Positions 1 to 64,000 of a stretch of DNA of 64,000 nt are shown here, piece by piece (the first letter of the stretch is position 1; every line of letters begins with the position of its first letter). The translations under genes were made by a program, and so were the position numbers. Source of the DNA: Schmidtea polychroa. Taxonomy: Eukaryota. The stretch is from contig CM097887.1 in NCBI GenBank assembly GCA_044892525.1, forward strand, positions 10,974,001-11,038,000, written 5' to 3'. The notes beneath the pieces were generated by a model. That model was not told the origin of the DNA. It ran no database searches and worked only from the letters and a program-made list of their open reading frames with translations.

Positions 1-2
1 CA

Positions 3-3000
3 TTGGCTATAATACAAGCTATCAAACACTTCCGATATTTACTATGGGGACATGAGATATGCATAACCACGGATCATCAACCATTAGTGTGGTTAGGGCA
101 ACATAAAGAAGCGTCCAGTAGACTGATGCGATGGGCCATGCAATTGCAAGAATACTCCCCATTTATAAAATTCAAAGCGGGAAGAGCAAATGCCAACGCC
201 GATTGTATGTCAAGATTTATTTTCCCAGATTTGGTGGATTCAGAAATGCAACGCATATGCTTGATAGTAGCGGAAGATTTGGATTTCTGTCAATTACGAA
301 AGGACCAACAAGAGGACGCGGAATTAAAACAAATTATCGATTATGTAAAAACCGGAAAGACAGATGTATATGCGAAAGACCAAAAATTAAAAGAACATAT
401 GGATAAACACCGACACCGATATATTATAGAGAAAGATTGGTTGCTGATAATGGATGGGGAAAAACGATTAATGTGTATACCGGAAAACCGACGAAAAGAG
501 TTACTAACGCAATATCACGATGGGAGATTGGGAGGACATATGTCATCGAAAAAGACGTTAGCAAGAATGAAACAGAAATATTTTTGGCCTACGTTAACTG
601 AAGATGTAACCGAATGGGTAAAAAATTGTCTAACTTGTGCAACCAGGAAGAATACTGGATCGAAATGGAAAGCACCTTTAACGCCAATGCCAGTACCAAT
701 AGAACCAATGACAATGATATCCATGGACGTAGTTGGTCCACTACCAGAGTCAGATAAAGGAAACGTTTACATTCTAGTGATCACAGACTTTCTTACGAAA
801 TTCCCAGAAGCATTCGCGATGCCAGACCAAAAAGCTAAAACAATCGCAAAAATTTTGGTAGAAGAGATATGTTGCCGATATGGAACACCAAAACAAATCT
901 TAACCGATCAGGGGACTAATTTTATGAGTGAGATAATGAGCGAAGTAACAAACTACTTCAAAATAGCAAAACTAAGAACATCTCCATACCACCCTCAAAC
1001 CAATGGGATGACGGAAAGATTTAATGGAACACTTATACAAATGTTATCAAACTACGTTGACCGTCACCAACGAGATTGGGACGAATATATAAACCTATGT
1101 CTTATGGCGTACAGAATGTCGATTCACGCATCAACGAAAATGAGCCCATTCAAATTAATGTACGGAAGAGAATGTAATATGCCAATGGACCTGGAATACC
1201 AACCACCGATATCGCAGTATATGGAGATCGATGATTATGTTACGAAATTCAAGGAAAGAATGCAAGAAATTTGGGAAACTGCGGGATTAAATATCAAGTT
1301 CTACCAGGAAAGTTATAAAGATTTACACGATCGAAAGAAAAACGTGAAGCAACATACGTTCCAAACAGGTGATTGGGTAATGATAGAAACCCCGGAATTA
1401 ATTCCAGGAACCACAAAAAAGTTACAACGCAACGGAAAAGGACCATATGAGATCCTATTCGTAGGCGAAACTAATGTAAGAGTGAAATTGGTAAATAACC
1501 CCTTTACCAGACCAATATACGTAAACGTGGCACGATGCAAATCAATTCCGAAAACAGCCACTAGTCAACCAGAAGGCCGTACATTAACCACACGTTCGCA
1601 AACCTACCGAATGAACATGATGCAACAACTCGCAGAACCGATCACTGGACGATTAGGTATCCAACCATCAGAAGCGGAAAAGATTGTAAAAGAGGTAAAA
1701 ATTAGAATACCTGGATGGGCAAAAGATCGATTAGATTTCGAAATATTAGGAGGATTATTGACGATGATCGAGAACTATGCAAATAGAGAAAGGACACACC
1801 CATTATTGCGAGTAGTCAAAAGCCAATGGCCAATATTATTTACAATAACAGATCATTACGGAGACACACCATTACACAAACTCATGAAAGTAGGTAACAA
1901 CGAGCAAATACTAGAAACAATAGAAGCATTTCACGACTGCAAGCGATCAACAGAACAAACAAACAACCAAGGTTACACACCATTAATGATAGCCGCAAAC
2001 AGAGGCAAAACAAAAGACATTATAACCGCATTACTCGATACCGGATCGAAAATAACTACACAAGACCACGAGCGGAAAAACGCTCTACATCATGCTATCG
2101 AAGGGAGAAGTACCGAGGCGTTCACGTCATTGATGGAACTACTATCATATGAGGACAATCGGGAAGTCGGAAACATGTATGATGGATTATTAACAGCGAC
2201 CAAAGAAAAACTGACAACAATTACCGGAATATTAATTACATGGAGAAATCCAATTCAAAACGATTATATGATCAACGTAAACGAAGCGTTCACGAGAGGA
2301 GAGAACACGCTGATGAGAGAAGCTATGAAAGGACATCATTTATTCGAAATCCCGAATCAATTACTAGAACGAGGGATAAAATTCACAAATCACAAAGACG
2401 AACAGTTAACAAAAAAGCGAATCGACACATTCGAAAAATCACTATTCCAATTTACTAACCAAGTACGAAATAAATATTGGGAAACGGTAAGTGTGTTACA
2501 TATGATGGACACAATGAATAACATCCGCGAGAATTACATGGATATTATCCAAATACTTACAGCAGAGGAACGAATCAATAATCCAAACGGAAAGAAAACG
2601 AAAATAAGGTATGAGAAATCCAGGGAATCAAAGTCAACAACGAACCAAACGGTCACAAACAACGTCATCGAAACCAAATCAATGAGTATAGATCAAGAGG
2701 CAATAATACGCAAAGCAAAAGAAGTGTTCTTTGAGGAAATGTTAGAGCTGCCAGACGAAATAATATTGTCCAAAATAATAAAAGCCGTACACACATACGC
2801 AAGAGATCAAACCACGGGTTTAGATATCGGGAAAATCAAAACCTTCTTGCCTCGAGCATTTACGATGGTAACAAAGGATTCCAGAACACCTCTACAACAG
2901 GCAATACTAGCTGCAAAAGAGAATAGAGCAATAACGATCATGAGAATCCTTGGGGAGATGGGCGAGGAAACCAACACGAAAAATGAACAAGGTGAAACCG

Positions 3001-4829
3001 CCATGATGTATGCAGCTATAACGAAAATACACCCAAAAACACTCCACATCCTACATCAATCAGGATCGAAACTAGACGAAAAGTCCAATGAAGGAAATTC
3101 CACCTTGGACTGGGCAACCATACAGCCAAACTTAGAAATGATCAGATTTATTTGCAAAAATGCGACAAAAGAAGAAGTTGAAAATATGTGCAAAAACACA
3201 TCTCAGTTTCAATGGAATACGGTACGGAAAAATCTAGAAGCAATGAAATTATTATTAACCTGGAGAGTACCACAAAATAATAAATATGCGATAAATGTAA
3301 ACGAATTCTACGAAAACGGAGAAAATGCGATGGTAAAGAATACCCTAACTAAGGGGGGGACGCCTAAAATAATTTTAATAGTATTAAATAGAGAAGACCT
3401 AAAATTCACGCAAAATCAGAACGAGCAACAACGAATTGGGAAACATCGTCGTATGCAATTGAGAGAGTTAGTTAAAGAATGGAATAGAAAGAGGCATGCT
3501 GCAACGGGCAGGAAGGAGTTTGAATTCGAAGCAAAATTAGCAAGAAACAGAGTGCTAACAGCATATCGCAGATTATTGAACGATATAAATGTCGAGGACG
3601 ACATTTTAAACGACAGCGGGGGAGATAAACACGATGACAATAACGGAAAAGGCCGAAAGGAGGATAAAGAGAAAAGAGAACCGGAGGAGGGTAAACCGGA
3701 AAACAAGGATTCGGATACGAAAAGAGAGGGAAACAGCCCGGGAACTAAGACCAAAGAGGAGGAAAAATCGAATAATGGAAAACAGAGGGTATGCCTACCT
3801 TTCACTAACAAAGAAATAGAGACAAATATGATATTAATGATAATTATGCTTACCATGATAGAGTTAGTAACAGCTCATGGAGGGACGAGGACGATAAAAG
3901 AAACCAAAGAAGCGGAGAATCAAGATAGCAAAGAGGACGAACTAAAACAAGAAAAGAAAAAGCAAGCACAAGAGCAGCAGTGGGATTTAAAGGAAGAATG
4001 GGACTTAAAGGAAAGGTGCATACTAGGAAGATGCATGTCTAGAGCGTATCAGAAACTAGTACTGATAAATGAGGACACAGAACCAATAACAGAAGTAAGA
4101 ATACAAGAAGCATACCGAAACCGAGACGGGAAAAGAATAACGAACGTTAAAGGAAAAGAGGTACACCTAGGAAAAGGTGGCGAAGTAGTAATAACGCAGC
4201 TCCAACCAAGAAAAGAGCACAAAGTCTGTATTTCAAGATTGGGACCGGGTGAGAGATGCCATCAATATGTGACGCAGCAGCAGCCCCCGAAGGAATATAC
4301 GGTTTGTATCTGGAGAAACGAATCAAAAAGAGAATGCCGACGATACCCGGGGAAAAGAGGAAAGAAAAGGAAAAACCACGACGAAAAGGACGAAGGAGGA
4401 AAGCACAAGAAAACCGGCGAGGAAGCTCAGGACAACTATGTTTCGGAGGAAGAGATGGAAAAAATACAAAAGATGGCAAAGGAGGGTATGAACGAGGAAA
4501 TAGCAAGAATACGGGAAATGATGAAAGGAAATGGCAAAAGAGGGAACGAGAAAAGTACAGAAGCAATATCAACATTAACAAACCAGGAAAAACCAGAGAG
4601 TATAAGCGTGAAGCAGATGATGTGGATCAGTGGGATAATAATAACAGGGGCATTCCTAATCATAACGGGGGGAACAATAAAAATAATTAAGGATAAACGA
4701 CATCGCGGAGAACTAGAGATGACTCGAATCAGAAATTTCCAACATCGAGTGAAACGACCAAGTGATATCAAACAAGAACAGTGGGTGGAGGCCTGGAACG
4801 CTCAGCGCCCTCCAAACTCACGTATATAG
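3..4829 (+). CDS. Partial Pol polyprotein: RNase H C-terminus, integrase (HHCC, DDE, GPY), two ankyrin-repeat modules and a type-I membrane-like tail in one open frame
   Basis: TDHQPL (RNaseH); YHDGRLGGH...CLTC zinc finger; SMDVVGP / LTDQG / TERFNGT catalytic motifs; GPY at ~1440; ankyrin-like GDTPLH, GYTPLMIAA, NALHHA (~1850-2110) and RTPLQQA, GETAMMYAA, GNSTLDWA (~2880-3120); hydrophobic MILMIIMLTMIELVTA (~3828-3875) and MMWISGIIITGAFLIITGGTI (~4617-4680). Confidence 0.9.
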   Translation: MAIIQAIKHFRYLLWGHEICITTDHQPLVWLGQHKEASSRLMRWAMQLQEYSPFIKFKAGRANANADCMSRFIFPDLVDSEMQRICLIVAEDLDFCQLRKDQQEDAELKQIIDYVKTGKTDVYAKDQKLKEHMDKHRHRYIIEKDWLLIMDGEKRLMCIPENRRKELLTQYHDGRLGGHMSSKKTLARMKQKYFWPTLTEDVTEWVKNCLTCATRKNTGSKWKAPLTPMPVPIEPMTMISMDVVGPLPESDKGNVYILVITDFLTKFPEAFAMPDQKAKTIAKILVEEICCRYGTPKQILTDQGTNFMSEIMSEVTNYFKIAKLRTSPYHPQTNGMTERFNGTLIQMLSNYVDRHQRDWDEYINLCLMAYRMSIHASTKMSPFKLMYGRECNMPMDLEYQPPISQYMEIDDYVTKFKERMQEIWETAGLNIKFYQESYKDLHDRKKNVKQHTFQTGDWVMIETPELIPGTTKKLQRNGKGPYEILFVGETNVRVKLVNNPFTRPIYVNVARCKSIPKTATSQPEGRTLTTRSQTYRMNMMQQLAEPITGRLGIQPSEAEKIVKEVKIRIPGWAKDRLDFEILGGLLTMIENYANRERTHPLLRVVKSQWPILFTITDHYGDTPLHKLMKVGNNEQILETIEAFHDCKRSTEQTNNQGYTPLMIAANRGKTKDIITALLDTGSKITTQDHERKNALHHAIEGRSTEAFTSLMELLSYEDNREVGNMYDGLLTATKEKLTTITGILITWRNPIQNDYMINVNEAFTRGENTLMREAMKGHHLFEIPNQLLERGIKFTNHKDEQLTKKRIDTFEKSLFQFTNQVRNKYWETVSVLHMMDTMNNIRENYMDIIQILTAEERINNPNGKKTKIRYEKSRESKSTTNQTVTNNVIETKSMSIDQEAIIRKAKEVFFEEMLELPDEIILSKIIKAVHTYARDQTTGLDIGKIKTFLPRAFTMVTKDSRTPLQQAILAAKENRAITIMRILGEMGEETNTKNEQGETAMMYAAITKIHPKTLHILHQSGSKLDEKSNEGNSTLDWATIQPNLEMIRFICKNATKEEVENMCKNTSQFQWNTVRKNLEAMKLLLTWRVPQNNKYAINVNEFYENGENAMVKNTLTKGGTPKIILIVLNREDLKFTQNQNEQQRIGKHRRMQLRELVKEWNRKRHAATGRKEFEFEAKLARNRVLTAYRRLLNDINVEDDILNDSGGDKHDDNNGKGRKEDKEKREPEEGKPENKDSDTKREGNSPGTKTKEEEKSNNGKQRVCLPFTNKEIETNMILMIIMLTMIELVTAHGGTRTIKETKEAENQDSKEDELKQEKKKQAQEQQWDLKEEWDLKERCILGRCMSRAYQKLVLINEDTEPITEVRIQEAYRNRDGKRITNVKGKEVHLGKGGEVVITQLQPRKEHKVCISRLGPGERCHQYVTQQQPPKEYTVCIWRNESKRECRRYPGKRGKKRKNHDEKDEGGKHKKTGEEAQDNYVSEEEMEKIQKMAKEGMNEEIARIREMMKGNGKRGNEKSTEAISTLTNQEKPESISVKQMMWISGIIITGAFLIITGGTIKIIKDKRHRGELEMTRIRNFQHRVKRPSDIKQEQWVEAWNAQRPPNSRI

Positions 4830-4989
4830 AAAGGAATATGACTGTATATAATTGTAAAAAGTAAGTATATCTTATGTATATAACAGTATTATATCTTTAT
4901 ATAAGCGCGGTATCAATATTATACAATAACGGGAATCATAAAATAAAATTAAATTTACATAAGAGTTGAAAAGAGTATATAAATTAGGA

Positions 4990-5349
4990 ATGGATCAAGG
5001 AAATAACGAAATGAACCACAATACAGTAACTGAAGAATTATGGAAGCAACAATGTGCCGTATTAGCACAATTAGTGTCCAATTTGCAAGAACAAGGACTG
5101 ACGATGCACAGAAACCTGATCGAGAGTATGAACAGAGGATTTAGTTATTTGAAGATAATTGAAGACCAGAGGTTAAAAATCGAACAAATGCAAAGAGAGA
5201 TAGAGAGGATAACCCAATATAGCCGTCGACAGGAAATTGAAATAGACAGAATGATGGAGGAAGCAGAACAGACAGAAATAGAAGACTGGTCGGAATGGCT
5301 AATGAATAGAGAGGAAAGCGGACACGAAGCCGACTCTTCCGAACCCTAA
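4990..5349 (+). CDS. Small coiled-coil protein, cargo ORF1 of element A
   Basis: Open frame 4966..5349; first ATG at 4990; heptad-like E/Q/L/I-rich central part and acidic C-terminus. Confidence 0.6.
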   Translation: MDQGNNEMNHNTVTEELWKQQCAVLAQLVSNLQEQGLTMHRNLIESMNRGFSYLKIIEDQRLKIEQMQREIERITQYSRRQEIEIDRMMEEAEQTEIEDWSEWLMNREESGHEADSSEP

Positions 5350-5434
5350 ACCAAACCTAGCTCAAAATGTAAATAATTGTAAATAAAATATCGAACCTGT
5401 ATCGATAAGAACTATTTGTACATATAATTATAGA

Positions 5435-6823
5435 ATGGATAAACGACAAAGAGAAGAGTTCAGAGAGATTGTCGAGCAAGTCCGAAAATCTACAACGATC
5501 AGAATACACAAACATGTTATGTGCGGAATATGTGAAAAGTTGTTAAAGGAACCTCACCAAACGCAATGTGGATGCAGAGTATGTAAAGAATGTATCAGTG
5601 AAGCAATAAAGAATAGACCACAAAGGTGCCCGGTGTGTAAAGAGACACTAATATCGAGTTTAGAAGACACTAACGAGGATAAAGCCGCAGTGAAAGACAT
5701 GTTAAACACCAACCTGGGATGCAAAAATGCCCCATGCGAATGGAAAGGAGTAATATGGAAGGTAGTACAACATATGGGAGAATGTATGTACAGAATTGGC
5801 CAGTGTGAAAGGTGCCATAAAACCATTCGAGCAAGCGAAGAAAAAGAGCATCAAAGGCAGTGTGAGGAGAGATTGGAAAGATGTGAACACTGTGGAGAAA
5901 TAGATACGTGGATAAATCTCACCCTCAAACATCACAATGTCCAAGAGGAGAGAGTATGTGCGGAGTTCAGTGGGGAATGCCCAAACGGATGTAACCAAGG
6001 GGAAACAATGAAGGTGGCACAGCATCTAAGGGAATGCGAAAAGAAAAGAATGACATGTGTACTAGGTAGATGGGGTTGTCAGAAATTACTACACCGAGGT
6101 GAGTTACCACATCATTTAGTAGAAAATGCTTCAACTCACGCAGAAATGTGGTCGACTGCGTTACAAGAAAGCGAAGAGAAAGTAAAACAAATGGAGATAG
6201 AGATAACATCGTTGAAAGTGTTAGTCAAAGAACTACTAGAAGAAAGGAAAGCGTTCGAAGAAGCCCGAGCAAACATAAAGATGCAAATAAACCGAACAGA
6301 AATTAGTAATAATCAGGCCAAGGAGCTACATCAGAAAATACGGGAAATAAATCTAAATGAGATAACCCCAACAGCACCCTACATATGGAAAATAACGGGA
6401 GTAAAAGAAAGAATACGAAAAGCAAAAACCGGAGAAGAGACAAGAATAACAAGTCCTACATTCCATTCTTGGAAAAATGGGTACAAAATGAAAATGAAGA
6501 TATATCCCAACGGGGACGGAACCGGATTAGATACGCACTTTTCGATTTTCTTTCTGTTATGTAAAGGAGAATACGACGAAATATTAGAATGGCCGTTCCA
6601 GGCAAAAATCGATATTACTCTGATGAGCAACCAAAGTATACATGAGCAAAGCTTCAAAACAACGGGGAATCAAATAGCTTACCAGAGGCCCCTCAACGAA
6701 GAAGGATCAGCAACAGGAGCACCTACGTTCATCTCACAACAAAGAGTAGAAGATATGGCGAGAAATGATACCATATATATCAAGATGACCGTGAGGAAAG
6801 AGGAGAAGGGTAGAACGGAATAA
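5435..6823 (+). CDS. TRAF: Intronless TNF receptor-associated factor (TRAF2/3/5-like): RING, TRAF zinc fingers, coiled coil, MATH domain; cargo ORF2 of element A
   Basis: CGIC-x11-CGCRVC..C-x10-CPVC RING; C-x3-C...H..C zinc fingers (CKNAPCEWKG...HMGEC); MATH motifs YIWKI, SPTF...GYKM...YPNGDGTG..THFSIFF...GEYDEILEWPF..K, DTIYIK. The specific paralog cannot be assigned by eye. Confidence 0.95.
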   Translation: MDKRQREEFREIVEQVRKSTTIRIHKHVMCGICEKLLKEPHQTQCGCRVCKECISEAIKNRPQRCPVCKETLISSLEDTNEDKAAVKDMLNTNLGCKNAPCEWKGVIWKVVQHMGECMYRIGQCERCHKTIRASEEKEHQRQCEERLERCEHCGEIDTWINLTLKHHNVQEERVCAEFSGECPNGCNQGETMKVAQHLRECEKKRMTCVLGRWGCQKLLHRGELPHHLVENASTHAEMWSTALQESEEKVKQMEIEITSLKVLVKELLEERKAFEEARANIKMQINRTEISNNQAKELHQKIREINLNEITPTAPYIWKITGVKERIRKAKTGEETRITSPTFHSWKNGYKMKMKIYPNGDGTGLDTHFSIFFLLCKGEYDEILEWPFQAKIDITLMSNQSIHEQSFKTTGNQIAYQRPLNEEGSATGAPTFISQQRVEDMARNDTIYIKMTVRKEEKGRTE

Positions 6824-7016
6824 CCAATCGAATAATGTTGTATATAATAATCTGTATATATCGGTGTATATAACTAATAAAATATTATATAATAATAGTA
6901 TGAAAACCCTAAATACGAAAACCCAAAAATGATGCGAAAATTTCCCAAGAAACAGTAAATAATGAATAAATTCCTTTTTCATAATAAAAAGATTAATCGA
7001 TGTCTATGATTTAGAG

Positions 7017-8072
7017 ATGACACAAGAGAAAATAACCGAAACTGCGATAGACCCAACCAATGTCAACAAGACACAAATTCCCCGAGAACATAACAAAAAA
7101 TGGAACAAAGTAATGTTCCAACTAACTAATCTCACCCGAAATCACATCGAAGAAACTAGAGAAGATGAGAATAGTCAATACCAATGGTTAATACACAACT
7201 TAAGAGCGGAAGCAGAAGCATGCAAAAGAGCATCAAAATGGGCGTCACTAGAAAATACCCGCCAAGAAGCACACAGACACTACTTAAAGCAGCTAGTGCA
7301 GGAAGCGAGAAAGAGACTTACCGATGAGAACACCAAGCGCGAAGCGGAAAAGCAAATAGAAGACAGGAAAATGATGCACTTAGTGGCAGAAGCGAGAAAA
7401 TGGAAAAGACAAAACAGAGAAATGAAAAAAGAGATGAAAGAATTGCCCATGAGACTCGGATACGAAAGCGAACAAGGTAAATGGGAGGAGAATTTAATAA
7501 TAAAGGAAGAATTGAAAAGGTTGAGAAAGGTCGCCGCCCGAAGCCAAACCTGGCAAACAAAGGCTATGGAGTTTGAGCGACATTTGGCAATGAAGTGCGA
7601 CATAAGAGAGCACGAGAATGCCGCAATGGAAGAGATGATAACCCAACAAGCGGGACGGGTTGTGGAATTAGTAAATCAGGTAGAAGAGATGAAAAGAGAC
7701 CTTAATGGATTACAAGGATCGCTGGAACAAAGAAACATGGTCCTAGCGGGAAAAAACAGAAAATTAGAAAACGAAAGGAAAATGTACACCGAAAATATTA
7801 AAAACTTAGAAATAGAAATTGAAAAATGGAAGGGCGACGAGAAAATCAAAGCCCTAGACAAACAGATAGAGGCGAAAGATGAAGAGACAAGGTATCTCAC
7901 CTATCTGCTCGACGAGGAATTGAATATCACTCGAGCTCTAAGAGACGAAGTTAGTGAATTGAGAGCTCAAATTCCCCAATATTACCTACCATACGACCCT
8001 ATTGCGATACAGTTACATTCCGCGGTCGATAGTGATGAAGGTTATGTAGGCCAGGAGGAAACCTTCGTATGA
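7017..8072 (+). CDS. Long coiled-coil protein, cargo ORF3 of element A
   Basis: 351-aa uninterrupted ORF, E/K/R/L-rich heptad pattern, acidic C-terminal tail; no recognisable family. Confidence 0.7.
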   Translation: MTQEKITETAIDPTNVNKTQIPREHNKKWNKVMFQLTNLTRNHIEETREDENSQYQWLIHNLRAEAEACKRASKWASLENTRQEAHRHYLKQLVQEARKRLTDENTKREAEKQIEDRKMMHLVAEARKWKRQNREMKKEMKELPMRLGYESEQGKWEENLIIKEELKRLRKVAARSQTWQTKAMEFERHLAMKCDIREHENAAMEEMITQQAGRVVELVNQVEEMKRDLNGLQGSLEQRNMVLAGKNRKLENERKMYTENIKNLEIEIEKWKGDEKIKALDKQIEAKDEETRYLTYLLDEELNITRALRDEVSELRAQIPQYYLPYDPIAIQLHSAVDSDEGYVGQEETFV

Positions 8073-8240
8073 GGGTGGATGAAAAGATGAAAAACTAAAA
8101 ACCGGGACGTATATCCCAAACAAAAAAATTAAAGTATTGTAAAAGTATTCAAGGGACTGTAACCCAAACTATTAAATTTTATATCAATGTATACGTATAA
8201 GTCGCACTATAGCGCACCATTAACTGTACATATTATAGAT

Positions 8241-8939
8241 ATGAAAATCGAGGAAATGATAGAAATTATGAGCGACGTAGAAGAGGGAGAGATTGAGGCA
8301 GAAACAACAGAAACACAAACGCTAAAGGCCGAGTTACGGGAAGAGAAATACGAAAACGGGAGATTAATAAACAAATACCTGGAGGACCGGAAAATGATAA
8401 AGGTGTTAAAGAAAGAGTGCGAAGCGTTGGGGGAAATAAAAAGAGAAACGGAAGAGGAAAATGAATGGCTACACGAACAAAGGAAGCGAGGGAAAAACTG
8501 GGAAAAGATAGCGGAAGAGCTATGGAAAGAGAGGGCAAGCTTCAAAGCAAAGGAGGTAATCCAAGACTACTGGAAAACTGAGGCGAAGGAGCGCCAAACA
8601 GCTATAAATAAATTAAAACGACAACTAGAAGAAAACCAACGGGAAAGTAAAGAAATGAGGAAGTGGGTCCGCAAATATAGAGAAATAGAAAGAAAACATC
8701 AACAACAAAATTACCTGCAAGAAAACGAACAAGATCTCCTACAAATCGAGCTAAAAAGAAACCTTGAAAAGAAAAGGGAAGAAATTAGACGCTTGGAAAA
8801 AGAAATTAGACATCTAAAGAGAGAAGCCCGTGAAAAAGACCGACAATTGGAAATGCTGCCCGAGTTAAGACACAGGGTAATTAAAGCAGAGTCCACCTTG
8901 ATGAGAATCGGCGAAAATAATCCAAATCAGAACCATTAA
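8241..8939 (+). CDS. Coiled-coil protein, cargo ORF4 of element A
   Basis: Open frame 8187..8939; ATG at 8241 preferred because it follows a TAG acceptor-like motif and the charged helical composition starts there. Confidence 0.65.
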   Translation: MKIEEMIEIMSDVEEGEIEAETTETQTLKAELREEKYENGRLINKYLEDRKMIKVLKKECEALGEIKRETEEENEWLHEQRKRGKNWEKIAEELWKERASFKAKEVIQDYWKTEAKERQTAINKLKRQLEENQRESKEMRKWVRKYREIERKHQQQNYLQENEQDLLQIELKRNLEKKREEIRRLEKEIRHLKREAREKDRQLEMLPELRHRVIKAESTLMRIGENNPNQNH

Positions 8940-8994
8940 ATTAAGGGTCATTAAAACCAATTGTAAATAAACATAATGAATGTATAATAGTATC

Positions 8995-9636
8995 ATGCGA
9001 GGCGAGATGATGATAACAATGATGGTATTGATGATTCTGATGGAGAGCAAACAAATAGACGCCCAACCGAAAATCGTACGAGATTACCGAAATCAAAATC
9101 AAGAACCTAAACAAGAATCCAGTCAATGCACATACCCGATGACCGTAAAAACCCATATCATCCAAACCATTCAATCAACCCGATCACACATCAACAACAT
9201 CCAAACAATGTGTAAAAAGAATCCCATTTGTAAAATGATAAACAAACAAATCCTCGAACAAATTCAACAATTCGACCAGTTGGAACAACAAATGCAACAA
9301 GAGAATTTTGGAAATCTGGTAGAAAAGCCAAAAATACCTCCCGAAATCAATGACACCCATTATCTCATATATGTGGTGATCGCAGAAACCCTCCTCCTAT
9401 GTCTACCAATATTCATGAAAATTTACGAAGTTCGAAATAGATGTAGAGTCTCGACATCAATAAGAGTAACCTCGAACCAAAATCCTCAAGAAGTGCCCCT
9501 GACAAATCTTAACCGACCTCGAACCCCGAGTAATCAACCAATCCAGCCGAAATCTAATAGTCAGACCTATCTCAACATCAATACCCAAACCAACCAACAG
9601 CCGCCAGCAGAAGCATCAATGGTTAACAGTTCATAA
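8995..9636 (+). CDS. Predicted small type-I membrane protein, cargo ORF5 of element A
   Basis: Signal-like MMITMMVLMILMESKQIDA; Q-rich ectodomain with three Cys; TM-like YLIYVVIAETLLLCLPIFM; P/Q/N/S-rich tail. Confidence 0.6.
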   Translation: MRGEMMITMMVLMILMESKQIDAQPKIVRDYRNQNQEPKQESSQCTYPMTVKTHIIQTIQSTRSHINNIQTMCKKNPICKMINKQILEQIQQFDQLEQQMQQENFGNLVEKPKIPPEINDTHYLIYVVIAETLLLCLPIFMKIYEVRNRCRVSTSIRVTSNQNPQEVPLTNLNRPRTPSNQPIQPKSNSQTYLNINTQTNQQPPAEASMVNSS

Positions 9637-9742
9637 ACTCTAATTCAAACATTTGTGTTATTATATGTGGAAACTTTTATTGTATGTACAAACTATCACC
9701 TTAAGTGATACTTGCTTGGTCTTGCTTTGACCTTGATCTTAC

Positions 9743-9748
9743 AATAAA
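9743..9748 (+). terminator. Candidate polyadenylation signal after the cargo cassette
   Basis: AATAAA about 105 nt after the last stop codon, followed by a GT/T-rich tract (tttttatcattgttgtataattttccgtgttcgtgtt). Confidence 0.45.
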
Positions 9749-10177
9749 ATTTTTATCATTGTTGTATAATTTTCCGTGTTCGTGTTATATTTTTTTTGAA
9801 TGAATGAATTAAGTTAATTATGCAATTGCGGGACGCAATTTTGATGGGTCCCCGAGTGATTTGTTGGGCTGAGTCGAAAATTTAATCGTTGAAAAATAGG
9901 AAAGTAGGGAAGTAGAACATTAAGAAAAATAATAATAAAATAAATAAAATCAGAAATAAAATAGAATAAGATATAAGGAAAATAATAAGTAAGACATAAG
10001 AATTAAAACAAAAAATAAAATTAAGAAAAGATTAAAATAGAACAAGTTGACAAATAAATAAAGAGGAATTCAAGAAATAATAAGGAAATTAAGGAAATAA
10101 ATAGAAAAACATATTAAAAATAAAGAAAATAAGGAAAAAACAACCTAAAAACAAGAAAATTATATTAAATTAATAGA

Positions 10178-10260
10178 AATAAGCGGTACTCAACTCTGAT
10201 TGGTCCGCACAAATAAGAATTTGATATATATACAACTACCAAAAACATTAAATTTACTGT
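10178..10260 (+). promoter_or_regulatory. LTR Pol II promoter: conserved box, inverted CCAAT, TATA, initiator-like site
   Basis: AATAAGCGGTACTCAA (10178-10193) and GATTGGTCCGC are shared with 63452-63481; TATATA at ~10225; Inr-like TTACT at ~10254-10258. Confidence 0.65.
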
Positions 10261-10756
10261 TAACCCCGAGCATTTCATAGGTAAGAAAAATGTTTACTGT
10301 TGTTTACGGTTAACCCCGAGCATTTCATAGACATCTACAACTCACGGAGACTTATTTCAAGGATCAGCAATACAAGTAGAGCAACAGTTAATTCGAAAAA
10401 CTTCACAGCAATTCGAAATCAGTCACAGCAATCGACATTCAACGAACCATCATCAGACTAATTTGGAACGACTAACGTTAATTTTCCGATTCAGCCTAAT
10501 TCCATAGTAAGGGATTTTTATTTATGATATTGTTTTTCGAAGTTAATAGTAAATATGTATATTTAATGAGCAATTAAACTTTTAAATTTAACCAGACTCT
10601 CTTTTCATTTGGTCCTGAATAACGATTTTGATAAAGTAAATAATTTAAATGTTTAAAAGTATTTATTGGTAACAGGTGAACTCTTACATAATTTTTATGG
10701 ATATTTATTTTGAAGTGATAGTTTCATGATTTCTAATATTAACGAGAAACGTGGCG

Positions 10757-10824
10757 TTGAGATACTCCATGTCATGGTGTGAGGTGCCTTCGGGAGCTCA
10801 GCCGGTGGACATGGAGTATTTCAA
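10757..10824 (+). other. Long RNA hairpin capped by a cUUCGg tetraloop inside the LTR
   Basis: TTGAGATACTCCATGTC (10757-10773) pairs with GACATGGAGTATTTCAA (10808-10824), 17 bp with one G-U; inner stem TGAG/CTCA and CC-TTCG-GG. Confidence 0.6.
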
Positions 10825-12734
10825 TCACGCAGCTAGATTGGGCCGAAATGTGAAGGCTTCTTCACGGGTCCAATTGCTGAAGGACTTAAAATCTGTCAGA
10901 GTACCGAAATATAGACCGAAAGGAAACCTTCTGAAAGTTTCGAAAATAGGATATGTGCTTCACAGCGACTGAGGGAGTTCTCATATTAACTCTGTATTGT
11001 CCAGAGTCGTCTTACAAGACATTCATGCCACTTCTGTCTATAAATCCGAACTTACCATGTGGGGGAAAATACCATTAAACATCCATCGCTGGTTTTCTAA
11101 CATATCGAGAAGTTGAAATTGCATTCGGTAGATTTTTGAAAAAGTAACTCTAATTTAGGTCATCTCTTTCAGATGCGACATCCAAATCTTAGCATATGAT
11201 GAGGAATTTACAATAAAGGAAAAGTAAAACATAAAACCACAATAATACTGTATTCAATCACATATATTAACAAAATCTGGTAATACCCATTGAATAATTT
11301 TCATGCTGTTGCGTCGAAATATCCACTACTGAAATATGCTTCATAGAGTCTAGTTGGCTGGTTCGTAGAGATCTCCCATCGTTCAAAAGCATCCAATATT
11401 GAGGAAATTACGAGTCGTAGTAAATAAATCCGACATCATAAGCTCAGATGGGAATCGACACGCGATGTAACATTTGCAGTTCGCTCAGTACGGTTGATAG
11501 TTACAGATAAAATTTCCATCGAATAGGCACCCATACATACAGACATACTGCTAACATAACTATGAGTAGCGTCATCCGGTCAGAAATATGCATGAGAAAC
11601 AGCAGAATCATTCCGAGTGCCTCTCACCGCAGGGAATGCCGCCATGTGTCACCCTCTCTAGGATTCTTAGTGTGTGAGTAGTAATCAGTGGTCCTATTAG
11701 ATAATGCTGACATGAGATGTGACTTCCAGATGACTGACTCTTAAATTTCACTACTGATAAAGGCCATTCGTACCACTAAAAAGATAAGCCAAATAACCAG
11801 TAACCGACTACTAAGATAAGGGACTCTCTAAAGTGCACCCATTAAAGATAATTTTGCTTAAATTAAATATGCTAAATAAAAATCGAAATTGTTGAAGGGG
11901 TATTTTAATTAATAATCGAAAATTCAAACCAAACTTTATAACTAAACCATAGGAAGTTTTACCTAAGTGTTGTAGAGGTTTATCGTAATTCTAATTAGAT
12001 GTTACAAATAATAGTAGTAGCCTTCGAGCCAAATTTAAATTAACTAAAGTATCTACAGGAATTTTTGGGTTATAAAATAGCTAGTAATATTGTAGTTAAA
12101 TTTCTCATATTCCCTGTAAATGACGTATTGTAATAGAAAACTAAATCCGATAACAAATTATTATGTAATTACAATATTTTTACGATGCTATATTTCTACG
12201 ACGATATCACCGTATGGTATGGATAAGGGGTAATCATAAAATAGTGACGTATAGTTTATACGAAATTACGAGTTGTTACTTATTCCGCTACTTGAGGTAA
12301 GGGTGCAAGTTTTTACTAGTTGCATTTGGTCCAAAAACCTTATTTTGCATTAGAATAACAACAAATAATCAGCGAAATTTAAACGAAGTGTAGTATAGTG
12401 TATTTGTAATGAAATAGGGTTATTCGCTCCGGCATGAATAAATCCGTAAATTGCCTTTATGTGCGATAGATAGAAATCCAACTCGAACGCGATAGACGAA
12501 AATTAAAATTTTTACAAATAATTTGCATTCGTCAGGGAAGCAATCAGGGCGTTGGGGAATAATTTTCTGTAAAGGATACGTAAAATATTAGTAATCAAGG
12601 GTGAAGGGAGGGATCCTGTTTCATCGACTCGTCTTGTTTTCTTCCAGCACTAAGTATCCAATAGCGAATAAACCGTATATCTGATCCGAAATTTTTGGAT
12701 ATAGTCATCATAGTTTTCTTCTTTAGCCATCCAT

Positions 12735-13487
12735 ATGTTATCAAACCACAAATCAGCTCTACGTCCCTGCTTCTCCTGCTCAGATAAAAATGCAGTGATT
12801 AAAGATCTTCAAGCCCAGATCGGTCGATATAAACGAAAAATCGACGAACTGGAAGGGACATGGTTTAGTCCCGCTCGGATGAAGGAGATCCAAAAGAAGC
12901 TCGATCGTAGCGAGCATTGCCGGGACGCGCTAATATCTGAGAGCCGTGCCCAAAGAAGTCTAATCAGAGAACAATCCGAGGCACTGCATAAGGTTTACGT
13001 GCAGGCGGCTACAACCCGAAAAATAGTGCAGATTCCCATCCGAGAGGCCGATGACATCTTTCCGCCTCATCACAACCTTTCCTCGAATCCATCTCCACCG
13101 TTCAAGAGACCGTGCCAAGACTGCGTCGAAAACGAATTGTCCCCCAAGCGACCAGATGTTGTCGTCACGGGTACCAGTAAGCCCCCCACTGCTAGTCCAT
13201 CTGTATCAGTCACCCCTCTGCAAGTGGCATCTTCAAGCAAACCCAAGCGCAAACAACTCTCTCGTGCAGAGCGCAAGAAGAGACAGCGCGAACGCGCCAC
13301 TACCAAGCCAAACATCCCATCAATAGAGGACTCAACCAACGGTGGCAACTCTCACGTGTCCATCGACCTAACAACGGGACCCTCAGCACGAATCATATCA
13401 GCCGCTGGCGTAACGTGGGAAGAGAACGCTTCCGAGTTTTTTAACCTCGACGAATTATTCGCCGACGCTGAATGGGAGAAACAATAG
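12735..13487 (+). CDS. 250-aa LTR-internal ORF (coiled coil, basic cluster, acidic-aromatic C-terminus; putative regulatory protein)
   Basis: Uninterrupted ORF in a GC-richer block; polypyrimidine acceptor ttttcttctttag (AG 12725-12726) just before ATG; KPKRKQLSRAERKKRQRER; C-terminal EFFNLDELFADAEWEKQ; AATAAA at 13611. Confidence 0.65.
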   Translation: MLSNHKSALRPCFSCSDKNAVIKDLQAQIGRYKRKIDELEGTWFSPARMKEIQKKLDRSEHCRDALISESRAQRSLIREQSEALHKVYVQAATTRKIVQIPIREADDIFPPHHNLSSNPSPPFKRPCQDCVENELSPKRPDVVVTGTSKPPTASPSVSVTPLQVASSSKPKRKQLSRAERKKRQRERATTKPNIPSIEDSTNGGNSHVSIDLTTGPSARIISAAGVTWEENASEFFNLDELFADAEWEKQ

Positions 13488-15769
13488 AACCCCAGTGGCG
13501 GTCAGGACGAAGAACAAGGATCCGATCTATGTTGATTATGATGTTTTCTCTTCTTTCGACAAACATTAGTAAAGTGTACAGCTGAATCCTTGTGTCATAA
13601 CGTTGAAATTAATAAATCTTGTTGTCTTACACGTTTTCGTTCATGAATAATTAGACTTTAATTAAGTGGGTTGAGTAGAGAACCCGCCAGATCTAGTGAG
13701 AAATTCCCAATTTGTATTCAGCGAATCCTGATAAGTGGTTGTGTAAGGAAAAGGACGTAAGCCCTTCTAACGGCAGTCGTGAATGGGAAGTCGAGGCCTC
13801 AGCAAGGAGTAGTTTTAAGGCAGAAGCTCACCTGCTTGCTGGCGTCTCGCCTGCATAGTGCAGTACCAACGTGAAGTGATTCACGGGCACTATGTTGGAA
13901 GAAAGTTATGTGGGGTTTCACTCCAGGTTGACAAATCGGTGGCACCTTTTATTCGAGATGGACAATCAACCCTTAGACCCGTCAACATGGTAGAGTGGTC
14001 AGCCGAGGTGTAACCCCAACAGTAAGTATAAATAGCCAATTTCTTATACAAAAAGAAAAAGACATATAAAAGCGTGATCATGCACAGAAAGGATAGTAAA
14101 GGAAGGTATAATGGAAGCAGTATTAGAAAATGCCAAAAGCAATTGCGAAAGGAAAGAATTCGGAAATCCGAGAAAAATCAATAAATTGTAAAATCATCGA
14201 AATCGAATTGGGAAAATGGGACAAGTATAGATTAGCTAATGGTTAACAAGATGATGATTAGGGATTTATCAGAAAATGGTTAGGAAGGGTCAAAAAGCAT
14301 TAAAAATGAATAAAAACAGAAAACATTAATTAATTAATTAATTGGCTAATAGAAAACCCGATCTAATGGGAAACCCGAGCCAATGGAGAACCCGAGATAT
14401 GAAGGAAACCCGAGCTGGGTAAACAAGAAGAAAAGTAAACAGAATGAAGATTTGGGCCCATTAGCTTGACACAATGATTAAGTGGAAAAGAGCAAGGAGA
14501 AGATAATGCGTGTAGAAAGGCCGGAAGGGCCATTAATTATCTTTGTTCGTTGGACCATTATGACTGACAGCCGAAACAGATATGTGGAAGCAAATGTCAA
14601 GTGAGAGATTGGCTCGGCAATAACCATTTGTCATCCCGATTTCGAAGAGTATATAAGGAAGGGGAAAATCAGAGCAAATCGGCATTTTGCCTCAGCTAGG
14701 GTTAGAATAAATCAAGCTTAGGAAAAGGTAAAAACGAATTTAGGAGATTAGGGAAAAATAAGATATAGAATAGGAATACGGAAAGGTGAAAAGAATCAAA
14801 TCAAACAGAAAAAGAGGAAAACGTGGGTCAAGAGAATCTAAAGAAATAAAAGGTGAATATTATCTTTTGTCAAAGCATCAACGCCGTGCTGAGAATCGGT
14901 CAAACGTAACTTTGACTATTGATTGTAAACTGTTGAGAAAAGATTGTAAATTTTGTTATTCCAATATACGTTGGGTCGTTATGGTTTTGATTTATAGGAC
15001 ACGAGGATTCAGAAGGTACCGACTTAAATTAACTGAAAACCCAACAAACAAAACAATTATTTTTACATATTACATTTTACATTTTTTACATTTTAAAAGT
15101 GAAAAAACGTGACAGTGACAGACTAATAACGTGGGTAAGAAGAAAACATAAAATCGCTCGCCACGAACAAAAAAATTAAACTTCCGGTGACTTTAAGAAA
15201 AAATAAATCTTGATTATCATTATTTTAGAGAAATCAAATAAAAGTTAAAACTTCAAAAACTGCACTTTTTTCTTGACAGAAAGACAGGAAATTTACATCT
15301 CTCTGGTCATAGTCAACCGGGAGACGGGAGACAAAAGCTGATTTCCAGAGACTCCCAGCCAAAACGGGAAAGTTGGCAAGCCTAGAAAGTACATTTGGTA
15401 AATTTACTCAATTGTTATTTTTCAAAAATTGAACTCGTATATAAAACCTTCAATTCTGAGAAATTGTGATATAAAGAAAATATGTTTTATTATTTGATGG
15501 ATTTTGGTTGATTTAGCCAAAAGGACATGCGGAGTCATGAAATGAAATTCTACCCGAACCTTTGAATATTAACCCAACAATTATAAACTGAAACATTTAA
15601 ATAAATTCCTTTAAAAATTTTCAAGTTCACTTAGCATTTTATATACTAAAAAGTAATCCTTAAAATATAAATTGTTTTAAAATTGTTGAAGTATTGTACA
15701 CCAAGAAACGCTTTTCATTTTTTTCAGTTTTTCATATTAATAAATTATATGTCTCTTAAGTCTTCTAAT

Positions 15770-15997
15770 ATGGCGACCACGCCAGGACCAAATAAAAATA
15801 ACACATTAAATGCTTTTTTTCCAACGCCGAAAATCTTAACAATTGGAGACGGTCTGGAAATTTTTTTAGAAGAGATTAGAATATTTTATGATTTAACTAA
15901 ACTACAATTCAATTACAAAAAAACTTTTATAAGAGTATTCATGACAACAGATGCGGCTAAATTATATGAAGGAGTCAATGAAGAAATTTACAGCTAG
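15770..15997 (+). pseudogene. Possible retrotransposon gag N-terminal remnant
   Basis: PKILTIGDGLEIFLEEIRIFY...KKTFIRVF...AAKLY loosely resembles Gypsy gag N-termini; weak by-eye similarity only. Confidence 0.25.
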
Positions 15998-16468
15998 AAT
16001 ACTCTAATAAAGATGGCATTCAGCTTACTAAGATTTCACACTCAGGCGCAAGTTTGTGTTTTATAGATGGAATTTATTGGTTTCTTTTCATTATCAAAAT
16101 TGTTTAGCTTTTAGTAATTGCAACTAGAATTTATTTCATATTCGATTTATATATATTTATTTACTCGAGCCTTGTTATCTTTTGCAGATTTTCGGTGGCC
16201 TTATGGAGAATAAATGACACAAATCTGTGTTCTTTTTCTCCAATGATATTTTTATGTTTTCCACACTTTTTTTAAAAAAAGTTTACTTCAGAAAATTTAA
16301 AAGACACTTAAGCCTTTGAAGTCACACGATTACGGAGCTTGAATATCAAAATTGTAGTTATTACTTCATTTTCGGTTAAACTTTAAAATAATTTTCAAAA
16401 TATGTCATTATGAAAAAAAATTTCAATGAAAGATAAAGGTGAAGATGTCAGTTATCAGAAATGTCTTG

Positions 16469-19400
16469 TTATCTGAGTAGAGGCATTCTTTCATTGTTGT
16501 ATATATAATTTGGTCTTTCCTCCTTCTCCTCATCTTCTTCAATGACTTTATAAGTCGTGTGACTTATTTGGTTAGGTCTGAAGCAATACAACCCTACAAG
16601 GGTGGCAACTACAACTACAACGACAACCGCCGTTAGAATGTAGTAAATGTCTGACGAGCTCTTTTCGAAATCTAGTGGGTCGTCTAAAATAAAAATATAA
16701 AATTTTAATTTCAATTATAGAGATTTCATTTTGTTTACAAAACTAACAAATCTTACTTGTGAATAATCTATTTCCAATAATATTGTTATCGTAAGCATAG
16801 CCGAACTTATTTGCCGGAGTAAACAAATTCTTATTTCTGATTAATGGTATGAAAGGCACAATAAAGTCATCACTATGCTGTCCAATTGGTATTGAAAATT
16901 TTTCCGGGTACTAATAATATTTAATTACTATAATTAAATTGGAGTAAATTCCCAAAATGCAAATTTAAAATTATTAACTAGAAAATTTTTAAATAAAATT
17001 ATAAGAAATAAAATTTATAAAAAGAAGTCAAACTTTATATTTTACTTATAATTTGTCAGTACTATATATATCAGCTTTTTTGGCGAATAATATATTTTTT
17101 TATTAAATTAATTAAATAATTTTATCCTTATGAATAATATTTTCATGAATATATATTTATACTTACATATTTATATTAAGATATTAATTTTTTTATTTGT
17201 CTGTCGGAAATATTTGTAATGAGCTTAATGGAGATGATTCTATTAAAGTTGATCTTATTTTTTATATTACAAATTTTACATAAATTTTCTCCTATTTCCT
17301 TTTATTTTATATTTGATTTTAAATTTATTTTTATTTAATTTAGTATTTTATAATATATATTAATAGAAGAGGATATAATAGAGGAGCATGGTGAACCATT
17401 TGTAAGAACGGTGGTGACACCCTCGTGGTATCAAGGGTTATTATTACTGATGTGTTTCTACTAGTCTTGTACCACCAACTGAGCAAAACTGGGATAGACT
17501 GGATAACCATTCTATGGGATCCCATCAAAATGTATTTTTAAAAACTAAGTATTTTTCCTCTCCAAATTTCCAAAAAGAAAAAAAATACTCACTGGTATTG
17601 GCTCCCGGTTAATCACATTATTTATCGAGTATTTTAATATAAATTTCTTTTTTTTAAGTAACAAGAACAACAAACCTACTTTAGATAGTGTATTTCTCAA
17701 AAGCCAAATTTCGAAGATTTTGTCCATAAATGTGTGGTGCAGTAAAAATAATGGATCATTGGGACTCGTAGTGAAATCCATCCAAGTTCCATTAATAAAA
17801 CTATGAACCTCATAAAGCTTAAGTTTAATACGATAAAATCATAATTTTCTTTTACCATATTATGAATCATGACATTTTGATGGGTCAGTCCTTTTCCTAT
17901 GTCTTTCATTCTCACGTCATTTGTATCTGGATCAACTCGATAATATCCTTCGGCGAAATTCCGAAAACTTTTCCTACTAAATGTGCTTGAATTGAAGGGT
18001 TCCGAATCATATTGGTTGACTGAGAATAACTCATCAATTTCGTTTTGATTAGGAAGTCTATCAACTGTCAATGAATATTTTCGCCATAAAAATGGTTCCT
18101 CTTGACCAGGATCGCAAATATGACAATCAAAATCGTAAGATTTCTGAGGGCAAATTGGTTTCCATTTGAAAAATGTGTTGTTAGAATCTTGTTCCTCAGT
18201 GGGAATATCGCCAAGTAAGTCATTTGTACATATATTACAAGTTGTTTGATTTGTCCAGTCCCAATAGGGCAAGGTAAAATTATAATATTCAAATTGTTCG
18301 ACAGCAATACTACTTAATAAGTCTTCAAACATCAGTAAATAATGTCGATGCCACGTAAAAANNNNNNNNNNNNNNNNNNNNNNNNNNNNNNNNNNNNNNN
18401 NNNNNNNNNNNNNNNNNNNNNNNNNNNNNNNNNNNNNNNNNNNNNNNNNNNNNNNNNNNNNNNNNNNNNNNNNNNNNNNNNNNNNNNNNNNNNNNNNNNN
18501 NNNNNNNNNNNNNNNNNNNNNNNNNNNNNNNNNNNNNNNNNNNNNNNNNNNNNNNNNNNNNNNNNNNNNNNNNNNNNNNNNNNNNACGAATAAATCACAA
18601 TCCTCTAAAATTAATATCAGCAACGAATTTATTGATATTATTTCATTAACTCATTAAATTATAAATACTACATCATAATTGTTTCCGTATATAGCATTTG
18701 ACACAGATTATGATGTCCGACTGATGATGAAGAAAATATCCTTTAAATATTTTTCATTTGTTTGGTGTTTTAATTAAAAATGAACCATAAATTTTTTGAT
18801 ATAACAATAATAATAACAATAATAACAATAATAACAATAATAATAATAATAATAATAGTAAAATGAAATAAAAAAAGCTTATAGTTGAAACAAAATTTTC
18901 TGTTCAAAACATAATAACATTTGCGATTCTATTTTTGATGGGTTGTTTCTAGTAATAATAATTTTTAGAAATTGTTAAAAATTATAGTTATTTAATTAGT
19001 TAAAATCTTACTTTATGAGCGAAGTCTAATTTGTTGTCCTTCTCAGTACATGATTCCATTAGATCTTTAGAAATCGTACTCCTGGACGCATAGAAATGCA
19101 AGTAAACCATTGTATCATAAATGGTGGCATTGACCAATTGAATGTTATTCTCATTGACAGGGTCGCAATGAAGATTTGAAGAAGAATTAGTGATCATGAA
19201 ATCCGACAACTGATATTTGCTGATGTTAAGTACTGACAAAAAAATAAAAACATCATATGATCCCATGTTGAGAATATTTTGTCTAATCTTTTTCGGTGAA
19301 GCTATCTCACAGTTTTTCCCTTGCCATCCTGATTTACACTTGTCACAAGCTATCCCATCATAATTTGATATGCAAATGCAAAGGAATTTAAAAAATCTTG

Positions 19401-19733
19401 ATGGCCAGTTGAGTCTGTCATCATTTTCCAATTTTCCGATAATAACATCTGGGTGCTCTGTGTGATTTTGAAAGGGAATGGTAATCTCACAAGATCCACG
19501 CAACGGACCACCGCAAATCAAATCTAAGGCAAATAAATATATTTCCACAAAACTAAATAAAATTTACCATTATACGTTGGACAACACATTGAGTTAAAAA
19601 GTGTGGCATTTCCACTGCAAATCTTTGGTATTAAGAAATCATTCAAAGGTAAGAAAGATGCGAAGATTAAACCTATTGTGATAACCAGCATGATTAAACT
19701 ACCAAAGAAAAAACCTTCAGTTTTATAAGTCAT
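16469..19733 (-). CDS. tyr: Tyrosinase / tyrosinase-related protein, multi-exon (19733-19568, 19523-19012, ~18597-17856 across the gap, 17808-17680, 16910-16757, 16683-16469)
   Basis: Signal peptide, CCP, CGG..RGSC, DDRLNWP, C.C.SNYDG..C..CKSGWQG..C; CuA LHFYASR...DFAH...TWHRHYLL...LPYWDW; CuB IHNM|VHSFINGT...SPNDPLFLLHH; PIG...VPFIPL; TM AVVVVVVVATLVGLYC; C-terminal ERMPLL. GT-AG introns of 44 and 47 nt with consistent phases. Confidence 0.9.
18362..18585. other. Assembly gap (N run) within the tyrosinase CuA region
   Basis: Run of N. Confidence 1.
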
Positions 19734-19979
19734 GTAAATGATCAAGTTACTTAATTATAGGATCATAGTTTTATATAATTATAGTTCAGAGATGTCATAA
19801 TATTACATATTATTCACCTTTTGTACTTTTGTCAACATTTTGACTCGTTTTATATTGAATTTCATTGTTCAAGAATGGCGAAAATTATGATAAAGGGGTG
19901 AATTTTACAACTAAATATTTTGCGATAGGTAAAATACAATAAAATAATATAATATATTTGAGGGAAATATTTATTGATA

Positions 19980-20146
19980 NNNNNNNNNNNNNNNNNNNNN
20001 NNNNNNNNNNNNNNNNNNNNNNNNNNNNNNNNNNNNNNNNNNNNNNNNNNNNNNNNNNNNNNNNNNNNNNNNNNNNNNNNNNNNNNNNNNNNNNNNNNNN
20101 NNNNNNNNNNNNNNNNNNNNNNNNNNNNNNNNNNNNNNNNNNNNNN
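19980..20146. other. Assembly gap (N run)
   Basis: Run of N. Confidence 1.
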
Positions 20147-20290
20147 TGTTTATTAATAATTATATTACTTTCTAAAATCACTCCAACACGAAATATAACT
20201 GATTTATCTAATCGCATCATTCTTTACATTTTATTGTTGTGAACTTAATAAATGAACTTATTTGTTGGATAATTTAAATTATAGGAATGT

Positions 20291-21330
20291 CTATAATTTA
20301 TTTAAAGTACACAAAAATTTGGCTATTTTATACTGGACAGTGCCAATCATGGATAAAACAGGTCTCAAAGGCACGCCATCTTTATGTATTTTTGGAAGCC
20401 CATACATTTTTGCTGGTTGTGATCCCTTTGGGCGAATAGATTTAAACATCTCTTCATCAATTTGCTTATTTTTAATTAATTTATTCAGTATTTCTTTCAA
20501 CAAATTCCCATCCTTAAGAGGAGGCTGTATTCCATTTTTTTGAGAAATCTCTATTTTCACAAACTGGGGAGCGTTCAAAACCTCATTAAGCTTATTTACA
20601 TATAAATCGTGGTCAAGAATTACCAATCCGTTTCCTTTGTCAAACTTGCATATATTGATGTCTTTTTTAGCTAAATTTTTTAATACAGTAAAATCTTTAA
20701 TATTCTGCTTTTTATTTATATCAATATACTCCATCGTACTCGAACTCAACACACTCTTAATATTAATATTTATAATATTAATATTAGTATTAATATCCTT
20801 CATCGATCTAAGCATATGAAAGTATAAACTTTCAATCTTCACACATAATTTTGTTTCATCAATTCTTTTCTTAATGGAATGATTGGGACCAAATTTCAAA
20901 ATGTTATTCATTGAACCATATTGGTGAGCACAATAAGGGCTGTAAGATTAAAATAGGTATGTCTGATTTTAAAATTTTATAAAAAATTTCCATAATTATT
21001 GGGAACGTGTGATTTGTGAGGCGTTGTTGATAAAATCATTGAATCCAAAAATTAATGTGCAGAATTCAGTAAATACTTGTGTTTTGAGTGTTTTTAAATA
21101 AGTTTTTAAATAGGTTTTTATATTGTATGTATTGATTGTTGTATTAAATTAAATAATTAATAAAAAAATTTTAAATTATTAAATTAAATTTTAAATGTTA
21201 AAATTTAAAAAAAAATGTATTTTTTTATAAAATAAAAATATTTTTTATATATAATTAATAAATTTGTTTAAAATACTTAATTTAATGAGTTATTATATCC
21301 CACCTGATGATGACAGGAAAACTGTCGAAA
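20291..21330 (-). mobile_element. Penelope-like element fragment: RT N-terminal part (minus) with an inverted pseudo-LTR (plus) holding the GIY-YIG tail and a hammerhead-like core
   Basis: KFDKGNGLVILD...Y..K and YGLPKIHKDGVPLRPVLSMIGT..YKIAKFL (20291-20911, minus); ERVICEALLIKSLNPKINVQ (~21003-21063, plus); CTGATGA-TGACAG-GAAAA-CTGTC-GAAA (21304-21330). Confidence 0.75.
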
Positions 21331-21951
21331 TTTATCGTGAAAAGAAGGTTTGATTGGCGTTATCTTATAATTAAATCATTGCAATGTATGTTTAACTATT
21401 TATTCAAATTTCATTTAAATTTTGGATTTTAGCGCCTTTTGTTCGTGTAGCGCCCCGATGCTTTGCATCGTCTACATCATCGGTAAAGCCGTGCCTGGTG
21501 CTACCAATGATCGAGCAATGTACTGCATGTTTATTATTTTATGGGTTTTAGCAATTTTGAAGCAGATTATTTTTGTTGACAGAAATCCATTTAGGACACA
21601 TCTCCAACATTGCTTAACAGGGGGTGCTAAATTGTCAATTTAATGTCCTGTTATGACACAATATATTATATTGAAATAAACCTAATGTTGGACTACATTT
21701 CTATTAAAAATTAAAATCTATAATATTTTGAATTAAATAAATAACTTTTGACAAATATTCAGAATTATGATTTATAATTTATCCAGATGTAAATATTTGA
21801 AGTTTTATTTTTTAATTAATTTCCTATGGGAGATAGGTTAATTTTTTAGTTAACTTAATCATTTATAATTTTCGGTAAAATAAAGTTTTAATTATTTTGT
21901 AATTTTCTTTATTTTACAAATCTTTGTTTAAATAATTAATTTTCCTAAATT

Positions 21952-22341
21952 ATGGCTAATGTTTCTTCCCTTGATAAGCTTTTTCTCGATATTTTGGAAT
22001 CAGAAAACGAAATAGCCGAAAAAAGGAAAGCAAAATCTTCAAGTAATAATACGTTTTTATCTTATTAATATAATTGTTTTTAACTTTTAGGTCAAACAAA
22101 ACTCAAAGAGAAACAACAAAAGTTATATGAATGGATAAATCAAGAAAATGAAAACAACAAGCAGATTGAAATTGTTGTATGCAGTTTAATTGATGATTTT
22201 TATTATAATAGTTATAAAATTTAGAATTCTGAGATAATTAAAGTCGAATTACAAGTGAAAGAGAAAGATATTGAATTATGCAATAAAATAAAATTTAATA
22301 AATATCTTGAGGAAAAATTGAAAGAAAATATCGAAGAAAAG
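21952..22341 (+). CDS. First three exons of a coiled-coil protein gene (possibly CCDC172-like); continuation unclear
   Basis: Exons 21952-22042, 22091-22176, 22225-22341 joined by two 48-nt GT-AG introns give MANVSSLDKLFLDILESENEIAEKRKAKSSSQTKLKEKQQKLYEW...EEK without stops. Confidence 0.6.
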
Positions 22342-22687
22342 GTTAGAATAATCTCAATTGTGCTACATAGTAATGTTTAATATTTTTATTTAATATAAAA
22401 GTTTTGACAAAGTTTCATGGCAGTGTAAATGTAAATGATCTCCAATTAAATATTTTACCATCTCAGAATGGTAACTAGTGAAATTAATTTTGTAAATTAG
22501 ACGTGTGATCAATTGAACTGTGGAGTTCATTATTTATTTTAATGTTTTTAATTTAATAAGAATTTTTAAAAACACGGTGGAATTATTTAGAATAAAAGTA
22601 ATATATTTTTCATAAACACAAACATTTCAATGGATTTGTCAATGTGGAACAGTTGTGAAATAAGAATATTCTTCATAATCACACATG

Positions 22688-23513
22688 TCCAATACAATCA
22701 CTAATATATCCAATACAATCACCAATATATCCAATACAATCACCAATATATCCAATACAATCACCAATATATCCAATACAATCACCAATATATCCAATAC
22801 AATCACCAATATATCCAATACAATCACTAATATGTCCAATACAATCACTAATATATCAAATACAATCACTAATATATCCAATACAATCACATATATCCAA
22901 TACAATCACTAATATGTCCAATACAATCACTAATATATCAAATACAATCACTAATATATCCAATACAATCACTAATATATCCAATACAATCACTAATATG
23001 TCCAATACAATCACTAATATATCCAATACAATCACCAATATATCCAATACAATCACCAATATATCCAATACAATCACTAATATGTCCAATACAATCACTA
23101 ATATATCCAATACAATCACCAATATATCCAATACAATCACCAATATATCCAATACAATCACCAATATATCCAATACAATCACCAATATATCCAATACAAT
23201 CACCAATATATCCAATACAATCACTAATATGTCCAATACAATCACTAATATATCCAATACAATCACCAATATATCCAATACAATCACCAATATATCCAAT
23301 ACAATCACTAATATGTCCAATACAATCACTAATATATCCAATACAATCACCAATATATCCAATACAATCACCAATATATCCAATACAATCACCAATATAT
23401 CCAATACAATCACCAATATATCCAATACAATCACCAATATATCCAATACAATCACTAATATGTCCAATACAATCACTAATATATCAAATACAATCACTAA
23501 TATATCCAATACA
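22688..23513. repeat. 21-bp minisatellite, ~39 units (TCCAATACAATCACYAATATR)
   Basis: Directly visible tandem array; one 19-bp unit near 22890. Confidence 0.97.
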
Positions 23514-25073
23514 AAATTGACATCAATAATTAAATTCCGAAAATATCTCCAGGTACATTGAAATATTGTAAAACCATTAGCTTGGAATACGAATATTTGC
23601 ACGAAATAATTGTTGATGAGTTGTTGACCTCAAATTACGATCCACATCATCGATTATATTCAAAAAAGCTTGATTCGGTTATTGATAAATTCAAAAATGA
23701 GAGTAAAAGTGTTATATTGAAAGGGTTATATTGAATGGATATTTTTGCTTCTAAAATGTTACAGTTTAAGTAGTAAGAAAATGCAACAATGAAATATCCT
23801 AAATCTAACCCTAACAGTAGTATATAATGAGCAGTATGTCCTGTCGCATATGGGGGTCTTAAAAAAATTTTTTATGAGGTATTTGACCAAATATCCCAGA
23901 ACTGCCTAGAACAATGATTCTTAAGTCTAATATCTGATTCGACATACTGCTCCTTCTACACTACTAATTTCCTTACCTTGATTGTTTGTACCACATTTTC
24001 GGAATGCTAAAAATTCTAATGAAAAACAATCAAAAATTCAAATGATTTCTGAAGTTAACTGTTGGGTGAATCGTGTGAGTAATGAATAAGAGCTTAGAGG
24101 AAACCTAAATAAAATGATTACAATGAATTAAAATAAATCTAGAGTAGTTATGAATAATAGGCTAAAACGAGAGACCATATAACATATAAACCGCCTGAAC
24201 GTATGTAAATTTAACGAAAAAGATCAACCATAACAAAAAGAAAACAAAAACAATAAATTGATACGCGCAAGCAGTTGCACAAGAAACATTTTAATACAGG
24301 AAAAAAACAAATTTCGCCAAAAATACACAAAACAGCAAAAAATATCAGATTATCCAAGGTGTGAGATTGATATAAAAATGCGATCGCTCAATCAATCAGG
24401 AAAATAGAAAAATAAAAGTAAAAACCAACAATTAAGACAAAAAATGAAATGGACCAACCAAATCGATTAGAATTTAAATCAAAAATTTAAAAATTAAACT
24501 TATCGAAATGCTTAGGCGCAGTCGATACGGATTGGTTGTGCAAACCAATAAAAAATTACTTTTACAAAATTTTGGCTTTTGCTATCTTTACAAAACACTT
24601 CAAATTTTCATTTATATGTATTTTAATTGTTTCATTTCATTTTTCTGTAGTGCTCACAAGAAAAATATTACTTTTAACATTCATAATTCGTATATTTTTT
24701 CTTTTATTATTATGCATATTTTTATATTTTTCGTGAAGCAAGTCTCAAAAAATCTATCTACTTATATATTTTTGACATTAAGATGACGCCTCATGAGATT
24801 ATAAGGTAGAGGCTCACAAGAGTTTCCTTGCCTAATCTCGCGAGATGTCGTTTTAATGTCCCGTCAGACATGTCACAATCGAAATGCCACGCACCTCCAC
24901 TATGTTTTATAGTTGTAAATTCAGCGATTTGATAATAAACTAAAAGTATAGTACTAAAACCTAACAGGGTACGATAAGTTGAATGTTTCCACAATAGCTG
25001 TAGTCAGCTATTCGGGCCTATAGAGTTGACAAATTAGCATAATCTGAATGATCATCTGTTATATCTCTCCCGA

Positions 25074-25076
<3 letters not shown>

Positions 25077-25163
<87 letters not shown>
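25077..25163. repeat. (AT)n microsatellite
   Basis: Perfect AT run. Confidence 0.98.
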
Positions 25164-25166
<3 letters not shown>

Positions 25167-25709
25167 GTTCCCTATAAATCCAAAATTCTGACATGAAAAG
25201 TTGAGTTATGTTGAGTTATTTAAAGATTAATATGAACTAGTTGCGGAAGTAATAATGCGTAAAATTATTTGTCTATTAATATTATAATTGCAATAATATA
25301 TAGATCGATAAAAATATATAATGGTATTGATTGATGACAAACAAACGTACGTTTTATGACTATAATAATTTAAAACTAAAATAATTAAATATTGCAATTT
25401 ATAATTTCTCGATTTAATATAGTTAATATTATTGTTATGTTGTATGGTATTTGTTAGTTTCGTAGTTTTGTTGTTTAATAAGAAAATTGATGTGCCCGAA
25501 AGAGTCTCCGTTAAAACTTGTGGCGGGACAATCCGGGTGCAGACTGTGTTTTGTAATGCGACAATAATAAGTAAAAAAAATATAATTAATATTTAACAAT
25601 AGTGATTATAGTGTCACAACTTTTATTAAACAAAACAAAAATAATACTACTTGGATCAACTAGTTATAGTAGGTACTGGGTAAAAGAATTTTCGGTTTAT
25701 ATTGAAACC

Positions 25710-26030
25710 TATATTTTCTGTATTAGGACTTCAATCTTTCGAACCTTCTTAATTAGAGAAATCTGAAATTTTATATTAGAACCTGAATCTCTCGAATCTT
25801 CTTAATTTGAGGGGAAATCTGGTTTTTCTATATTAGAATAAGAATCTTTTGAATCTTCTTAATTGGAGTTGAAATCTGAATTTATATTAGAATCAGAATA
25901 TTCTGTATCTTCCTAATTAGAGTTGGGATCCGAATTTTCTATATTAAAATCAGAATCTTTTGTATCTTCCTAATTAGAGTTGGGATCCGAATTTTCTATA
26001 TTAGAATCAAAATCTTTTGAATCTTCTTAG
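25710..26030. repeat. Degenerate ~54-57-bp minisatellite, ~6 units
   Basis: Recurring tcttc(c/t)taatt(a/g)gag...atc(c/t)gaattt(t)ctatattagaatc; two near-identical 57-bp units near 25905-26020. Confidence 0.85.
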
Positions 26031-28044
26031 AGCAGAAATCCGAGATTATCAAATTTTTTGATTTAGCTTAATTTTTTAATTCCATTAATTTCGATTTTTA
26101 AATTTTGTAATTTTTCCTATAGTGATAATTTACTATGGTAAATTATCACTATATAGTTTGTTTTTTTTTCAAAAATAAAATAAAAAACCTCCACGTGCAA
26201 CGTGCAGAATTGTTATTTGCATTCATACCATACGATTACCAAAACCAAAAAAAATAAAGAATTACAATACATTACAATTATTAAAAAATATCGTTTCTAT
26301 TTTCCGACATTGTTTTTTTGGATTTCTATAAATAAAAATATTTCAATAAATAAAAATAAATTAATTATAAAAATTTAATCTTAATTTCAAATTTTCGGAA
26401 AAAATTGCTAAAAATCTGAATGTAATGTATAAACTGAATTTGTAGGTCAGACTTGATAAAACTTGTTATTATCAGCGTGATATGATGATTAGAATTTTAT
26501 TTACCATACTTAATACAAGTTTTTTTAAAAGATGTTATTATTTCAGACATGATCATATAGAGTTTAAGATGTTTTAATAAATCATTATTACCAGCTTGTA
26601 GATGTTATAATATTGATTATGTACATCATAAGTGTTCAAAATTTAAAAAAAGCAACATAAAAATATTTTTTTTGTAAATCGCTATCAATTTGTTGAGGAG
26701 ATTGTTAAGAATCTAAATAACTATAAATCTTTGAAATCCATCAAAAAGATTTACAACAAATCAAAAAGGTGAAGAGGTATAACAAAATTTGGTAAGGGGT
26801 TAGGGGGTCCTTGGCGTTCCGCCTCAGCGTTGAGCTTTCTAATTCATGAACTCCGCGTGCAATTAAAATACCTGTAGCTCTGTAACCATATGAGATTGAT
26901 AGAAAAATTAGCATAAAATAGAAACATTTTTAATTGTTGTTAATTTTTAACATGTCCATTTTCATTGCTAATACAAAGGAATATGCGATTCTGTAATTTT
27001 CTGTAGACATATTCGACTAAATTTTCAGAAATGCCAGCGATTATATAAGTTATTCTATCTTGCAGATTTTTTGAAAAACCAATAAACTAGATTGATCACG
27101 TTTTCTAATATTAAAATAATTCTTAACATGGGGTGCGAGAGAAGTTTCTAAATTTCTGATGGAAACTCTCATCTGTGAGAAACTAGCGAACGCTACGTCG
27201 ACTTTTGATATATCCTCTCTATCCTTGCCTCAGTCCATCGCATTTGCCAGTACATATAGTTCAACCAATAAATAAAATCAACAATTATCATTATCTTAAA
27301 ATGTAATTTTTAAAAATAATATAAACATACATCAAGGAAGGTTCCGATCATTCGAATAACCTCTTTAAGATTAACTTGCAAAAGCTGTTGTATTAATTTT
27401 GGGAAATTATTATGTTTCTAATACGTATCAGATGTAATGCCAATTTCAAGGTTTAATGTATAAATGGCTTGTTTCTGTTCTTTTTTTGCATGATTCCATA
27501 AAAATGCAGCATATTGTATTTAATTTTCCAGTTTTTGGTGTTATCTTTAATGAAAAAGTTGGATTTCATATTTTTTTTCAAAATACTGATGAATCCGACG
27601 GTGGAAAGGCTTTATATGGCTGTCTTTATTAAAATCAAAACCGAGTAGAAATAATAGCACTTCTTCAGCGTTGAGCGCGGTAAAAATTATTTTTTCAATG
27701 ACACTCAATATAAGGTTTTTCATTCAATATTGTCATAAATTAATAATTTATATATATTTGTTATTCGATAATCATTTTATTATTCAATATATTTAAATTG
27801 ATACAATATATTAATTAATAATTTAACTACCGATTTCTTCCATTAACCACTTGCGCTATGATTTAATTTTCGGTAGCTGAGCCGCGCTCTACTATATAAA
27901 GTATCGTAAGGCATCGACGCCTCACCGCGTCAGCGAGCTCAGAGGTTTGACCAGTGCTTAGCGTGAGGGTAGGGTCTTACATAAAAGATTTACATGAATA
28001 TAAATAATTATTCACAACAACAATAAATTTTATTAATCAATAAT

Positions 28045-29749
28045 CTACTTTTGTATGATAATTTTTAAAACAAATGGGAATATGTAATGCCACAAGGCAT
28101 TTCTTGCACTCCAAAGTAGTCTCGCTTCGTTTTTTATGTTTGGCGCAAACTTTACACCGTCTTTGGGGATTTTTTTAGCGTCTGTGGGTGAAATCTTCCT
28201 TGGAAAGTGGCCCCATTGTTTCGATTGTAACCGAAGTGGTGTATCACCAACAGATAGCCTTCCGCACTCTCTGTACTCAGGAATACATAAACTTTCTAAA
28301 ATCTGTTCTGCCACATCTAATCGAAATTTTGAACACGTGTATTTTTTGCTTTTTGGCATATTTGATGTCTTCAAAAATTAAACATAAGCATTAGAAAGTG
28401 TCATGTCCATTAGGTAATAAAATATTTTTTTGTAAATTTATATATTTTCTCATAATTGAGAAAGAAGATAAGTGGCTATCTTGGTGATCTACCCCACCCA
28501 TGCCCTCATTATATTCCAACACGATATTGGGCTTCCTAACCGCGATATTATTTTTCCATCTATTTTTCTCCATTTCCAACATTTCAATTGTTTTATGTTT
28601 CGTGGACAATAAATATATATCCTTCTTGTCCTTCCACTTTGCAGCTTAAATACCTTTGCATGATCTTGAAATTGCTTCTGATTTTTTCAGCTTTATCGTT
28701 GCGAGCTCTTTCGGCATATTATTTCTATTGTATCTTACTGTCCCTATGGTATTGATTTGCATGGATTGCAAATTTTGATACAAATTTGGCGAAGAATACC
28801 AGTTATCCATAAATAAGGTGTGGCCGAAAATAGCTATGGGTGTGCACATAAACATGGTAACATTTTCGGAAGCACTGGTGATTGAATTTTCCACTTTATC
28901 TTGGCCTGTGTATATTTTAAATTTTATACAATACCCTGATTTCGACTTGCACAACTTATAAAACTTTACTCCAAAACGTGCCCTCTTTTATGGATTGTAC
29001 TGTTTATATGACATTCGACCTGTATATTTCATGAGAGACTCGTCTAATGACAATTGTTCTTCGGGAATATAAATATTTATAAATTTTTCATTAAGGTAAT
29101 CGATTATAACTCGTAATTTGCATAAACGATCTTCTTCATTAGATACAACTTCATTATTTGAAAAGTGTAAAAAACGGGAGAGTTGTGCAAATCTCCGCAA
29201 CGGCATTGTTTTAGGGAAAATACCAGTCTCAATAATACTTCTTGACCAATAGGATTGAACATTCGCCTTTTTTACTTGTGCCATCAAGATGCATAACGCA
29301 AAATATGTCTGAATTTCATCTATATTTGTATCTCCAAAATTCTTCGGATTTTTTTAATTTTTGGGTTACATCTCCAATTGTTTGACACGCGTAGCGATTG
29401 CTTTCTGTAACAATGATGTTCCAAAAGTCTTTTTATAAAAATTTGTTAAGCATTTCCAAAGCTGTGAATGGATCTCCTACTTCTGTGGCCATTCCAGGAA
29501 CCCTTGAGTACTGCCAAATTTTGCATTCATTTTCCTTATTTTCCCATGTCCCTTCATCAGATGTAAAACTTCACGGTTTTCAATTTCACTTTCTTCTTCA
29601 CTGTCAGATACTATAATTCTGCACCGATTCCGAACAGGACAAACAATTTCTTCACAGTTGCTATCTGTATCACTATCAGACGGAATAACTAGACGCTTTC
29701 TTTTTGTACTTGTTGAAGCAACATTGCTGAGATTCTTGTTATTATTCAT
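28045..29749 (-). mobile_element. Degraded piggyBac (PGBD4-like) transposase
   Basis: LSLDESLM, YKQYNP.KRARFGVK, LFMDNWYSSP, GTVRYNR..MP, WKDKK, MGGVDHQD and a C-terminal Cys-rich RRCKVC...C..C...CF; several stops and frameshifts; TIRs not resolved. Confidence 0.9.
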
Positions 29750-31712
29750 TTTATAATATGGGTTAATGAGACTAAAATAAAAAATATATTATTTTTTTAG
29801 CATTATAATAAAATAAAAACTGCTAACTGCAAACCACAAGCATTTCCTTGTAAAAAATCAGTACAACATACCTTATCTATTTAGAAATATTCCTTATATC
29901 GATAATTCTACGCGATGTGAACTAGTTTTATAATTGCAGTTAATGACGTTCCGCCTGTCAGCCGACGTTGCAAACATGTCGTTTTTGTTTTTGCGACAAA
30001 TATTATCGACGTGGTATACACGTCACTTGCAGTTCTGAAAAAAATCATATTACAGTCCAAAGAGAAAGATTTCGATGAAACTCTCAATTGTTTCTTTAAC
30101 AACCAATGATCTTCCTCAAACTCTCCTAATCAAAAAGGATATCGTATTTATTGAAATTCTTAACACCCAATTTGCCCCATGATCTAATATTGAAGTTCGT
30201 TCAAATTTCTAGAACAATCTTCGTCCTAAATTTATCGAATAACATTTTTAAAATGATTAGTTTCGCTCTAAATTAATAACCTATTCACTTTTAAAATATC
30301 GAGATTTAGAAAAAGTTTAATCGATTTAATTTTTAATTTCCATTTTGGACTAATTTGCGATAAATGTTCTAGAGTCTTTCAAATTCTAAGCTTTTAACTT
30401 TTCCAATGATGTTTGCAATTTCATCAAATTGAATTTTATGTAATTTAGAATTAGCCTTTGGAATTAATTATTTTCCATTAAAAGCGACTTCATGGAATTA
30501 TTATTGATGGCATCGGAATGGCTTTTAATTTCTTAACTGCTTCCTTTGTTAGCATTCACCCAACTGCTATTTATAATGCAGGGTAAATAATTTATTCATA
30601 AGGCTTCTTTTTTGGGGTTTAATTAAAAATAAAATTAAAATCAGTTCATTTAAACATATAATTAAAATGATTAAAAAACTATTTCGTTTGTATTATTTGA
30701 CTTATGTAAGTGTCACTAATAAAATTAAATTTTTTCTTAAAATAAAAAAAGAGCATTTAAACAACTAATCAAAAAATCATTTCATTTAAACTAAAAAATC
30801 ATCCCTCAAATTTTTTTAATTTTAGTGGGTTTTAATCAATCGTGATTTGGTATTCTGCTTAAGTGCCACTAAAAAAGAGTGGAATTGACATGTATATGAC
30901 GGAGACACACCTACCAATTTTAAAAATGATCAAAATGTCGAAATAAACGCTTGCCTATTATAAACAAATTATTATTTTATGAGGAATCGAAATCTATCAA
31001 CCAAATAAATAATAAAGTACTAAACGACTGAAAGCCCACAAACAGACTTAGTTTATTGATACATTTGGGTAGTTTGACTGACCCATATCTGACTGACTGG
31101 GCTGAATGGACATTCCATAAGACTGATTCCATCAAACTATAAAACAGAAAAGAATAAATACAAAAAGTTTAAACTGTGCGTAAAGCAACTAAGGGACAAC
31201 ATAAACTGAACAAGGGGTGAGTAACAAACAAATCCACAAAACACTCCTCAGTTTAAAAGGAAATGATAAAAGTCGTGCATCTGTCTTATATATGTTTGAA
31301 CTGGATTAAGTAGGTGGGCTAATATGTAGCCTGTGAAAAAATATGGGTAAACCTCCAATTTAATCTGGAGATAGAAATATCGAAAGGGCGCTTGATAATT
31401 TTTCTGGATATTCCTTTGAAGCCTTCTTCAATATTAATTTGATAGTATAAATGATCTGTTAATTAACAAGAAATACGTAAAGAAATCATCTTTGAACTTA
31501 AATTTAGTCTATCCCAACTAGTTACAGACATAACGTACCAAAACGCAGGACTCCCATAAATAGCTAAATAGTAATTTTGATAGGGCTCTACTGAATCTGA
31601 CCCTATGAATAAATTCTTGTTCTCAACATTATTTAATTTGCCTGTTTATTTTAAGACTTCAAATAGCTATTCGCAATATATAATTTTTCAATTAACTATA
31701 AAAATATTTTAG

Positions 31713-31875
31713 GCCAAACTCAAATCAAATTTAAAGACTAATTTATCTCGACTAAATTCTGAAACTTATAATTTCGGGACCATTTATAGATATCAAGAAT
31801 TACGCAAGCGCCTAGAGTTACATGAAGCTAATATGAAACGATTAGACAAGTTGGAGAAGAGTATTCTTGATTATG
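31713..31875 (+). CDS. Isolated coding exon of an unidentified (coiled-coil-like) host gene
   Basis: ttttag acceptor, 54 open codons (AKLKSNLKTNLSRLNSETYNFGTIYRYQELRKRLELHEANMKRLDKLEKSILDY), gtaaat donor. Confidence 0.4.
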
Positions 31876-32346
31876 GTAAATAATTTTCAACTTCCATGAT
31901 AATTATCGCATTTTAATTTCCCAAAATTCAAAATCTAGACTAAGTATTTCATTAGGGAAATTTTTTCCAGTGTTTCAAAATTAAATTATTTTTAAATAAA
32001 TGAAATAAATAAGCTGTCGTAGTTTGCTCTTTCTTGATTGGTGAAGGACTTTCTTTGACCTTTTTATTTGTATTAACAAAAACCCGAATAAATAAACAAA
32101 TGAATTTTTTTATAATAATAGTATAAATGTTTTTTTTTATTAACATAAATCCAATTTTTAGTTTTTCATATTTGATTAATTCACTACATCAACCCCCATC
32201 CCGGGTAACCATATATGTGTATTTATTTATAATTGGTCAATTCTGAATCGCATTTTGGATTGAATTTTTGAATGTTGTAAACTTGGTGAATTGATTTTTA
32301 ATTGATTTGTGGTTATGGTTAGAAAAGAAAAGAAAGTTAAAGTTTT

Positions 32347-32389
32347 ATGTCCGTTCAAAATTTGCAAACGTTTGATCCTTTTGCTGAAA
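32347..32389 (+). pseudogene. eIF1/SUI1-like N-terminal fragment truncated by Gypsy sequence
   Basis: MSVQNLQTFDPFAE resembles the animal eIF1 N-terminus (MSAIQNLHSFDPFAD); only 14 codons. Confidence 0.35.
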
Positions 32390-32399
32390 GTGAAGATAG

Positions 32400-34700
32400 A
32401 CGGTCTTATCAGAATCTATATAAATCTTATATGTCGAGTATATCAGAAAGAGCTCCTATTTTAAAAAGTTTGATCCATCAAATAGAAAACATATATGGTC
32501 TTGCCAATAATCTTCACGTAGAAGGTGCGACAGATGAATTAGCGTGCAATTCAATTTTGTATTAAAGAAATTGCAATAATGTTTGCAGTAATGTTGCGTA
32601 AAGGAATGGCTTCGAACCAACGAGTTTTGCGGTCAACCATTGTTAACAAGTAAGAGAAACCGTAGTCACTCGGAAGGGGACTAACAATATCTATGTGCAA
32701 AACCTCGAAACTATTACCTGTAGCGTAGTGGATAATGGGAGGTCTCCTATGTTTGGTTATCTTATGTCGTTGGCATTTTACGCATTGTGCTACCTAGAGT
32801 TTTATATCGTGTCTCATGCTAGGCCAAACTACCTGTGAATGTAATAAGTTAAATGTGGCATTGAAACCCGGGTGATGCAGGTCATGAACTGATTGGAAAG
32901 CCATCTTTCTCACATGAACACTAAGAATCGGACGGAATGTTCGGCTAAGCGATGAGTCGCAGTGGACAACGTGTTTATCTCCGAATTTCAATATGTTCAT
33001 GGACATTGGAGGATAATTTTGTAGGTCGCTAATGGAGAACAGAGGTTTAATATAGCGTTGATGTTACGCGAAAGATGATCAGCGATTATATTTTCTTTGC
33101 CGGCAATGTGGAAAATCTGGCAAGAAAATTCTGATATGAAGCTGATCTGACGTTTCTGACGAGGTAAAGGGTCTTTCATAGTAAAGAGATACAAAAGCGG
33201 TTTATGGTCTGTATGCATGTTGAAAGAACGGCCTTCAAGCAGGTGTCTGAAATGTTTAATCGCCTGGTAAATAGCTAGAAGCTAGCGATCAAAAGCTGAG
33301 TATTTCTATTGGGCAGATGAAAGTTTTTTGGAATAAAACCATAGAGGTTCTGCGACAAGCCGTTAATTTGATGCAACACGCCGCGGATAGCTATGTTTGA
33401 AGCGACAGGTCTTTTTTGGGATAATGTAATGTCTGTATTTCCGACAAAGAATTTTTTGCTCTTTCAAATGCTTCGAAAGAATCCTTATTCCAGATAACTA
33501 AAGATTTCATTGGCTTAGAACAAAGACCTGAAAGTGGTGAAAGAATTTCATAAACTTTAGGGATGAATCTATGGTAGTAGTTCACCATTCCAAGAAAGCT
33601 TCGCAGTTGTGTTACTGTTTTCGGAAGAGGAAAATTGCGAATCTTGTCAAGTCTGTCCGAACTTCATCGCGAGAAATAATGTGTCCTAAAAACGAACTTC
33701 TTCCTTGAAAAATGAGCATTTATCACAGTTGATCTGCAGATTATGTACATGAAATGCGTTAAGAACTGCGTCTAAATCGTGTTTGTGAGTCTCTACGTCC
33801 TTCGAACCTATGAGGATATCGTCTATATATATAGAATTGCAAATGGTAAATCCATTAAAATTTGATCAATGTACCTCTGGGAGGTTTGGGCAGAATTCCG
33901 AAGACCAAAAGATATTCGAAAAGCCCGATAGGCGTCAAAACGGCAGTTTTTTCAATGTAAGAAATTCTGACGGGTACTTGGTGATATGCTTTGACGAGGT
34001 CTATTGTGGAAAATACCCTTGTAAAGAATGTCGTTAACTAAAGGCATGGAATATGAATCATGTATTGTGATCATATTCAAATGACGATAATCACCGCAAG
34101 GTCGAAAAGTATTGTCCTTTTTGGGGACAAGATGTAATGGTAAAGACCATGGTGACTTTGATCTTCTAACGATTCCTTCGTTCAAAAGTTAAGAGAATTT
34201 AGAACGGACGAAGTCAAGTTTCTCATTTGAGCGTGGACGAACTTTACAACGAAAAGGAAGAGGCTGTTGTCTCAATAAAATGATAATATAGTGCGAATGA
34301 GTTAACCTTCAGCTTTTTTTCGCTGTTAGAATATTTCTCTAAAATAGTGACAGCTATCTTAGGGTGAAAGGATTTTGTGGGCACTTGAATGATGGCGGAC
34401 GACTTCTGAAAGTCATGGGTGTCCGTGTCGGTAAGTAATGTCTGATTTGTGTAGTTGTGTGTCCGCCAAAGGCGTGAACGACAAATTGTGAGAGCTCAAA
34501 AAGTCTGAGTCAAGAATCGGATGGATAACGTCTGCGACACAAAACTTCCACACGAAAGATCGATTTAAAGATGGCAATATGAAATTGGCTGAAGAAGAAC
34601 CGTGTGTATTGGCTGTTCTTCCGTTTGCAGCTTTCAGGGTGAAAACGGAATCGTCACAATTCATATTGCAATGGCAAAATGGAAAGACTGGAAAATCAAA
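32400..34700 (-). mobile_element. Degraded Ty3/Gypsy pol (protease-RT-RNaseH-integrase)
   Basis: LKAANG...HG...FVWKFCVADV.HPIL.SDFL (protease); SKSPWSLPLHLVPKKD...RPCGDYRHLN (RT); HTDHKPL (RNaseH); HDLHHPG...VWP and LHIDIVSPLP...LLTMVDR.TRWFEAIPL (integrase); many stops and frameshifts. Confidence 0.9.
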
Positions 34701-37107
34701 ATTTTGAGTTAATTTTCTAGAAAATTGAATATATTGAAACTGGAGCCGATGTAATCGGACTCCTGTCGGCTGAGAATTGCCGATATCAATTCTCATCATT
34801 TTCCCTCTCCTTACCAATCAGAAGAAAGGAGGGAAGAAAGATGGACTATTACATATATATTTTATTAATTATTTATTTATTTATTTTTTTTATTTTTTTT
34901 TTACCCAACACAATAATTTTATTCAAGACCAATACAAGTACACTTGTTGATTACACTCTTTATTGAACAATTACAATCTTTAATAACTCTTTGATCTGCA
35001 CTTTTCAATACTACAATAAATCTCACGTAGGGATAATCTTCCAAAGGGAGATGTCCCTTTCTGGTACGTTCGATTTCTAAATATCTAGTTATCACAACTG
35101 CTAAATTCTTTTACTCACTCGTTTAATCCTACTAACTTTTCTTCGACCAACTGGCAATTATGTTTCTTTGCTGGCTCCTTTTGTACTTGACCCGTCAATT
35201 GATTTTAATTCGTCAAGCCCTTCGTATCCAATTTCCCGGGCTTCCTCCTATCTCTTTCTCTCATTGTCCTAATTTAATTTTCGTCGGCCGATCTAATTTC
35301 ACCTTTGATTGACCATTTAGGCTCTCCCATGACGCTAGGGCTTTCTATTATCTCGGGCTTCCCATTATCTCGGGTTTTTCATTATCTCGGGTTTCTTATT
35401 AGCTCGGGTTCTCCATTAGCTCGGGTTTCCCATTAGCTTGAGCTTCCCATTAGTTAATTAATTTTTAATTAATTTTTGTTTTTTGTAATTTATTCTTTCT
35501 AGGGACCCCCCATTGATTTTATTTTATTATATTTGAACTCGTCTCATAATTTGGCATCCGCCCATACCAGTTTCCCCCGAAATTATTCCATTTTTGTTTT
35601 TTTGATTATTTTAATTAATCTCTTTGTATTTTAAATTTATTATTATGAATTTGGTGTTTTCATTGATTTTCACCTCAATTTTGTATCTCTTTTATTGAAC
35701 CCCAACATATCTCCCGCTTTAATGTAGATTCGTCCTCGAATCTGTACATTTCTTATAGTTTAAAATAATAATAATAATAGTAATAATACTAATAACAATA
35801 ACAATAATAATAATAACAATAATAATAATCACAATAATTACAACAATAATGATAATAGTAATTAATGTTTTTTCAATTTATTTTTGTTAAAATTTAATTA
35901 TTTAGGAAAAATTTTTTTTTTAATTTAAGAAATAATTTAATTATTTTTCTTTACTTAATTCGCCGATCAACTGGAGCCGATGTAAATTGTTTTCAGTAAA
36001 ATTATTTTAGACATTTTGTGTAGTTAATCTAAATTTATAAAATATCTAAATTTATAAAATTTCTACTGATCACATTTTCCATTTTAAAGATCAATCAAAT
36101 ATCAAAATTATTTTGAGTTAATTTTCTAGAAAATTGAATATATTGAAACTGGAGCCGATGTAATCGGACTCCTGTCGGCTGAGAATTTCCGATATCAATT
36201 CTCATCATTTTCCCTCTCCTTACCAATCAGAAGAAAGGAGGGAAGAAAGATGGACTATTATATATATATATATTTTTAATTATTTATTTATTTATTTTTT
36301 TTTTACCCAACACAATAATTTTATTCAAGACCAATACAAGTACACTTGTTGATTACACTCTTTATTGAACAATTACAATCTTTAATAACTCTTTGATCTG
36401 CACTTTTCAATACTACAATAAATCTCACGTAGGGATAATCTTCCAAAGGGAGATGTCCCTTTCTGGTACGTTCGATTTCTAAATATCTAGTTATCACAAC
36501 TGCTAAATTCTTTTACTCACCCGTTTAATCCTACTAACTTTTCTTCGACCAACTGGCAATTATGTTTCTTTGCTGGTTCCTTTTATACTTGACCCGTCAA
36601 TTGATTTTAATTCGTCAAGCCCTTCGTATCCAATTTCCCGGGCTTCCTCCTATCTCTTTCTCTCATTGTCCTGATTTAATTTTCGTCGGCCGATCTAATT
36701 TCCCCTTTGATTGACCATTTAGGCTCTCCCATGACGCTAGGGCTTTCTATTATCTCGGGCTTCCCATTATCTCGGGTTTTTCATTATCTCGGGTTTCTTA
36801 TTATCTCGGGTTCCCCATTAGCTCGGGTTCTCCATTAGCTCGGGCTTCCCATTAGTTAATTAATTTTTAATTAATTTTTGTTTTTTGTAATTTATTCTTT
36901 CTAAAGACCCCCCATTGATTTTATTTTATTATATTTTATTTTATTATATTTTGAACTCATAATTTGGCATCCGCCCATACCAGTTTTCCATTTTTGTTTT
37001 TTTGATTATTTTAATTAATCTCTTTGTATTTTAAATTTATTATTATGAATTTGGTGTTTTCATTGATTTTCACCTCAATTTTGTATCTCTTTTATTGAAC
37101 CCCAACA
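34701..37107 (-). mobile_element. Non-coding two-LTR element (TRIM-like) related to the LTR family of elements A and B: ~1-kb direct repeats 34701-35707 and 36110-37107
   Basis: Both repeats begin TGTTGGGG on the minus strand; the 35707 copy is preceded by a PPT (AAAGCGGGAGATA) and TCGAGGACGAA; both carry the 17-bp CTAATGGGAAACCCGAG array; the internal spacer is ~400 bp with (AAT)n. Confidence 0.7.
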
Positions 37108-37139
37108 TTTTTGTCTTCCAATTTTGATAATCATATTTT

Positions 37140-37525
37140 CATGAACGGAAAATTATTCAAACTTTTTTTTTGCTTGAATTATTCGTATCCAAAATGATTA
37201 TATCAGCATTTATTATCCTTCCAAAGTCTTTGTTAGTTAAATGGGAAAGAGAATTAAAGGCTTGAACTCCAAATTTATTGGTATTGACCTATTTTGGAAA
37301 AGACAAAGAAGATAAATGGAGAAATAAAAAAAAATTCAGCATGGAGGAATATTAAGAATTATATATGGTACTGTTATCCATACTTGGAATGACTTTAATT
37401 CTGAGGAAGATTTCAATTGGAATATTTTGTTCCTCGTCAAAGGTAACACAATCAAGAATCCTTCATCGCAAACTTTCAAAATTGTTAATACATTAAGAGC
37501 TGACATACGAATTGCCATCATATAA
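37140..37525 (+). pseudogene. SNF2-family helicase (ERCC6L/PICH-like) pseudogene fragment
   Basis: GK.IIQT.FFL...IILPKSLLVKWERELKA*TP...YFG...(frameshift)HGGIL..IYG.V...W...FNWNILFL(VKG)NTIKNPSSQT...L.A..RIAI; in-frame TGA, a frameshift and a decayed DE box. Confidence 0.65.
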
Positions 37526-38106
37526 TCATCATATATTGAATATTTTCTTTTTTTTCAAATAGAAAGATTTAACCACGAATCAATTTTTATGATTTCTGAT
37601 TTAATAATTTCAAGCAGCAATTTTTACCACTTTATTATCCCTTTCACTGTGTGTAAAAATAGATGATAAATTGAAGGTTAAGGTTATTGGGATGTGTAAC
37701 CCCAACACTAACTATAAAAATGTGACAAAAAGAAAACCACACTGCTTTGTAGGAATAATAATATTGATGAGAAATAATAATAACAATAATGATAATAAAA
37801 TAACACTAATAATGATATATTAGCATTATTATCAACAACCCCAATAATAATACTAACAATAATAGTAATAAGAACTTTTATTTCTTCCAATTTCACTATT
37901 GATTATTTTTCCATTGAATTTATTAAAAAGAGAGTTTGAAGACTATAAATCAGTAATATATCGATGTTTATTGATCTCACGAATTTTCGGCACTGCCTTT
38001 TTCAAGTGAATTTTTGGTCAATATTGAGACTGAACAATAGATTTCAAGCAAGTAGATCATCCATGAACGCTGCAGCACAAATCTGAAGTGTAATTGATCT
38101 ATAAAC

Positions 38107-38113
<7 letters not shown>

Positions 38114-38178
<65 letters not shown>
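38114..38178. repeat. (AT)n microsatellite
   Basis: Perfect AT run. Confidence 0.97.
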
Positions 38179-38181
<3 letters not shown>

Positions 38182-38399
38182 ATTATGAAATGTGGTAATC
38201 GATAAAATAAACGGCGAAGTTCTATAAAAATAAGAATAATAACTATAATAATAATGATGATGATAATAATACTAATTATACTGATGATGGTAATTAATAA
38301 TATTAATAATAATCATAATAATAATAAAATAATTAAGAATTTAATAAGTATTGATAATAATGATAATTAATATTCTGTAATAATAATAATAAAATAGAG

Positions 38400-39880
38400 C
38401 AGGGGTTCCCAAACTTTTACCAGTCGAGACCCACTATTTAGACCGCAAAGTTTTCGCGACCCACCTGTAAATAAAACAAGAAAAAAGCTAAAAATGTTGA
38501 TTTACATATTTATTTAACACGCATATTTAAGAATAATTAATAGGATGAATGAGATGAATGAGCCTGCTTTCTATTTTTTGCAATAACATCTTCGACATCT
38601 ACTTTTATATTTGTTGTTTTTAAGCGAAATGAGTTTGATAGCTGTAATTTGTTGCGATATTTATTTTTTATTGCAATCATTGACGAAAATGCAACCTCGC
38701 ATAGATAAGAAGTTGTGAAAGGAAGCAATACTTTTAACGCTGCGGTGCGTAAAGTTGGATATGTGTTTTGCACCGATAACCAAAACTGTAACAATTTCGT
38801 ACCGTCAAAATGTAATTTAACAACACTATCTTCGAATAGCTCAATTAATTCCTCATCCGCTATCGTCGATATACCGGTAACTAAACCACTTTGAAATGGA
38901 TTTTGAACCCATGTATATTTTTCTAGATTTTTCATTTCTCCATAGAAATAAAAATCAAAATTTTCTTTAAGTCTGTCCAAATGCTCAATTATTAAAGAAA
39001 TTAAATCGTTATTGGGCGTTACTTCATTTTCAATGATAAAAGTTTGGAATGTATCAAAGCAGTCATATTTATTTTCTTGAACATTATTTTTCCACAACAT
39101 AAGTTTTTTTGTAAAAGCTTTTATTTTACCATGAACCGAAAATATATCAATTCCATTTGTTCCTTGTAATTGTAAATTTAAATCGTTCAATTTCGAAAAT
39201 ATATCTGCTAAATAAGTCAGCAAAACTACATATTTCACATCGCGCAAATTTGATTTGTTTATGTTCATGTAAATATATTGCTACTTCTTCGCGAAGTTCA
39301 ACAAGTCTTGTCAGGACTTTGCCTTTCGATAGCCAGCGAACATAGCCTTTTCATTAATGCTGATGAAGCGAGAAAATAGATTTTTTGAATTATTTAATTC
39401 CTGTAATTTGGTTTTAAAATAATCAATAGGCTTATTTTTTAAATCGGAATGTTTCGTCTCAAAATGTCGTATTAATTTGTTAGGTCGCATACTTTCATTA
39501 GCCAGAATTTCTTGACAAATAACACACTGTGGGCGTGGATCATCTTCTTTTCTATTCCATGTAAATCCAAATTTTAGATATTCAGAATCATATTTTCTTT
39601 TGCCACGTTTTGATGATTGCGAACTTGTTGAAGGATTCTCACCAAATTTTCTCTTATTATCTGTTTTTGTTGCTACAGAACCTTCTTTTTCTTTTTCATT
39701 TTCAATTTGTTTGATTTTGCCCAGGAGTCTTTTTCAACCACTTATCCATCGCAGCAATGGTTCTTTAAAAATAAGAATATTAAGAACTTTATTTATTACA
39801 TGAAATACTATAGCACTAAATTTAAAAAATACTTACATTTGATTTTAAATTATGTTTTTTATTAACGAAACACTTTTATT

Positions 39881-39959
<79 letters not shown>

Positions 39960-40329
39960 TTTTTATTAGCAACACAACACCGTACTTAGTCCAAAACAAA
40001 ATTTGCACTGGTTGTCTGAATATTTAAAGTTTGTAATCCTAAATTTCTAATTAACCGTTATTTGTGTTTGGTTGCCTGGTTAAAATGTAGAAAAGTGGTT
40101 GCTATGATGCGATTATTAAAAAAAAGTTCTAAATACAAAAATTTGCTAAAAAGAAGTTTAATTTTTAAACCACCTAAAAATATGCAATAATTTTTTGTCG
40201 CAAACCTACTTATATATAAATATTGTGACAAGTTAAGTAAAAGCAAATTAATATGCTCAGTAATACAAATATTAAATTTTTGGCGACACACCGAAAATAG
40301 CTTCGCGACCCACACTTTGGGAACCGCTG
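38400..40329 (-). mobile_element. hAT (Buster/Charlie; ZBED5/SCAND3-like) transposon, internally deleted
   Basis: TIRs CAGGGGTTCCCAAA / TTTGGGAACCGCTG; 8-bp TSD AAATAGAG/CAATAGAG; BED finger PQCVIC...LIRHFETKH; RWLSKGKVL.RL.ELREEV; YLADIFSKLNDLNLQLQG; LLPFTTSYLCEVAFS; also contains an (AT)n run at ~39886-39954. Confidence 0.92.
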
Positions 40330-40478
40330 CAATAGAGTAATAGCAATAATAATAATTAATAATAATAATTAGAGAAATTTAAAAATTACTAAAAAAAATT
40401 TGCATAAATTAGTAAACGCGAAAATTTCTTTTAATAGGCTATTTAATATATAAAACTTTAAATTTATTAAACTTTTTT

Positions 40479-40727
40479 ATGAATTCAGCCACAGATCTCA
40501 CCTCATATTCTTCAGTCTTTGAATTAAACTCAGAATATGATTCTATAGAAGAATTTTTATTGCTATACGGACATTATTCAATGATCAATAAGATTAATTA
40601 CAAAGTCAAGCATAGAAATAAGAGCAGATTGACTATTGGATGCTCAGATTTAAACTGTGGTTTCCATCTTTCACTAATCTACAGATTAGAAACTAATAAT
40701 TCCTGGTCCGCTATCCGGGCATATTGA
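40479..40727 (+). mobile_element. Mutator/MULE transposase N-terminal (MuDR DNA-binding-like) fragment
   Basis: EEF..L...Y...N...YKV..RNKSR....C....C.F.L......W spacing typical of MuDR N-terminal domains; by eye only. Confidence 0.45.
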
Positions 40728-40990
40728 TACCATTTCAGATACTTTTTAGTCTCATCAGAAGAATAGGAATTTATTTCTATAATATAAGGTTATATATGTT
40801 TAAAATATATGAAAGTTGATATAATATGGCATTTGATGCTTGTTAGTATCTGCTTTTCCCGAACTTTGAGTGTTAATTGTATCAATCATTAAATTACAAA
40901 TAAATTCATGCTTTCAAAAATATGTAATTTATTACACAATCGGCTCCGGTTCCAGCTACAGCTCCGACCTCTACTATGTTTTTTACTTAA

Positions 40991-42675
40991 CCCTTTCTAA
41001 GGCAAAGGAAACTAAAAGTGATGTAAAACTCAAAGTTTATTGATAATAATTATATAGTTACAAATGATCATCAAAAAATAAAAACAGATAAAAAAACAAG
41101 AGGCTTTTAGGGAGAGCTATTCGTGAAATTTCTTGAAGCAGTTTATGCACAGAGCTAGATTACATGTTGTGCATCCAATATTCGACCTTTTGTTGTTTGT
41201 CTTCGAGCTACAAAATCTTTTTTTATTCTTTAGTGAAGTTGATAATTTCTTTATCACTTTACTTCCTAGGCCCTCTTCGACCCCATCTTCAAGCTTTCCG
41301 GTATAAACATCAAATTGGTATAAATAGCCTGTGTTCGAGTCCGCCCTAGCCCAAACTTTATATCCACGCTTTACAGGATTCATAGGCATATATTGTTTAA
41401 TGCCTGAAAGGCCTTTGAATTTAATCATAGCCTCATCAATTGACTGCAAACTAGATGAGTGGCACTCTATCTTAAATTTGGTATTCAATATGTCAATAAG
41501 AGACCGTACGTTATATAGCTTGTCGCGATTAGCACAGCTCACTGCAGGAGCTTGACTGTTATCATTGCAATGCAGTGCTTCCAATATTGTTTTGAATCGT
41601 TTTATAGGCATGCAGTCAGCTATAGGCTTTACTAAAAACAATGGGTCTGATGACCAAAACGAATCAATGGATGGTAAATAATGAAGCGCCATACCAATCA
41701 AGATGCCAAAAAATGCGTTTAGTTCTTCTAGAGTGACAGGAACCCAGTTCTTAATTTTTACTTGTTGTGCATAAAGATTAGTTTGGTTCACTAAGTCTGT
41801 AATTACTTGGGCATCATAAAATCTTTGAAAATATACAACTGGTCCATCTGTACAGAAAAATTGTATGTTGGACTTACATTTACAGTATCAAAATCGATTG
41901 GTAAATCTCTTTCATGTTGGAGTTCACCTTTATTCCATATGGATTCTTCACTTCAGAGTCTACTTCCATATTTTCTTCGGGTAAAGAACTAGAAAGAGAC
42001 TCATTGTCGCTCAAATAACATACTTCCATCAAATTATCAATTGCGGTAGATTGAGGGCAGGATTAGTTGGATTGATCAGGAACACTGACAGTAGCTTCCA
42101 ATATTTCATCATCTTCAAAGCCATCAAATGAATTATTGTCATCAAAATTTTCCAACTCCGTCTCGATATCTTCAATGTTCAAAAATTTCTTAGAAGTCAT
42201 TTCTAAACAATTGAATAATTGAAATAAAAGGTTGAATATATAGTGACATTCAAAGGCAGTGGCAAGTACGTGGCCACCAATGCTACCATCAAACGGGCAG
42301 TGTACACTATCTTGCCACCCAAAGTTTTGCAACAAAATTTTCAAAATATAGATATAGTAGAAGGAAAATAATAATTTCATAGGAATACTGCATTATTTAT
42401 CGCATCAAAATAATAAATAATATACCTTTTGAATCGAAGATCAATTATATAAATGAAGATTTATGTAGTAGGTCACACACACTTGCTTGTCAGCTGTCAA
42501 TAAATATAGCGGGAAAACACATCTATGGTTTCAAATACTATAAATTTGTTCTCTTGTGGCTCAATATATGTCAGTAGTTGTACCAAAAGTAAAAGTGATT
42601 ACCGACAGCGTTACATTTAGATATTTTTATTAGTTTAAAATGGTGTACAGTATATTGCCACCACCTTAGAAAGGG
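40991..42675 (-). mobile_element. piggyBac element with intact ends and an internally deleted transposase
   Basis: TTAA TSDs (40987-40990, 42676-42679); perfect 12-bp TIR CCCTTTCTAAGG; SIDEAMIKFKG...KQYMPM.PVKRGYKVW...YLYQFDVYTGK fused directly to the C-terminal C..C...C..CF..FH. Confidence 0.93.
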
Positions 42676-44432
42676 TTAATCAATATGTATAAAAATAAGA
42701 CAATTTTTTTTTGAATTCTTATTTTTTATTCATGATTGATTTTTTTAAATTTTTGTTTTACAAGCTTTAAATTGCGCCTTGCATATTTGCTCTTTGTCTC
42801 ACTTTTTTGAAAAGCATAGACATTTATAGAAGTTACCATCTGGTATTATTGTAAAATAATTAAATAGTGCAGAATTATCCAGTCCTTCAAAAATACAAAA
42901 TTAAGTATAAATATTAAATAAGGATAATATTTAATTTTTTGAACTTATTAAAGTTTATATATTTTAAACACTTAAATTTTATTTTTTAATAGGACGACGA
43001 AAATCAAACTTTCACAATTTAGTTAGGTATTTCAATTTAAAAAAATTACCGATGCTCTCCAATAAATATGAGCATGTATTTATACAAAAGTATTACATTT
43101 TTAAAAAAACCGTAACATTTGTAAATTACAACGGTATAGTATTTTAATTTTTATTGTTACAATTAAAAGGCAACAATGTTTTTTCAGATTTTCTTTTTAA
43201 CAATTAATTTTGAATAAAACCAGTCTGTATTTTATTTCATGTTTATAAGTTAAATTTTTAAAATATTCTTAGATACTGTTAGTAAAATCAATAACTAAAA
43301 ATAATTAAATAAATAGTTATACAAATTCTCAATTGTTGTTTGTATGTATGTAAGTTTTATTTAATAATGTTGAAAATTTCCCTTAAAATTTATAATTTTT
43401 TGGGGGTTGGAGCCAGATCCAAACTATTTTAATCAGCTTCGGCTCCGGCTCCACAGTACTGGAAGAAATAAGGTTAGTTATTTTAGCCATATTTATTTAA
43501 CACAATATTTAAACATAGATCTGTTAAATAAAAATTACAAGTGTTAAGGTTCTCAAATCTCAACTTGATGGCTCCTATATAAATAAGAACACAAACACTG
43601 GTTCAATAAATTTATTTGATTATCACAATTTCAAATTAAATAATATAAAATTACCAATCACCTCAAAAAAATAATTAATGTTTTTATATATTTATTTATT
43701 GCAATTCTTCTTAGAAGCTTTTATTTTTTGGGTAATTTGACTGAGAAATCAGTCGACTTATATATAAAATCCCTGTTGACACTCTATTTCGAATGTCAAT
43801 ACACTCTATTCTGTTAAAGTCAATAGAATTTCTGTTTAAAAAGTGCAGATTTTAATTGTTACTATTTTTGGAATTATTCCTTTATCCAGAATCTCTAATG
43901 TATTTTTCTTTGTCATTGATCTAAAACAATTAATCAATAAGTATTCCTAATAATTCAATAAAAGATTTAAACTATATGTTGATTTGAACAATGTTAAAAT
44001 AATTTTCATTGTATTCGATTTTGTATGTCTTTATGATATTTTATTAAATAATCAATTATATTTTTGTAATTTATCATCAAATAAGGGAGGGGGTTGTTTT
44101 TAGCTGAAATTCTTAGTTTTTTTCAAATTTGGCATATGTTTAAGTCTCATTGCATTTTGTTTTGCAGCATTTGTAAAATTGTACTATTATTATCATATTA
44201 TTAATTAATTTTGAATTTCCCGTTATACTTCTAATTAGAAAAAAAAATTTTTTTAATTAAAATTTTAAATTAAATTTTTTCATAGTGCACTTATTGCACA
44301 AAATAAACAATTCCGAAAAACAAACACAATCAACCAAATGGTTGACTTCTCCCACAAAGTAAATAATCAACCAAATCGTTGATCTGAATTGCGCACGAAA
44401 AGTAAATATTGTGCCACAGTGCACTTAAAACA

Positions 44433-44622
44433 NNNNNNNNNNNNNNNNNNNNNNNNNNNNNNNNNNNNNNNNNNNNNNNNNNNNNNNNNNNNNNNNNNNN
44501 NNNNNNNNNNNNNNNNNNNNNNNNNNNNNNNNNNNNNNNNNNNNNNNNNNNNNNNNNNNNNNNNNNNNNNNNNNNNNNNNNNNNNNNNNNNNNNNNNNNN
44601 NNNNNNNNNNNNNNNNNNNNNN
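44433..44622. other. Assembly gap (N run)
   Basis: Run of N. Confidence 1.
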
Positions 44623-45115
44623 ATTTTAATATTATCAACAAATAAGATAAATTTATTCGTATGGGGTTTATTTTATTATAATGTCACCACGAAACAATAT
44701 AATTGCATAAATAAATAATTTAGTTCACATCAAATTGTTAATAATCAAATATAAGTTATTATCAATATGGTAATGTCACATAATCCCATAGATATTGTCA
44801 TTATTGATTATTGTCCACATGTTTATTTATCCTGTGCCTATTTGTTCCTATTGTGTAATATTTAAGTTTCAAAATCTTTAATGTTCTTCCATCTTCTAAC
44901 ACAAGTAAAATAACATAAATTATACAATTATATTTTTCTTTGAAAATATCGTAGATTTTCAATTTTTAATTATAAGTTAAAATATTGTAAGTTTTTACCA
45001 TTTAGCCTGATAGGCATATATATAAATATCTGGGCCTAGATTTACACTGCTCCAATTTGTGTCTTTTATTCAATTTGCATCGACATTTTAAAATTATTCT
45101 ATCAAAAAATAAATG

Positions 45116-45778
45116 TGTTGAGGCTGTTAAATTAAAATTATCTTAAATTAAATTAGAATTATTTTGAATCAAAAGAAAATTGAAGTGAAACGAAAGAGAA
45201 TCGCAATCAAGCAGAGAATTGAAGTCAAAGAAAGACATAAGGAAAACAGAAGGAGGAAAAGGTGTAAGCAGATACGGAATGGAAAAAAATGCAAATCGGA
45301 GAAATTGGAATAAATTGAAAAGTTATCAAAATCGAAGCTGGAAAACGGAATAGGTGTAGATCAGGGATTGGCGAAGAAGATAGCGAGCAAGAAATTGTCA
45401 GAAAATGTCTTGAAAGGGTCGAAAACAGGTAAAAAGGTTAAAACAGAAATCATTAATTAATTAATTAATTGGCTAATGGAAAACCCGGGCTAATGGGAAG
45501 TCCGAGCCAATGGAGAACCCGAGAGATGAAGAAACCTCGAGCACGGTTATTAGGGAAAATAAACAAACCGAACGTTGGAGAACGATTATCAAAACAAACA
45601 AAACGACTTTTGGAGAGACATTATCTTAACAACCGAGCGCGGCAATCGAGAAAAATAAACAGTTTAACTTTTAGAGAACTATTATGGAATCAACAGGATA
45701 AGTGAGGGTAAATAAAAAGATCGGAAATAACATGAAGGAACGGTAGAAGTGATTAATTATAGTTATTTTATCATAATA
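45116..45778 (+). repeat. Truncated 5' LTR of element B
   Basis: Near-identical to 51808-52471, then breaks off. Confidence 0.92.
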
Positions 45779-46032
45779 AAATACCAGAAACAAAAAGACG
45801 AGAAATGATAAAGGAAACACATTTTTATTATGTCTCACAGGATTAGAAAAACTAATGAAATATATTCGGAATAATTTTGATTTGGAAAATTTGCTAAATG
45901 AAATAAGAACGACTATTTCAATATGTGAAGCATGTCAGAAACCACAAGGTTCTAACTACAAAGTCAAAAGAAAAACTCAAGTAATTCAAGCTAGATAACT
46001 GATGAAGAAAGATTACACATAACGTACAGATT

Positions 46033-47577
46033 ATGGAAAAAAGCCCTGTATTGTGTTTGATTGGAATGGAAGTACTGGAGCAGTTAGACGGAATCTCACT
46101 GGATTTTAAAACTGGAAATTTGATCGTGCGAAAAAGTGGCGAAGTCATTCATAATTTAGGAGAAGTATTTCTCAGTCAATCGTTAACCATCCCACCTCAA
46201 ACAGAAATAATATATTATGCGAACGCTGCTGGCGTAGACGATGATGAATTTATATTTGAACCGAATCAAACGTTAATAGAAAAATACGAGACCCCGATGT
46301 GTGACGAAATTGTGAAAGTGGAAAATCAATTATTACCAGTGCGAATGGCTAATTATGGTGACAAGTCAATTCGGCTAAAACCAAAGACGAAACTAGGCAA
46401 ATTGTCTAATATGTTGATAGAAGCGGAAAGGAAGATTCCTAGAAACGTAAAAATTTATAAAGAACCTGAAGTAGTAAGTACTGATTTGACCGAAGAGCAA
46501 AGACAAAAGTTTACAGAATTGTTGAGGAGATACCGGGATATTTTTGCGAGACACGAATATGACTTGGGGTTAACAAATATAATTGAACATGAAATTCCGT
46601 TGTTGGATGAAACCCCGGTGAAAATAAAACCGTACAGAATACCATATATTCATCAAACCGAAAGTGATCGACAAATTCAGGCAATGAAAGATTTTGGAAT
46701 AATCAGAGATAGCTCATCACCGTTTTCGTCGTCCATTGTAATTGTAAAGAAAAAATACGGAGATTTACGATTTTGTGTGGATTACAGAAAACTGAACCAG
46801 GTAACAAGAAAAGATACATATCCAATTCCTGTACCCCAGAAAATGTTCCATCAGATGGGAGAAGCTCAATATTTTACTGTGATTGATTTGAATAAAGGGT
46901 ATAATCAATTTAAAGTCAAGGAAGCAGATAGAAAGAAGACAGCCTTTTCAGATGGCAAAGGGTTATATGAGTTCAATGTTCTACCGTTCGGTTTGACGGG
47001 AGCCCCGGCTACATTTCAAAGAGGTATGAATTTTGTATTAAGAGGCTTAAAACACGCGTTAGTTTATATTGATGATATTATTATATTTTCAAATAGCTTT
47101 GATGAACATCTCGATGATGTTGAGGCAGTATTTAAACGACTAAACGGAGCAAAATTGAAAATAAAACCATCGAAGTGTGAATGGGTAAAATCCGAAGTGG
47201 TGTATGTTGGTCATATAATATCAAGACGAGGTCTACAAACAAATTCTGACAACATTATAAAAATGGAAGTGTATCCAATTCCAAAGAATGCGGATGATGT
47301 GAGGCAATTCTTAGGATTAGCAAGCTATTATAGAAAGATTATAAAGAATTTCTCGCATATAGCTCAACCGTTAAATTCATTATTGAAGAAGAATAACAAG
47401 TTCATATGGAACAAAACTCAACAAGAAGCTTTTGACGCACTGAAGCAAAAATTAATAACGACACCTATTTTGCGATGCCCAGATTTTACAAAATTGTTCT
47501 TACTAATGACGGATGCCAGTAACGTTGCATTAGGCGCAGTGTTGGGTCAGAAGGTAGATGGGGAAAAGATCACGTGA
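46033..47577 (+). CDS. Pol part 1: protease C-terminus, spacer domain, reverse transcriptase, RNase H start
   Basis: CLIGMEVL (protease end); SSPFSSSIVIVKKK..DLRFCVDYRKLN; PFGL..APATFQR; VYIDDIIIFS; TDAS..ALGAVL; frameshift at ~47575. Confidence 0.9.
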   Translation: MEKSPVLCLIGMEVLEQLDGISLDFKTGNLIVRKSGEVIHNLGEVFLSQSLTIPPQTEIIYYANAAGVDDDEFIFEPNQTLIEKYETPMCDEIVKVENQLLPVRMANYGDKSIRLKPKTKLGKLSNMLIEAERKIPRNVKIYKEPEVVSTDLTEEQRQKFTELLRRYRDIFARHEYDLGLTNIIEHEIPLLDETPVKIKPYRIPYIHQTESDRQIQAMKDFGIIRDSSSPFSSSIVIVKKKYGDLRFCVDYRKLNQVTRKDTYPIPVPQKMFHQMGEAQYFTVIDLNKGYNQFKVKEADRKKTAFSDGKGLYEFNVLPFGLTGAPATFQRGMNFVLRGLKHALVYIDDIIIFSNSFDEHLDDVEAVFKRLNGAKLKIKPSKCEWVKSEVVYVGHIISRRGLQTNSDNIIKMEVYPIPKNADDVRQFLGLASYYRKIIKNFSHIAQPLNSLLKKNNKFIWNKTQQEAFDALKQKLITTPILRCPDFTKLFLLMTDASNVALGAVLGQKVDGEKIT

Positions 47578-49241
47578 TAGCGTATGCAAGCAGGTCACTG
47601 AGACCACATGAAAAAAATTATACAACAATTGAAAAAGAAACCTTAGCGTTAGTTTACGGAATCGCTACGTTTAGACAATACTTGCTGGGACGGAAATTTA
47701 TCGTATACACTGATCACAATCCTCTTCAATGGTTGATGAAGCATAGAGATTCAGCTAGTAAATTAATTAGGTGGTCAATAGCTCTTCAAGAGTATGATTT
47801 CGAAATTAAATACAGAGCAGGGAAAGCTAATGCAAATGCCGATGCAATGTCTAGAATTCCCAATGGAGGCAGTGAAAGTGAAGGTAGTACAGAAACGATT
47901 GAAGGCACGATATTTGCCGCAATTAAAGCCGTTAACAATATGATAGAGTTACAAAATGAACAGAAAAAGGACAATCAACTTAAACAGTTTTTTGAACGAG
48001 CAATTACAGTCGAAAAAGAGATAAATTTAAAGAAAATAATCAGTGAAAATCACAAATATATAATTCACGAAGGAATATTAAAATGTGTAAAAAACGATGA
48101 GATACTAATCATGATTCCTGAAAAACAGAGAGATTCATTATTGATGCAATATCACGATGGAGCTTTAGGAGGGCACTTATCTGCTAGAAAAACTTTATCG
48201 ACACTAAAACTAAAATATTATTGGCCATTAATGGAGCAAGATGTGAGAGATTGGTGCAAGAAATGTAAAATATGTATTACAAGGAGAAATACAGGAAATA
48301 AAATTAAAGTAACTTTAAAACCAATGTCTGTACCAACTGCACCAATGGAGATGACTGCAATGGACATTGTGGGACCATTACCTGAAACAATAAAAGGAAA
48401 TAAATGTATTGTAGTATTCTGTGATTATTTGACGAGATGGCCGGAAGCTTACGCCATATCAAATCAAAAGGCCGATACGGTAGCCAAAATATTCGTAGAG
48501 AATATTGTCTTTAGATATGGCACTCCTAAGAAATTACTAACTGATCAGGGTTCAAACTTTCAAAGCGAATTATTTAAATCAATTACTGAGTTATTTGGAA
48601 TCTGGAAGCTGAACACTTCTCCTTATCCACAAACCGATGGCTTAGTTGAGAGATTTAACGGTACATTGATAAATATGATTTCTTCGTATGTTAATAGTAA
48701 GCAAAGGGATTGGGATGAATATATAAAGCCTTGCTTGTTTGCTTACCGAAATGCAATAAACCCAAGCACGGGTGAGACACCTTTTTATTTGATGTATCTA
48801 AGAAGAAATAATATGCCGATAGATTTAAACTTCCAATTGCCGGTAACACAATATTTGGAAATACCAGACTATAAAGCATTAATGCAAGAAAGAGTGCAGT
48901 CCGTGTGGGCAAAAGCTGGGTTAACGGTAAAACACAATCAAGAAAAGTATAAAGAAGCCTATGATAAAAAGGCACATCCACATGGAATCAAAATTGGAGA
49001 CTTGGTATATCTCAATAGACCTGAACCGCTCAAAGGAATGTCACCAAAATTACAGAGACCGTTTAAAGGGCCATATAAAGTATGTGACACAACTGAAACA
49101 AATTTGAAACTACTACCATTCAGGAGTAAAAAAGCTAATCCTATAATAGTTCATGCAAATCGATGCAAATTAATGCCAGAAGACGATGAAACAAGATATC
49201 CACTTCGATCAAAACAAAACAAAGAAAAGTGGATGCCATAG
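47574..49241 (+). CDS. Pol part 2: RNase H and integrase
   Basis: IAYASR, TDHNPL, YHDGALGGH...CKIC, AMDIVGP / LTDQG / VERFNGT, GPY; closely parallels the element A integrase. Confidence 0.92.
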   Translation: MIAYASRSLRPHEKNYTTIEKETLALVYGIATFRQYLLGRKFIVYTDHNPLQWLMKHRDSASKLIRWSIALQEYDFEIKYRAGKANANADAMSRIPNGGSESEGSTETIEGTIFAAIKAVNNMIELQNEQKKDNQLKQFFERAITVEKEINLKKIISENHKYIIHEGILKCVKNDEILIMIPEKQRDSLLMQYHDGALGGHLSARKTLSTLKLKYYWPLMEQDVRDWCKKCKICITRRNTGNKIKVTLKPMSVPTAPMEMTAMDIVGPLPETIKGNKCIVVFCDYLTRWPEAYAISNQKADTVAKIFVENIVFRYGTPKKLLTDQGSNFQSELFKSITELFGIWKLNTSPYPQTDGLVERFNGTLINMISSYVNSKQRDWDEYIKPCLFAYRNAINPSTGETPFYLMYLRRNNMPIDLNFQLPVTQYLEIPDYKALMQERVQSVWAKAGLTVKHNQEKYKEAYDKKAHPHGIKIGDLVYLNRPEPLKGMSPKLQRPFKGPYKVCDTTETNLKLLPFRSKKANPIIVHANRCKLMPEDDETRYPLRSKQNKEKWMP

Positions 49242-50411
49242 TTCAACAAAAATTTACCAAAAACCCAGTCCCAATCAGTTACATTACAAAAATGTTGTTT
49301 ATAATGATTGCTTTGTTAACACTGACAAGTGTTAAGGGTGGGAAGGTCGATTTAACTTATGCAGTGACAAAAATACCCTTATGGGAAAAGATCAATATAT
49401 ACTCTACGTATACGAATATTGTCTGGATCTATCATTGTGAGGTATCGGAACAAATAGAAATTAACAACCTCTTAGATCCATTAACGCCGGTCAGTATTCT
49501 TAATTACGATAGAAATATGTATGTGGCACAAGAATTAAAGGCGAACTTCAAATATCCGTGGTTTATAAAACAAAATGAGACAAATTCGTCGGTAAAGTTT
49601 AATAGTCAAATTCGAGTCATAATACAAACGAAAGAATTACGACATACAGTCGAAATAGAGCCGGTATTAAATGGAGTAAATGTGTATTGGACAGCAAGTG
49701 AACGGGTGAAAGCACAAATGATATTTCAAAACTTTGTTGATACATTAAATACACGGAAATCGTATTCTCGATATTATAACCTAAAAATGAATGCCAATTA
49801 TACCATATTAACAAATTATTATGAAAATATGCTATACGATAACGGGACAATAATGAACAATAGATGGGCATTGTTTAAAACCGAAAAGCAGAGTATTTAC
49901 CTAAGAAATGTATCGAATATAGTGATTTTCAAAGTGCAGTATGAAGCGATAGTAATATATAGAAAATCAATGATCAATGAAAGAGTAATTATTAGTGAGA
50001 ATCAAAGAATTATCGTTTTGTTGGATGTGGGTAAAAGTTACTTCTAATTTAGGAGATAATTACCTGATAAAAATCAAATACCAGCTGTGGATGGACAAAC
50101 CATATCGTTGGCAAACAGTTTTGGTAGAAACAAAACTGAGCAAAAGGCCAGAGTTGATGCTAACAGCCACACATCAAACACAGACGATAGTAGCAACCAC
50201 GGGTCCACCACTGAATCGAAATAAATTTAATCGAACTCAAATGAGCAAGCTAGTTTTAAATGAAACGAACCAAACATTAATCATCTGTGAATACTTACTC
50301 TATCTTATGATAACAGCATTTTTCATATTATCCATAGTGTTTCTAATAATAACAATCGTACACCTAACTATGATCATTGACAAGGATTTTATATTGCATG
50401 CATGTATATAA
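49229..50411 (+). CDS. Env-position membrane protein of element B, split by a frameshift at ~50000-50045
   Basis: Signal-like MLFIMIALLTLTSVKG; beta-rich ectodomain with several N-x-S/T sites; C-terminal TM YLLYLMITAFFILSIVFLIITIV. Confidence 0.65.
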
Positions 50412-51807
50412 AAAATATATATAATTATTGATAATCTGTATGGTTAAAAGTAAATTAGAAATGTGTGAGGTAGTTCTATGGCGAATGAAACTACAGGAGC
50501 AGGAAGACGAAACTATGGAGGAGGGAGAAATGAATAACTTGGACTAAAACTGTGAGAATTAATAAAAATATTAATGAAAAGAAATAACCCTTTTTAAATT
50601 TTCGTCCTTGAAATAGTAGTGGTGAAAACTAAAACTAAAATAAGGCAAATTTATTATAAATAACACCATAAATAAGAATTAGGTGAATCAAAGTCAATCA
50701 TCGTCATCCAAAATAATAAAACTCCGTGGGGAGGGTCATTTTCAAATAGGAGAATTTTCGCAAAGCCTTCCATAACTCCAAAGGTTCTTTTGAGGCCCCG
50801 ACGTCGCGGAAGGGCGACCGGCAACCAAACCAATTCTTCGGACTTAGGAGCCTAAAATAACGAATACTATAAAATTTCAGTTGCCTAGTTTTAAGGGATA
50901 TATGTAGTACAAGTATCATAAGTCTACAGTGTAATATCGTTTCTATAGATAAATGGGCAATGCGTAAAAATGTATATATAGGTGTATATGTGTGTTGCCG
51001 TAAAACTAGAATTAATTAAATAATGTTTTATTGAGATATTACAAGGTTCATTTCCCATTAAAGAATAATAATCAAACCTCAAAAGGGTAGCTAAATAAAT
51101 ATGAAAACAATTCTCTTCTGTGATAATTTCACTCAACAAAACTCTCCATTTTTCTAGTTTTCTTTAATCAATTTAATTTATTATGCTAAAATTTATTTTA
51201 CTAAGTAATTCATTGAAAATAACAGTATATATCTATTTTTATTTTAAAACAGTCTACAAAATAGTTGAAATTATTAAAATGGCAATGATAAGAAAAGTTA
51301 CAATAAATAATTTATCAGTACCAAAAAATTATAATAACGTTAGTTTATGAATGATTAAAATAGACAATGAAAATCATTTCCGCCAAATTTATATTAATTG
51401 CTTCGTATTTTTTATTTTATGAATTATTATGACAAAAATAAAACAATGAGAATAAAGATTCTTATTTTTGTAAATTATTTGTATGTTAAAAAAAAAATTC
51501 ATATAATTTATTGGGATTTCAAGGTTAAAAATCATCAGCAAACGGGATTTTTCAGAGTGAATTGTCGTGTCATCATGATTCGAAATTGTTCCCATTTCCA
51601 ATTTTATGTCCTTTTCTGTTTCGGTTTCGGACAATAAACTTTGGTTGTGTTCAGTTACTATAGTAACGATAAAGAAATTAATAAACTACCAGAGCTATTA
51701 CTGGGAGAATTTATTTTTAGTTGAAAAAAAAAAATTAAGCAAGAATAAAATTATGAAAAACATTCAACATGTATTTTGAGGACGAAATTTTTTTAAGGGG
51801 GGAGATA

Positions 51808-52982
51808 TGTTGAGGCTGTTAAATTAAAATTATCTTAAATTAAATTAGAAATATTTTGAATCAAAAGAAAATTGAAGTGAAACGAAAGAGAATCGCAATC
51901 AAGCAGAGAATTGAAGTCAAAGAAAGACATAAGGAAAACAGAACGAGAAAAAGGTGTAAGCAGATACGGAATGGAAAAAAAATGCAAATCGGAGAAATTG
52001 GAATAAATTGAAAAGTTATCAAAATCGAAGCTGGAAAACGGAATAGGTGTAGATCAGGGATTGGCGAAGAAGATAGCGAGCAAGAAATTGTCAGAAAATG
52101 TCTTGAAAGGGTCGAAAACAGGTAAAAAGGTTAAAACAGAAATCATTAATTAATTAATTAATTGGCTAATGGAAAACCCGGGCTAATGGGAAGTCCGAGC
52201 CAATGGAGAACCCGAGAGATGAAGAAACCTCGAGCACGGTTATTAGGGAAAATAAACAAACCGAACGTTGGAGAACGATTATCAAAACAAACTAAACGAC
52301 TTTTGGAGAGACATTATCTTAACAACCGAGCGCGGCAATCGAGAAAAATAAACAGTTTAACTTTTAGAGAACTATTATGGAATCAACAGGATAAGTGAGG
52401 GTAAATAAAAAGATCGGAAATAACATGAAGGAACGGTAGAAGTGATTAATTACAGTTATTTTATCATAATATCAAAGAAAGCCGCTGGTAATCAAAATGA
52501 TTATTGGAGTATATAAGGAGACTCCAAATTCAGAAAATTTGGCGTTAGCCTTAGGTAGGGAAGACGAAATTGACAATAGGTTTTGGAGATTGTCAGAAGA
52601 GGTGAAATTGAAGAGACGTGGAAAATTAAGGAATCAAAGAAGTCAGATCAAGGAAATTAAATGGTATCAAAAGTGAATCAAAGAGTTGAGTGAATTAAAT
52701 TCAAAATAGTCAAACAAATCGAATCAAAGGCAAGGAGTCGAATAAAGGAATTAAAAGGTGATATTTACTTTCAGATCGCACAGGGTCGAGACTTCCGAGG
52801 TGAGGCTTGATCGAATAGATAAAAAGTTTGATTATTAAATTATTGTTGTGAAATTTGTTGTGATTGAGAATTGTAAAGTGTAATAACAAATATACGTTGG
52901 GAAATCGGAGTTTATTGATTTGTCTGAACACGAGGAGTCAGAGTAACCAACGATCAATCTTTTGTTATTATAAAACCCAACA
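51808..52982 (+). repeat. Complete 3' LTR of element B (1175 bp)
   Basis: TGTTGAGG...AAAACCCAACA, preceded by the PPT and followed by the TSD. Confidence 0.9.
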
Positions 52983-54531
52983 AATGTAACAAAGAAATTA
53001 AAGTACAAATAAGTTGAATCGAGTCAAGAAATTGACATTTTTCATTGGAAATGCATTAAGGTTACAATGAGTTACAATTTGAGTCGGTTTTCCTTGGATT
53101 CAATTTTTGCGCAAATCAAGGCCTGCTCACATACATAGACAAATATATTTATTATTTCAGGTCTTTTTTTCAATTAAATTATTACAATGGCTTCAGTTGT
53201 CATTGGCCATGAAATACTATATGACTTTTACTTAGCTACCGATATTTCCTCTTTCACTAGTTTATTCCATCGGCTTAGCACTGGGAACGTGGTTCAGAAC
53301 TAATGAACAGATGGAATTTCTTGACAAAATTCTCAATTATTTTCCTTTCCGGGTTTTCGGTAACCGGTAGAAGGATCTACATCATTGTCTTTAAGAATTT
53401 TTTCGTTCAATAACCATCCTACATTACTGGACTTCGAAAATTTCGAAAATTTGAGCAGTGTTCTTATCTAGCATTTCAATTCATGGATGTGATCTGGTTT
53501 AATGTGCTACTTACAAATTTTAAAGATAAAAAGGTTAAAATATTATAAATTGTTGTTTGCTAAAATAAAAATTCCCTTGTGACTTTCTTAACATTAAAAA
53601 ATAAATATGCTTATCTATTGCAGCAAAAACTCTCGAATTGTAAAAACCCGTTATCACTAAAGTTTTTTCTATCTGGAATTCTTAGATCAACGCCGCTATT
53701 TTCATCATAAGCGAGAGTTTTTCAATTATTCATTTCATAAAACGCCATACTGTTCATTGTAGCTACTACATATATTAAATACATCGGTAGTCAATGAAAC
53801 CTTCATCATTACTGAGACAGAAGTTCCAATTAAAAAGTTTTATCCATCGTATGGTGTGTGAGAGGACTATTCTCAATCTCTGAGATTTAATTTCTCATCA
53901 ATATTTTGCTGAAAATACTAAATCTTATTCGGTTTTTTTATAAAGAAACCCAAAAACATGATTTCTATGGTCCCAGATGATAACGCTTCTTATGCGATAC
54001 ATATCATAGAGGTATATTTGACAAATCTAAATATTTGTTAACTAAGGGGAATCATTAAATTAGGTTTAGTAAATGTTATAATTGTATCGATCATAATATT
54101 TATCAGATCAAGTACAACGAAAATTTACTAAATCTTCATATCAATACCATACCATATTAATGTTAATGTTAACAGAAAAACAGGCATTTTTTAACATGTT
54201 ATTGTCAGACACATTGGCCTAATAAGTTTATTTAAAAAAAGTCTCTGTCAAACAAATCGAACTGACACAGTTATGTTAAACGAAATTTAATAACTTTATT
54301 ATAGGAATTGAGAAGGTGACAGAAAAATATTGTGGTTGTGGTGCGAGTGGCAAAGAACTGTCAGTCATAAATGATTGATATGGCGCTGAGAGTTTTAATC
54401 TAATATTAAAATAACAAGTCTTATTCTAAAATGTTTATTTAATAACTGCACTTCTTTTGATTTTGTATACTGGGGTATTTGACAAGCATTCTCTTTACTA
54501 ATTTCCAGCTGATTTAAATCTTGATTTTTAA

Positions 54532-55078
54532 CCATTTGAGTGCTGACCGTTTTTTCTATATACTATTCAAATTTGCTGAACAAAAAAAGAGGTGGGATTT
54601 TTTAAAATATTTAATGTCTTTCATAATTTTTAACACATTTTAATGAAAATGGAGTTGATCGATGAAGTATATCTTGGTCAGGTTGAATTTCAATAAAACC
54701 ATCTTCAGCTATATTCTTGCCGACATCTTCACATTCAATCTTGTCATCATTTGAGGTTTTGAGGTGTATATAAATGTATGATGTATATAAATGACGCTGG
54801 TATCACTGAAATCGTTTATTTCTTCGGAAGACATCGTAATTTTTATGGACTAAAAATATATAATAAATAAATGATGTTTATGCACAAATAACAGATATAG
54901 TAATGAAAATGTCATACGTAAATTGTAACTTCACACTTTATACAGAGAAACACAGTACCATCAACCGCCAACCATTTGACAGTTTAAGGTTGTGTCAAAG
55001 TTTGCACCATCACATGTGAGGCCGTGCTTTTGGCTCAAACAATAAAGAATGATATCGCTCTCCTCAGCATTCTATAGG
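54532..55078 (-). mobile_element. Short non-autonomous piggyBac derivative
   Basis: Flanked by TTAA on both sides; imperfect TIRs CCATTTGAGTGCTGA / CCTATAGAATGCTGA; acidic N-terminal remnant (MSSEEINDFSD...) on the minus strand. Confidence 0.5.
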
Positions 55079-55496
55079 TTAAAAATGAATTTATAATTTT
55101 TCATTTTTAAATATTGTTTGCTTTAGAAAAATCTTTCATATGGTTCACTATTGATCGAATATTAAATTTTAAATTTTTTTATCGTTTTTTATTTACATGA
55201 CAATTTATCAATAAATTAAAACTATATACTATTCAAATATTATAAGAATAAAATAATGAGAAACAATTAAGAACTGAAAGCCATTTATGAAATATTAATA
55301 GAAAATTTTCTTTCCGATTCTGAAATTTTCCAATTTAAAATTTGATTATTGCGATTTTTTGCTCAAAATATTGAATGGAAATTTTAGAAATTCTCTAATA
55401 GTAGATTTTTTAATATCAATCGAAGTTAATAATTTTTTTAAAGTTTTTATTTGCTAATTTTTGAAGTTTTGACAATTTCTTAATCTAATTCCTTAA

Positions 55497-56850
55497 CCCT
55501 TTGAGTCCCAATTTTTTTTCCAACCAAAGTAAATTTATTTGGAAGATTACTTTATGATAATCATTTTACACATTTAAAAAATTTGAAAAATCCTTTGAGT
55601 TAGAAGAAAATTAATTTCTAAAAATGTTATAAAAATTCTAAAATAGTTGAATATTTTGGTTGAATGTGAATTGATATAATATTAGTAAGTAACATTTGTG
55701 TGATAAGATTTGAAACAAGTGTGAAGGCACAAGCCAACATCAAATTGTTCATCTTTATAAATAGTTTTGACCTTATTAACTGCTTTCGAACAGGCAACAC
55801 ATCTTTTTCTTTGTCTTCTTGAACCTCTTGAACCACTAACATAGTCAGGAAAGTGTCTTTCTACCATTCTTGCAGGGCGGTCTACCAACAACTGAAGCAT
55901 CAGTTTTATATTTTTCGAGTATTTGTTGAACAAGTTCTTTTTTGAAATCATTTAGTGACATGCTTGATTTTGTCTTTTTTCTTGTATATTATGTACGAGT
56001 TGAAATAATTTTTTATACCACTATAGTTTTTTGTACACATTCTGTAAAAGACATTTGCATATCTATGTGATCGAATGCGCCCATTTTCATGTTATAGTCG
56101 ACAATGCATTGTGGTTTCCTTATGATTTCATTGGTTAGAGTTCGTTTACAAGTACCAGACATTATATTTGAATTGATTGATGACAGCATAAATACATCCA
56201 TTTTGTCCTTCCATTTCAATGCACGTAAAATTCCATTCGCAGCTTTTTCCACTTCACCTATTTTTATCTAGTTTTCTAGTCATCTTGGGATAATCCTTTC
56301 TATTTCTTGCGGTTCCACATGCTCCATATTGTTGAAAAGCAAATTGAAATGTTTTGGGCTTGTGTACCAATTATCAACATAAAGGATATGTTCTTTATTC
56401 AAAAACTGTTTCAAAGTCATAATCCAGTTTGTCCAAGGCCATCATGACGAGTTATATTGGAATCTTTTCCAATGTAAATTATAAAATCAGGGATGATTCG
56501 GGTTGAGCAATCAGCAAGACTGAACAATTTTATTTCGAAATGATGGTATATATTGTTTGATTATTATTTCTTTTCATGTTATAAGGCTTTCTTGATTTCT
56601 TGACATATGCCTATTGAATACTGGAGTTAGAAGTAATGGATCCAATAACCAATAGTCTTTCATTTACCTTTTGGATAATATTCTGGTATGAAATATCAGC
56701 TTACCGGAATACAATTTTCCCAGTTTTTCATATTTTGTCGATTGATGCATATCTTTTCTGGTTTTATATAAATTTGTTTCACGCACCATGCGATTCATCA
56801 TTTCTTTATCGAAAAAATGTAATAATAATAATAATTGGTTAATTATCGGT
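55497..56850 (-). mobile_element. Degraded, 5'-truncated piggyBac
   Basis: TTAA followed by CCCTTTGAGTCCC at 55493-55509; LYVDNWYTSP, LKWKDK.DV.MLS, KPQCIVDYN..MGA.D, KRCVAC...GLC...CFKSYH. Confidence 0.85.
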
Positions 56851-57189
56851 TCTCGCGTCTGTGTGCGCTGTTTACTTTTTTGGATTGATTTGTGTGCGCA
56901 CACAAACGCGGACAATTGTGGCATCGAAAAATAAGAACACGTATTTAGATCGCTTATTTCGGTTTTTGTCAGATTTGTATCGATTTTGAGTTCGTTTAAA
57001 GGAATCAGCGAATTGCTGGAATTTGATTTAGATTGTTCGAGAATTTCAAATAAATTTTTTTTGGGAATTTAGTTTTTGAATGGATGGTAAATGTGTGACG
57101 TGCAATGATGGATTTATTGAAAGAATTGAATTTGATAACTCAATGGAAAATGGAAGTACTACAAACGAAACTGATTGTTCCTTTTTATT

Positions 57190-59090
57190 ACTCTAAGAGA
57201 TCCTGATAAAAGAAATAGTGTCAAATATATTTGGTGGATTGCTGCCGCTGGATTTTAGATCAGAGATATTTTTAATGCAACATATCTTAAAAACGGATAC
57301 TGATTCGGTGTTACATGGCTCCAAAATTCCAATTGATTTTTAGAAAATTCGCAAATCAACTCTATATCTTTTTGTATTGAAGTTAATTCCATTTCTAGCT
57401 GTGCTTTATCATATCGAAATTGGTTATTAATAACTTCCGGGAGAGTTTCGATATTTTCGAAAGGATACAATTGGTACGATCTTGCGGAAATCTGCGAAAC
57501 GTTTTTCAAACTCTTCTATGAAACTACTAACAATTGGTAAATAACTTTCACAGGAAAAAGGAGTTGAACTATTTTTAATCTCTTCTTTTAAATTAGGAAA
57601 GTATTTTAAATCATTTTCTACTAGGTTAGTTTTCCACAGGATTTGTTTTTGGCTAAAACATTGCACCGCACTTATCATGTGCATTATATTTTTATCTTTC
57701 CCTTGCAGATCTACATTCAAGTCATTTAACTTCGCCGTAATATCTGTAAGAAACGCAAGATTTCTAAGCCATGTAACATTGCTTAGATCCTCATGACGTC
57801 CTTCCAAAAATAAACTTATTTGTGGTAACAATTCTCTAAAACGCTTTAAATTTTTCCCTTACTTAGCCAACAAACTTCTGTATGTAATAACAGATCACCA
57901 TATTAACAATCGAGCTCGTCGGTTAGTCCTTTAAATAAACGTCTTTGTAGTGATTTTCCTCTTATAGAATTACTAATTTTGACTACAAGTTCCATAACAG
58001 AATTCATGTTCAAAAATTTAGCACAAAGGGCTTGCTGATTATACAGTGATAACTTATGAATTCAGGATATTTTTGATCTTTTTTACATAATGCAATAAAA
58101 CCTTTATGCATACCAGTTAATGATGGAGCTCCATCAGTAGTGATACTTACCAATTTATCCAAAGATATATTATTTTCATCTATGAAATCCCTAAGCACAC
58201 CATAAGCACAAAAATAGCCAACTGAGCTTTATCAACCACATCTAAACTTTCACCAAGTTGCATCGAAAAATAAGAACACGTATTTAGATCGCTTTTTAAC
58301 TGAATAAATGTATCAGAAGCCATCGAATCTACACGGCGCGTGACAGTTTTAGCTGATAATTGCAGTGAAGCTATAGCTGTCATAATGTCAGATTTGTTTT
58401 TGACATCGTCGACCAAAGAATCGCCAGCTTCTAAGAATGCTTTTTTTCACCATCTTCAAATGGTTTATTTTAATATACAAAACTTTGCAGATACGAAAGG
58501 ATGCTAGAGTAGCCGCTTCATTTTTGCTAGCTTGCTTTTTGAAGGAAGTTTGTTGATAATTTAGACTTTATTTAAGATTCTCAACCTTCTTCTTTCTGAT
58601 TTCACTATTAAGTGGAAACCTTGTGCTTTCATTTTCATGTTTCGTTTGAAATGTCTTTCAAGGTTTCTTCTTTTACATATTGCAACGCTGGAGTTGCAAA
58701 TCAAGAAAATACATTTTATTAACATATATAAAAAAAACTCCCATTCATGAAAATGATAGTTTTTTCTTTTTTTCACCACGGTTCATTTCATATTTTTTTA
58801 AAATAATTTTATATAATAAATTAGTTTTAATTTAAATTCTCAACGCACTCTTTAACATTGTACTTAAAACTAAACAAAAAACTTTAATCTCGTTTACTTT
58901 TTTAAAGAACAAAAACACAAGCCTACTATAATCTAAAATTGTGAACGTAACTTTTTTAAAATTTGAAATTAGAAAAAAATATTTAGTTAGAAAAATTTTA
59001 AATTTAAAAAAAAGTACACAGAAAAAAAATTTTCAAGTACTCCGCGATAGACTTGAAATCTTTATGCGATCGACCATTTGCCGACCCCTG
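57190..59090 (-). mobile_element. Degraded hAT transposon (GTF2IRD2/SPIN-like)
   Basis: 5' TIR CAGGGGTCGGCAAA ending at 59090; LQLSA.TVTRR, FSMQL.ES.D..D.AQL.IFV, ITTDGAPS, YHCII, WL..LAFL.DIT..LN.LN..LQG; 3' TIR not found. Confidence 0.9.
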
Positions 59091-60008
59091 CTATAAACGA
59101 TTAGATGTAGATCATTTGTGAAACGATAATATATGAAAATAACATTAATAGTACTTTAATTCTGAAACAAAATGTCAACGAGAGAATTTTAAAATACCAG
59201 AGATTTAACTTTCAGTTTTTGCCTTACATCTCTTAAAACGTAATTAATTTTTTAAATAAATTTTATTACTAAATTAATGTAAGGATTTCACTAAACACAA
59301 ATACATTATTTTTACTAAACAGATGCAGACACATGTTACTTTTTTTCTGATCACGTTAAGATTAAATCAAGTTACCTTAAGGATCCTTCAGATTGTCACA
59401 CCAAATACTTTTTTCATCAATCAAGCTTTATCATTTTGTTCAACAGGAGAGGCACAAAAATGAGGTGAAAATCGATAAAGTCTCCAAATTCAAAGTAAAA
59501 TTTAAAGTACGAAATATTAATTAATAATCCAAAAATAATAATAAATAGAATACTTGATAATTCATTTGGACATGCTAATCGAATAAAATCTTCACTGCAA
59601 ATATTCTAAGAAAATTCTCAAAATAAATAAATAAAATCTGAGAATCTTCATTTATGAAATGTGTATTGCATGTACACATGAGATTGATTGGCTGGCGATC
59701 GGTTCTCTCCTGGTTGTTGTGTATTTTGATTGCTACCCAAAATGCAATTAGTTGAAAACCTAAAATAAATTAGATTATACAAATTGAATTATTTTGGCGA
59801 ATGTCGAAGTCAATTACTTCAATAACTTCGTACAAGTTTTCATTTGTAAATGAAATTAATAAGTCTCATTTGGTTGAAAACTATCTTCGTCAAATTGGTT
59901 ATAAAGAAAATAAAGTGAATTAAGTTCGAGTCTCTCAGAGACATCGTCAAAATCCATAGCCATCATTCAATTATTATTATAAGAATGAGAAAAGAAAATT
60001 CTCATTCA

Positions 60009-60039
<31 letters not shown>

Positions 60040-61440
60040 GGGTTATTCTACAATATATTTAAAATTATTCAACAATATATTTAAAATCATCTAAAAATCT
60101 GTTTAAAATAGTAAACAAAACAAAAAATATTCTTTATGATAATTTATAAAAGTAAAACTTAAATAATTACAAAATAATTTTTTTATTTTTTAAGATATAA
60201 TTTGAACTAGTTGATTTACTCATATCAGATAAATATCAGGAAGATTTAAAGTGGCTGAAATATACTTCAATTGGGTGGAGCTACGGAGAATAAGCCGGAA
60301 GAAAGTTATAATTGATATTATTTGTTATTAAAAGATTTATCACATCTCTTCGGTGAGGAAACCTACAATTGTCCATAATGAGAACATCATTTGTATTATT
60401 TCTAAAATAAGGAATCAAAAATAAAGTTATAAATTCAATGAAGCTCTCCCCATCAAACGCGCCATCCTTAATTTTAAGTGTTTAAATTCAAGATACATAA
60501 GATCAATTTTATTGTCATCAACATGTCCAGCTACAAGTCCATCAAACGCGCCATCCTTAATTTTAAGTTCTAAAATTCCTGAGTTCTTAATTACAACCAT
60601 GCAACTAATATTCATTCCTCTGTTACCCTTCACATTTTTGTATGCTTTTACATTTTTGGTTTCGTGTTTGATGCAAATTTGCACCAGTTTCATCAAGAAA
60701 AACTAAATTCAAGTCAGCAATAAACTGAATTTCTCGTGCATATATTTGTCTTCGATCAATGTTTTTTATGGAATTCCTTTCTTCAGGAATTCTTACTAGT
60801 CTCTTTCTTGTAAAGTTCATTTCTTTTAAAATCTTTGATACCCCACTTTGAGAAACACTATAATTTAATTCATTTAATTTATGTTACATTTCCGTTTGTG
60901 TAAAAAAAGCATCGCTTAGCAAAAACTGGGATATTTGATTTTTAACTTCAGTTTTATTTTCTTTCGTCCTTTTTCTTTTTGAAGTATTTCGTTGTCACTC
61001 ATATTATCATAAATTTTTTTAATGATATTTTATGCACTTTGCAAGGTAATTTTCTCGCTTTCAGCGATTTCTTTTACAGAAATATTCTTCTCTAAATATT
61101 TTCTTATGCTCTTAAGCATGTCAAGAATTATAGTGTTTCGCTTTTTCTGGCATTCGGTGCAGAATTTTCAAAAAATCTATTCGTCACTAAACATAATTCG
61201 TCACAAAAAATAATTTTTAAATCCTATAAAATAAATAATTTATTTCTTAGATATCGATTTTTAATTATATGGCTGACAAAGTGTTTTTTAAAGGTAATAA
61301 AAATAATTCCTTACTATTTTAAAAATTTTAAATATATTGTTGGATAATTTTAAATTAAATTTTAGAATATTTTAAATACATTGCGGAATAACTTCTAATA
61401 CAATGTTGAATAATTTTAAATATATTTTGGAATAATTCAC
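60040..61440 (-). mobile_element. Tc1/mariner (IS630-like, DDE_3) transposon, degraded
   Basis: FTRKRL..IPEERN, VFLDETG.NLH, LIMDNCRF.H, FLPAYSP.L.PIE; imperfect long TIRs (60040- and -61440) flanked by TA. Confidence 0.85.
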
Positions 61441-61599
61441 TAAGGCCGAAAATTCAAATCAAAACTATAAATCAATTCTTTAAAACCACAATTCCAGATA
61501 ACATAACTCTCGAACAATCTAAAATCCAACCGATACCATCAAAACCCGAAATTGATAAAAAAAAACTAATCTGACTAAATTCCAAATATCATACCACAA

Positions 61600-61825
61600 T
61601 TGTCCGCGTCTGTGTGCGCACACAATTCAAATCAACAAAGTAAAAGCGCACACAGACGCGAGATAAACTAATAATGCGACTGGTAAATTATTAGTTTGTC
61701 GCGTCTGTGTGCGTTTTTGTTTGGGTTGTGTGCGCACACAATCCAAATCAACAAAGTAAAAAGCGCACACAGACGCGAGATAAACTAATAATGCGACAAT
61801 TGTCCGCGTCTGTGTGCGCACACAA
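61600..61825. repeat. Foldback-like palindromic repeat built on GCGTCTGTGTGCGCACACAA; a related copy lies at ~56850-56918
   Basis: Alternating direct and inverted copies of gcgtctgtgtgcg / cgcacacagacgc. Confidence 0.7.
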
Positions 61826-61852
61826 CCCAAATACAAAAAAAATTTAAAAAAT

Positions 61853-62039
61853 GTAATGTGTGGAGTCGGGAACAAAGACATATGAAGTCATCGATGAGGT
61901 CACAAAGACTTATGAGTCATACCCCCGAGGGAGGGGGTATTTATTATTATTATTTTTTAAACAAAGACATATGACTCATCGTGATGACTCACCTCGATGA
62001 CTCATCAAGGTCATATGACTCATCGACTCCACACATTAC
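61853..62039. mobile_element. Small MITE
   Basis: 16-bp TIR GTAATGTGTGGAGTCG / CGACTCCACACATTAC; internal inverted ATGAGTCAT/ATGACTCAT motifs. Confidence 0.7.
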
Positions 62040-62166
62040 CCTACTCTACTGTTTTTACTCTTTTTGTCACTTTTAACAGGTCTGGTCGAGATTTAAGTGT
62101 AACCATGTATAGGCAGAATTTAATTCTCTACAACATGGCGCAATTAAAACTTTAGTTTGTCGCTTT

Positions 62167-63152
62167 GTGTGTAATACACATGTTTTTACGATAAATTTGT
62201 AATTTTCGCGCGGTTAACGTAATTTTCTTGGATTTTTATTCATATATTACAGTGGTTCTCAAACTTTTTTGATCACGACCCAAATTTTTGACATTTCATG
62301 CCAAAAATTTTATTGCGACCCACATGACAAAGATTAATTTTAAAATAAATGTTTATTTAATGAGATGAATGTAGTTGCTTAAGTTTAAGTATTTTTGACA
62401 TCCTTGGTGAATAATTTTTACTCAAACATATTCGAAGATCGTTTGAAATATTGAGTTGGTTTCTTTGCTTTGTCTTTATTTGAACCAATGAGATGGATGG
62501 ATAGAAATTTTTCAAATTTTTTCACTTTGCAATGACCCCTGCTCAACTTTAAATGGCTTAAATCGAAATTTTTTGAAATTAACTCTTATTATTAAAAAAT
62601 CAAAATAACAATATTTAAGAAAATAATAAGCGTTCTAAATATTAATTTATATAAATAAATTTAAAAGGCTTAAACTTCCAAAATTTATATTTGTAGATCT
62701 TTCCATAAGTCATCGCGACCCACCAAAAATTCTTTCGCGACCCAAAAATGGGTCGCGACCCATAGTTTGAGAAACACTGATATATTATATAGATAAAATT
62801 TAATTTTCTATAAAATTGCTTGATTAAAAATTATGTCTCGAATGTTGTGTGTAATACACACATGTTTTTACGATAAATTTGTATTTTTCATATAGTTAAC
62901 GTAATTTTCTTAGGATTTTATTCATATAATATATAGCTAAAATTTAATTTTCTATAAAATAGCTTGATTAAAATTTATGTATCTTGTTTTGTATATAATA
63001 CACACATGTTTTTACAATAAATTTGTATTTTTCATACATTTAACGTAATTTTCAAAGGATTTTATTCATATAATATATAGATAAAATTTAATTTTCTATA
63101 AAATAGCTTGATTAAAATTTATGTATCTTGTTTTGCGTGTAATACACACATG
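62167..63152. repeat. ~144-bp tandem repeat (~3-4 units) interrupted by a hAT MITE and terminated by an LTR insertion
   Basis: AATACAC(AC)ATG recurs at 62173, 62853, 62997 and 63141 (144-bp period once the 538-bp MITE+TSD is removed). Confidence 0.85.
62250..62779. mobile_element. hAT (Buster-type) MITE, 530 bp
   Basis: TIRs CAGTGGTTCTCAAAC / GTTTGAGAAACACTG; perfect 8-bp TSD ATATATTA; subterminal CGCGACCCA repeats as in 38400-40329. Confidence 0.93.
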
Positions 63153-64000
63153 TGTTGGGCTGAATTGGAAAAAATGATCGTCGAAAAATAAGATAGATAA
63201 GAGGCGAATAAAATAAAATAAGACCACCAATTTTAGGAATAAATAAATCAAGACATAAAATAAACCATAAATAAGATATAAAAATTAAAACAAAAAATTA
63301 AAATTAAAAAATAAAGTAATAACATAATGAATAAGATACCGGAAAACGCAATAAATAATAAGGAATTTAGGAAATAAATAAAAGATATAATAAAAATAGG
63401 AAAATAAGTAAAATACCCAAAGAAATAGGAAAAAACAAATTAATTTAATAAAATAAGCGGTACTCAATTTTGATTGGTCCGCGTAAATGAAAAATTGGTA
63501 TATAAACCAACGCCAAAATCATAAAAATCAGTGTTAATTTGAAAAAACATTACAGGTAAGGAAATTTTAGCATAAGTATCATCACAGTGTTAATTTGAAA
63601 AAACATTACAGGACCTGACTCTAGGACCAGAAAACCTTCAATAAATTCAGAGAAACTACTCGAGAACCTCATAAAACCGACTACCAGCTTCGACACCAGT
63701 TGACTATTTTGGAAAAGACGAGCCTTATATTTCGATTCAGCCTAACGTGACAGTAAGAGATTGTATTCATTTGTTATTCTTAATTTTTTGAAGTAACAAT
63801 AACTATGTATATTTATTAAATAATTAAAATTTTAATTTACATTTGATCTTTTCTTTTCACTTGATCCCGATTAATAAATTTGATAAATTAACTGGTTTAA
63901 AAATCTAAAGTCATTAATTCGATATGATTTGGCAATTCTTATGATTATTTTTATGAAGTATATTTTTATGCTGTTCAAAGTAACGAGTAACGTGGAGTTG
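63153..64000 (+). repeat. Start of an LTR related to the long LTR of element A (continues beyond the window)
   Basis: TGTTGGGCTGA start; shared AATAAGCGGTACTCAA, GATTGGTCCGC, TATATAAA (63499) and GATTCAGCCTAA blocks; TCAGT initiator at 63528. Confidence 0.85.

Follow-up and report, generated by a model that had tools for sequence, protein, structure and literature searches.

The window, a stretch of 64,000 nucleotides of the Schmidtea polychroa genome, includes the 3' half of a 30,454-bp retrotransposon, a giant Gypsy element of the Burro kind that belongs to a multi-copy, env-bearing family and inserted recently. Its cassette has been maintained as an accessory genome, in which lineages differ by the gain or loss of genes. 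The cassette is under purifying selection, and we consider it rather probable that it keeps the host cell alive via ubiquitin-ligase and anti-apoptotic proteins. An earlier note on this DNA had proposed a giant Gypsy element, possibly related to Burro, with an intact signalling and membrane-protein cargo; its reading frames, TRAF gene, long-term selection and Burro lead held up, and its LTR length, gene boundaries, codon uniformity and NF-kB target did not.

Anatomy of the element and its genes

Both LTRs of the element are 4,160 bp long and identical in sequence, and the primer-binding site is complementary to tRNA-Pro of the same genome. Together with the target-site duplication (Table 1) and the order PR-RT-RH-IN, these features are those of a Gypsy/Metaviridae LTR retrotransposon. 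The size (>30 kb, with multi-kb LTRs), the presence of both ankyrin repeats and TRAF/MATH, and the single giant ORF1 frame (in Burro about 4,900-5,100 aa, from Gag to past integrase) are those of a Burro element. The LTR of about 5.2 kb described earlier was rejected in view of the 4,160-bp pair: the remainder is 84% identical over 994 bases to the LTR of a smaller, different Gypsy family and follows the 3' LTR in none of 15 other copies. The 5' LTR and gag, whose recovery had been recommended, were located 26.3 kb upstream and in ORF1 (Retrotrans_gag, PF03732, E 2e-9, with three CCHC knuckles), respectively, and the LTR does contain one ORF, as noticed before.

Table 1 Positions of the element's features in the window
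Feature	Position	Strand	Description
ORF1, 3' part	3..4829	+	RNase H, integrase, two ankyrin modules, signal-like segment, Cys-rich ectodomain, TM, short tail
Integrase zinc-binding and core domains	477..995	+	Pfam PF17921, PF00665; motifs
Two ankyrin-repeat modules in ORF1	1899..3149	+	Pfam Ank_2, E 5e-19
Predicted type-I membrane protein, end of ORF1	3828..4829	+	hydrophobic segments 3828-3884, 4632-4688
Gap 1	4830-4989	+	TGTAHATA at 4843, 4875
ORF A	4990..5349	+	119 aa, coiled-coil-like
Gap 2	5350-5434	+	TGTAHATA at 5368, 5378, 5417
TRAF	5435..6823	+	full-length, 462 aa: RING, zinc fingers, coiled coil, MATH; peptide-pocket loop altered
Gap 3	6824-7016	+	TGTAHATA at 6839, 6853, 6865
ORF C	7017..8072	+	351 aa, coiled coil
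Gap 4	8073-8240	+	TGTAHATA at 8225
ORF D	8241..8939	+	likely 232 aa, coiled coil; first ATG 8187 not conserved
Gap 5	8940-8994	+	TGTAHATA at 8962
ORF E	8995..9636	+	predicted type-I membrane protein; one transmembrane segment, hydrophobic N-terminus
Candidate poly(A) site	9743..9800	+	AATAAA then GT/T-rich tract, shortly ahead of 3' LTR; putative function
3' LTR	9862..14021	+	4,160 bp, TGTTGGG...CCCCAACA; same sequence as 5' LTR
LTR ORF	12735..13487	+	250 aa; long helices, basic segment, conserved acidic/aromatic C-terminus
Target-site duplication GTAA	14022..14025	+	same four bases precede 5' LTR
Foreign LTR piece, outside element	14056..15046	+	from smaller env-bearing Gypsy family

ORF1 is a single frame of 4,732 codons (4,617 aa from the first Met) that opens 9.4 kb upstream of the window, has no stop codon in its part within the window, and encodes Gag, Env, Pol, ankyrins and a membrane tail. 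The ankyrin modules and TM tail that the earlier note had listed as separate genes are thus present, but as parts of this polyprotein. Env (PF24664, E 1.1e-67) lies in frame between a Bcl-2-like region and the protease, the dN/dS of the integrase is 0.01-0.02, and the two ankyrin modules are 25% alike with a dN/dS of about 0.1. The Bcl-2-like assignment leans on published HHpred work; our own matches were weak (Pfam E 0.068, below the cut-off; best Bcl-xL match E 1.1). The region is 33% identical to that of a sister family, with a dN/dS of 0.04-0.08. A candidate ubiquitin/SUMO-like region reached a Pfam E of 0.26 for ubiquitin and is 46% identical between the families, and the region corresponding to dUTPase, for which the profile gave no match in ORF1, is 62% identical. 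The Pfam scan of the ORFs detected no MATH inside ORF1. The signal-plus-TM tail is common to both related families. Its ectodomain is predicted to be all-beta, and a fibronectin type III assignment was not supported, as the model has a mean pLDDT of 58 and its matches are scattered over unrelated beta-sandwiches (best VIA-align Z 6.6, rmsd 2.7, 84 aligned); sequence searches for the tail gave no match in the PDB and no relative in a set of 1.84 billion representatives, and the Atlas yielded no usable hit.

Downstream of ORF1 lie five co-oriented intronless ORFs, and coding sequence takes up 7,482 of the 8,299 bases that separate integrase from LTR, in agreement with the roughly 8 kb of tightly packed coding sequence first reported. 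The TRAF was confirmed by its RING and MATH domains (E 7e-27); a database search returned a single match, and the genome holds 119 scored matches (the best 119 of 1,819 candidates). The mean dN/dS of the TRAF gene is 0.11-0.16. Three pocket alleles occur in the element TRAFs, with QIA, QMC or QLC in place of the serine triad found in TRAF3. ORFs A, C and D show the heptad periodicity expected of the three coiled-coil ORFs noticed earlier, the observed score being reached by 4, 0 and 1 of 200 shuffles, respectively, on a crude scale on which the integrase control was also positive. ORF E, predicted to be a type-I membrane protein as the earlier note had it, varies more than any other cargo gene; its dN/dS is 0.29-0.43, and it has three or more deeply diverged alleles. 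The true starts of ORFs D and E are probably those in Table 1 rather than the first ATGs. Upstream of ORF1, a further ORF encodes an IAP-type RING protein (dN/dS 0.23-0.27). The LTR ORF (pN/pS 0.31) is possibly a nuclear regulator; its model (pLDDT 60) predicts helices and disorder only, with Atlas hits below 0.9, and its A content of 30%, against 39-46% in the other ORFs, contradicts the uniform A-rich codon style claimed before. Profile, relative and structure searches gave no family match for ORFs A, C, D and E, the ORF1 tail or the LTR ORF. No ORF scanned of the window's element has a BIR domain, whereas in the sister family the BIR gene is the cargo most clearly anti-apoptotic.

Selection, gene order and recombination among copies

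The reverse transcriptase of the sister family is 89% identical to that of the window's family, but the cargo proteins are only 25-32% identical. Its order is RING, ORF A, TRAF, an added BIR-RING IAP, C, D, an E-like gene and the LTR ORF, and it has a MATH domain inside ORF1 and a BIR domain, both missing from the window's family. The homologs of ORFs A, C and D are 30%, 32% and 25% identical, and the dN/dS values of these ORFs are 0.14-0.19, 0.09-0.13 and 0.10-0.15, respectively. With its internal MATH and BIR, the sister family is Burro1-like and exists in the genome separately from the window's family. The genome also houses a small relative without the cassette, which has inserted recently (LTR pair 99.8% identical) and still has the ORF1 membrane tail.

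Fifteen copies were fetched from the best-scoring 119 of 1,819 TRAF candidates; the sample is therefore biased to intact copies, and its pairs are not independent. The order of the five downstream genes is identical in all 15. Both LTRs were recovered in nine, each with 4-bp target-site duplications and LTR pairs 98.7-100% identical, which answers the earlier call for a check of cargo order between LTRs. Among internal regions chosen by the LTR end, 20 of 20 contain the TRAF, at 7.75-8.06 kb. Stops or frameshifts occur in ORFs A, C, D and E of two, one, four and four of the 15 copies, respectively. The dN/dS across copies, also called for, is well below 1 for all cassette genes, and with the most distant copy as reference the bootstrap intervals stay under 0.5 for every one except ORF E (0.43-0.65). 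Low dN/dS, kept order and same-order homologs in the sister family bear out the proposed long-term selection on a virus-like accessory genome.

We give practically no credence to the view that the cassette is passive, recently captured host DNA without function. Young copies would be intact with or without selection, and the genome does have host TRAFs with a single long coding exon. However, dN/dS is far below 1 while synonymous divergence is near-saturated, the element TRAFs are 27-31% identical to the examined host full-length TRAFs and have an element-like base composition, and gene order is kept between deep families; the dN/dS values and the same-order homologs refute this reading. In trees with 16 host-like rows from 15 fetched loci, which represent part of the host TRAFs, the element TRAF/MATH sequences form one side of a branch (support 72/83 for MATH, 91/94 for full-length), with long branches, a pattern compatible with a single capture of TRAF by the elements. 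Among the best 150 MATH matches in the genome, 123 come from reading frames of the length usual for Burro polyproteins (671-4,846 aa), so some of the TRAF expansion reported from planarians (121-282 transcripts; PMC6109357, PMC7586133) may be element-derived; the other 27 are host-like, and a host expansion is thus also real.

Modules have recombined between element sublineages: the MATH pocket alleles do not co-segregate with the ORF E alleles, and three different ORF E types are paired with one and the same MATH type.

Intergenic signals and expression of the cassette

All ten plus-strand TGTAHATA motifs of positions 1-15046 fall within the five gaps (55-193 nt), against a shuffle mean of 0.53, and none occurs in 8,980 coding bases; the sister-family gaps contain seven, with 0.63 expected from shuffles. 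An AG stands 1-4 nt upstream of each likely cassette start codon, and YAG lies 0-4 nt before the first ATG of 4/7 ORFs here (p 0.003) and 6/9 in the sister family (p 8e-5), compared with internal ATGs (43/418 with YAG). TAG and CAG are exchanged among copies at these acceptor-like sites, and at ORF A the six further copies that were compared have AAG instead of YAG. Neither a forkhead site, which was not enriched (5 vs 4.0), nor inheritance from host TRAF 3' UTRs (TGTAHATA in 0/10 host 3' flanks) accounted for the gap motif.

The confinement of TGTAHATA to the gaps and the acceptor-like AG before the starts suggest operon-like processing, in which a long transcript would undergo 3' cleavage in the gap and spliced-leader trans-splicing, and the cassette genes would likely become separate mRNAs, each starting at an acceptor just upstream of its ATG. 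Operon spacing in flatworms is about 100 bp with a threshold of 300 bp, according to the available parts of PMC12582326 and PMC8629364; the cassette genes are co-oriented, at most 300 bp apart and have acceptor-like AGs before the downstream genes. Contigs of a run presumed to be RNA, although of uncertain type, cover 30/30 bins of 1500-9800, and no canonical splice joint was present among the 19 of 163 loose contig ends listed from it. From the gap motif and the acceptor-like AGs we infer that operon-like processing is the most likely single route, with cis-splicing a close rival.

In the latter case, which we regard as a serious possibility, if short of likely, alternative cis-splicing from one upstream donor, in the style of complex retroviruses, would reach the pre-ATG acceptors (or internal promoters would be used), and TGTAHATA would be a translational-control or TATA-like element. 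In its favour are the same acceptor pattern, the wide use of common acceptors by cis- and trans-splicing (PMC12582326, in the part available), a conserved donor-like GTAAGT in gap 1, further acceptor-like AGs ahead of the LTR ORF and of the RING ORF upstream, and the lack of AATAAA/ATTAAA enrichment in the gaps (10 vs 7.3, p 0.17). However, 3'-UTR-type motifs lie 13-22 nt past the stop codon in 4/5 gaps here and 5/6 in the sister family and are absent from the remainder of the element, and motifs just after stops only are easier to explain if each gap is an mRNA end. The intergenic signal is a cheap, direct handle on how an LTR element expresses five downstream genes. As a wider and more doubtful proposal, the giant element may run its accessory genes as a eukaryotic operon via the host spliced-leader and 3'-end machinery at this repeated signal, with TRAF-pocket and membrane-protein alleles reshuffled in an arms race with host cell-death control.

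Host context and comparison with known systems

We propose that the TRAF, as a RING E3 with a changed peptide pocket, likely targets the host TRAF-TAK1-p38/JNK and apoptosis machinery rather than NF-kB, and likewise the IAP-type RING protein encoded upstream, the Bcl-2-like domain and the ankyrins. A cell-death or stress-kinase role of the cassette is plausible. Planarian TRAFs control cell survival (PMC7586133), and planarian traf2-1 works in the TAK1/MKK/p38 infection response (PMC4993586). The TNFR/NF-kB target suggested earlier does not agree with the genome searches, in which Rel-homology gave no matches while the same kind of search did find Runt, and no TNFR repeat passed the cut-off; NF-kB, IkB and IKK were not detected in two planarians (PMC4484250, Table 1). 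NF-kB is probably not the target, because no Rel domain was found in the genome.

Both membrane proteins, like the coiled-coil proteins, may aid particle release or spread. That the cassette serves mostly particle assembly, egress and cell-to-cell spread, with little host signalling, is in our judgement unlikely: Env is strongly conserved (pN/pS 0.01-0.11), ORF E varies like a surface antigen (49-100% identity among the 150 matches listed) and the membrane tail persists even in the small relative, but the full TRAF, the IAP-type RING, the Bcl-2-like domain and the BIR-RING IAP of the sister family point to cell-death control, and the small relative inserts recently without the cassette. Epstein-Barr virus LMP1 is the model for a self-contained signalling module, by analogy with which ORF E or the ORF1 tail would recruit the element's own TRAF. 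We think this quite improbable; the TRAF is encoded together with two predicted type-I membrane proteins and a (P/S)xE core is retained in three ORF E tail alleles, but the pocket alleles segregate apart from those of ORF E, the TRAF3 serine triad is replaced, and the tails are without a full canonical TRAF-binding motif.

The element kind is known, and published Burro elements share its cargo domains. The available text of PMC6431247 gives TRAF/MATH, ankyrin, BIR, BCL2-like and env domains as Burro cargo and already proposes that Burro meddles with apoptosis and ubiquitination. In the papers that it covered, our literature search found no selection test on a Burro cassette, no test of that proposal, and no report of module swapping between Burro sublineages, of three TRAF peptide-pocket alleles, of gap-confined TGTAHATA with acceptor-like AG or of a trans-splicing-resolved operon in an LTR element. 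Nor did it find a homologous sister-family cassette with an extra IAP gene and internal MATH, though Grohme et al. (2018) and Jurka (2007) may already show the gene order.

As far as the available parts of PMC6431247 describe them, Burro elements resemble the window's element in size (>30 kb), multi-kb LTRs and tandem repeats, in a cargo of TRAF/MATH and coiled-coil proteins, and in a giant ORF1 that comprises Gag, three CCHC knuckles, in-frame env, PR-RT-RH-IN and ankyrins; their BCL2-like region has a putative counterpart here. Unlike Burro1/GYPSM1, the window's element has no MATH in ORF1 and no BIR, and its TRAF is encoded by a complete gene of its own, located downstream of ORF1. Plant Ogre elements and fish foamy-like ERVs are likewise large LTR elements with extra ORFs, for which the same parts describe no TRAF/IAP cassette or in-frame env. 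The trans-spliced operons of flatworms (PMC12582326 and PMC8629364, as far as available) similarly consist of co-oriented genes (here 55-193 nt apart) whose start codons closely follow an acceptor-like AG, whereas they are host genes with read evidence and the window's genes lie in an LTR retroelement. A Burro-like element of Dugesia tigrina, according to the same parts of PMC6431247, shares the absence of MATH from ORF1, MATH in an accessory ORF and in-frame env; its MATH ORF lies upstream and its ORF1 has 5,140 aa, two knuckles and midasin homology, whereas the window's TRAF gene lies downstream and its upstream ORF encodes the IAP-type RING protein.

Architecture of the element

The window element is a giant Gypsy retrotransposon of 30,454 bp, and the ORF set described for its 3′ half in the earlier note was recovered in full (table). 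The LTR had been drawn there at about 5.2 kb, which is too long: an identical 4,160-bp copy of its first part lies 26.3 kb away, upstream, and the sequence that follows the 3′ LTR was absent at that place from all 15 other copies analysed. GTAA stands on the outer side of both LTRs. The element landed in a short 27-bp tandem repeat (also at 3500–3567 of L001, a locus taken from this genome), so the flanks are alike beyond the 4-bp target site duplication (TSD).

The primer site after the 5′ LTR is complementary to tRNA-Pro(TGG) of the same genome. Genes for this tRNA form a long tandem array with a 475-bp period at C1:130.90–130.95 Mb (L100), and the tRNA-Pro(TGG) pattern has 2,190 matches across the genome. 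An upstream 161-aa ORF encodes a RING (PF13920, E 4e-11), called IAP-type from its likeness to the IAP RING of the sister family, and is separated from ORF1 by a 74-bp tandem array. ORF1 carries Gag, three CCHC knuckles and weak ubiquitin-like and Bcl-2-like signals, followed by a fusion glycoprotein of Monjiviricetes type (E 1e-67). Next come protease, RT, RNase H and integrase, the four enzymes with their catalytic motifs, and finally ankyrins and a signal-plus-TM tail.

Coordinates of features in the window
Feature	Position	Strand	Remarks
Stop-free frame (3′ part of ORF1)	3–4829		RNase H, integrase, ankyrins (Pfam)
ORF A	ends 5349		No Pfam match above cut-off
TRAF ORF	ends 6823		RING and MATH (Pfam)
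ORF C	ends 8072		No Pfam match above cut-off
ORF D	ends 8939		No Pfam match above cut-off
ORF E	ends 9636		No Pfam match above cut-off
LTR ORF	ends 13487		No Pfam match above cut-off
3′ LTR	9862–14021
27-bp tandem repeat at insertion site	14022–14039
Match to LTR of smaller family	14056–15046
Host gene exons, partly N-masked	17697–19563	minus	WHR motif; presumably tyrosinase-like
21-bp tandem array	22515–23700		About 42 overlapping units; open in several frames
Broken or internally deleted Gypsy, akin to small env-type family	45114–52471		Holds a protease/dUTPase-like region, RT, integrase and a signal-peptide tail; flanked by repeats at a distance of 6,693 bp
Start of second Burro-type LTR (TGTTGGGCTG)	63153–64000		70–73% identical to window element's LTR; a further element probably extends past the window end

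Gene order, selection and recombination among copies

The TRAF query of the genome gave 1,819 candidates, and the 119 that were scored showed 85–100% identity, with an internal stop in 5. In 15 copies taken from these to span the identity range, the order tail–A–TRAF–C–D–E was kept without exception. Both LTRs were found in nine copies. In every one of these the flanks gave a 4-bp TSD, and the LTR pairs were 98.7–100% identical; the other six were deleted, interrupted or out of range. LTRs from different sublineages aligned only patchily (65–92%), which means that several lineages moved recently. Furthermore, in a test independent of TRAF, the 40 best of 449 candidate matches to the LTR end resolved into 20 internal regions and one unpaired LTR, and TRAF stood at the expected distance in 20/20 of these regions. 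Tandem elements with a common LTR occur at C2:177.68–177.73 Mb, with three LTRs for two internal regions and a period of 26.2 kb, and similar spacing was seen at C4:46.26–46.28 and C4:69.87–69.89 Mb.

The long-term selection proposed in the earlier note agrees with pairwise dN/dS (Nei–Gojobori type, kappa 1 and 2), whose means, for copies from best-scoring matches and pairs with a common history, were 0.01–0.02 for integrase, 0.07–0.10 for ankyrins, 0.12–0.15 for the tail, 0.14–0.19 for ORF A, 0.11–0.16 for TRAF, 0.09–0.13 for ORF C, 0.10–0.15 for ORF D and, highest though still well below 1, 0.29–0.43 for ORF E. With the most distant copy as reference, bootstrap pN/pS was below 0.5 for every cassette gene except ORF E (0.43–0.65), for which the interval in one close pair, 0.26–1.04, includes 1. 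The LTR ORF gave a pN/pS of 0.31 with synonymous sites saturated. Stops or frameshifts, found in ORF A (2/15), ORF C (1/15), ORF D (4/15) and ORF E (4/15, plus one poorly covered), are as expected of post-insertion decay. The accessory cassette is real and well supported.

Single-module trees conflict on starred branches: by integrase and ORF E, the copy at C4:29.09 belongs with C2:34.42, but its MATH falls with C2:182.81 and its ORF D with the window copy. The MATH loop aligned to SSS of TRAF3, a site with a role in peptide binding, reads QIA in 5, QMC in 5 and QLC in 6 of 16 copies, and host full-length TRAFs retain a serine-rich loop. MATH types do not follow ORF E types among copies, which argues against a lock-and-key pair inside the element.

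Related families, host pathway and intergenic signals

In the one copy examined of the Burro1-like sister family (RT 89% identical, LTRs 4,319 bp), a frame of 4,791 codons, with MATH inside it, is accompanied by an upstream RING, ORF A, TRAF, an added BIR-RING IAP, ORFs C and D, a signal-plus-TM gene where ORF E would stand, and an LTR ORF. Cassette genes are 25–32% identical between the two families, and the signal-plus-TM gene aligns poorly with ORF E. The sister LTR holds a second ORF, absent from the window family, of 137 codons (L067 6927–7340), whose basic C-terminus, KRGRPRK, is presumably AT-hook-like. The small family (two copies examined and two broken, more distant ones) has a 3,334-codon frame, 1.06-kb LTRs, an in-frame env and a membrane tail, and no cassette was found in the examined copies. 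By this comparison the cassette is old, and the IAP and internal MATH have been gained or lost between lineages.

Element and host TRAFs have a CGC-type RING in common, and element TRAFs cluster together, weakly, in the tree. Of the best 150 MATH matches in the genome, 27 were host-like. Host-like TRAF genes cluster at C2:114–122 Mb, with further C2 sites (L068–L082), and some host TRAFs are one long coding frame of 454–473 aa.

NF-κB, named in the earlier note as a possible target, was not borne out: no Rel-homology domain was matched in the genome search, whose own control was uninformative but whose like detected Runt, and the accessible part of one report gives NF-κB, IκB and IKK as undetected by BLAST in two planarians (PMC4484250). 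The best TNFR-repeat match in the genome fell below the cut-off. Planarian TRAFs have been linked to cell survival and, for one, to TAK1/MKK/p38 signalling in the available text of PMC7586133 and PMC4993586, respectively. From these roles, along with the missing Rel and TNFR matches, we infer that stress-kinase and apoptosis control is the likely target of the cassette.

The plus strand of 1–15046 contains 10 TGTAHATA sites, all within the five gaps between the tail and ORF E; 8,980 coding bases, the LTR and 20 kb of upstream sequence are free of the motif. From dinucleotide shuffles, 0.53 sites are expected in the gaps, and 0 of 2,000 shuffles reached 10. In the 3′ part of the other 15 copies 10–12 sites are kept, and the sister family has 7 in six gaps (0.63 expected) and 2 in 12,981 coding bases. 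The motif equals the Pumilio element; it also contains UGUA, to which cleavage factor Im binds. YAG stands 0–4 nt before the first ATG in 4/7 ORFs of the window element and 6/9 of the sister family, the two families not being independent, compared to 43/418 internal ATGs. ORFs D and E match this pattern at the second ATG, a post hoc choice, supported in the case of ORF D, whose first ATG other copies have lost. PMC12582326 and PMC8629364 describe flatworm operons with gaps of about 100 bp as well as planarian SL trans-splicing. From the gap signals in the sequence, the cassette may be expressed as an operon-like unit, though we consider this less likely than not: poly(A) hexamers are not enriched in the gaps, AAG precedes ORF A in the six further copies inspected, and the gap between tail and ORF A holds a donor-like GTAAGT, all of which argue against it. 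The signal is testable.

Comparison with Burro elements

The architecture described for planarian Burro elements in the available part of PMC6431247 is the same as that of the window element, and this likeness implies a planarian host. The element is Burro-like in all clearly testable features bar two Burro1 features. These, an internal MATH and BIR, are both missing, and the element is thus not classed as Burro1; its family may be the counterpart of Burro-2, -3 or -4. BURRO1 itself becomes derepressed on RNAi against piwi-2 (PMC8532177). A literature search, with most subscription papers and Repbase outside its reach, found no description of selection on, or processing of, the Burro cassette. 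The combination that heads the earlier note is already published for these elements. What this analysis adds is evidence on selection and recombination, a comparison of families and the operon-like expression signal.

Follow-up and report, generated by a model that had tools for sequence, protein, structure and literature searches.

The question raised by this locus is how a single retroelement of 30 kb expresses five to eight separate ORFs. It concerns a group of elements abundant in planarian genomes, the giant Gypsy-like LTR elements known as Burro/GYPSM1 (excerpts of PMC6431247), for which the parts of the literature examined hold no account of how the accessory ORFs are expressed. The window, a stretch of 64,000 nucleotides from Schmidtea polychroa, contains the 3' portion of one such element on its forward strand, and the spacers between its ORFs are considered here as the places where that expression is probably organised.

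The element is 30.5 kb long and of the Burro type. Its polyprotein is one open frame of 4732 codons, with Pfam matches to gag (52-145), CCHC (287), fusion glycoprotein (1868-2207), protease (2397), reverse transcriptase (2710) and RNase H (2931), as well as to integrase and ankyrin. This gag-env-pol frame starts about 9.4 kb upstream of the window, and its 3' part (integrase, ankyrin repeats and a C-terminal membrane segment) occupies positions 1..4829. It is followed by a cassette of five accessory ORFs, all on the same strand: ORF 1 (4990..5349, 119 aa, without Pfam match but with orthologues in two other families), ORF 2 (5435..6823, 462 aa, TRAF-like with RING and MATH), ORF 3 (7017..8072, 351 aa, no Pfam match over the cut-off), ORF 4 (8241..8939, 232 aa counted from the ATG behind the AG discussed below) and ORF 5 (8995..9636, 213 aa, with a hydrophobic N-terminus and a second hydrophobic stretch). 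Protein searches with ORFs 2 and 3 gave no matches at the thresholds applied. An AATAAA followed by a GU/U-rich tract (9743..9800), a candidate strong poly(A) site, precedes the 3' LTR (9862..14021), which has 4160 bp, shares 100% identity with the 5' LTR, located some 26.3 kb upstream, and belongs to an element flanked by a 4-bp target-site duplication. The LTR itself carries an ORF (12709..13487, 250 aa, ATG at 12735); a pyrimidine-rich acceptor, whose last base is 12726, precedes this ATG, and an AATAAA stands at 13611. With Burro/GYPSM1, as described in the same excerpts (PMC6431247), the element shares the size of about 30 kb, the 4-kb LTRs, a single polyprotein in which a fusion glycoprotein is placed between gag and protease, the ankyrin repeats, a TRAF/MATH accessory ORF and the presence of several accessory ORFs; it differs in having the TRAF ORF behind the polyprotein and in that no BIR family was among the Pfam matches of the nine proteins or protein parts scanned, so that the BIR-RING (B-IAP) cargo of Burro1 type was not encountered. 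Three families were compared, namely A (the element in the window), B and C, with identities of about 25-78% between their cargo proteins; one further ORF, ending in a RING, is present in family B and absent from family A, and the six stretches inspected around other env-bearing families contain no downstream accessory cassette.

The original prediction was that each cargo ORF starts directly after an acceptor-like TAG in a shared TGTA..ATA..TAG context, and that these sites are 3' splice acceptors, used in cis or in trans. The five TAG/ATG pairs do exist, at the ends of spacers 1 (4830..4989), 2 (5350..5434), 3 (6824..7016), 4 (8073..8240) and 5 (8940..8994): the TAGs occupy 4985-4987, 5431-5433, 7012-7014, 8236-8238 and 8988-8990, with gaps to the ATG of 2, 1, 2, 2 and 4 nt. 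Mononucleotide shuffling of each spacer gives a probability of 0.07-0.11 for a TAG 0-4 nt before the ATG, the product being 7e-6, and the same arrangement is found at 10 of 252 other ATGs in positions 1-9861 (15/257 overall). ORFs 1-3 start right after the TAG as claimed, but ORFs 4 and 5 have earlier in-frame ATGs (8187 and 8980), so the choice of start there is post hoc; their orthologues in families B and C do begin after the AG. The pattern is also wider than the five cargo ORFs, since acceptor-like AGs precede the 5' RING ORF, the LTR ORF and the polyprotein. In families A and B, the stretch ahead of the polyprotein ATG comprises an acceptor and 500-550 bases free of ATG.

An AG stands 0-4 nt ahead of the ATG in all 16 spacers of the three families. 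The position windows were set on families A and B (11/11 spacers; circular-permutation null 0/20000), while family C, unused in setting them, served as hold-out (5/5; null 16/20000); the three families being homologous, these spacers are not independent. Among ten copies of family B, none of the 12 AG columns varies against 179 of 528 other spacer columns, a background which includes an A-run with indels and therefore inflates the contrast. The sole AG change in family A is a one-base shift to AAG, present in 7/7 divergent copies. At ORF 4 of this family the TAG has become CAG in 3/6 divergent copies, and at ORF 3 a second AG is lost in one copy with the first one kept. The variation thus stays within the rules of an acceptor, and putative host acceptors are equally AT-rich, with AAG among them. 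That the pattern arose by chance in AT-rich spacers and was spread by the recent amplification of one family might be argued from the relatedness of the copies and from the fact that windows and start codons were picked after the data had been seen; its recurrence in two more families at such protein divergence, one of them a hold-out, together with AG nulls of 0-16/20000, largely refutes this explanation, to which we give almost no weight. The reading of the AG before each accessory ATG as a putative 3' splice acceptor is well supported by this comparison.

The TGTA..ATA part of the context fared differently. It is perfect next to the AG at ORFs 2 and 4, whereas ORF 3 has TGTC and ORF 1 deviates among copies, with GAGTATATA in the copy in the window against GTGTATATA in 20/20 others; in family C, TGTA close to the AG occurs at 2/5 sites, without enrichment, and the hold-out thus failed. 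What the spacers do contain is the 8-mer TGTAHATA. There are 17 copies of it in 11 spacers, where shuffling yields 1.2 on average; these are on the sense strand, against a single antisense copy, and the ORFs, the LTR and the 5' region have none. It lies at 4843 (13 nt past the stop) and 4875 in spacer 1, at 5368 (18 nt past the stop), 5378 and 5417 in spacer 2, and at 6839 (15 nt past the stop), 6853 and 6865 in spacer 3; spacer 4 has no stop-proximal copy and one at 8225, and spacer 5 has TGTAAATA at 8962, 22 nt past the stop. In the window, 8 of the 10 copies lie 33-178 nt before the ATG and not beside the AG. Across families the motif stands 13-22 nt past the upstream stop in 13/16 spacers; a window of 12-24 nt after the stop holds it in 9/11 spacers of families A and B and in 4/5 hold-out spacers (null 63/20000). 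Its columns vary less among copies than the background, with 4/70 against 81/503 and with 6/49 against 179/528, the latter being the family B background inflated by the A-run. A motif anchored to the upstream stop fits a 3'-UTR element, and its role as part of the acceptor is mostly unsupported. The original prediction is in this way upheld as regards the AG-ATG pairs, well supported by comparison as regards their probable acceptor nature, and mostly unsupported as regards a uniform TGTA..ATA..TAG context.

A donor for these acceptors has to be sought upstream, and the LTR offers a candidate, read here in the 3' LTR, the working copy of which would be the 5' LTR twin. A TATA-like box (10225) and a candidate leader exon 1 (about 10253-10280), together spanning 10225..10280, are followed by a candidate first intron (10281..10330, GTAAGA...AG), which measures 50 nt here and 45-50 nt in other copies and repeats exon 1 in its tail. 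Next come a candidate leader exon 2 of 176 nt without ATG (10331..10506) and, 645 nt into the 4160-bp LTR, the candidate for the major splice donor, ATA|GTAAGG, which together with the U-rich tract that follows covers 10507..10530. This donor is kept in 8/8 LTR variants, all of which have an ATG-free exon 2, even where identity in that exon falls to 115/182 columns. A matching donor occurs in families B and C. The same exon-intron-exon-donor layout recurs in family C with a different sequence, so that an ATG-free candidate leader ending in an LTR donor is found in two families; on the opposing side, the family B candidate contains an ATG close to where it is predicted to begin, and it lacks the duplicated first intron. 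One LTR variant, L122, has lost the first intron exactly, with a single exon-1 match in both LTRs of that element; this was rejected as proof of splicing, because a deletion between the repeats yields the same product. As for processed retrocopies, the exon end at the second donor joined to anything other than GT gave 0 matches against 65 with GT in a query with one LTR variant, an absence which is uninformative, and on the acceptor side ORF 4 gave 0 matches and ORF 2 two, both divergent genomic copies retaining the TAG.

Whether the sites are spliced at all was also considered from contigs. Among 24 loose ends listed (353 more are unlisted) in contigs of four runs of uncertain RNA status, none falls at an acceptor, the LTR donor being outside the compared stretch, and the loose-end motif of run X6 was not matched anywhere in this genome. 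A joint in run X4 that resumes at 5434, just past the AG, was not counted: its 5' side is not GT, its intervening letters are unknown, and wholly different spacers exist (L142, L143). Two contigs, from a run only guessed to be RNA, cross the AGs at 8238 and 8990 unspliced, a behaviour also expected of genomic RNA or DNA. These crossings, and the lack of spliced RNA among the contigs examined, are what one would also see if the spacers were internal promoters (TATATAA-like or forkhead-like) or ribosome re-initiation signals and the AG belonged to the start-codon context; there is a TATA-like word within TGTATATAA. In addition, TGTAAATA holds a forkhead-like word. Such an explanation is nevertheless very improbable: an AG-ATG gap of 0 to 8 nt and a pre-AG base of T, C or A resemble an acceptor and not a start context, several spacers contain upstream ATGs (seven in spacer 3), the 8-mer is strongly strand-biased, and the LTR donors would be left without purpose.

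If the acceptors are used, the leader could come from the LTR in cis or from the host spliced leader (SL) in trans. In the latter case the cassette would be an operon whose precursor is cleaved at every poly(A) site, with the SL then added to the downstream piece at the AG, possibly beside cis-splicing at the first sites. The layout is that of flatworm operons, with same-strand spacers of 55-220 nt, inside the 300-nt limit, and a hexamer before the AG in 12/16; moreover, planarians do trans-splice SLs, often at acceptors common with cis-splicing (excerpts of PMC12582326), and the Cer1 element of C. elegans produces an SL1-spliced mRNA (excerpts of PMC3315495). Flatworm SLs, though, end in AUG, and about 20-35 nt are left here from predicted cleavage to AG against a median of 99 bp in S. 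mansoni operons (the AUG end and the median from excerpts of PMC12582326). The length of the AG-ATG gap is divisible by three at 7/21 sites, the share expected by chance, and at 0/7 in family A; a start in frame with an AUG-ending SL is accordingly not the rule, although this is not a strict operon-defining feature. Furthermore, a conserved donor upstream of the cassette would remain unpaired. SL resolution is for us unlikely, if less so than the absence of splicing. Given the LTR donors with their ATG-free leader and the gap without frame bias, cis-splicing from the LTR mini-exon is the favoured route.

The reading that we regard as probable is that the spacers act as switch points, at which the LTR leader would be cis-spliced to each AG to give single-gene mRNAs, with UGUAHAUA in their 3' UTRs binding host Pumilio. 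Its starting materials are visible in the DNA: an LTR TATA box, one or more short exons, a GT donor, and an acceptor-like AG before every ORF including the polyprotein. To judge from the variation among copies, the RNA would begin at exon 1 and lose the first short intron, and the second donor would then be joined to weak, AT-rich acceptors of host style; as the leader has no AUG, each acceptor would have to lie directly ahead of its own ATG, with the frame unconstrained. Each upstream mRNA would be terminated by the hexamer 40-62 nt ahead of the next ATG, which is present in 12/16 spacers. Within the window AATAAA occurs at 4942 in spacer 1, at 5382 in spacer 2, at 6876, 6965 and 6983 in spacer 3 and at 8966 in spacer 5, where it is fused to the 8-mer, and ATTAAA at 8128 and 8171 in spacer 4. 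Spacers contain an AATAAA no more often than chance would have it (P 0.29-0.97 per spacer); what departs from chance is its position, and in family C the positional signal is weak (3/5; null 783/20000). Cleavage is predicted in a zone that overlaps with the branch-point region of the following gene, so that a given molecule would either end one gene or be spliced to the following one, and genomic RNA would have to bypass both internal 3'-end formation and splicing.

The last step concerns the 8-mer. A host PUF gene encodes eight repeats with the triplets S-R-Q, N-Y-Q, C-R-Q, N-H-Q, C-R-Q, N-Y-Q, S-N-E and N-Y-Q, all eight of them matching the canonical recognition code. The sequence UGUANAUA is the Pumilio response element, and Pumilio is essential for neoblast maintenance (excerpts of PMC5855632); here UGUANAUA occurs in untranslated spacers above chance and is conserved, and the TGTA..ATA context matches the candidate element UGUAHAUA. 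That Pumilio is recruited by this element, which lies just outside what the terminating ribosome would cover, and tunes mRNA stability or translation is a prediction for which we would give roughly even chances. Its absence behind the last ORF, the RING ORF and the LTR ORF is unexplained by simple 3'-UTR repression, and the restriction to ORFs with another ORF behind them would suit a second explanation of this step alone, in which the acceptors are real and UGUAHAUA would serve nuclear 3'-end formation, enhancing weak internal poly(A) sites like a CFIm-type UGUA, or would protect long read-through RNAs against nonsense-mediated decay by shielding their upstream stop codons. The frequent fusion of motif and hexamer, as in TGTAAATAAA, and the enrichment of plain TGTA (39 in 11 spacers against about 7 expected) point the same way. 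Planarian 3P-seq, on the other hand, has shown no enrichment of UGUA upstream of poly(A) signals, and CFIm59/68 were not found (excerpts of PMC5068929); moreover, conservation extends over the whole 8-mer apart from its fifth base, which is free, and the 8-mer is positioned relative to the stop codon and not to the hexamer. We consider this second explanation possible, with the odds against it. Equally tentative is the extension of the Pumilio reading to the whole element, where one LTR leader and a Pumilio module ending every cistron would let Pumilio time the production of the cargo, TRAF and IAP-like proteins among it, and the ten or so sites of the full-length RNA might make it a NORAD-like Pumilio decoy in neoblasts.

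Should this hold, the messages of the element could be regulated by an RNA-binding protein of the host's stem cells, and Burro1 cargo is itself said to protect stem cells (as cited in excerpts of PMC13465017). Burro is de-repressed by piwi RNAi (excerpts of PMC8532177). The spacer grammar of stop, UGUAHAUA, poly(A) hexamer, AG and ATG leads to predictions at base level for junctions, 3' ends and Pumilio as host regulator. Among the papers listed by the literature search, none deals with splicing of Burro or with Pumilio sites in it; Lee et al. 2026 (Dev Cell) may cover the structure of Burro1 transcripts.

Several known systems resemble parts of this arrangement. In complex retroviruses such as HIV and the foamy viruses, a single leader is spliced to weak acceptors to yield subgenomic mRNAs. 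For the element, too, a single LTR promoter with a major donor, a weak acceptor per accessory gene and an unspliced genomic RNA are predicted, but the candidate donor lies inside the LTR and not downstream of the primer-binding site, so that spliced RNAs would lack that site; in addition, the polyprotein appears to require a spliced mRNA, and there is a candidate poly(A) site per ORF. In the adenovirus major late unit, a spliced AUG-free leader is joined to alternative terminal exons, and internal poly(A) sites compete with downstream acceptors. The AUG-free leader and the competition are predicted here as well; adenovirus, however, is a DNA virus without need for a full-length RNA genome, whereas the full-length RNA of the element must pass all internal sites. 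NORAD is a decoy with multiple Pumilio elements. With it and with Pumilio targets (excerpts of PMC5855632) the element shares the identical 8-mer, many copies per RNA and their location in untranslated sequence; the candidate sites differ in being on a retroelement, where each cistron has its own set at a fixed distance of 13-22 nt from the stop. The SL operons of flatworms and C. elegans, and Cer1 (excerpts of PMC12582326 and PMC3315495), have in common with the cassette the short intercistronic spacers and the poly(A) signal before the acceptor, while the cassette is set apart by an upstream cis donor, the lack of frame bias toward the SL AUG and a very short distance from poly(A) signal to acceptor.

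The element in the window belongs to family A of the Burro-type Gypsy elements, in a genome of 781 Mb and four large contigs; of 373 candidate matches to the start of its cassette, 40 were scored, which gives at least 40 copies that are 99-100% identical. The 4160 bp of window 9862-14021, its 3' LTR, recur without a difference about 26.3 kb upstream. The open frame that ends at 4829 spans 4732 codons and carries by Pfam, in this order, gag, a zinc knuckle, a viral fusion glycoprotein, protease, RT, RNase H and then integrase with ankyrin repeats. The second of its five accessory ORFs (ORF 5435) is TRAF-like by Pfam. The domain order and identical LTRs match the layout that excerpts of PMC6431247 describe for planarian Burro/GYPSM1 elements. 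Immediately 5' of the 3' LTR, at the expected place of the polypurine tract, lies a hairpin-like block conserved in families A, B and C, AATTGCGGG..CGCAATTTT..GGG.CCC.GAG (window 9818-9861; L064 ~9590-9628; L141, reverse, ~6040-6075). About nine tandem copies of a ~64-nt unit are found within the 5' untranslated region (L022 9137-9720), and cassettes of families B and C lie within 23 kb on opposite strands at G000:C3:87714000-87737000 (L140, L141). Elsewhere in the window, direct-repeat pairs at 45113-52275 (6.7 kb apart) and 34701-37108 (1.4 kb apart), both with a 108-nt segment in common with 14313-14420, look like further LTR elements, and 22515-23400 is an array of a 21-nt unit in at least 42 overlapping copies.

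According to the original prediction, each accessory ORF starts just after an acceptor-like TAG. All five pairs exist as described, before the ATGs at 4990, 5435, 7017, 8241 and 8995, with gaps of 2, 1, 2, 2 and 4 nt, and such a TAG precedes 10/252 of the other ATGs; the joint shuffle probability of 7e-6 is flattering, since ORFs 4 and 5 have an earlier in-frame ATG upstream of the one after the AG. The shared TGTA..ATA..TAG context also claimed is perfect beside the AG at two of the five sites and not at the other three. Among 20 other family A copies (seven at 90.6-94.3%, 13 at 98.2-99.3%), the AG is altered solely at ORF 1, where TAG-GA becomes TAAG-A in 7/7 divergent copies and the AG remains, one base on. 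At ORF 4, three of six divergent copies have CAG, probably through one event; at ORF 3 one copy has lost the second AG and retained the first, and TAG-AA-ATG at the TRAF ORF is retained in two further divergent copies.

Family B was reached by a TRAF search that scored 150 of 1551 MATH candidates across the genome, many lying inside Burro copies (host TRAF/MATH genes form large clusters on G000 C2 at ~3-5 Mb and 105-124 Mb; L025-L054). Its cargo proteins share about 25-33% identity with those of family A, and TAG or AAG is found 0-3 nt before the start in 6/6 accessory ORFs; in ten copies, 0/12 AG columns vary versus 179/528 remaining spacer columns, a background that takes in an indel-bearing run of A. 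In family C (L141; 26-78% identity), found after the position windows had been fixed, an AG lies 0-4 nt before the ATG at 5/5, with AAG at gap 0 plus TAG at gap 6 for ORF 3. The 5' RING ORF and the LTR ORF are likewise preceded by acceptors and, in families A and B, TTTTAG precedes the polyprotein ATG by 500-550 ATG-free bases (L021 425-976; L065 6191-6691), flanked by sequence with ~18 ATG per kb. The polyprotein frame is already open ~100 codons ahead of its first Met (L021, L065). That these sites have no pyrimidine tract does not count against them, because putative acceptors of host TRAF genes, taken from frame boundaries, are similarly AT-rich, some ending in AAG. The AGs before the accessory ATGs are very probably real splice acceptors.

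A candidate leader has been located in the LTR, where a TATA-like box (10225) accompanies a 28-nt candidate exon 1, a 50-nt GT-AG intron candidate whose tail copies exon 1 (window 10253-10330; L110-L139) and an ATG-free candidate exon 2 of 176 nt, ending at candidate donor 2, ATA/GTAAGG (10507). There are 275 occurrences of the exon-1 end, most of them in pairs spaced 45-50 nt apart. In 30 loci, comprising eight distinct LTR variants, the exon 1 start is invariant; what differs is the beginning of the intron tail, where an extra G may be present or absent. Reverse transcriptase can copy an RNA cap; these junction variants resemble footprints of the start site and the cap, a pattern that would fit the copying of a capped, already spliced RNA end. 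L122 precisely lacks this intron. Donor 2 is retained in 8/8 variants, with exon 2 identity as low as 115/182 columns, and no variant has an ATG in exon 2. The family C LTR has the same layout in unrelated sequence: a 51-nt intron with an exon-1-copy tail (L141, reverse, 6655-6705), a 156-nt ATG-free exon and CAAG/GTATGC. A U-rich tract lies behind the donor in all three families. The predicted family B leader is a single short exon ending in ATA/GTAAGC; it has an ATG close to where it is predicted to begin and no duplicated intron, which counts against a uniform leader picture.

The acceptors could alternatively receive a host spliced leader (SL) in trans, as trans- and cis-splicing often use common acceptors in flatworms (PMC12582326, in part) and Cer1 offers a precedent for SL-spliced retroelement RNA (PMC3315495, in excerpt). 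However, flatworm SLs end in AUG (PMC12582326), so that AG-ATG gaps should favour multiples of three, and these are found at 7/21 sites overall and 0/7 in family A. The SL is therefore less favoured, and one common cis-spliced leader is, judging from these sequence patterns, the probable arrangement. None of the loose ends listed for the contigs of four runs lies at an acceptor; two contigs, ~90% alike and from what is guessed to be an RNA run, read through the AGs at 8238 and 8990 without splicing, which neither confirms nor refutes splicing, since full-length RNA and DNA must also bridge them.

A second regularity concerns the 5' side of the spacers. The 11 spacers of families A and B (1374 nt) together hold 17 copies of TGTAHATA (H, A/C/T), whereas dinucleotide shuffles average 1.2 and reach at most 5 in 1000 trials; there is none in 4.7 kb of pol, cargo ORFs, LTR and 5' region, the remainder of the window has 0.2 per kb, and 1/29 host TRAF stops is followed by one. 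The motif lies 13-22 nt past the stop in 9/11 of these spacers (0/20000 circular permutations) and at this distance in 4/5 spacers of the hold-out family C (63/20000), the exceptions being family A spacer 4, its C orthologue and, in B, a variant with one base changed. Variation is lower in the motif's columns than in other spacer columns (4/70 vs 81/503; 6/49 vs 179/528). In the scan of families A-C it does not follow the last ORF, the RING ORF or the LTR ORF, all three of which have strong-looking poly(A) sites in family A. Just past the stop-proximal TGTAAATA, the ORF3-ORF4 spacer of family B contains a run of A residues whose length varies, reaching ~50 nt (L064 7290-7340; also L059, L061, L062, L066); it may be a poly(A) tail that was captured, or a tract prone to slippage.

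Effective 3'-UTR sites start about 15 nt from the stop, a lower limit from microRNA work. The host PUF gene has all eight recognition triplets of the canonical PUF code; the full Pumilio gene lies at C4:75.19-75.21 Mb, and one of its exons has two extra copies ~13 Mb away (G000:C4:88412964 and C4:88553481). UGUANAUA is a Pumilio element and neoblast maintenance requires planarian Pumilio (both from excerpts of PMC5855632). On motif and gene sequence, the chances that Pumilio reads the 8-mer appear about even. The alternative that CFIm recognizes the UGUA motif is weakened by a planarian 3P-seq study, which saw no UGUA ahead of the poly(A) signals (PMC5068929).

The mere presence of AATAAA in the spacers is unremarkable, but a poly(A) hexamer starts 40-62 nt 5' of the ATG in 9/11 spacers of A and B (7/20000) and in 3/5 of family C (783/20000). 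Since cleavage falls 10-30 nt downstream of the signal (PMC5068929, in part), the predicted cut would hit the region where the next acceptor has its branch point. Upstream of the 3' LTR, at 9743, lies another candidate poly(A) site. TGTA 12-19 nt before the ATG, found in 7/11 spacers of A and B (153/20000), was not upheld in family C (2/5).

The literature search, which did not cover the principal paper on Burro1 (Lee et al. 2026, cited in the excerpted PMC13465017), listed no work on the splicing of Burro or on Pumilio sites. Compared with the splicing design, which would be a new variant of that of complex viruses, the stop-anchored Pumilio-type module is the greater surprise.

Follow-up and report, generated by a model that had tools for sequence, protein, structure and literature searches.

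A duplicated mini-exon in the LTR of a giant planarian gypsy element suggests a split R region that may rebuild its own intron

The window analyzed here is a stretch of 64,000 nucleotides from Schmidtea polychroa (contig CM097887.1), and it contains, at positions 9862-14021 of the forward strand, the 4160-bp 3' LTR of a ~30.4-kb gypsy element of the Burro type. The 5' LTR of this element lies 26.3 kb upstream (L031, 1068-5227). The two LTRs are identical, a 4-bp target duplication flanks the insertion, and a primer-site-like sequence directly follows the 5' LTR. The long frame of the element (4732 aa) encodes gag, a viral fusion glycoprotein, protease (PR), reverse transcriptase (RT), RNase H (RH), integrase (IN) and ankyrin repeats, and its accessory frames encode RING and TRAF/MATH domains. 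Five accessory frames, including the RING-TRAF/MATH frame, occupy 4963-9636 of the forward strand, with a YAG 1-4 nt before each ATG (4990, 5435, 7017, 8241 and 8995). Another frame of 250 aa is encoded by the LTR itself (12735-13487, forward strand), behind an acceptor ending at 12726, and returned no Pfam match.

Planarian Burro elements have been described as ~30 kb long, with a huge gag-env-pol frame, ankyrin repeats and MATH/TRAF and RING domains (PMC6431247; PMC13465017; PMC8532177). Judged against these published descriptions by its ~30-kb size and its polyprotein layout, the window element is a Burro-type giant gypsy: it shares the fusion glycoprotein placed before protease and RT, the ankyrin repeats and the MATH/TRAF and RING cargo, and it combines multi-kb LTRs and a target duplication with a single gag-fusion protein-PR-RT-RH-IN-ankyrin polyprotein. 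It differs from Burro, as far as the accessible parts of these accounts go, in carrying TRAF in a downstream accessory frame and in that domain searches of the 30.4-kb element, which matched MATH/TRAF and RING, returned no match for BIR or BCL2.

Several further features surround the element. The flank before the 3' LTR (9840-9861) is conserved, being the same in both families, but does not have the form of a typical polypurine tract. The bases at its end are found again immediately behind the 5' LTR, ahead of the primer-site-like sequence. Tandem units of ~60 nt lie between the RING frame and gag (L031 6650-7220). The insertion target was an LTR of another gypsy family (14022-15046), 75% related to the LTRs at 45113-45778 and 51805-52471. 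Pieces of a host gene with tyrosinase, DOMON and EGF-like matches are found on the reverse strand at 17697-20947, with N stretches nearby, and a 21-nt minisatellite and hAT and piggyBac-like transposase fragments occupy 22515-23650, 38537-39280 and 41117-41887.

Within the 3' LTR, a promoter block (10180-10232; this and all following features on the forward strand) contains a reversed CCAAT box (10198-10203) and a TATA box (10225-10232). Behind it lies a 25-nt sequence (10256-10280, hereafter copy 1), the predicted first exon and 5' R region, an assignment based on the TATA spacing, the repeat boundary and the ladder of G residues at copy 2 described below; besides 10256, positions 10253-10255 are likely also used as starts. 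A predicted GT-AG intron of 50 nt (intron 1, 10281-10330) follows, the 3' end of which repeats the exon (copy 2, 10306-10330), so that copy 2, the likely landing site and 3' R, supplies both the putative branch point (A at 10313) and the acceptor AG. Predicted exon 2 (10331-10506) holds no ATG and ends at a second donor (donor 2, 10507-10512). When compared over 10253-10280 and 10303-10330, the copies show one mismatch, a T in copy 1 versus a G at 10308, and this G is private to the window insertion, where it is found in both LTRs. A sister solo LTR of the same group (63153-64000, running on to 67122 past the window) has the same arrangement, with an exon at 63530-63555, a 56-nt intron at 63556-63611, copy 2 at 63586-63611 and donor 2 at 63753. 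The longest exact close repeat is 22 nt in the window LTR and 28 nt in its sister, versus at most 11 and 12 nt in 300 dinucleotide shuffles of each, and two control LTRs in the window (45113-45778 and 14021-15046) have no such repeat, their longest being 10 and 12 nt. Both layouts, both donors and both intron lengths reported in the first-pass annotation were found in place and exceed what shuffling produces. The repeat is not a plain tandem array, as it begins at the likely transcription start and ends exactly at the AG.

We then asked how widespread this layout is. The promoter block had 556 exact matches in the genome (control, 0), and 99 of the first 100 listed LTRs were examined; 83 of these have two copies of the exon, one has three and 15 have one, among the latter L083, which retains a donor and a broken copy 2. 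The full series of TATA box, 24-26-nt exon, GT, spacer, exon copy and AG is present in 84/99 related LTRs. All 84 multi-copy LTRs have the GT and the YAG, and their introns measure 44-54 nt and their exons 24-26 nt. They also have a branch-like motif (loose pattern) 16-19 nt from the intron end, and they thereby show the GT donor, branch motif, YAG and minimal length of a spliceosomal U2 intron; in 82/84 the TATA box lies 30-33 nt before +1. The suggestion that the LTR encodes a mini-exon with a real-looking GT-AG intron is supported by these counts. An independent anchor, the downstream hairpin described below, gave 707 matches, and the first 30 examined comprised 21 double, three single and one disrupted LTR and five from another lineage. 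This sister lineage (L229, L230, L231, L245 and L250) has the hairpin, a longer U3, a different promoter and no repeat; it carries two GT sites separated by ~80 nt, of which the second immediately follows an AG, and constitutes a natural control. The layout marks one large lineage and is not universal among relatives. Within the layout-bearing lineage an RT piece is 99-100% identical, and in the RT search for other lineages the 150 matches scored, of 9925, were all 99-100% identical. The LTRs of insertions with such near-identical RT differ by 30-50%, which suggests LTR swapping or a fast turnover of promoter and leader. LTRs with the same exon 2 but a different U3 were not encountered in 79 records, and a metagenome scan for the promoter gave 0 matches.

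The survey also confirmed that the structure is kept while the sequence changes, as 48 different exon sequences occur among the 84 LTRs, with a mean identity between types of 70%. The sister 27-mer of the first-pass annotation is indeed a different sequence; calling it unrelated went too far, since all exon types have in common an initiator-like start, a TTAAY-like branch motif and the YAG. Against this diversity, copy 1 and its own copy 2 are on average 99.1% identical: 68 of the 84 copies are perfect, 80 of 84 are closest to their own copy 1, and 213/226 differing sites among 104 (non-independent) pairs are mirrored in copy 2. Copy identity is 95-100% from +1, which is an A 30-33 nt after the TATA box, drops to 60-69% at -1 to -3 and to 13-57% beyond, and stops at the AG.

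Such a repeat could have arisen by a one-time tandem duplication that created the intron, as proposed in the first-pass annotation, with unspliced RNA being copied as in ordinary retroviruses and gene conversion keeping the copies alike. Intron birth by duplication is a known route, at least in the accessible parts of the reports describing it (PMC3265369; PMC4974935), and, as there, the acceptor in the window LTR is provided by an intron 3' end that duplicates the exon upstream; the logic of an unspliced template would also suit donor 2. The pattern expected from a single duplication spanning AG|GT followed by divergence was not found, however. Across the 48 types the two copies have kept 99% identity. 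The repeat starts at +1, and most types lack a duplicated AG|GT (exon 2 starts with GT in only 16/84 multi-copy LTRs). Duplication predicts, moreover, that the scar left by strand transfer lies before copy 1.

This scar appears to lie before copy 2. The bases just before copy 2 (10302-10305) are hypervariable and likely represent a minus-strand transfer scar, as they occur in 10 forms in 39 insertions of the window's family (of ~137 LTRs in the family, 75 were caught by the junction pattern and a further 20 were read separately). Four of the forms consist of a single G at -1, -2, -3 or -4. Among 68 distinct records, a G at -1 is present in 14/68 before copy 2 versus 0/68 before copy 1 (p = 6e-5). 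The bases before copy 1 are invariant in 98 of 100 listed LTRs; the exception, a single case, is one intronless insertion, as would be expected if landing had been on copy 1. In all 34 LTR pairs and one triplet (paired by eye) the junction form is identical between the LTRs of an insertion, which indicates that it arises before integration, during reverse transcription. No other window varies as much as the junction in subfamily 1a (6 versus at most 4; 19 insertions) and, narrowly, in family 2 (9 versus 8; 19 insertions), but not in subfamily 1b (3 versus 6; 8 insertions). Homopolymer slippage was rejected as the cause of this hypervariability, the variants of family 2 being substitutions outside runs. 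At G000:C2:177677905-177730403 two elements stand in tandem with the middle LTR in common, and all three LTRs have the same junction form. Changes confined to copy 2 are not common to any independent insertions; the two cases in which one is shared are segmental duplicates. A recombination break between subfamilies 1a and 1b lies right after copy 2, with identities mostly above 90% before it and 38-70% in the next bins. In HIV-1, cap copying places a G directly before the start site and misaligned minus-strand transfer leaves small indels (PMC12172438, in the part available). The LTRs of the window's lineage resemble this system in the G right before the start, the misalignment indels and the recombination at the transfer point, and copy 2 displays what characterizes an R region, namely pre-integration variation together with a putative cap G immediately ahead of the start that is joined there.

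The position of the scar largely refutes the one-time duplication, all the more so as the junction variants common to both LTRs predate integration, and we regard that origin as very unlikely. One could also place the transcription start at copy 2 and treat copy 1 as a U3 element, given that the scar marks the joined RNA 5' end and sits at copy 2. Against this, the TATA box lies 30-33 nt before copy 1 in 82/84 LTRs, and nothing would then copy changes between the units or keep the GT, the intron length and the YAG, making such a start extremely unlikely. A recursive splice site at copy 1 was also considered and rejected, as it explains neither the exon copy nor the scar.

If transcription starts at copy 1 and joining occurs before copy 2, and if the copy number is nonetheless two, the 5' end of the template must have lost the spacer and copy 2 while the 3' end kept both. 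We therefore consider it most likely that the repeat is a split R region and that the intron of the element RNA is spliced out and then rebuilt at reverse transcription, with splicing, transcription start and RNA 3' end all deduced from the DNA. Transcription would begin at copy 1, and splicing of the cap-proximal 50-nt intron would leave one copy at the RNA 5' end, while the 3' end would stay unspliced and run from U3 through copy 1 and the spacer into copy 2. The minus-strand strong-stop cDNA, to which a G copied from the cap or other additional bases would often have been added, would anneal to copy 2 and be extended from there through the spacer, copy 1 and U3. The order of exon, GT, spacer, exon copy and AG would thereby be restored in the new LTR, and the sequence of exon 1 would replace that of copy 2. 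Exon 1 would in this way provide its own intron with both branch point and acceptor, which would account for the branch motif and AG within it. Intronless LTRs would arise where the cDNA lands on copy 1, and triples where the 5' end is unspliced. That the 3' copy of the intron is not removed would be understandable if the RNA ended within copy 2 or immediately behind it.

The by-products that this split-R model predicts are seen among the insertions: a triple, intronless insertions, the lack of any shared copy-2-only change and the break after copy 2. The triple-copy LTR is a single one (L144), and the intronless LTRs number 12, corresponding to 7 insertions of one subfamily in which both LTRs are alike (10 checked). 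Intronless LTRs can also come from slippage between the repeats. In an alternative reading, cDNA might land on copy 2 as proposed, with RT slippage between the repeats skipping the 5' spacer and splicing being confined to translated RNAs. This would yield the same DNA product and account for the scar, the concerted change, the singles and the triples. Slippage between 25-nt repeats would, however, have to be nearly complete, as only 1 triple was found in 99 LTRs, and it fails on changes at the exon 1/exon 2 joint that track splice-site choice. In L123, a 12-nt repeat after an internal CAG is fixed in the DNA at this joint, and a 31-nt loss ending at an AG is likewise fixed. Exon 2 begins with GTAA in 14/76 records (one of them L083), compared with 0.0009 per position, and these starts occur mostly where the donor has GT or GC at +5 (8/10 versus 22/58). 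For the 6-nt repeats at exon 2 in L122 and L126, the expected internal AG is absent. The changes fixed at the exon joint support loss of the 5' spacer by splicing, and RT slippage seems an improbable, if slightly better, contender than the one-time duplication.

Four presumed-RNA contig sets were compared with 10180-14020; two gave no matches and two gave short pieces of 90-99% identity, none covering 10309-10695, and among these contigs neither an RNA end at the repeat nor a joint to other transcripts was seen. Short reads are hardly able to distinguish spliced 5' ends, whose sequence would be almost the same as that of copy 2 followed by exon 2. In one RNA-type contig an A tail lies shortly before the TATA box; it could result from priming on a run of A residues, or it could mark a 3' end that comes too early for the split-R model. 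A conserved poly(A) signal inside intron 1 was not found (3 matches in 72 records). A start at 10256 would make U3 only ~395 bp and R-U5 ~3.77 kb, with its own reading frame, so that an unusual length would be required of either the strong-stop cDNA or R. Under the split-R model strong-stop cDNA would measure ~3.7 kb, and this length counts against it.

Downstream of the intron, the donor-2 pattern is present in 86/99 LTRs and is kept in the DNA; none of the copies of the window's subfamily lacks the donor-2 G. Exons 1 and 2 together contain 5 ATGs versus 68 expected (72 leaders). A YAG lies 1-8 nt before an ATG in 7/7 accessory frames, against a background of 30%, although in two of them the ATG concerned is the second in-frame one; the acceptors postulated before the cargo genes are thus borne out. 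The ATG-poor leader and these YAGs point to donor 2 as the likely major donor for cargo mRNAs. The 7/7 YAGs and the strong exon-1 donor would also fit the suggestion that exon 1 serves chiefly as a spliced leader specific to the element, or as a major donor, with direct joining to the cargo acceptors in cis or trans and the duplication as a by-product, and planarians do have spliced-leader trans-splicing according to the accessible part of PMC10899757. Host trans-splicing onto the cargo acceptors may occur (PMC10899757), and direct exon-1-to-cargo joints may exist as a minor form. A search of Rfam gave no match at E 1, the exon-1 donor has its own cis acceptor 50 nt on, and the purging of ATG from exon 2 implies that exon 2 is normally in the leader and that donor 2 is its end. 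Neither the exon copy nor the scar is explained by a leader function, which we rate as remote a prospect as the one-time duplication; it is more likely, from the sequence features above, that donor 2 (10507) feeds the cargo in cis than that a trans-spliced leader does.

Two putative RNA structures accompany this region. A conserved double hairpin (10743-10892; z -6.9) downstream of donor 2 is a candidate packaging signal, with 98% of cells paired and 6/42 pairs showing double changes in 38 types; it has no Rfam match. Its loop region (10790-10805) resembles the primer-site-like sequence after the 5' LTR (L031 5236-5252). In addition, a motif before donor 2 (10487-10499), found in 123/127 LTRs, shows complementarity to the 18 nt with which the LTR opens (9862-9879), including G-U pairs as well as compensating changes. 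Over 36 distinct LTR types, 534/576 cells are paired versus 526 in shuffles (0/5000), a statistic that ignores kinship. The covarying pairs suggest that the two likely engage in long-range RNA pairing. Neither this pairing nor a mechanism based on reverse transcription featured in the first-pass annotation.

Taken together, the split-R model probably holds in its full form, in which every cycle removes the intron from the RNA used for replication and restores it at the first strand transfer, exon 1 acts as initiator, R, branch point and acceptor, and progeny without the intron leave no lasting line. The intron persists although roughly one in seven LTRs has lost it. Intronless insertions are scattered on the trees, whose support is weak, and LTR records and pairs are not independent. 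Because intronless copies arise repeatedly yet form no lasting clade, the intron is likely maintained by selection, for expression or export.

Parts of this mechanism have precedents. In complex retroviruses the major splice donor lies in or near R, with the packaging signal downstream, and unspliced RNA is copied. The window element resembles them in donor 2, the ATG-free leader, the several accessory acceptors and the hairpin behind the donor; we know of no complex retrovirus that splices and rebuilds an intron in R. Ty1 uses long-range RNA pairing between CYC5 and CYC3, a motif of the 5' region and the start of U3, and Penelope and Ogre elements keep introns by copying unspliced RNA. The motif pairing with the U3 start recalls the former, and the intron inside a retroelement the latter. 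To our knowledge, retroelements retain introns only by copying unspliced RNA. Retroviral R regions are short (15-250 nt), and a donor in or near R serves U1 and poly(A) control in complex retroviruses (PMC12789967, accessible part). As far as the accessible parts of two accounts go, known retroviral R occurs once per LTR with the scar at the start site (PMC12172438; PMC12789967), whereas in the window LTR R would occur twice, with the scar 50 nt downstream of the start site and inside an intron. Introns born by tandem duplication stem, in the available descriptions, from a single DNA event followed by decay (PMC3265369; PMC4974935), while the window intron is likely renewed at each replication by RT. 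The accessible parts of the Burro accounts mention no LTR exons, introns or duplicated first exon (PMC6431247; PMC13465017; PMC8532177). Our literature searches found no description of a split R that rebuilds an intron, which appears new in this scope; two primary Burro papers may bear on its novelty.

If the model is true, reverse transcription, the usual eraser of introns, becomes their maker, and introns could be gained in a new way, through RT. The very RNA that is copied would profit from a cap-proximal intron, and this intron would still be inherited. The hundreds of genomic copies form a countable natural record of first-strand transfer, with its start-site spread, cap copying, landing choice and splice errors. 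A Burro-type element has been reported to be important for planarian stem cells (PMC13465017, in its accessible part and citing another paper), and the model, if true, would offer a testable reason why an element relevant to stem cells needs an intron.

Follow-up and report, generated by a model that had tools for sequence, protein, structure and literature searches.

A gene under purifying selection inside the LTRs of a Burro-like Ty3/Gypsy element of Schmidtea polychroa

A giant retrotransposon and its LTRs

The window, a 64,000-nt stretch of Schmidtea polychroa DNA, contains the 3′ part of a 30.5-kb Burro-like Ty3/Gypsy element (30,454 bp; G000:C3:10957568-10988021). All features described here lie on the plus strand. 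The repeat at 9862–14021 is the 3′ LTR of this element. It is 4,160 bp long, has TG...CA-type ends, is followed by a 4-bp target-site duplication, GTAA (14022–14025), and shows 0/4,160 differences from the 5′ LTR, which lies 26 kb upstream and is adjoined on its downstream side by a PBS-like motif. Within positions 3–9636 the gag-env-pol frame comes to its 3′ end, with RNase H, integrase and ankyrin domains in this part, and is followed by four accessory ORFs, one of them TRAF-like (5435–6823) and three others at 7017–8072, 8187–8939 and 8980–9636. Several of the accessory ORFs have an AG directly ahead of the start codon. The long frame comprises 4,732 codons, with the domain order gag, CCHC, mononegavirus-type fusion, PR, RT, RH, IN, ANK. 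Pfam matches to TRAF, RING and ANK were found among the cargo domains, and none to BIR or BCL2 in the ORFs scanned, a scan that began ∼165 codons into the long frame.

This organization resembles that of Burro/GYPSM1, which excerpts of PMC6431247 describe as planarian giant Gypsy-like LTR retrotransposons of >30 kb with multi-kb LTRs, one frame of ∼4,700 aa, a fusion glycoprotein between gag and pol, and ankyrin, RING, MATH/TRAF, BIR and BCL2 cargo. The size, the LTR length, the long frame with its fusion protein between gag and pol and the ankyrin/RING/TRAF cargo all correspond, whereas TRAF is here a separate ORF downstream of pol, and BIR and BCL2 are the two cargo types not detected. Apart from its figure, the Burro text in these excerpts says nothing of a gene, an intron or a long R within the LTR, although LTR genes may already have been described in primary Burro papers or in supplements to them; the terms searched retrieved no text on Burro or an LTR gene from the excerpts of PMC13524379. 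Five elements picked by fusion-protein family proved to be smaller, unrelated env-Gypsy elements that lack LTR homology and were rejected as relatives.

The conserved end of the LTR (13750–14021), presumably U5, carries a donor-like GTAAG at 13757 that is kept in 79 of 81 LTRs; it folds no better than shuffled sequence (z about −1). Divergence among LTR types far exceeds that of pol (in one pair, RT pS is 0.04 and LTR-ORF pS 0.89), and near-identical pol backbones carry deeply different LTR-ORF types that share one variant of the intronic hairpin described below.

The LTR gene and its conservation

Within the LTR an ORF at 12735–13487 encodes a protein of 250 aa, made up of a CxxC motif and helical hairpin (residues 11–113), a P/S/T linker, a basic helix (169–190) and an acidic tail (226–250). 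Two long N-terminal helices (13–40 and 46–99) appear in the AlphaFold2 model, the basic stretch has 11 K/R among its 22 residues, and the tail has 8 D/E and 7 F/W/Y/L. The acceptor TTTTCTTCTTTAG ends at 12726 and is followed by 8 nt and then the ATG at 12735, the ninth exon base; the poly(A) signal AATAAA (13611–13616) precedes T/G-rich sequence. The sequence-only reading had described this gene as one with a pyrimidine-rich acceptor just before the ATG, an N-terminal coiled coil, a K/R cluster and a GT-rich tract after AATAAA, and these features are borne out by the sequence and the model. Its terminal acidic-aromatic motif is found in the window protein and in the closer LTR types and is weaker in the types at 36–39% identity. 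The FFNLDELFADAEW motif is complete only in the closer types. In the 36–39% types the acidic core is weaker, the last 25 residues have a charge of −3 to −4 and 1–2 aromatics, and the charge of the last 39 is −2 to −4, as against −6 to −8 in the closer types. Among 14 aligned proteins, the basic and C-terminal acidic-hydrophobic segments are strong in 7 and weak in 7 distant ones. The basic motif mixes 6–7 R with 3–5 K. In a relative that is more distant still, and frameshifted, the basic motif is K-rich and the acidic tail ends in W.

Codon comparisons confirm that the gene is real and under purifying selection and that it is not a chance ORF. Of 20 pairs, 9 had a finite dS, and their dN/dS was 0.06–0.15; in the other 11, synonymous sites were saturated and the protein was nonetheless kept. 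Of 60 LTRs chosen blind to the ORF, 53 carry it intact. A homologue (62–67% or 36–39% identity) is present in 19 of the 20 tiles selected through RT hits and is full length in 18. Even LTR types with hardly any alignable DNA retain the protein, at identities as low as 36%, and its length stays within 247–255 aa across types whose flanks are unalignable. Among the closer types, the terminal acidic-hydrophobic segment is as constrained as the N-terminal core (pN 0.01–0.15, vs 0.04–0.44 in the linker). As RNA, the near-invariant stretch of the ORF folds no better than shuffles (z about −1). A nested, unrelated insertion with its own TSD, or disruption in most copies, had been named as what would undo the gene's assignment to the LTR; both are contradicted by the number of intact copies and by the constant position that the gene occupies in the two LTRs of every type.

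The gene is also found in solo LTRs. One of these, of a different type, starts at 63153 and runs past the window (63153–64000); the sequence-only reading had pointed to its continuation, where an intact 249-aa copy with 80% identity lies (L033:2852-3601), in an LTR that is solo beyond the window. The private ORF changes of solo LTRs give pN/pS 0.82, so the gene appears to decay near-neutrally there. Youth seems to be the main reason that solo copies still carry the ORF, and host selection for their product is unsupported.

The protein resembles none outside this genome in the searches run. We found no match to it in Pfam, among 50% representatives, in 90% clusters of near and shorter lengths, or among PDB sequences and metagenome contigs. 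With the structure model, Foldseek returned nothing at E≤0.001 from PDB and viral structures, and the best score in an Atlas search, 0.84, is a lead only. No transactivator or DNA-binding family matched in homology or fold in these searches, and the resemblance to the viral transactivators Tat and Tas that had been suggested found no counterpart in the Pfam, PDB or viral-fold comparisons.

Promoter, introns and a conserved hairpin

Upstream of the gene the LTR carries a putative promoter (10183–10232) with a group-specific motif at 10183, an inverted CCAAT box at 10199 and a TATA box at 10225; CCAAT and TATA occur together in 75/81 LTRs, and the motif directly upstream of the CCAAT box differs between two protein groups. 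From the likely start site, exon 1 (10256–10280) is predicted to be followed by a 50-nt mini-intron (intron 1, 10281–10330), a non-coding exon 2 that lacks ATG (10331–10506) and intron 2 (10507–12726), which runs from a GTAAG donor to the pyrimidine-rich acceptor and whose middle is unalignable between LTR types. Across 11 leader classes, 1 ATG is observed vs 27 expected. A YAG lies 5–10 nt ahead of the ATG in 55/55 scored LTRs (5 of 60 lacked an anchor) and 0–10 nt ahead in 12/12 across LTR types. The poly(A) signal is AATAAA in 73 of 79 LTRs, AATATA in 5 and missing in 1. CCAAT/TATA, the two donors, the ATG-free leader, the acceptor and the poly(A) signal all recur across LTR types, which together with purifying selection argues that the gene is more than chance.

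The 3′ half of the mini-intron is a copy of exon 1. This copy starts at TATA+27–31 in 59/62 LTRs, and single-base variants of exon 1 are common to both copies, although exon 1 is wholly different in sequence between LTR types. A G stands directly ahead of the copy in 15/36 distinct junctions vs ∼19% expected, the junctions not being independent. This recopying is a fingerprint that suggests a genomic RNA start at ∼10256, which would give an R of ∼3.4 kb. An origin of the repeat by tandem duplication or gene conversion was ranked lower, as it leaves the TATA+30 boundary unexplained, and so was an MMTV-like arrangement with the ORF in U3 and a genomic start near 13630, which leaves the recopying from TATA+30 unexplained. 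The mini-intron is apparently missing from 11/75 LTRs. These are not counted as proof of splicing, because a deletion between the repeats gives an identical product. Four contig sets, only presumed to be RNA-derived, cover the LTR in scattered parts with no joint at the predicted splice sites and with the first ∼360 nt outside the comparison, and count neither for nor against splicing. Taken together, the exon-1 recopying, conserved donors and acceptor, ATG-free leader and AATAAA lend indirect support to the earlier proposal that each LTR could be a self-contained spliced unit from ∼10256 to ∼13635.

Inside intron 2, ∼500 nt downstream of the predicted RNA 5′ end, lies a conserved double hairpin (10750–10879; z −6.5), a candidate packaging signal or response element. 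It covaries, 10 of its 52 pairs being changed on both sides, and an Rfam search gave no meaningful match. The distant protein group has a different hairpin as well as a different basic motif. No copy with the spliced intron-2 junction that was tested for was found, vs 246 LTRs that keep donor 2. The mini-intron, the hairpin and the possibility of a Rev/Rex-like protein had not figured in the sequence-only reading.

Possible functions of the LTR gene

The DNA signals indicate that transcription would very probably start at ∼10256 and that the default RNA, with both introns removed, would be spliced to 12726 and end at ∼13635, which would make the LTR-gene protein the first ("early") product. 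Genomic RNA would probably share this start, retain the hairpin-bearing intron 2 and have to bypass the 5′ poly(A) signal, which would make R ∼3.4 kb long. The gene would then sit within R, on the 3′ side of the LTR promoter, so that a solo LTR would be a complete gene.

For the function of the product we tentatively favor activation: the gene is likely expressed as a twice-spliced mRNA of ∼1.1 kb from the LTR's own promoter, and its product, predicted to be nuclear, may activate transcription of the element. A transcriptional activator as such we regard as possible, at a little under even chances. The conserved helical N-terminal half might be the interaction core, the basic helix might contact DNA or direct nuclear import, and recruitment of the transcription machinery might fall to the acidic tail, assignments that are again tentative. 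The early protein would enter the nucleus and raise element transcription in a positive loop, as foamy-virus Tas does, and the hairpin would serve packaging by Gag. Acidic-aromatic tails act as activation domains. The activator reading draws on the basic helix and the terminal segment constrained like the N-terminal core in closer types, on the mixture of K and R in the basic motif, on the K-rich relative whose acidic tail ends in W, and on the group-specific motif upstream of the CCAAT box. Against it, a host factor may be what recognizes that motif, the tail loses much of its acidity and aromatic content in the 36–39% types, and no transactivator or DNA-binding family matches. Deeply different ORF types on near-identical pol with the same hairpin variant show no strict lock-and-key. 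In addition, the strongest conserved cis element is an intronic RNA hairpin, which suits an RNA-binding regulator.

Such a regulator, akin to Rev or Rex, is the next reading, unlikely on balance yet serious. The protein from fully spliced RNA would use its basic helix to bind the hairpin of intron 2 and would promote intron-2 retention, 5′ poly(A) read-through or export of the ∼30-kb RNA, an early-to-late switch. This would fit a covarying hairpin predicted to occur only in unspliced RNA, the preservation of donor 2, and the distant group in which basic motif and hairpin both differ; the AG before several accessory start codons implies that the element needs control of splicing. Excerpts of PMC12789967 offer parallels in HTLV Rex/RexRE, HIV Rev/RRE and MMTV Rem/RmRE, with doubly spliced mRNAs (predicted here), a basic helix and structured RNA limited to unspliced RNA or the LTR, where RexRE lies. 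However, the LTR-gene protein differs from these in its 250 aa with a large coiled-coil core, its basic motif tolerates K, and packaging by Gag accounts for the hairpin and intron retention with no need for the protein. A leucine-rich export pattern is present neither in the window protein nor in 4/6 other close-type proteins, and none is conserved across the 14, which also counts against this reading; leucine-rich patterns in the distant group fall inside the coiled coil.

We consider it rather improbable that the protein is an accessory factor directed at host proteins, countering silencing or modulating cell state like the RING/TRAF/ankyrin cargo, with LTR placement ensuring that every copy produces it, and does so before anything else. 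The element does carry several signalling-type cargo domains, and LTR types far more diverged than pol would be expected in an arms race; excerpts of PMC8532177 place Burro1 under PIWI control, and those of PMC13465017 relay at second hand that a Burro1 IAP is reported to protect stem cells. Nevertheless, no host-like domain was detected in the protein, selection is purifying rather than diversifying, and solo copies decay near-neutrally. Less probable by far is a particle-associated nucleic-acid chaperone helping reverse transcriptase to copy and transfer an unusually long ∼3.8-kb strong-stop DNA. A basic patch with an acidic-aromatic tail is also typical of single-strand binding proteins, but Gag already has CCHC knuckles and the structure model shows no nucleic-acid-binding fold. 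In favor of a chaperone, the inferred R would be more than 10 times as long as the 15–250 nt that excerpts of PMC12789967 give for retroviruses. Finally, a captured or nested passenger ORF, functionless or unexpressed, hardly merits belief: no homologue was found outside this genome in the searches run, but the codon pattern (dN/dS about 0.1), the held length and the conserved splice and poly(A) signals contradict it.

According to excerpts of PMC7828637, Tas lies mainly between env and the LTR and has an internal promoter, whereas this Metaviridae element holds the whole gene and its promoter within the LTR, and no homology of the protein to Tas was found. With respect to Tat, no TAR-like conserved 5′ hairpin was found, exon 1 differing wholly between types and the conserved hairpin lying in intron 2. 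MMTV sag and HIV nef are likewise coded within the LTR and reached by splicing (predicted here), but in excerpts of PMC12789967 they are located in U3 and host-directed, whereas the present gene would lie in R.

Regulators that act in trans distinguish the complex retroviruses. It is nearly an even question whether this Ty3/Gypsy element came independently to such an organization, with a master regulator in a 3.4-kb R and each LTR an autonomous early gene of a new protein family. Through the protein, the LTR would change over from a short mRNA of its own to full-length RNA. Each replication would write the 5′ intron anew from spliced RNA, and near-identical pol backbones would exchange old LTR alleles. 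If true, a spliced gene in a ∼3.4-kb R of a Gypsy element would mean that the logic of complex retroviruses arose separately in retrotransposons, and each of the hundreds of LTRs in this genome, also the solo ones, could yield a nuclear protein of a family with no relative found. It would also offer one small system for testing two general questions: what makes one of two identical LTRs use its poly(A) site while the other permits read-through, and by what means an LTR intron persists through reverse transcription.

The giant element and the gene in its LTR

The giant element spans C3:10957568 to 10988021 (30,454 bp), with its 3′ part at bases 1-14021 of the window (C3:10974001-11038000). Its LTRs are 4,160 bp each with 0 differences between copies, and the target-site duplication is 4 bp, GTAA. 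A PBS-like motif, which we take to be proline-tRNA-like, starts 7 nt past the 5′ LTR. The long frame, open for 4,732 codons, encodes gag, CCHC knuckles, a mononegavirus-type fusion protein, protease, RT, RNase H, integrase and ankyrin repeats; it is preceded by a RING ORF and followed by a TRAF-like ORF and three unknown ORFs. This agrees with the Burro elements of planarians as described in PMC6431247, a family that is already known, and the family likeness suggests a planarian host. No polypurine tract lies before the 3′ LTR (window 9840-9861), and TGATT occurs at both inner LTR borders (window 9840-9861; L031:6728-6752, L031 being the 5′ part of the element).

An AG lies 1-2 nt before the start codons of RING (L031:7066), TRAF (5435) and two other accessory ORFs (7017, ~8241), which suggests that these ORFs are spliced from one shared leader. 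Downstream of the last accessory ORF (window 9743), and also of the RING ORF, there is a poly(A)-like signal that has a T-rich tail. By eye, a further short ORF of ~120 codons (window 4990-5350) apparently occurs after the pol stop and before the TRAF-like ORF. Upstream of gag, after the RING ORF, comes a tandem array of 74-75-bp units, each with GTAAG (L031:~8190-8650).

The sequence-only reading had proposed a spliced gene inside the LTR. All of its features were found: an ORF at 12735-13487 with a basic and an acidic segment, an acceptor whose last base is 12726, and AATAAA at 13611. As the ORF is wholly within the LTR, the gene is present in both LTRs. A protein search of the genome, a sample biased to intact copies, gave 148 without a stop among the best 150 of 7,013 candidates. 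In an ORF-blind sample, taking one LTR per locus from the first 60 loci among the 100 listed out of 179 places that match the LTR end exactly, the gene was present in 60/60 and intact in 53/60; disruption in most copies, which that reading had named as counting against its claim, was thus not observed. One of the seven broken copies is interrupted only 3 codons from the end, and one further copy carries a short in-frame deletion and is still intact. Among solo LTRs with a 4-bp TSD, 17 of 19 were intact (two of the 19 being duplicates of each other). The second sample was drawn from 20 elements, identified through RT and none of them in the ORF lists, each represented by its 3′ end. Of these, 19 carry a homologue, with identities of 62-67% in 12 and of 36-39% in 7; 18 homologues are full length and one is truncated, and the remaining tile lacks an LTR. 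LTR DNA of the distant (36-39%) group scarcely aligns with the window LTR.

A still more distant relative of the LTR gene, frameshifted (38% over the N-terminal half), lies at L100:309-1000 (+ strand); its basic motif is rich in K, and its acidic tail has a terminal W. The solo LTR at window 63153 lies within a 144-bp tandem repeat (62780-63211) and has a 4-bp TSD with one mismatch. A second, smaller Gypsy element (45113-52275) has ~470-bp LTRs and a broken pol. The DNA that flanks the giant element on the right (14077-14415) is 75% like the LTR of this smaller element, so that a related LTR was probably the insertion site of the giant element. In a large family of Gypsy elements of ~14 kb (L067-L086), with LTRs of ~0.6-1 kb, the fusion protein likewise sits in frame, after gag and before pol. 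A 21-bp tandem array (22515-23560) is readable as an open 215-codon repeat frame, and an exon-like, presumably tyrosinase-like ORF (17697-18332, − strand) is probably a host gene.

Predicted transcription unit and the exon-1 repeat

CCAAT and TATA boxes were present in 75/81 LTRs. YAG was found 5-10 nt upstream of the ATG in all 55 scored LTRs, and 0-10 nt upstream in 12/12 across all types, despite unrelated upstream DNA. The predicted leader (exon 1, 10256-10280; exon 2, 10331-10506) contains 1 ATG vs 27 expected in 11 sequence classes, which are related to one another, so that the significance is overstated (69/81 LTRs scored); an equal length of intron 2 (10507-12726) contains 63. The poly(A) signal is at the same place in 78/79 LTRs (AATAAA 73, AATATA 5), and a donor-like GTAAG follows it in the LTR end in 79/81. 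From these DNA signals we infer a transcription unit for the LTR gene.

In 62/81 LTRs, intron 1 (~50 nt; 10281-10330) ends with 22-33 nt that repeat exon 1 exactly; of the others, 6 gave no promoter match, the repeats were imperfect in 2, and intron 1 is apparently missing from 11. The repeat is wholly different between types, and its copies agree within each LTR, including single-base and run-length variants. It begins at TATA+27 to +31 in 59/62, and a G precedes the second copy at 15/36 distinct junctions vs ~19% expected (binomial P about 0.002, the junctions not being independent). The simplest reading would be an origin by reverse transcription and strand transfer. A capped 5′ end with intron 1 already spliced out would be copied by reverse transcriptase, and exon 1 would overwrite the tail of intron 1 when the strand is transferred to the 3′ copy, which is unspliced. 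With the repeat read as a copy of the capped end, packaged RNA would start at ~10256 and R would be about 3.4 kb, with the LTR gene inside it. In retroviruses, R measures 15-250 nt (PMC12789967).

Intron 2 differs in behaviour from intron 1; its donor was found in 246 LTRs and the spliced junction in 0, using a probe for the commoner types of exon-3 start. Within it lies a double hairpin (10750-10879; z −6.5) with no match in Rfam. In 18 of 30 distinct variants, related rows picked towards divergence and compared with a structure taken from the window sequence, 97.5% of cells pair and 10/52 pairs changed on both sides. In the distant group, the long stem is a different one and lies ~1.2 kb into the LTR. 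Complementarity to the LTR first bases (9862-9880) is seen in a short motif that immediately precedes donor 2 (~10485-10500), in the hairpin upper part (~10792-10805) and in the PBS region, and long-range RNA pairing is possible.

Selection and exchange of LTR modules

The dN/dS analysis proposed earlier as a check gave 0.06-0.15 in the 9/20 pairs with finite dS, 11 being saturated. Constraint falls on the N-terminal half and on the basic motif, and in closer types on the tail as well; the linker (114-168) is far less constrained. As private changes have a pN/pS of 0.82 in solo LTRs (18 copies; 10 silent, 27 non-silent) vs 0.49 in paired LTRs (35 copies), selection appears to work via element replication, and private changes in the 18 solo copies gave no sign of host selection. 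Between the window type and that of L033, the solo LTR from 63153, silent sites are near-identical at 12858-13090 within an otherwise silent-diverged ORF, which may reflect recent recombination or an overlapping signal; the stretch folds no better than shuffles.

Compared with the window, four closer types differ at 1-24% of RT silent sites and at 19-89% of those in the LTR ORF, one pair showing 4% vs 89%. Because the LTR ORFs are far more silent-diverged than RT, old LTR modules appear to have been swapped among near-identical pol backbones. The 36-39% group, with 70-76% of RT silent sites different, is a separate old subfamily.

Candidate roles of the LTR protein

AlphaFold2 (14 aligned copies; mean pLDDT 60) predicted helices at 13-40 and 46-99 (mostly over 90) and a basic helix at 177-189, the remainder being disordered. 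Searches by sequence, profile, language-model features and fold, covering proteins of similar or shorter length, detected no relatives. All 14 proteins carry 6-7 R and 3-5 K within the basic motif. The C-terminal tail is strongly acidic-aromatic in 7/14 and weaker in the 7 distant proteins, which keep only a D-hydrophobic-D/E-E/D core. No nuclear-export-signal pattern, as known generally, is conserved among the 14.

We tentatively rank a transcriptional activator first, because of the basic helix, the constrained acidic tail, the lack of an export signal and a motif that adjoins the CCAAT box and is specific to each group. A Rev/Rex-like RNA regulator comes second as a possible but less probable role; it would fit the hairpin within intron 2 and the need of the element for unspliced, read-through RNA. 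In foamy viruses, skipping of the 5′ poly(A) site is attributed to binding of U1 at an LTR donor and to a difference in how the two ends fold (PMC3694450). In the giant-element LTR, conserved donors flank the poly(A) signal on either side. A host-directed factor seems unlikely, and a chaperone very improbable.

In the literature searched, which took in neither the two primary Burro papers nor the PMC6431247 figure, we found no gene, introns or long R inside a Burro-family LTR; LTR-borne ORFs and spliced regulators are already known from retroviruses. With the predicted layout, the LTR protein would be what the LTR promoter makes first by default, and this points towards a role in regulating the element.
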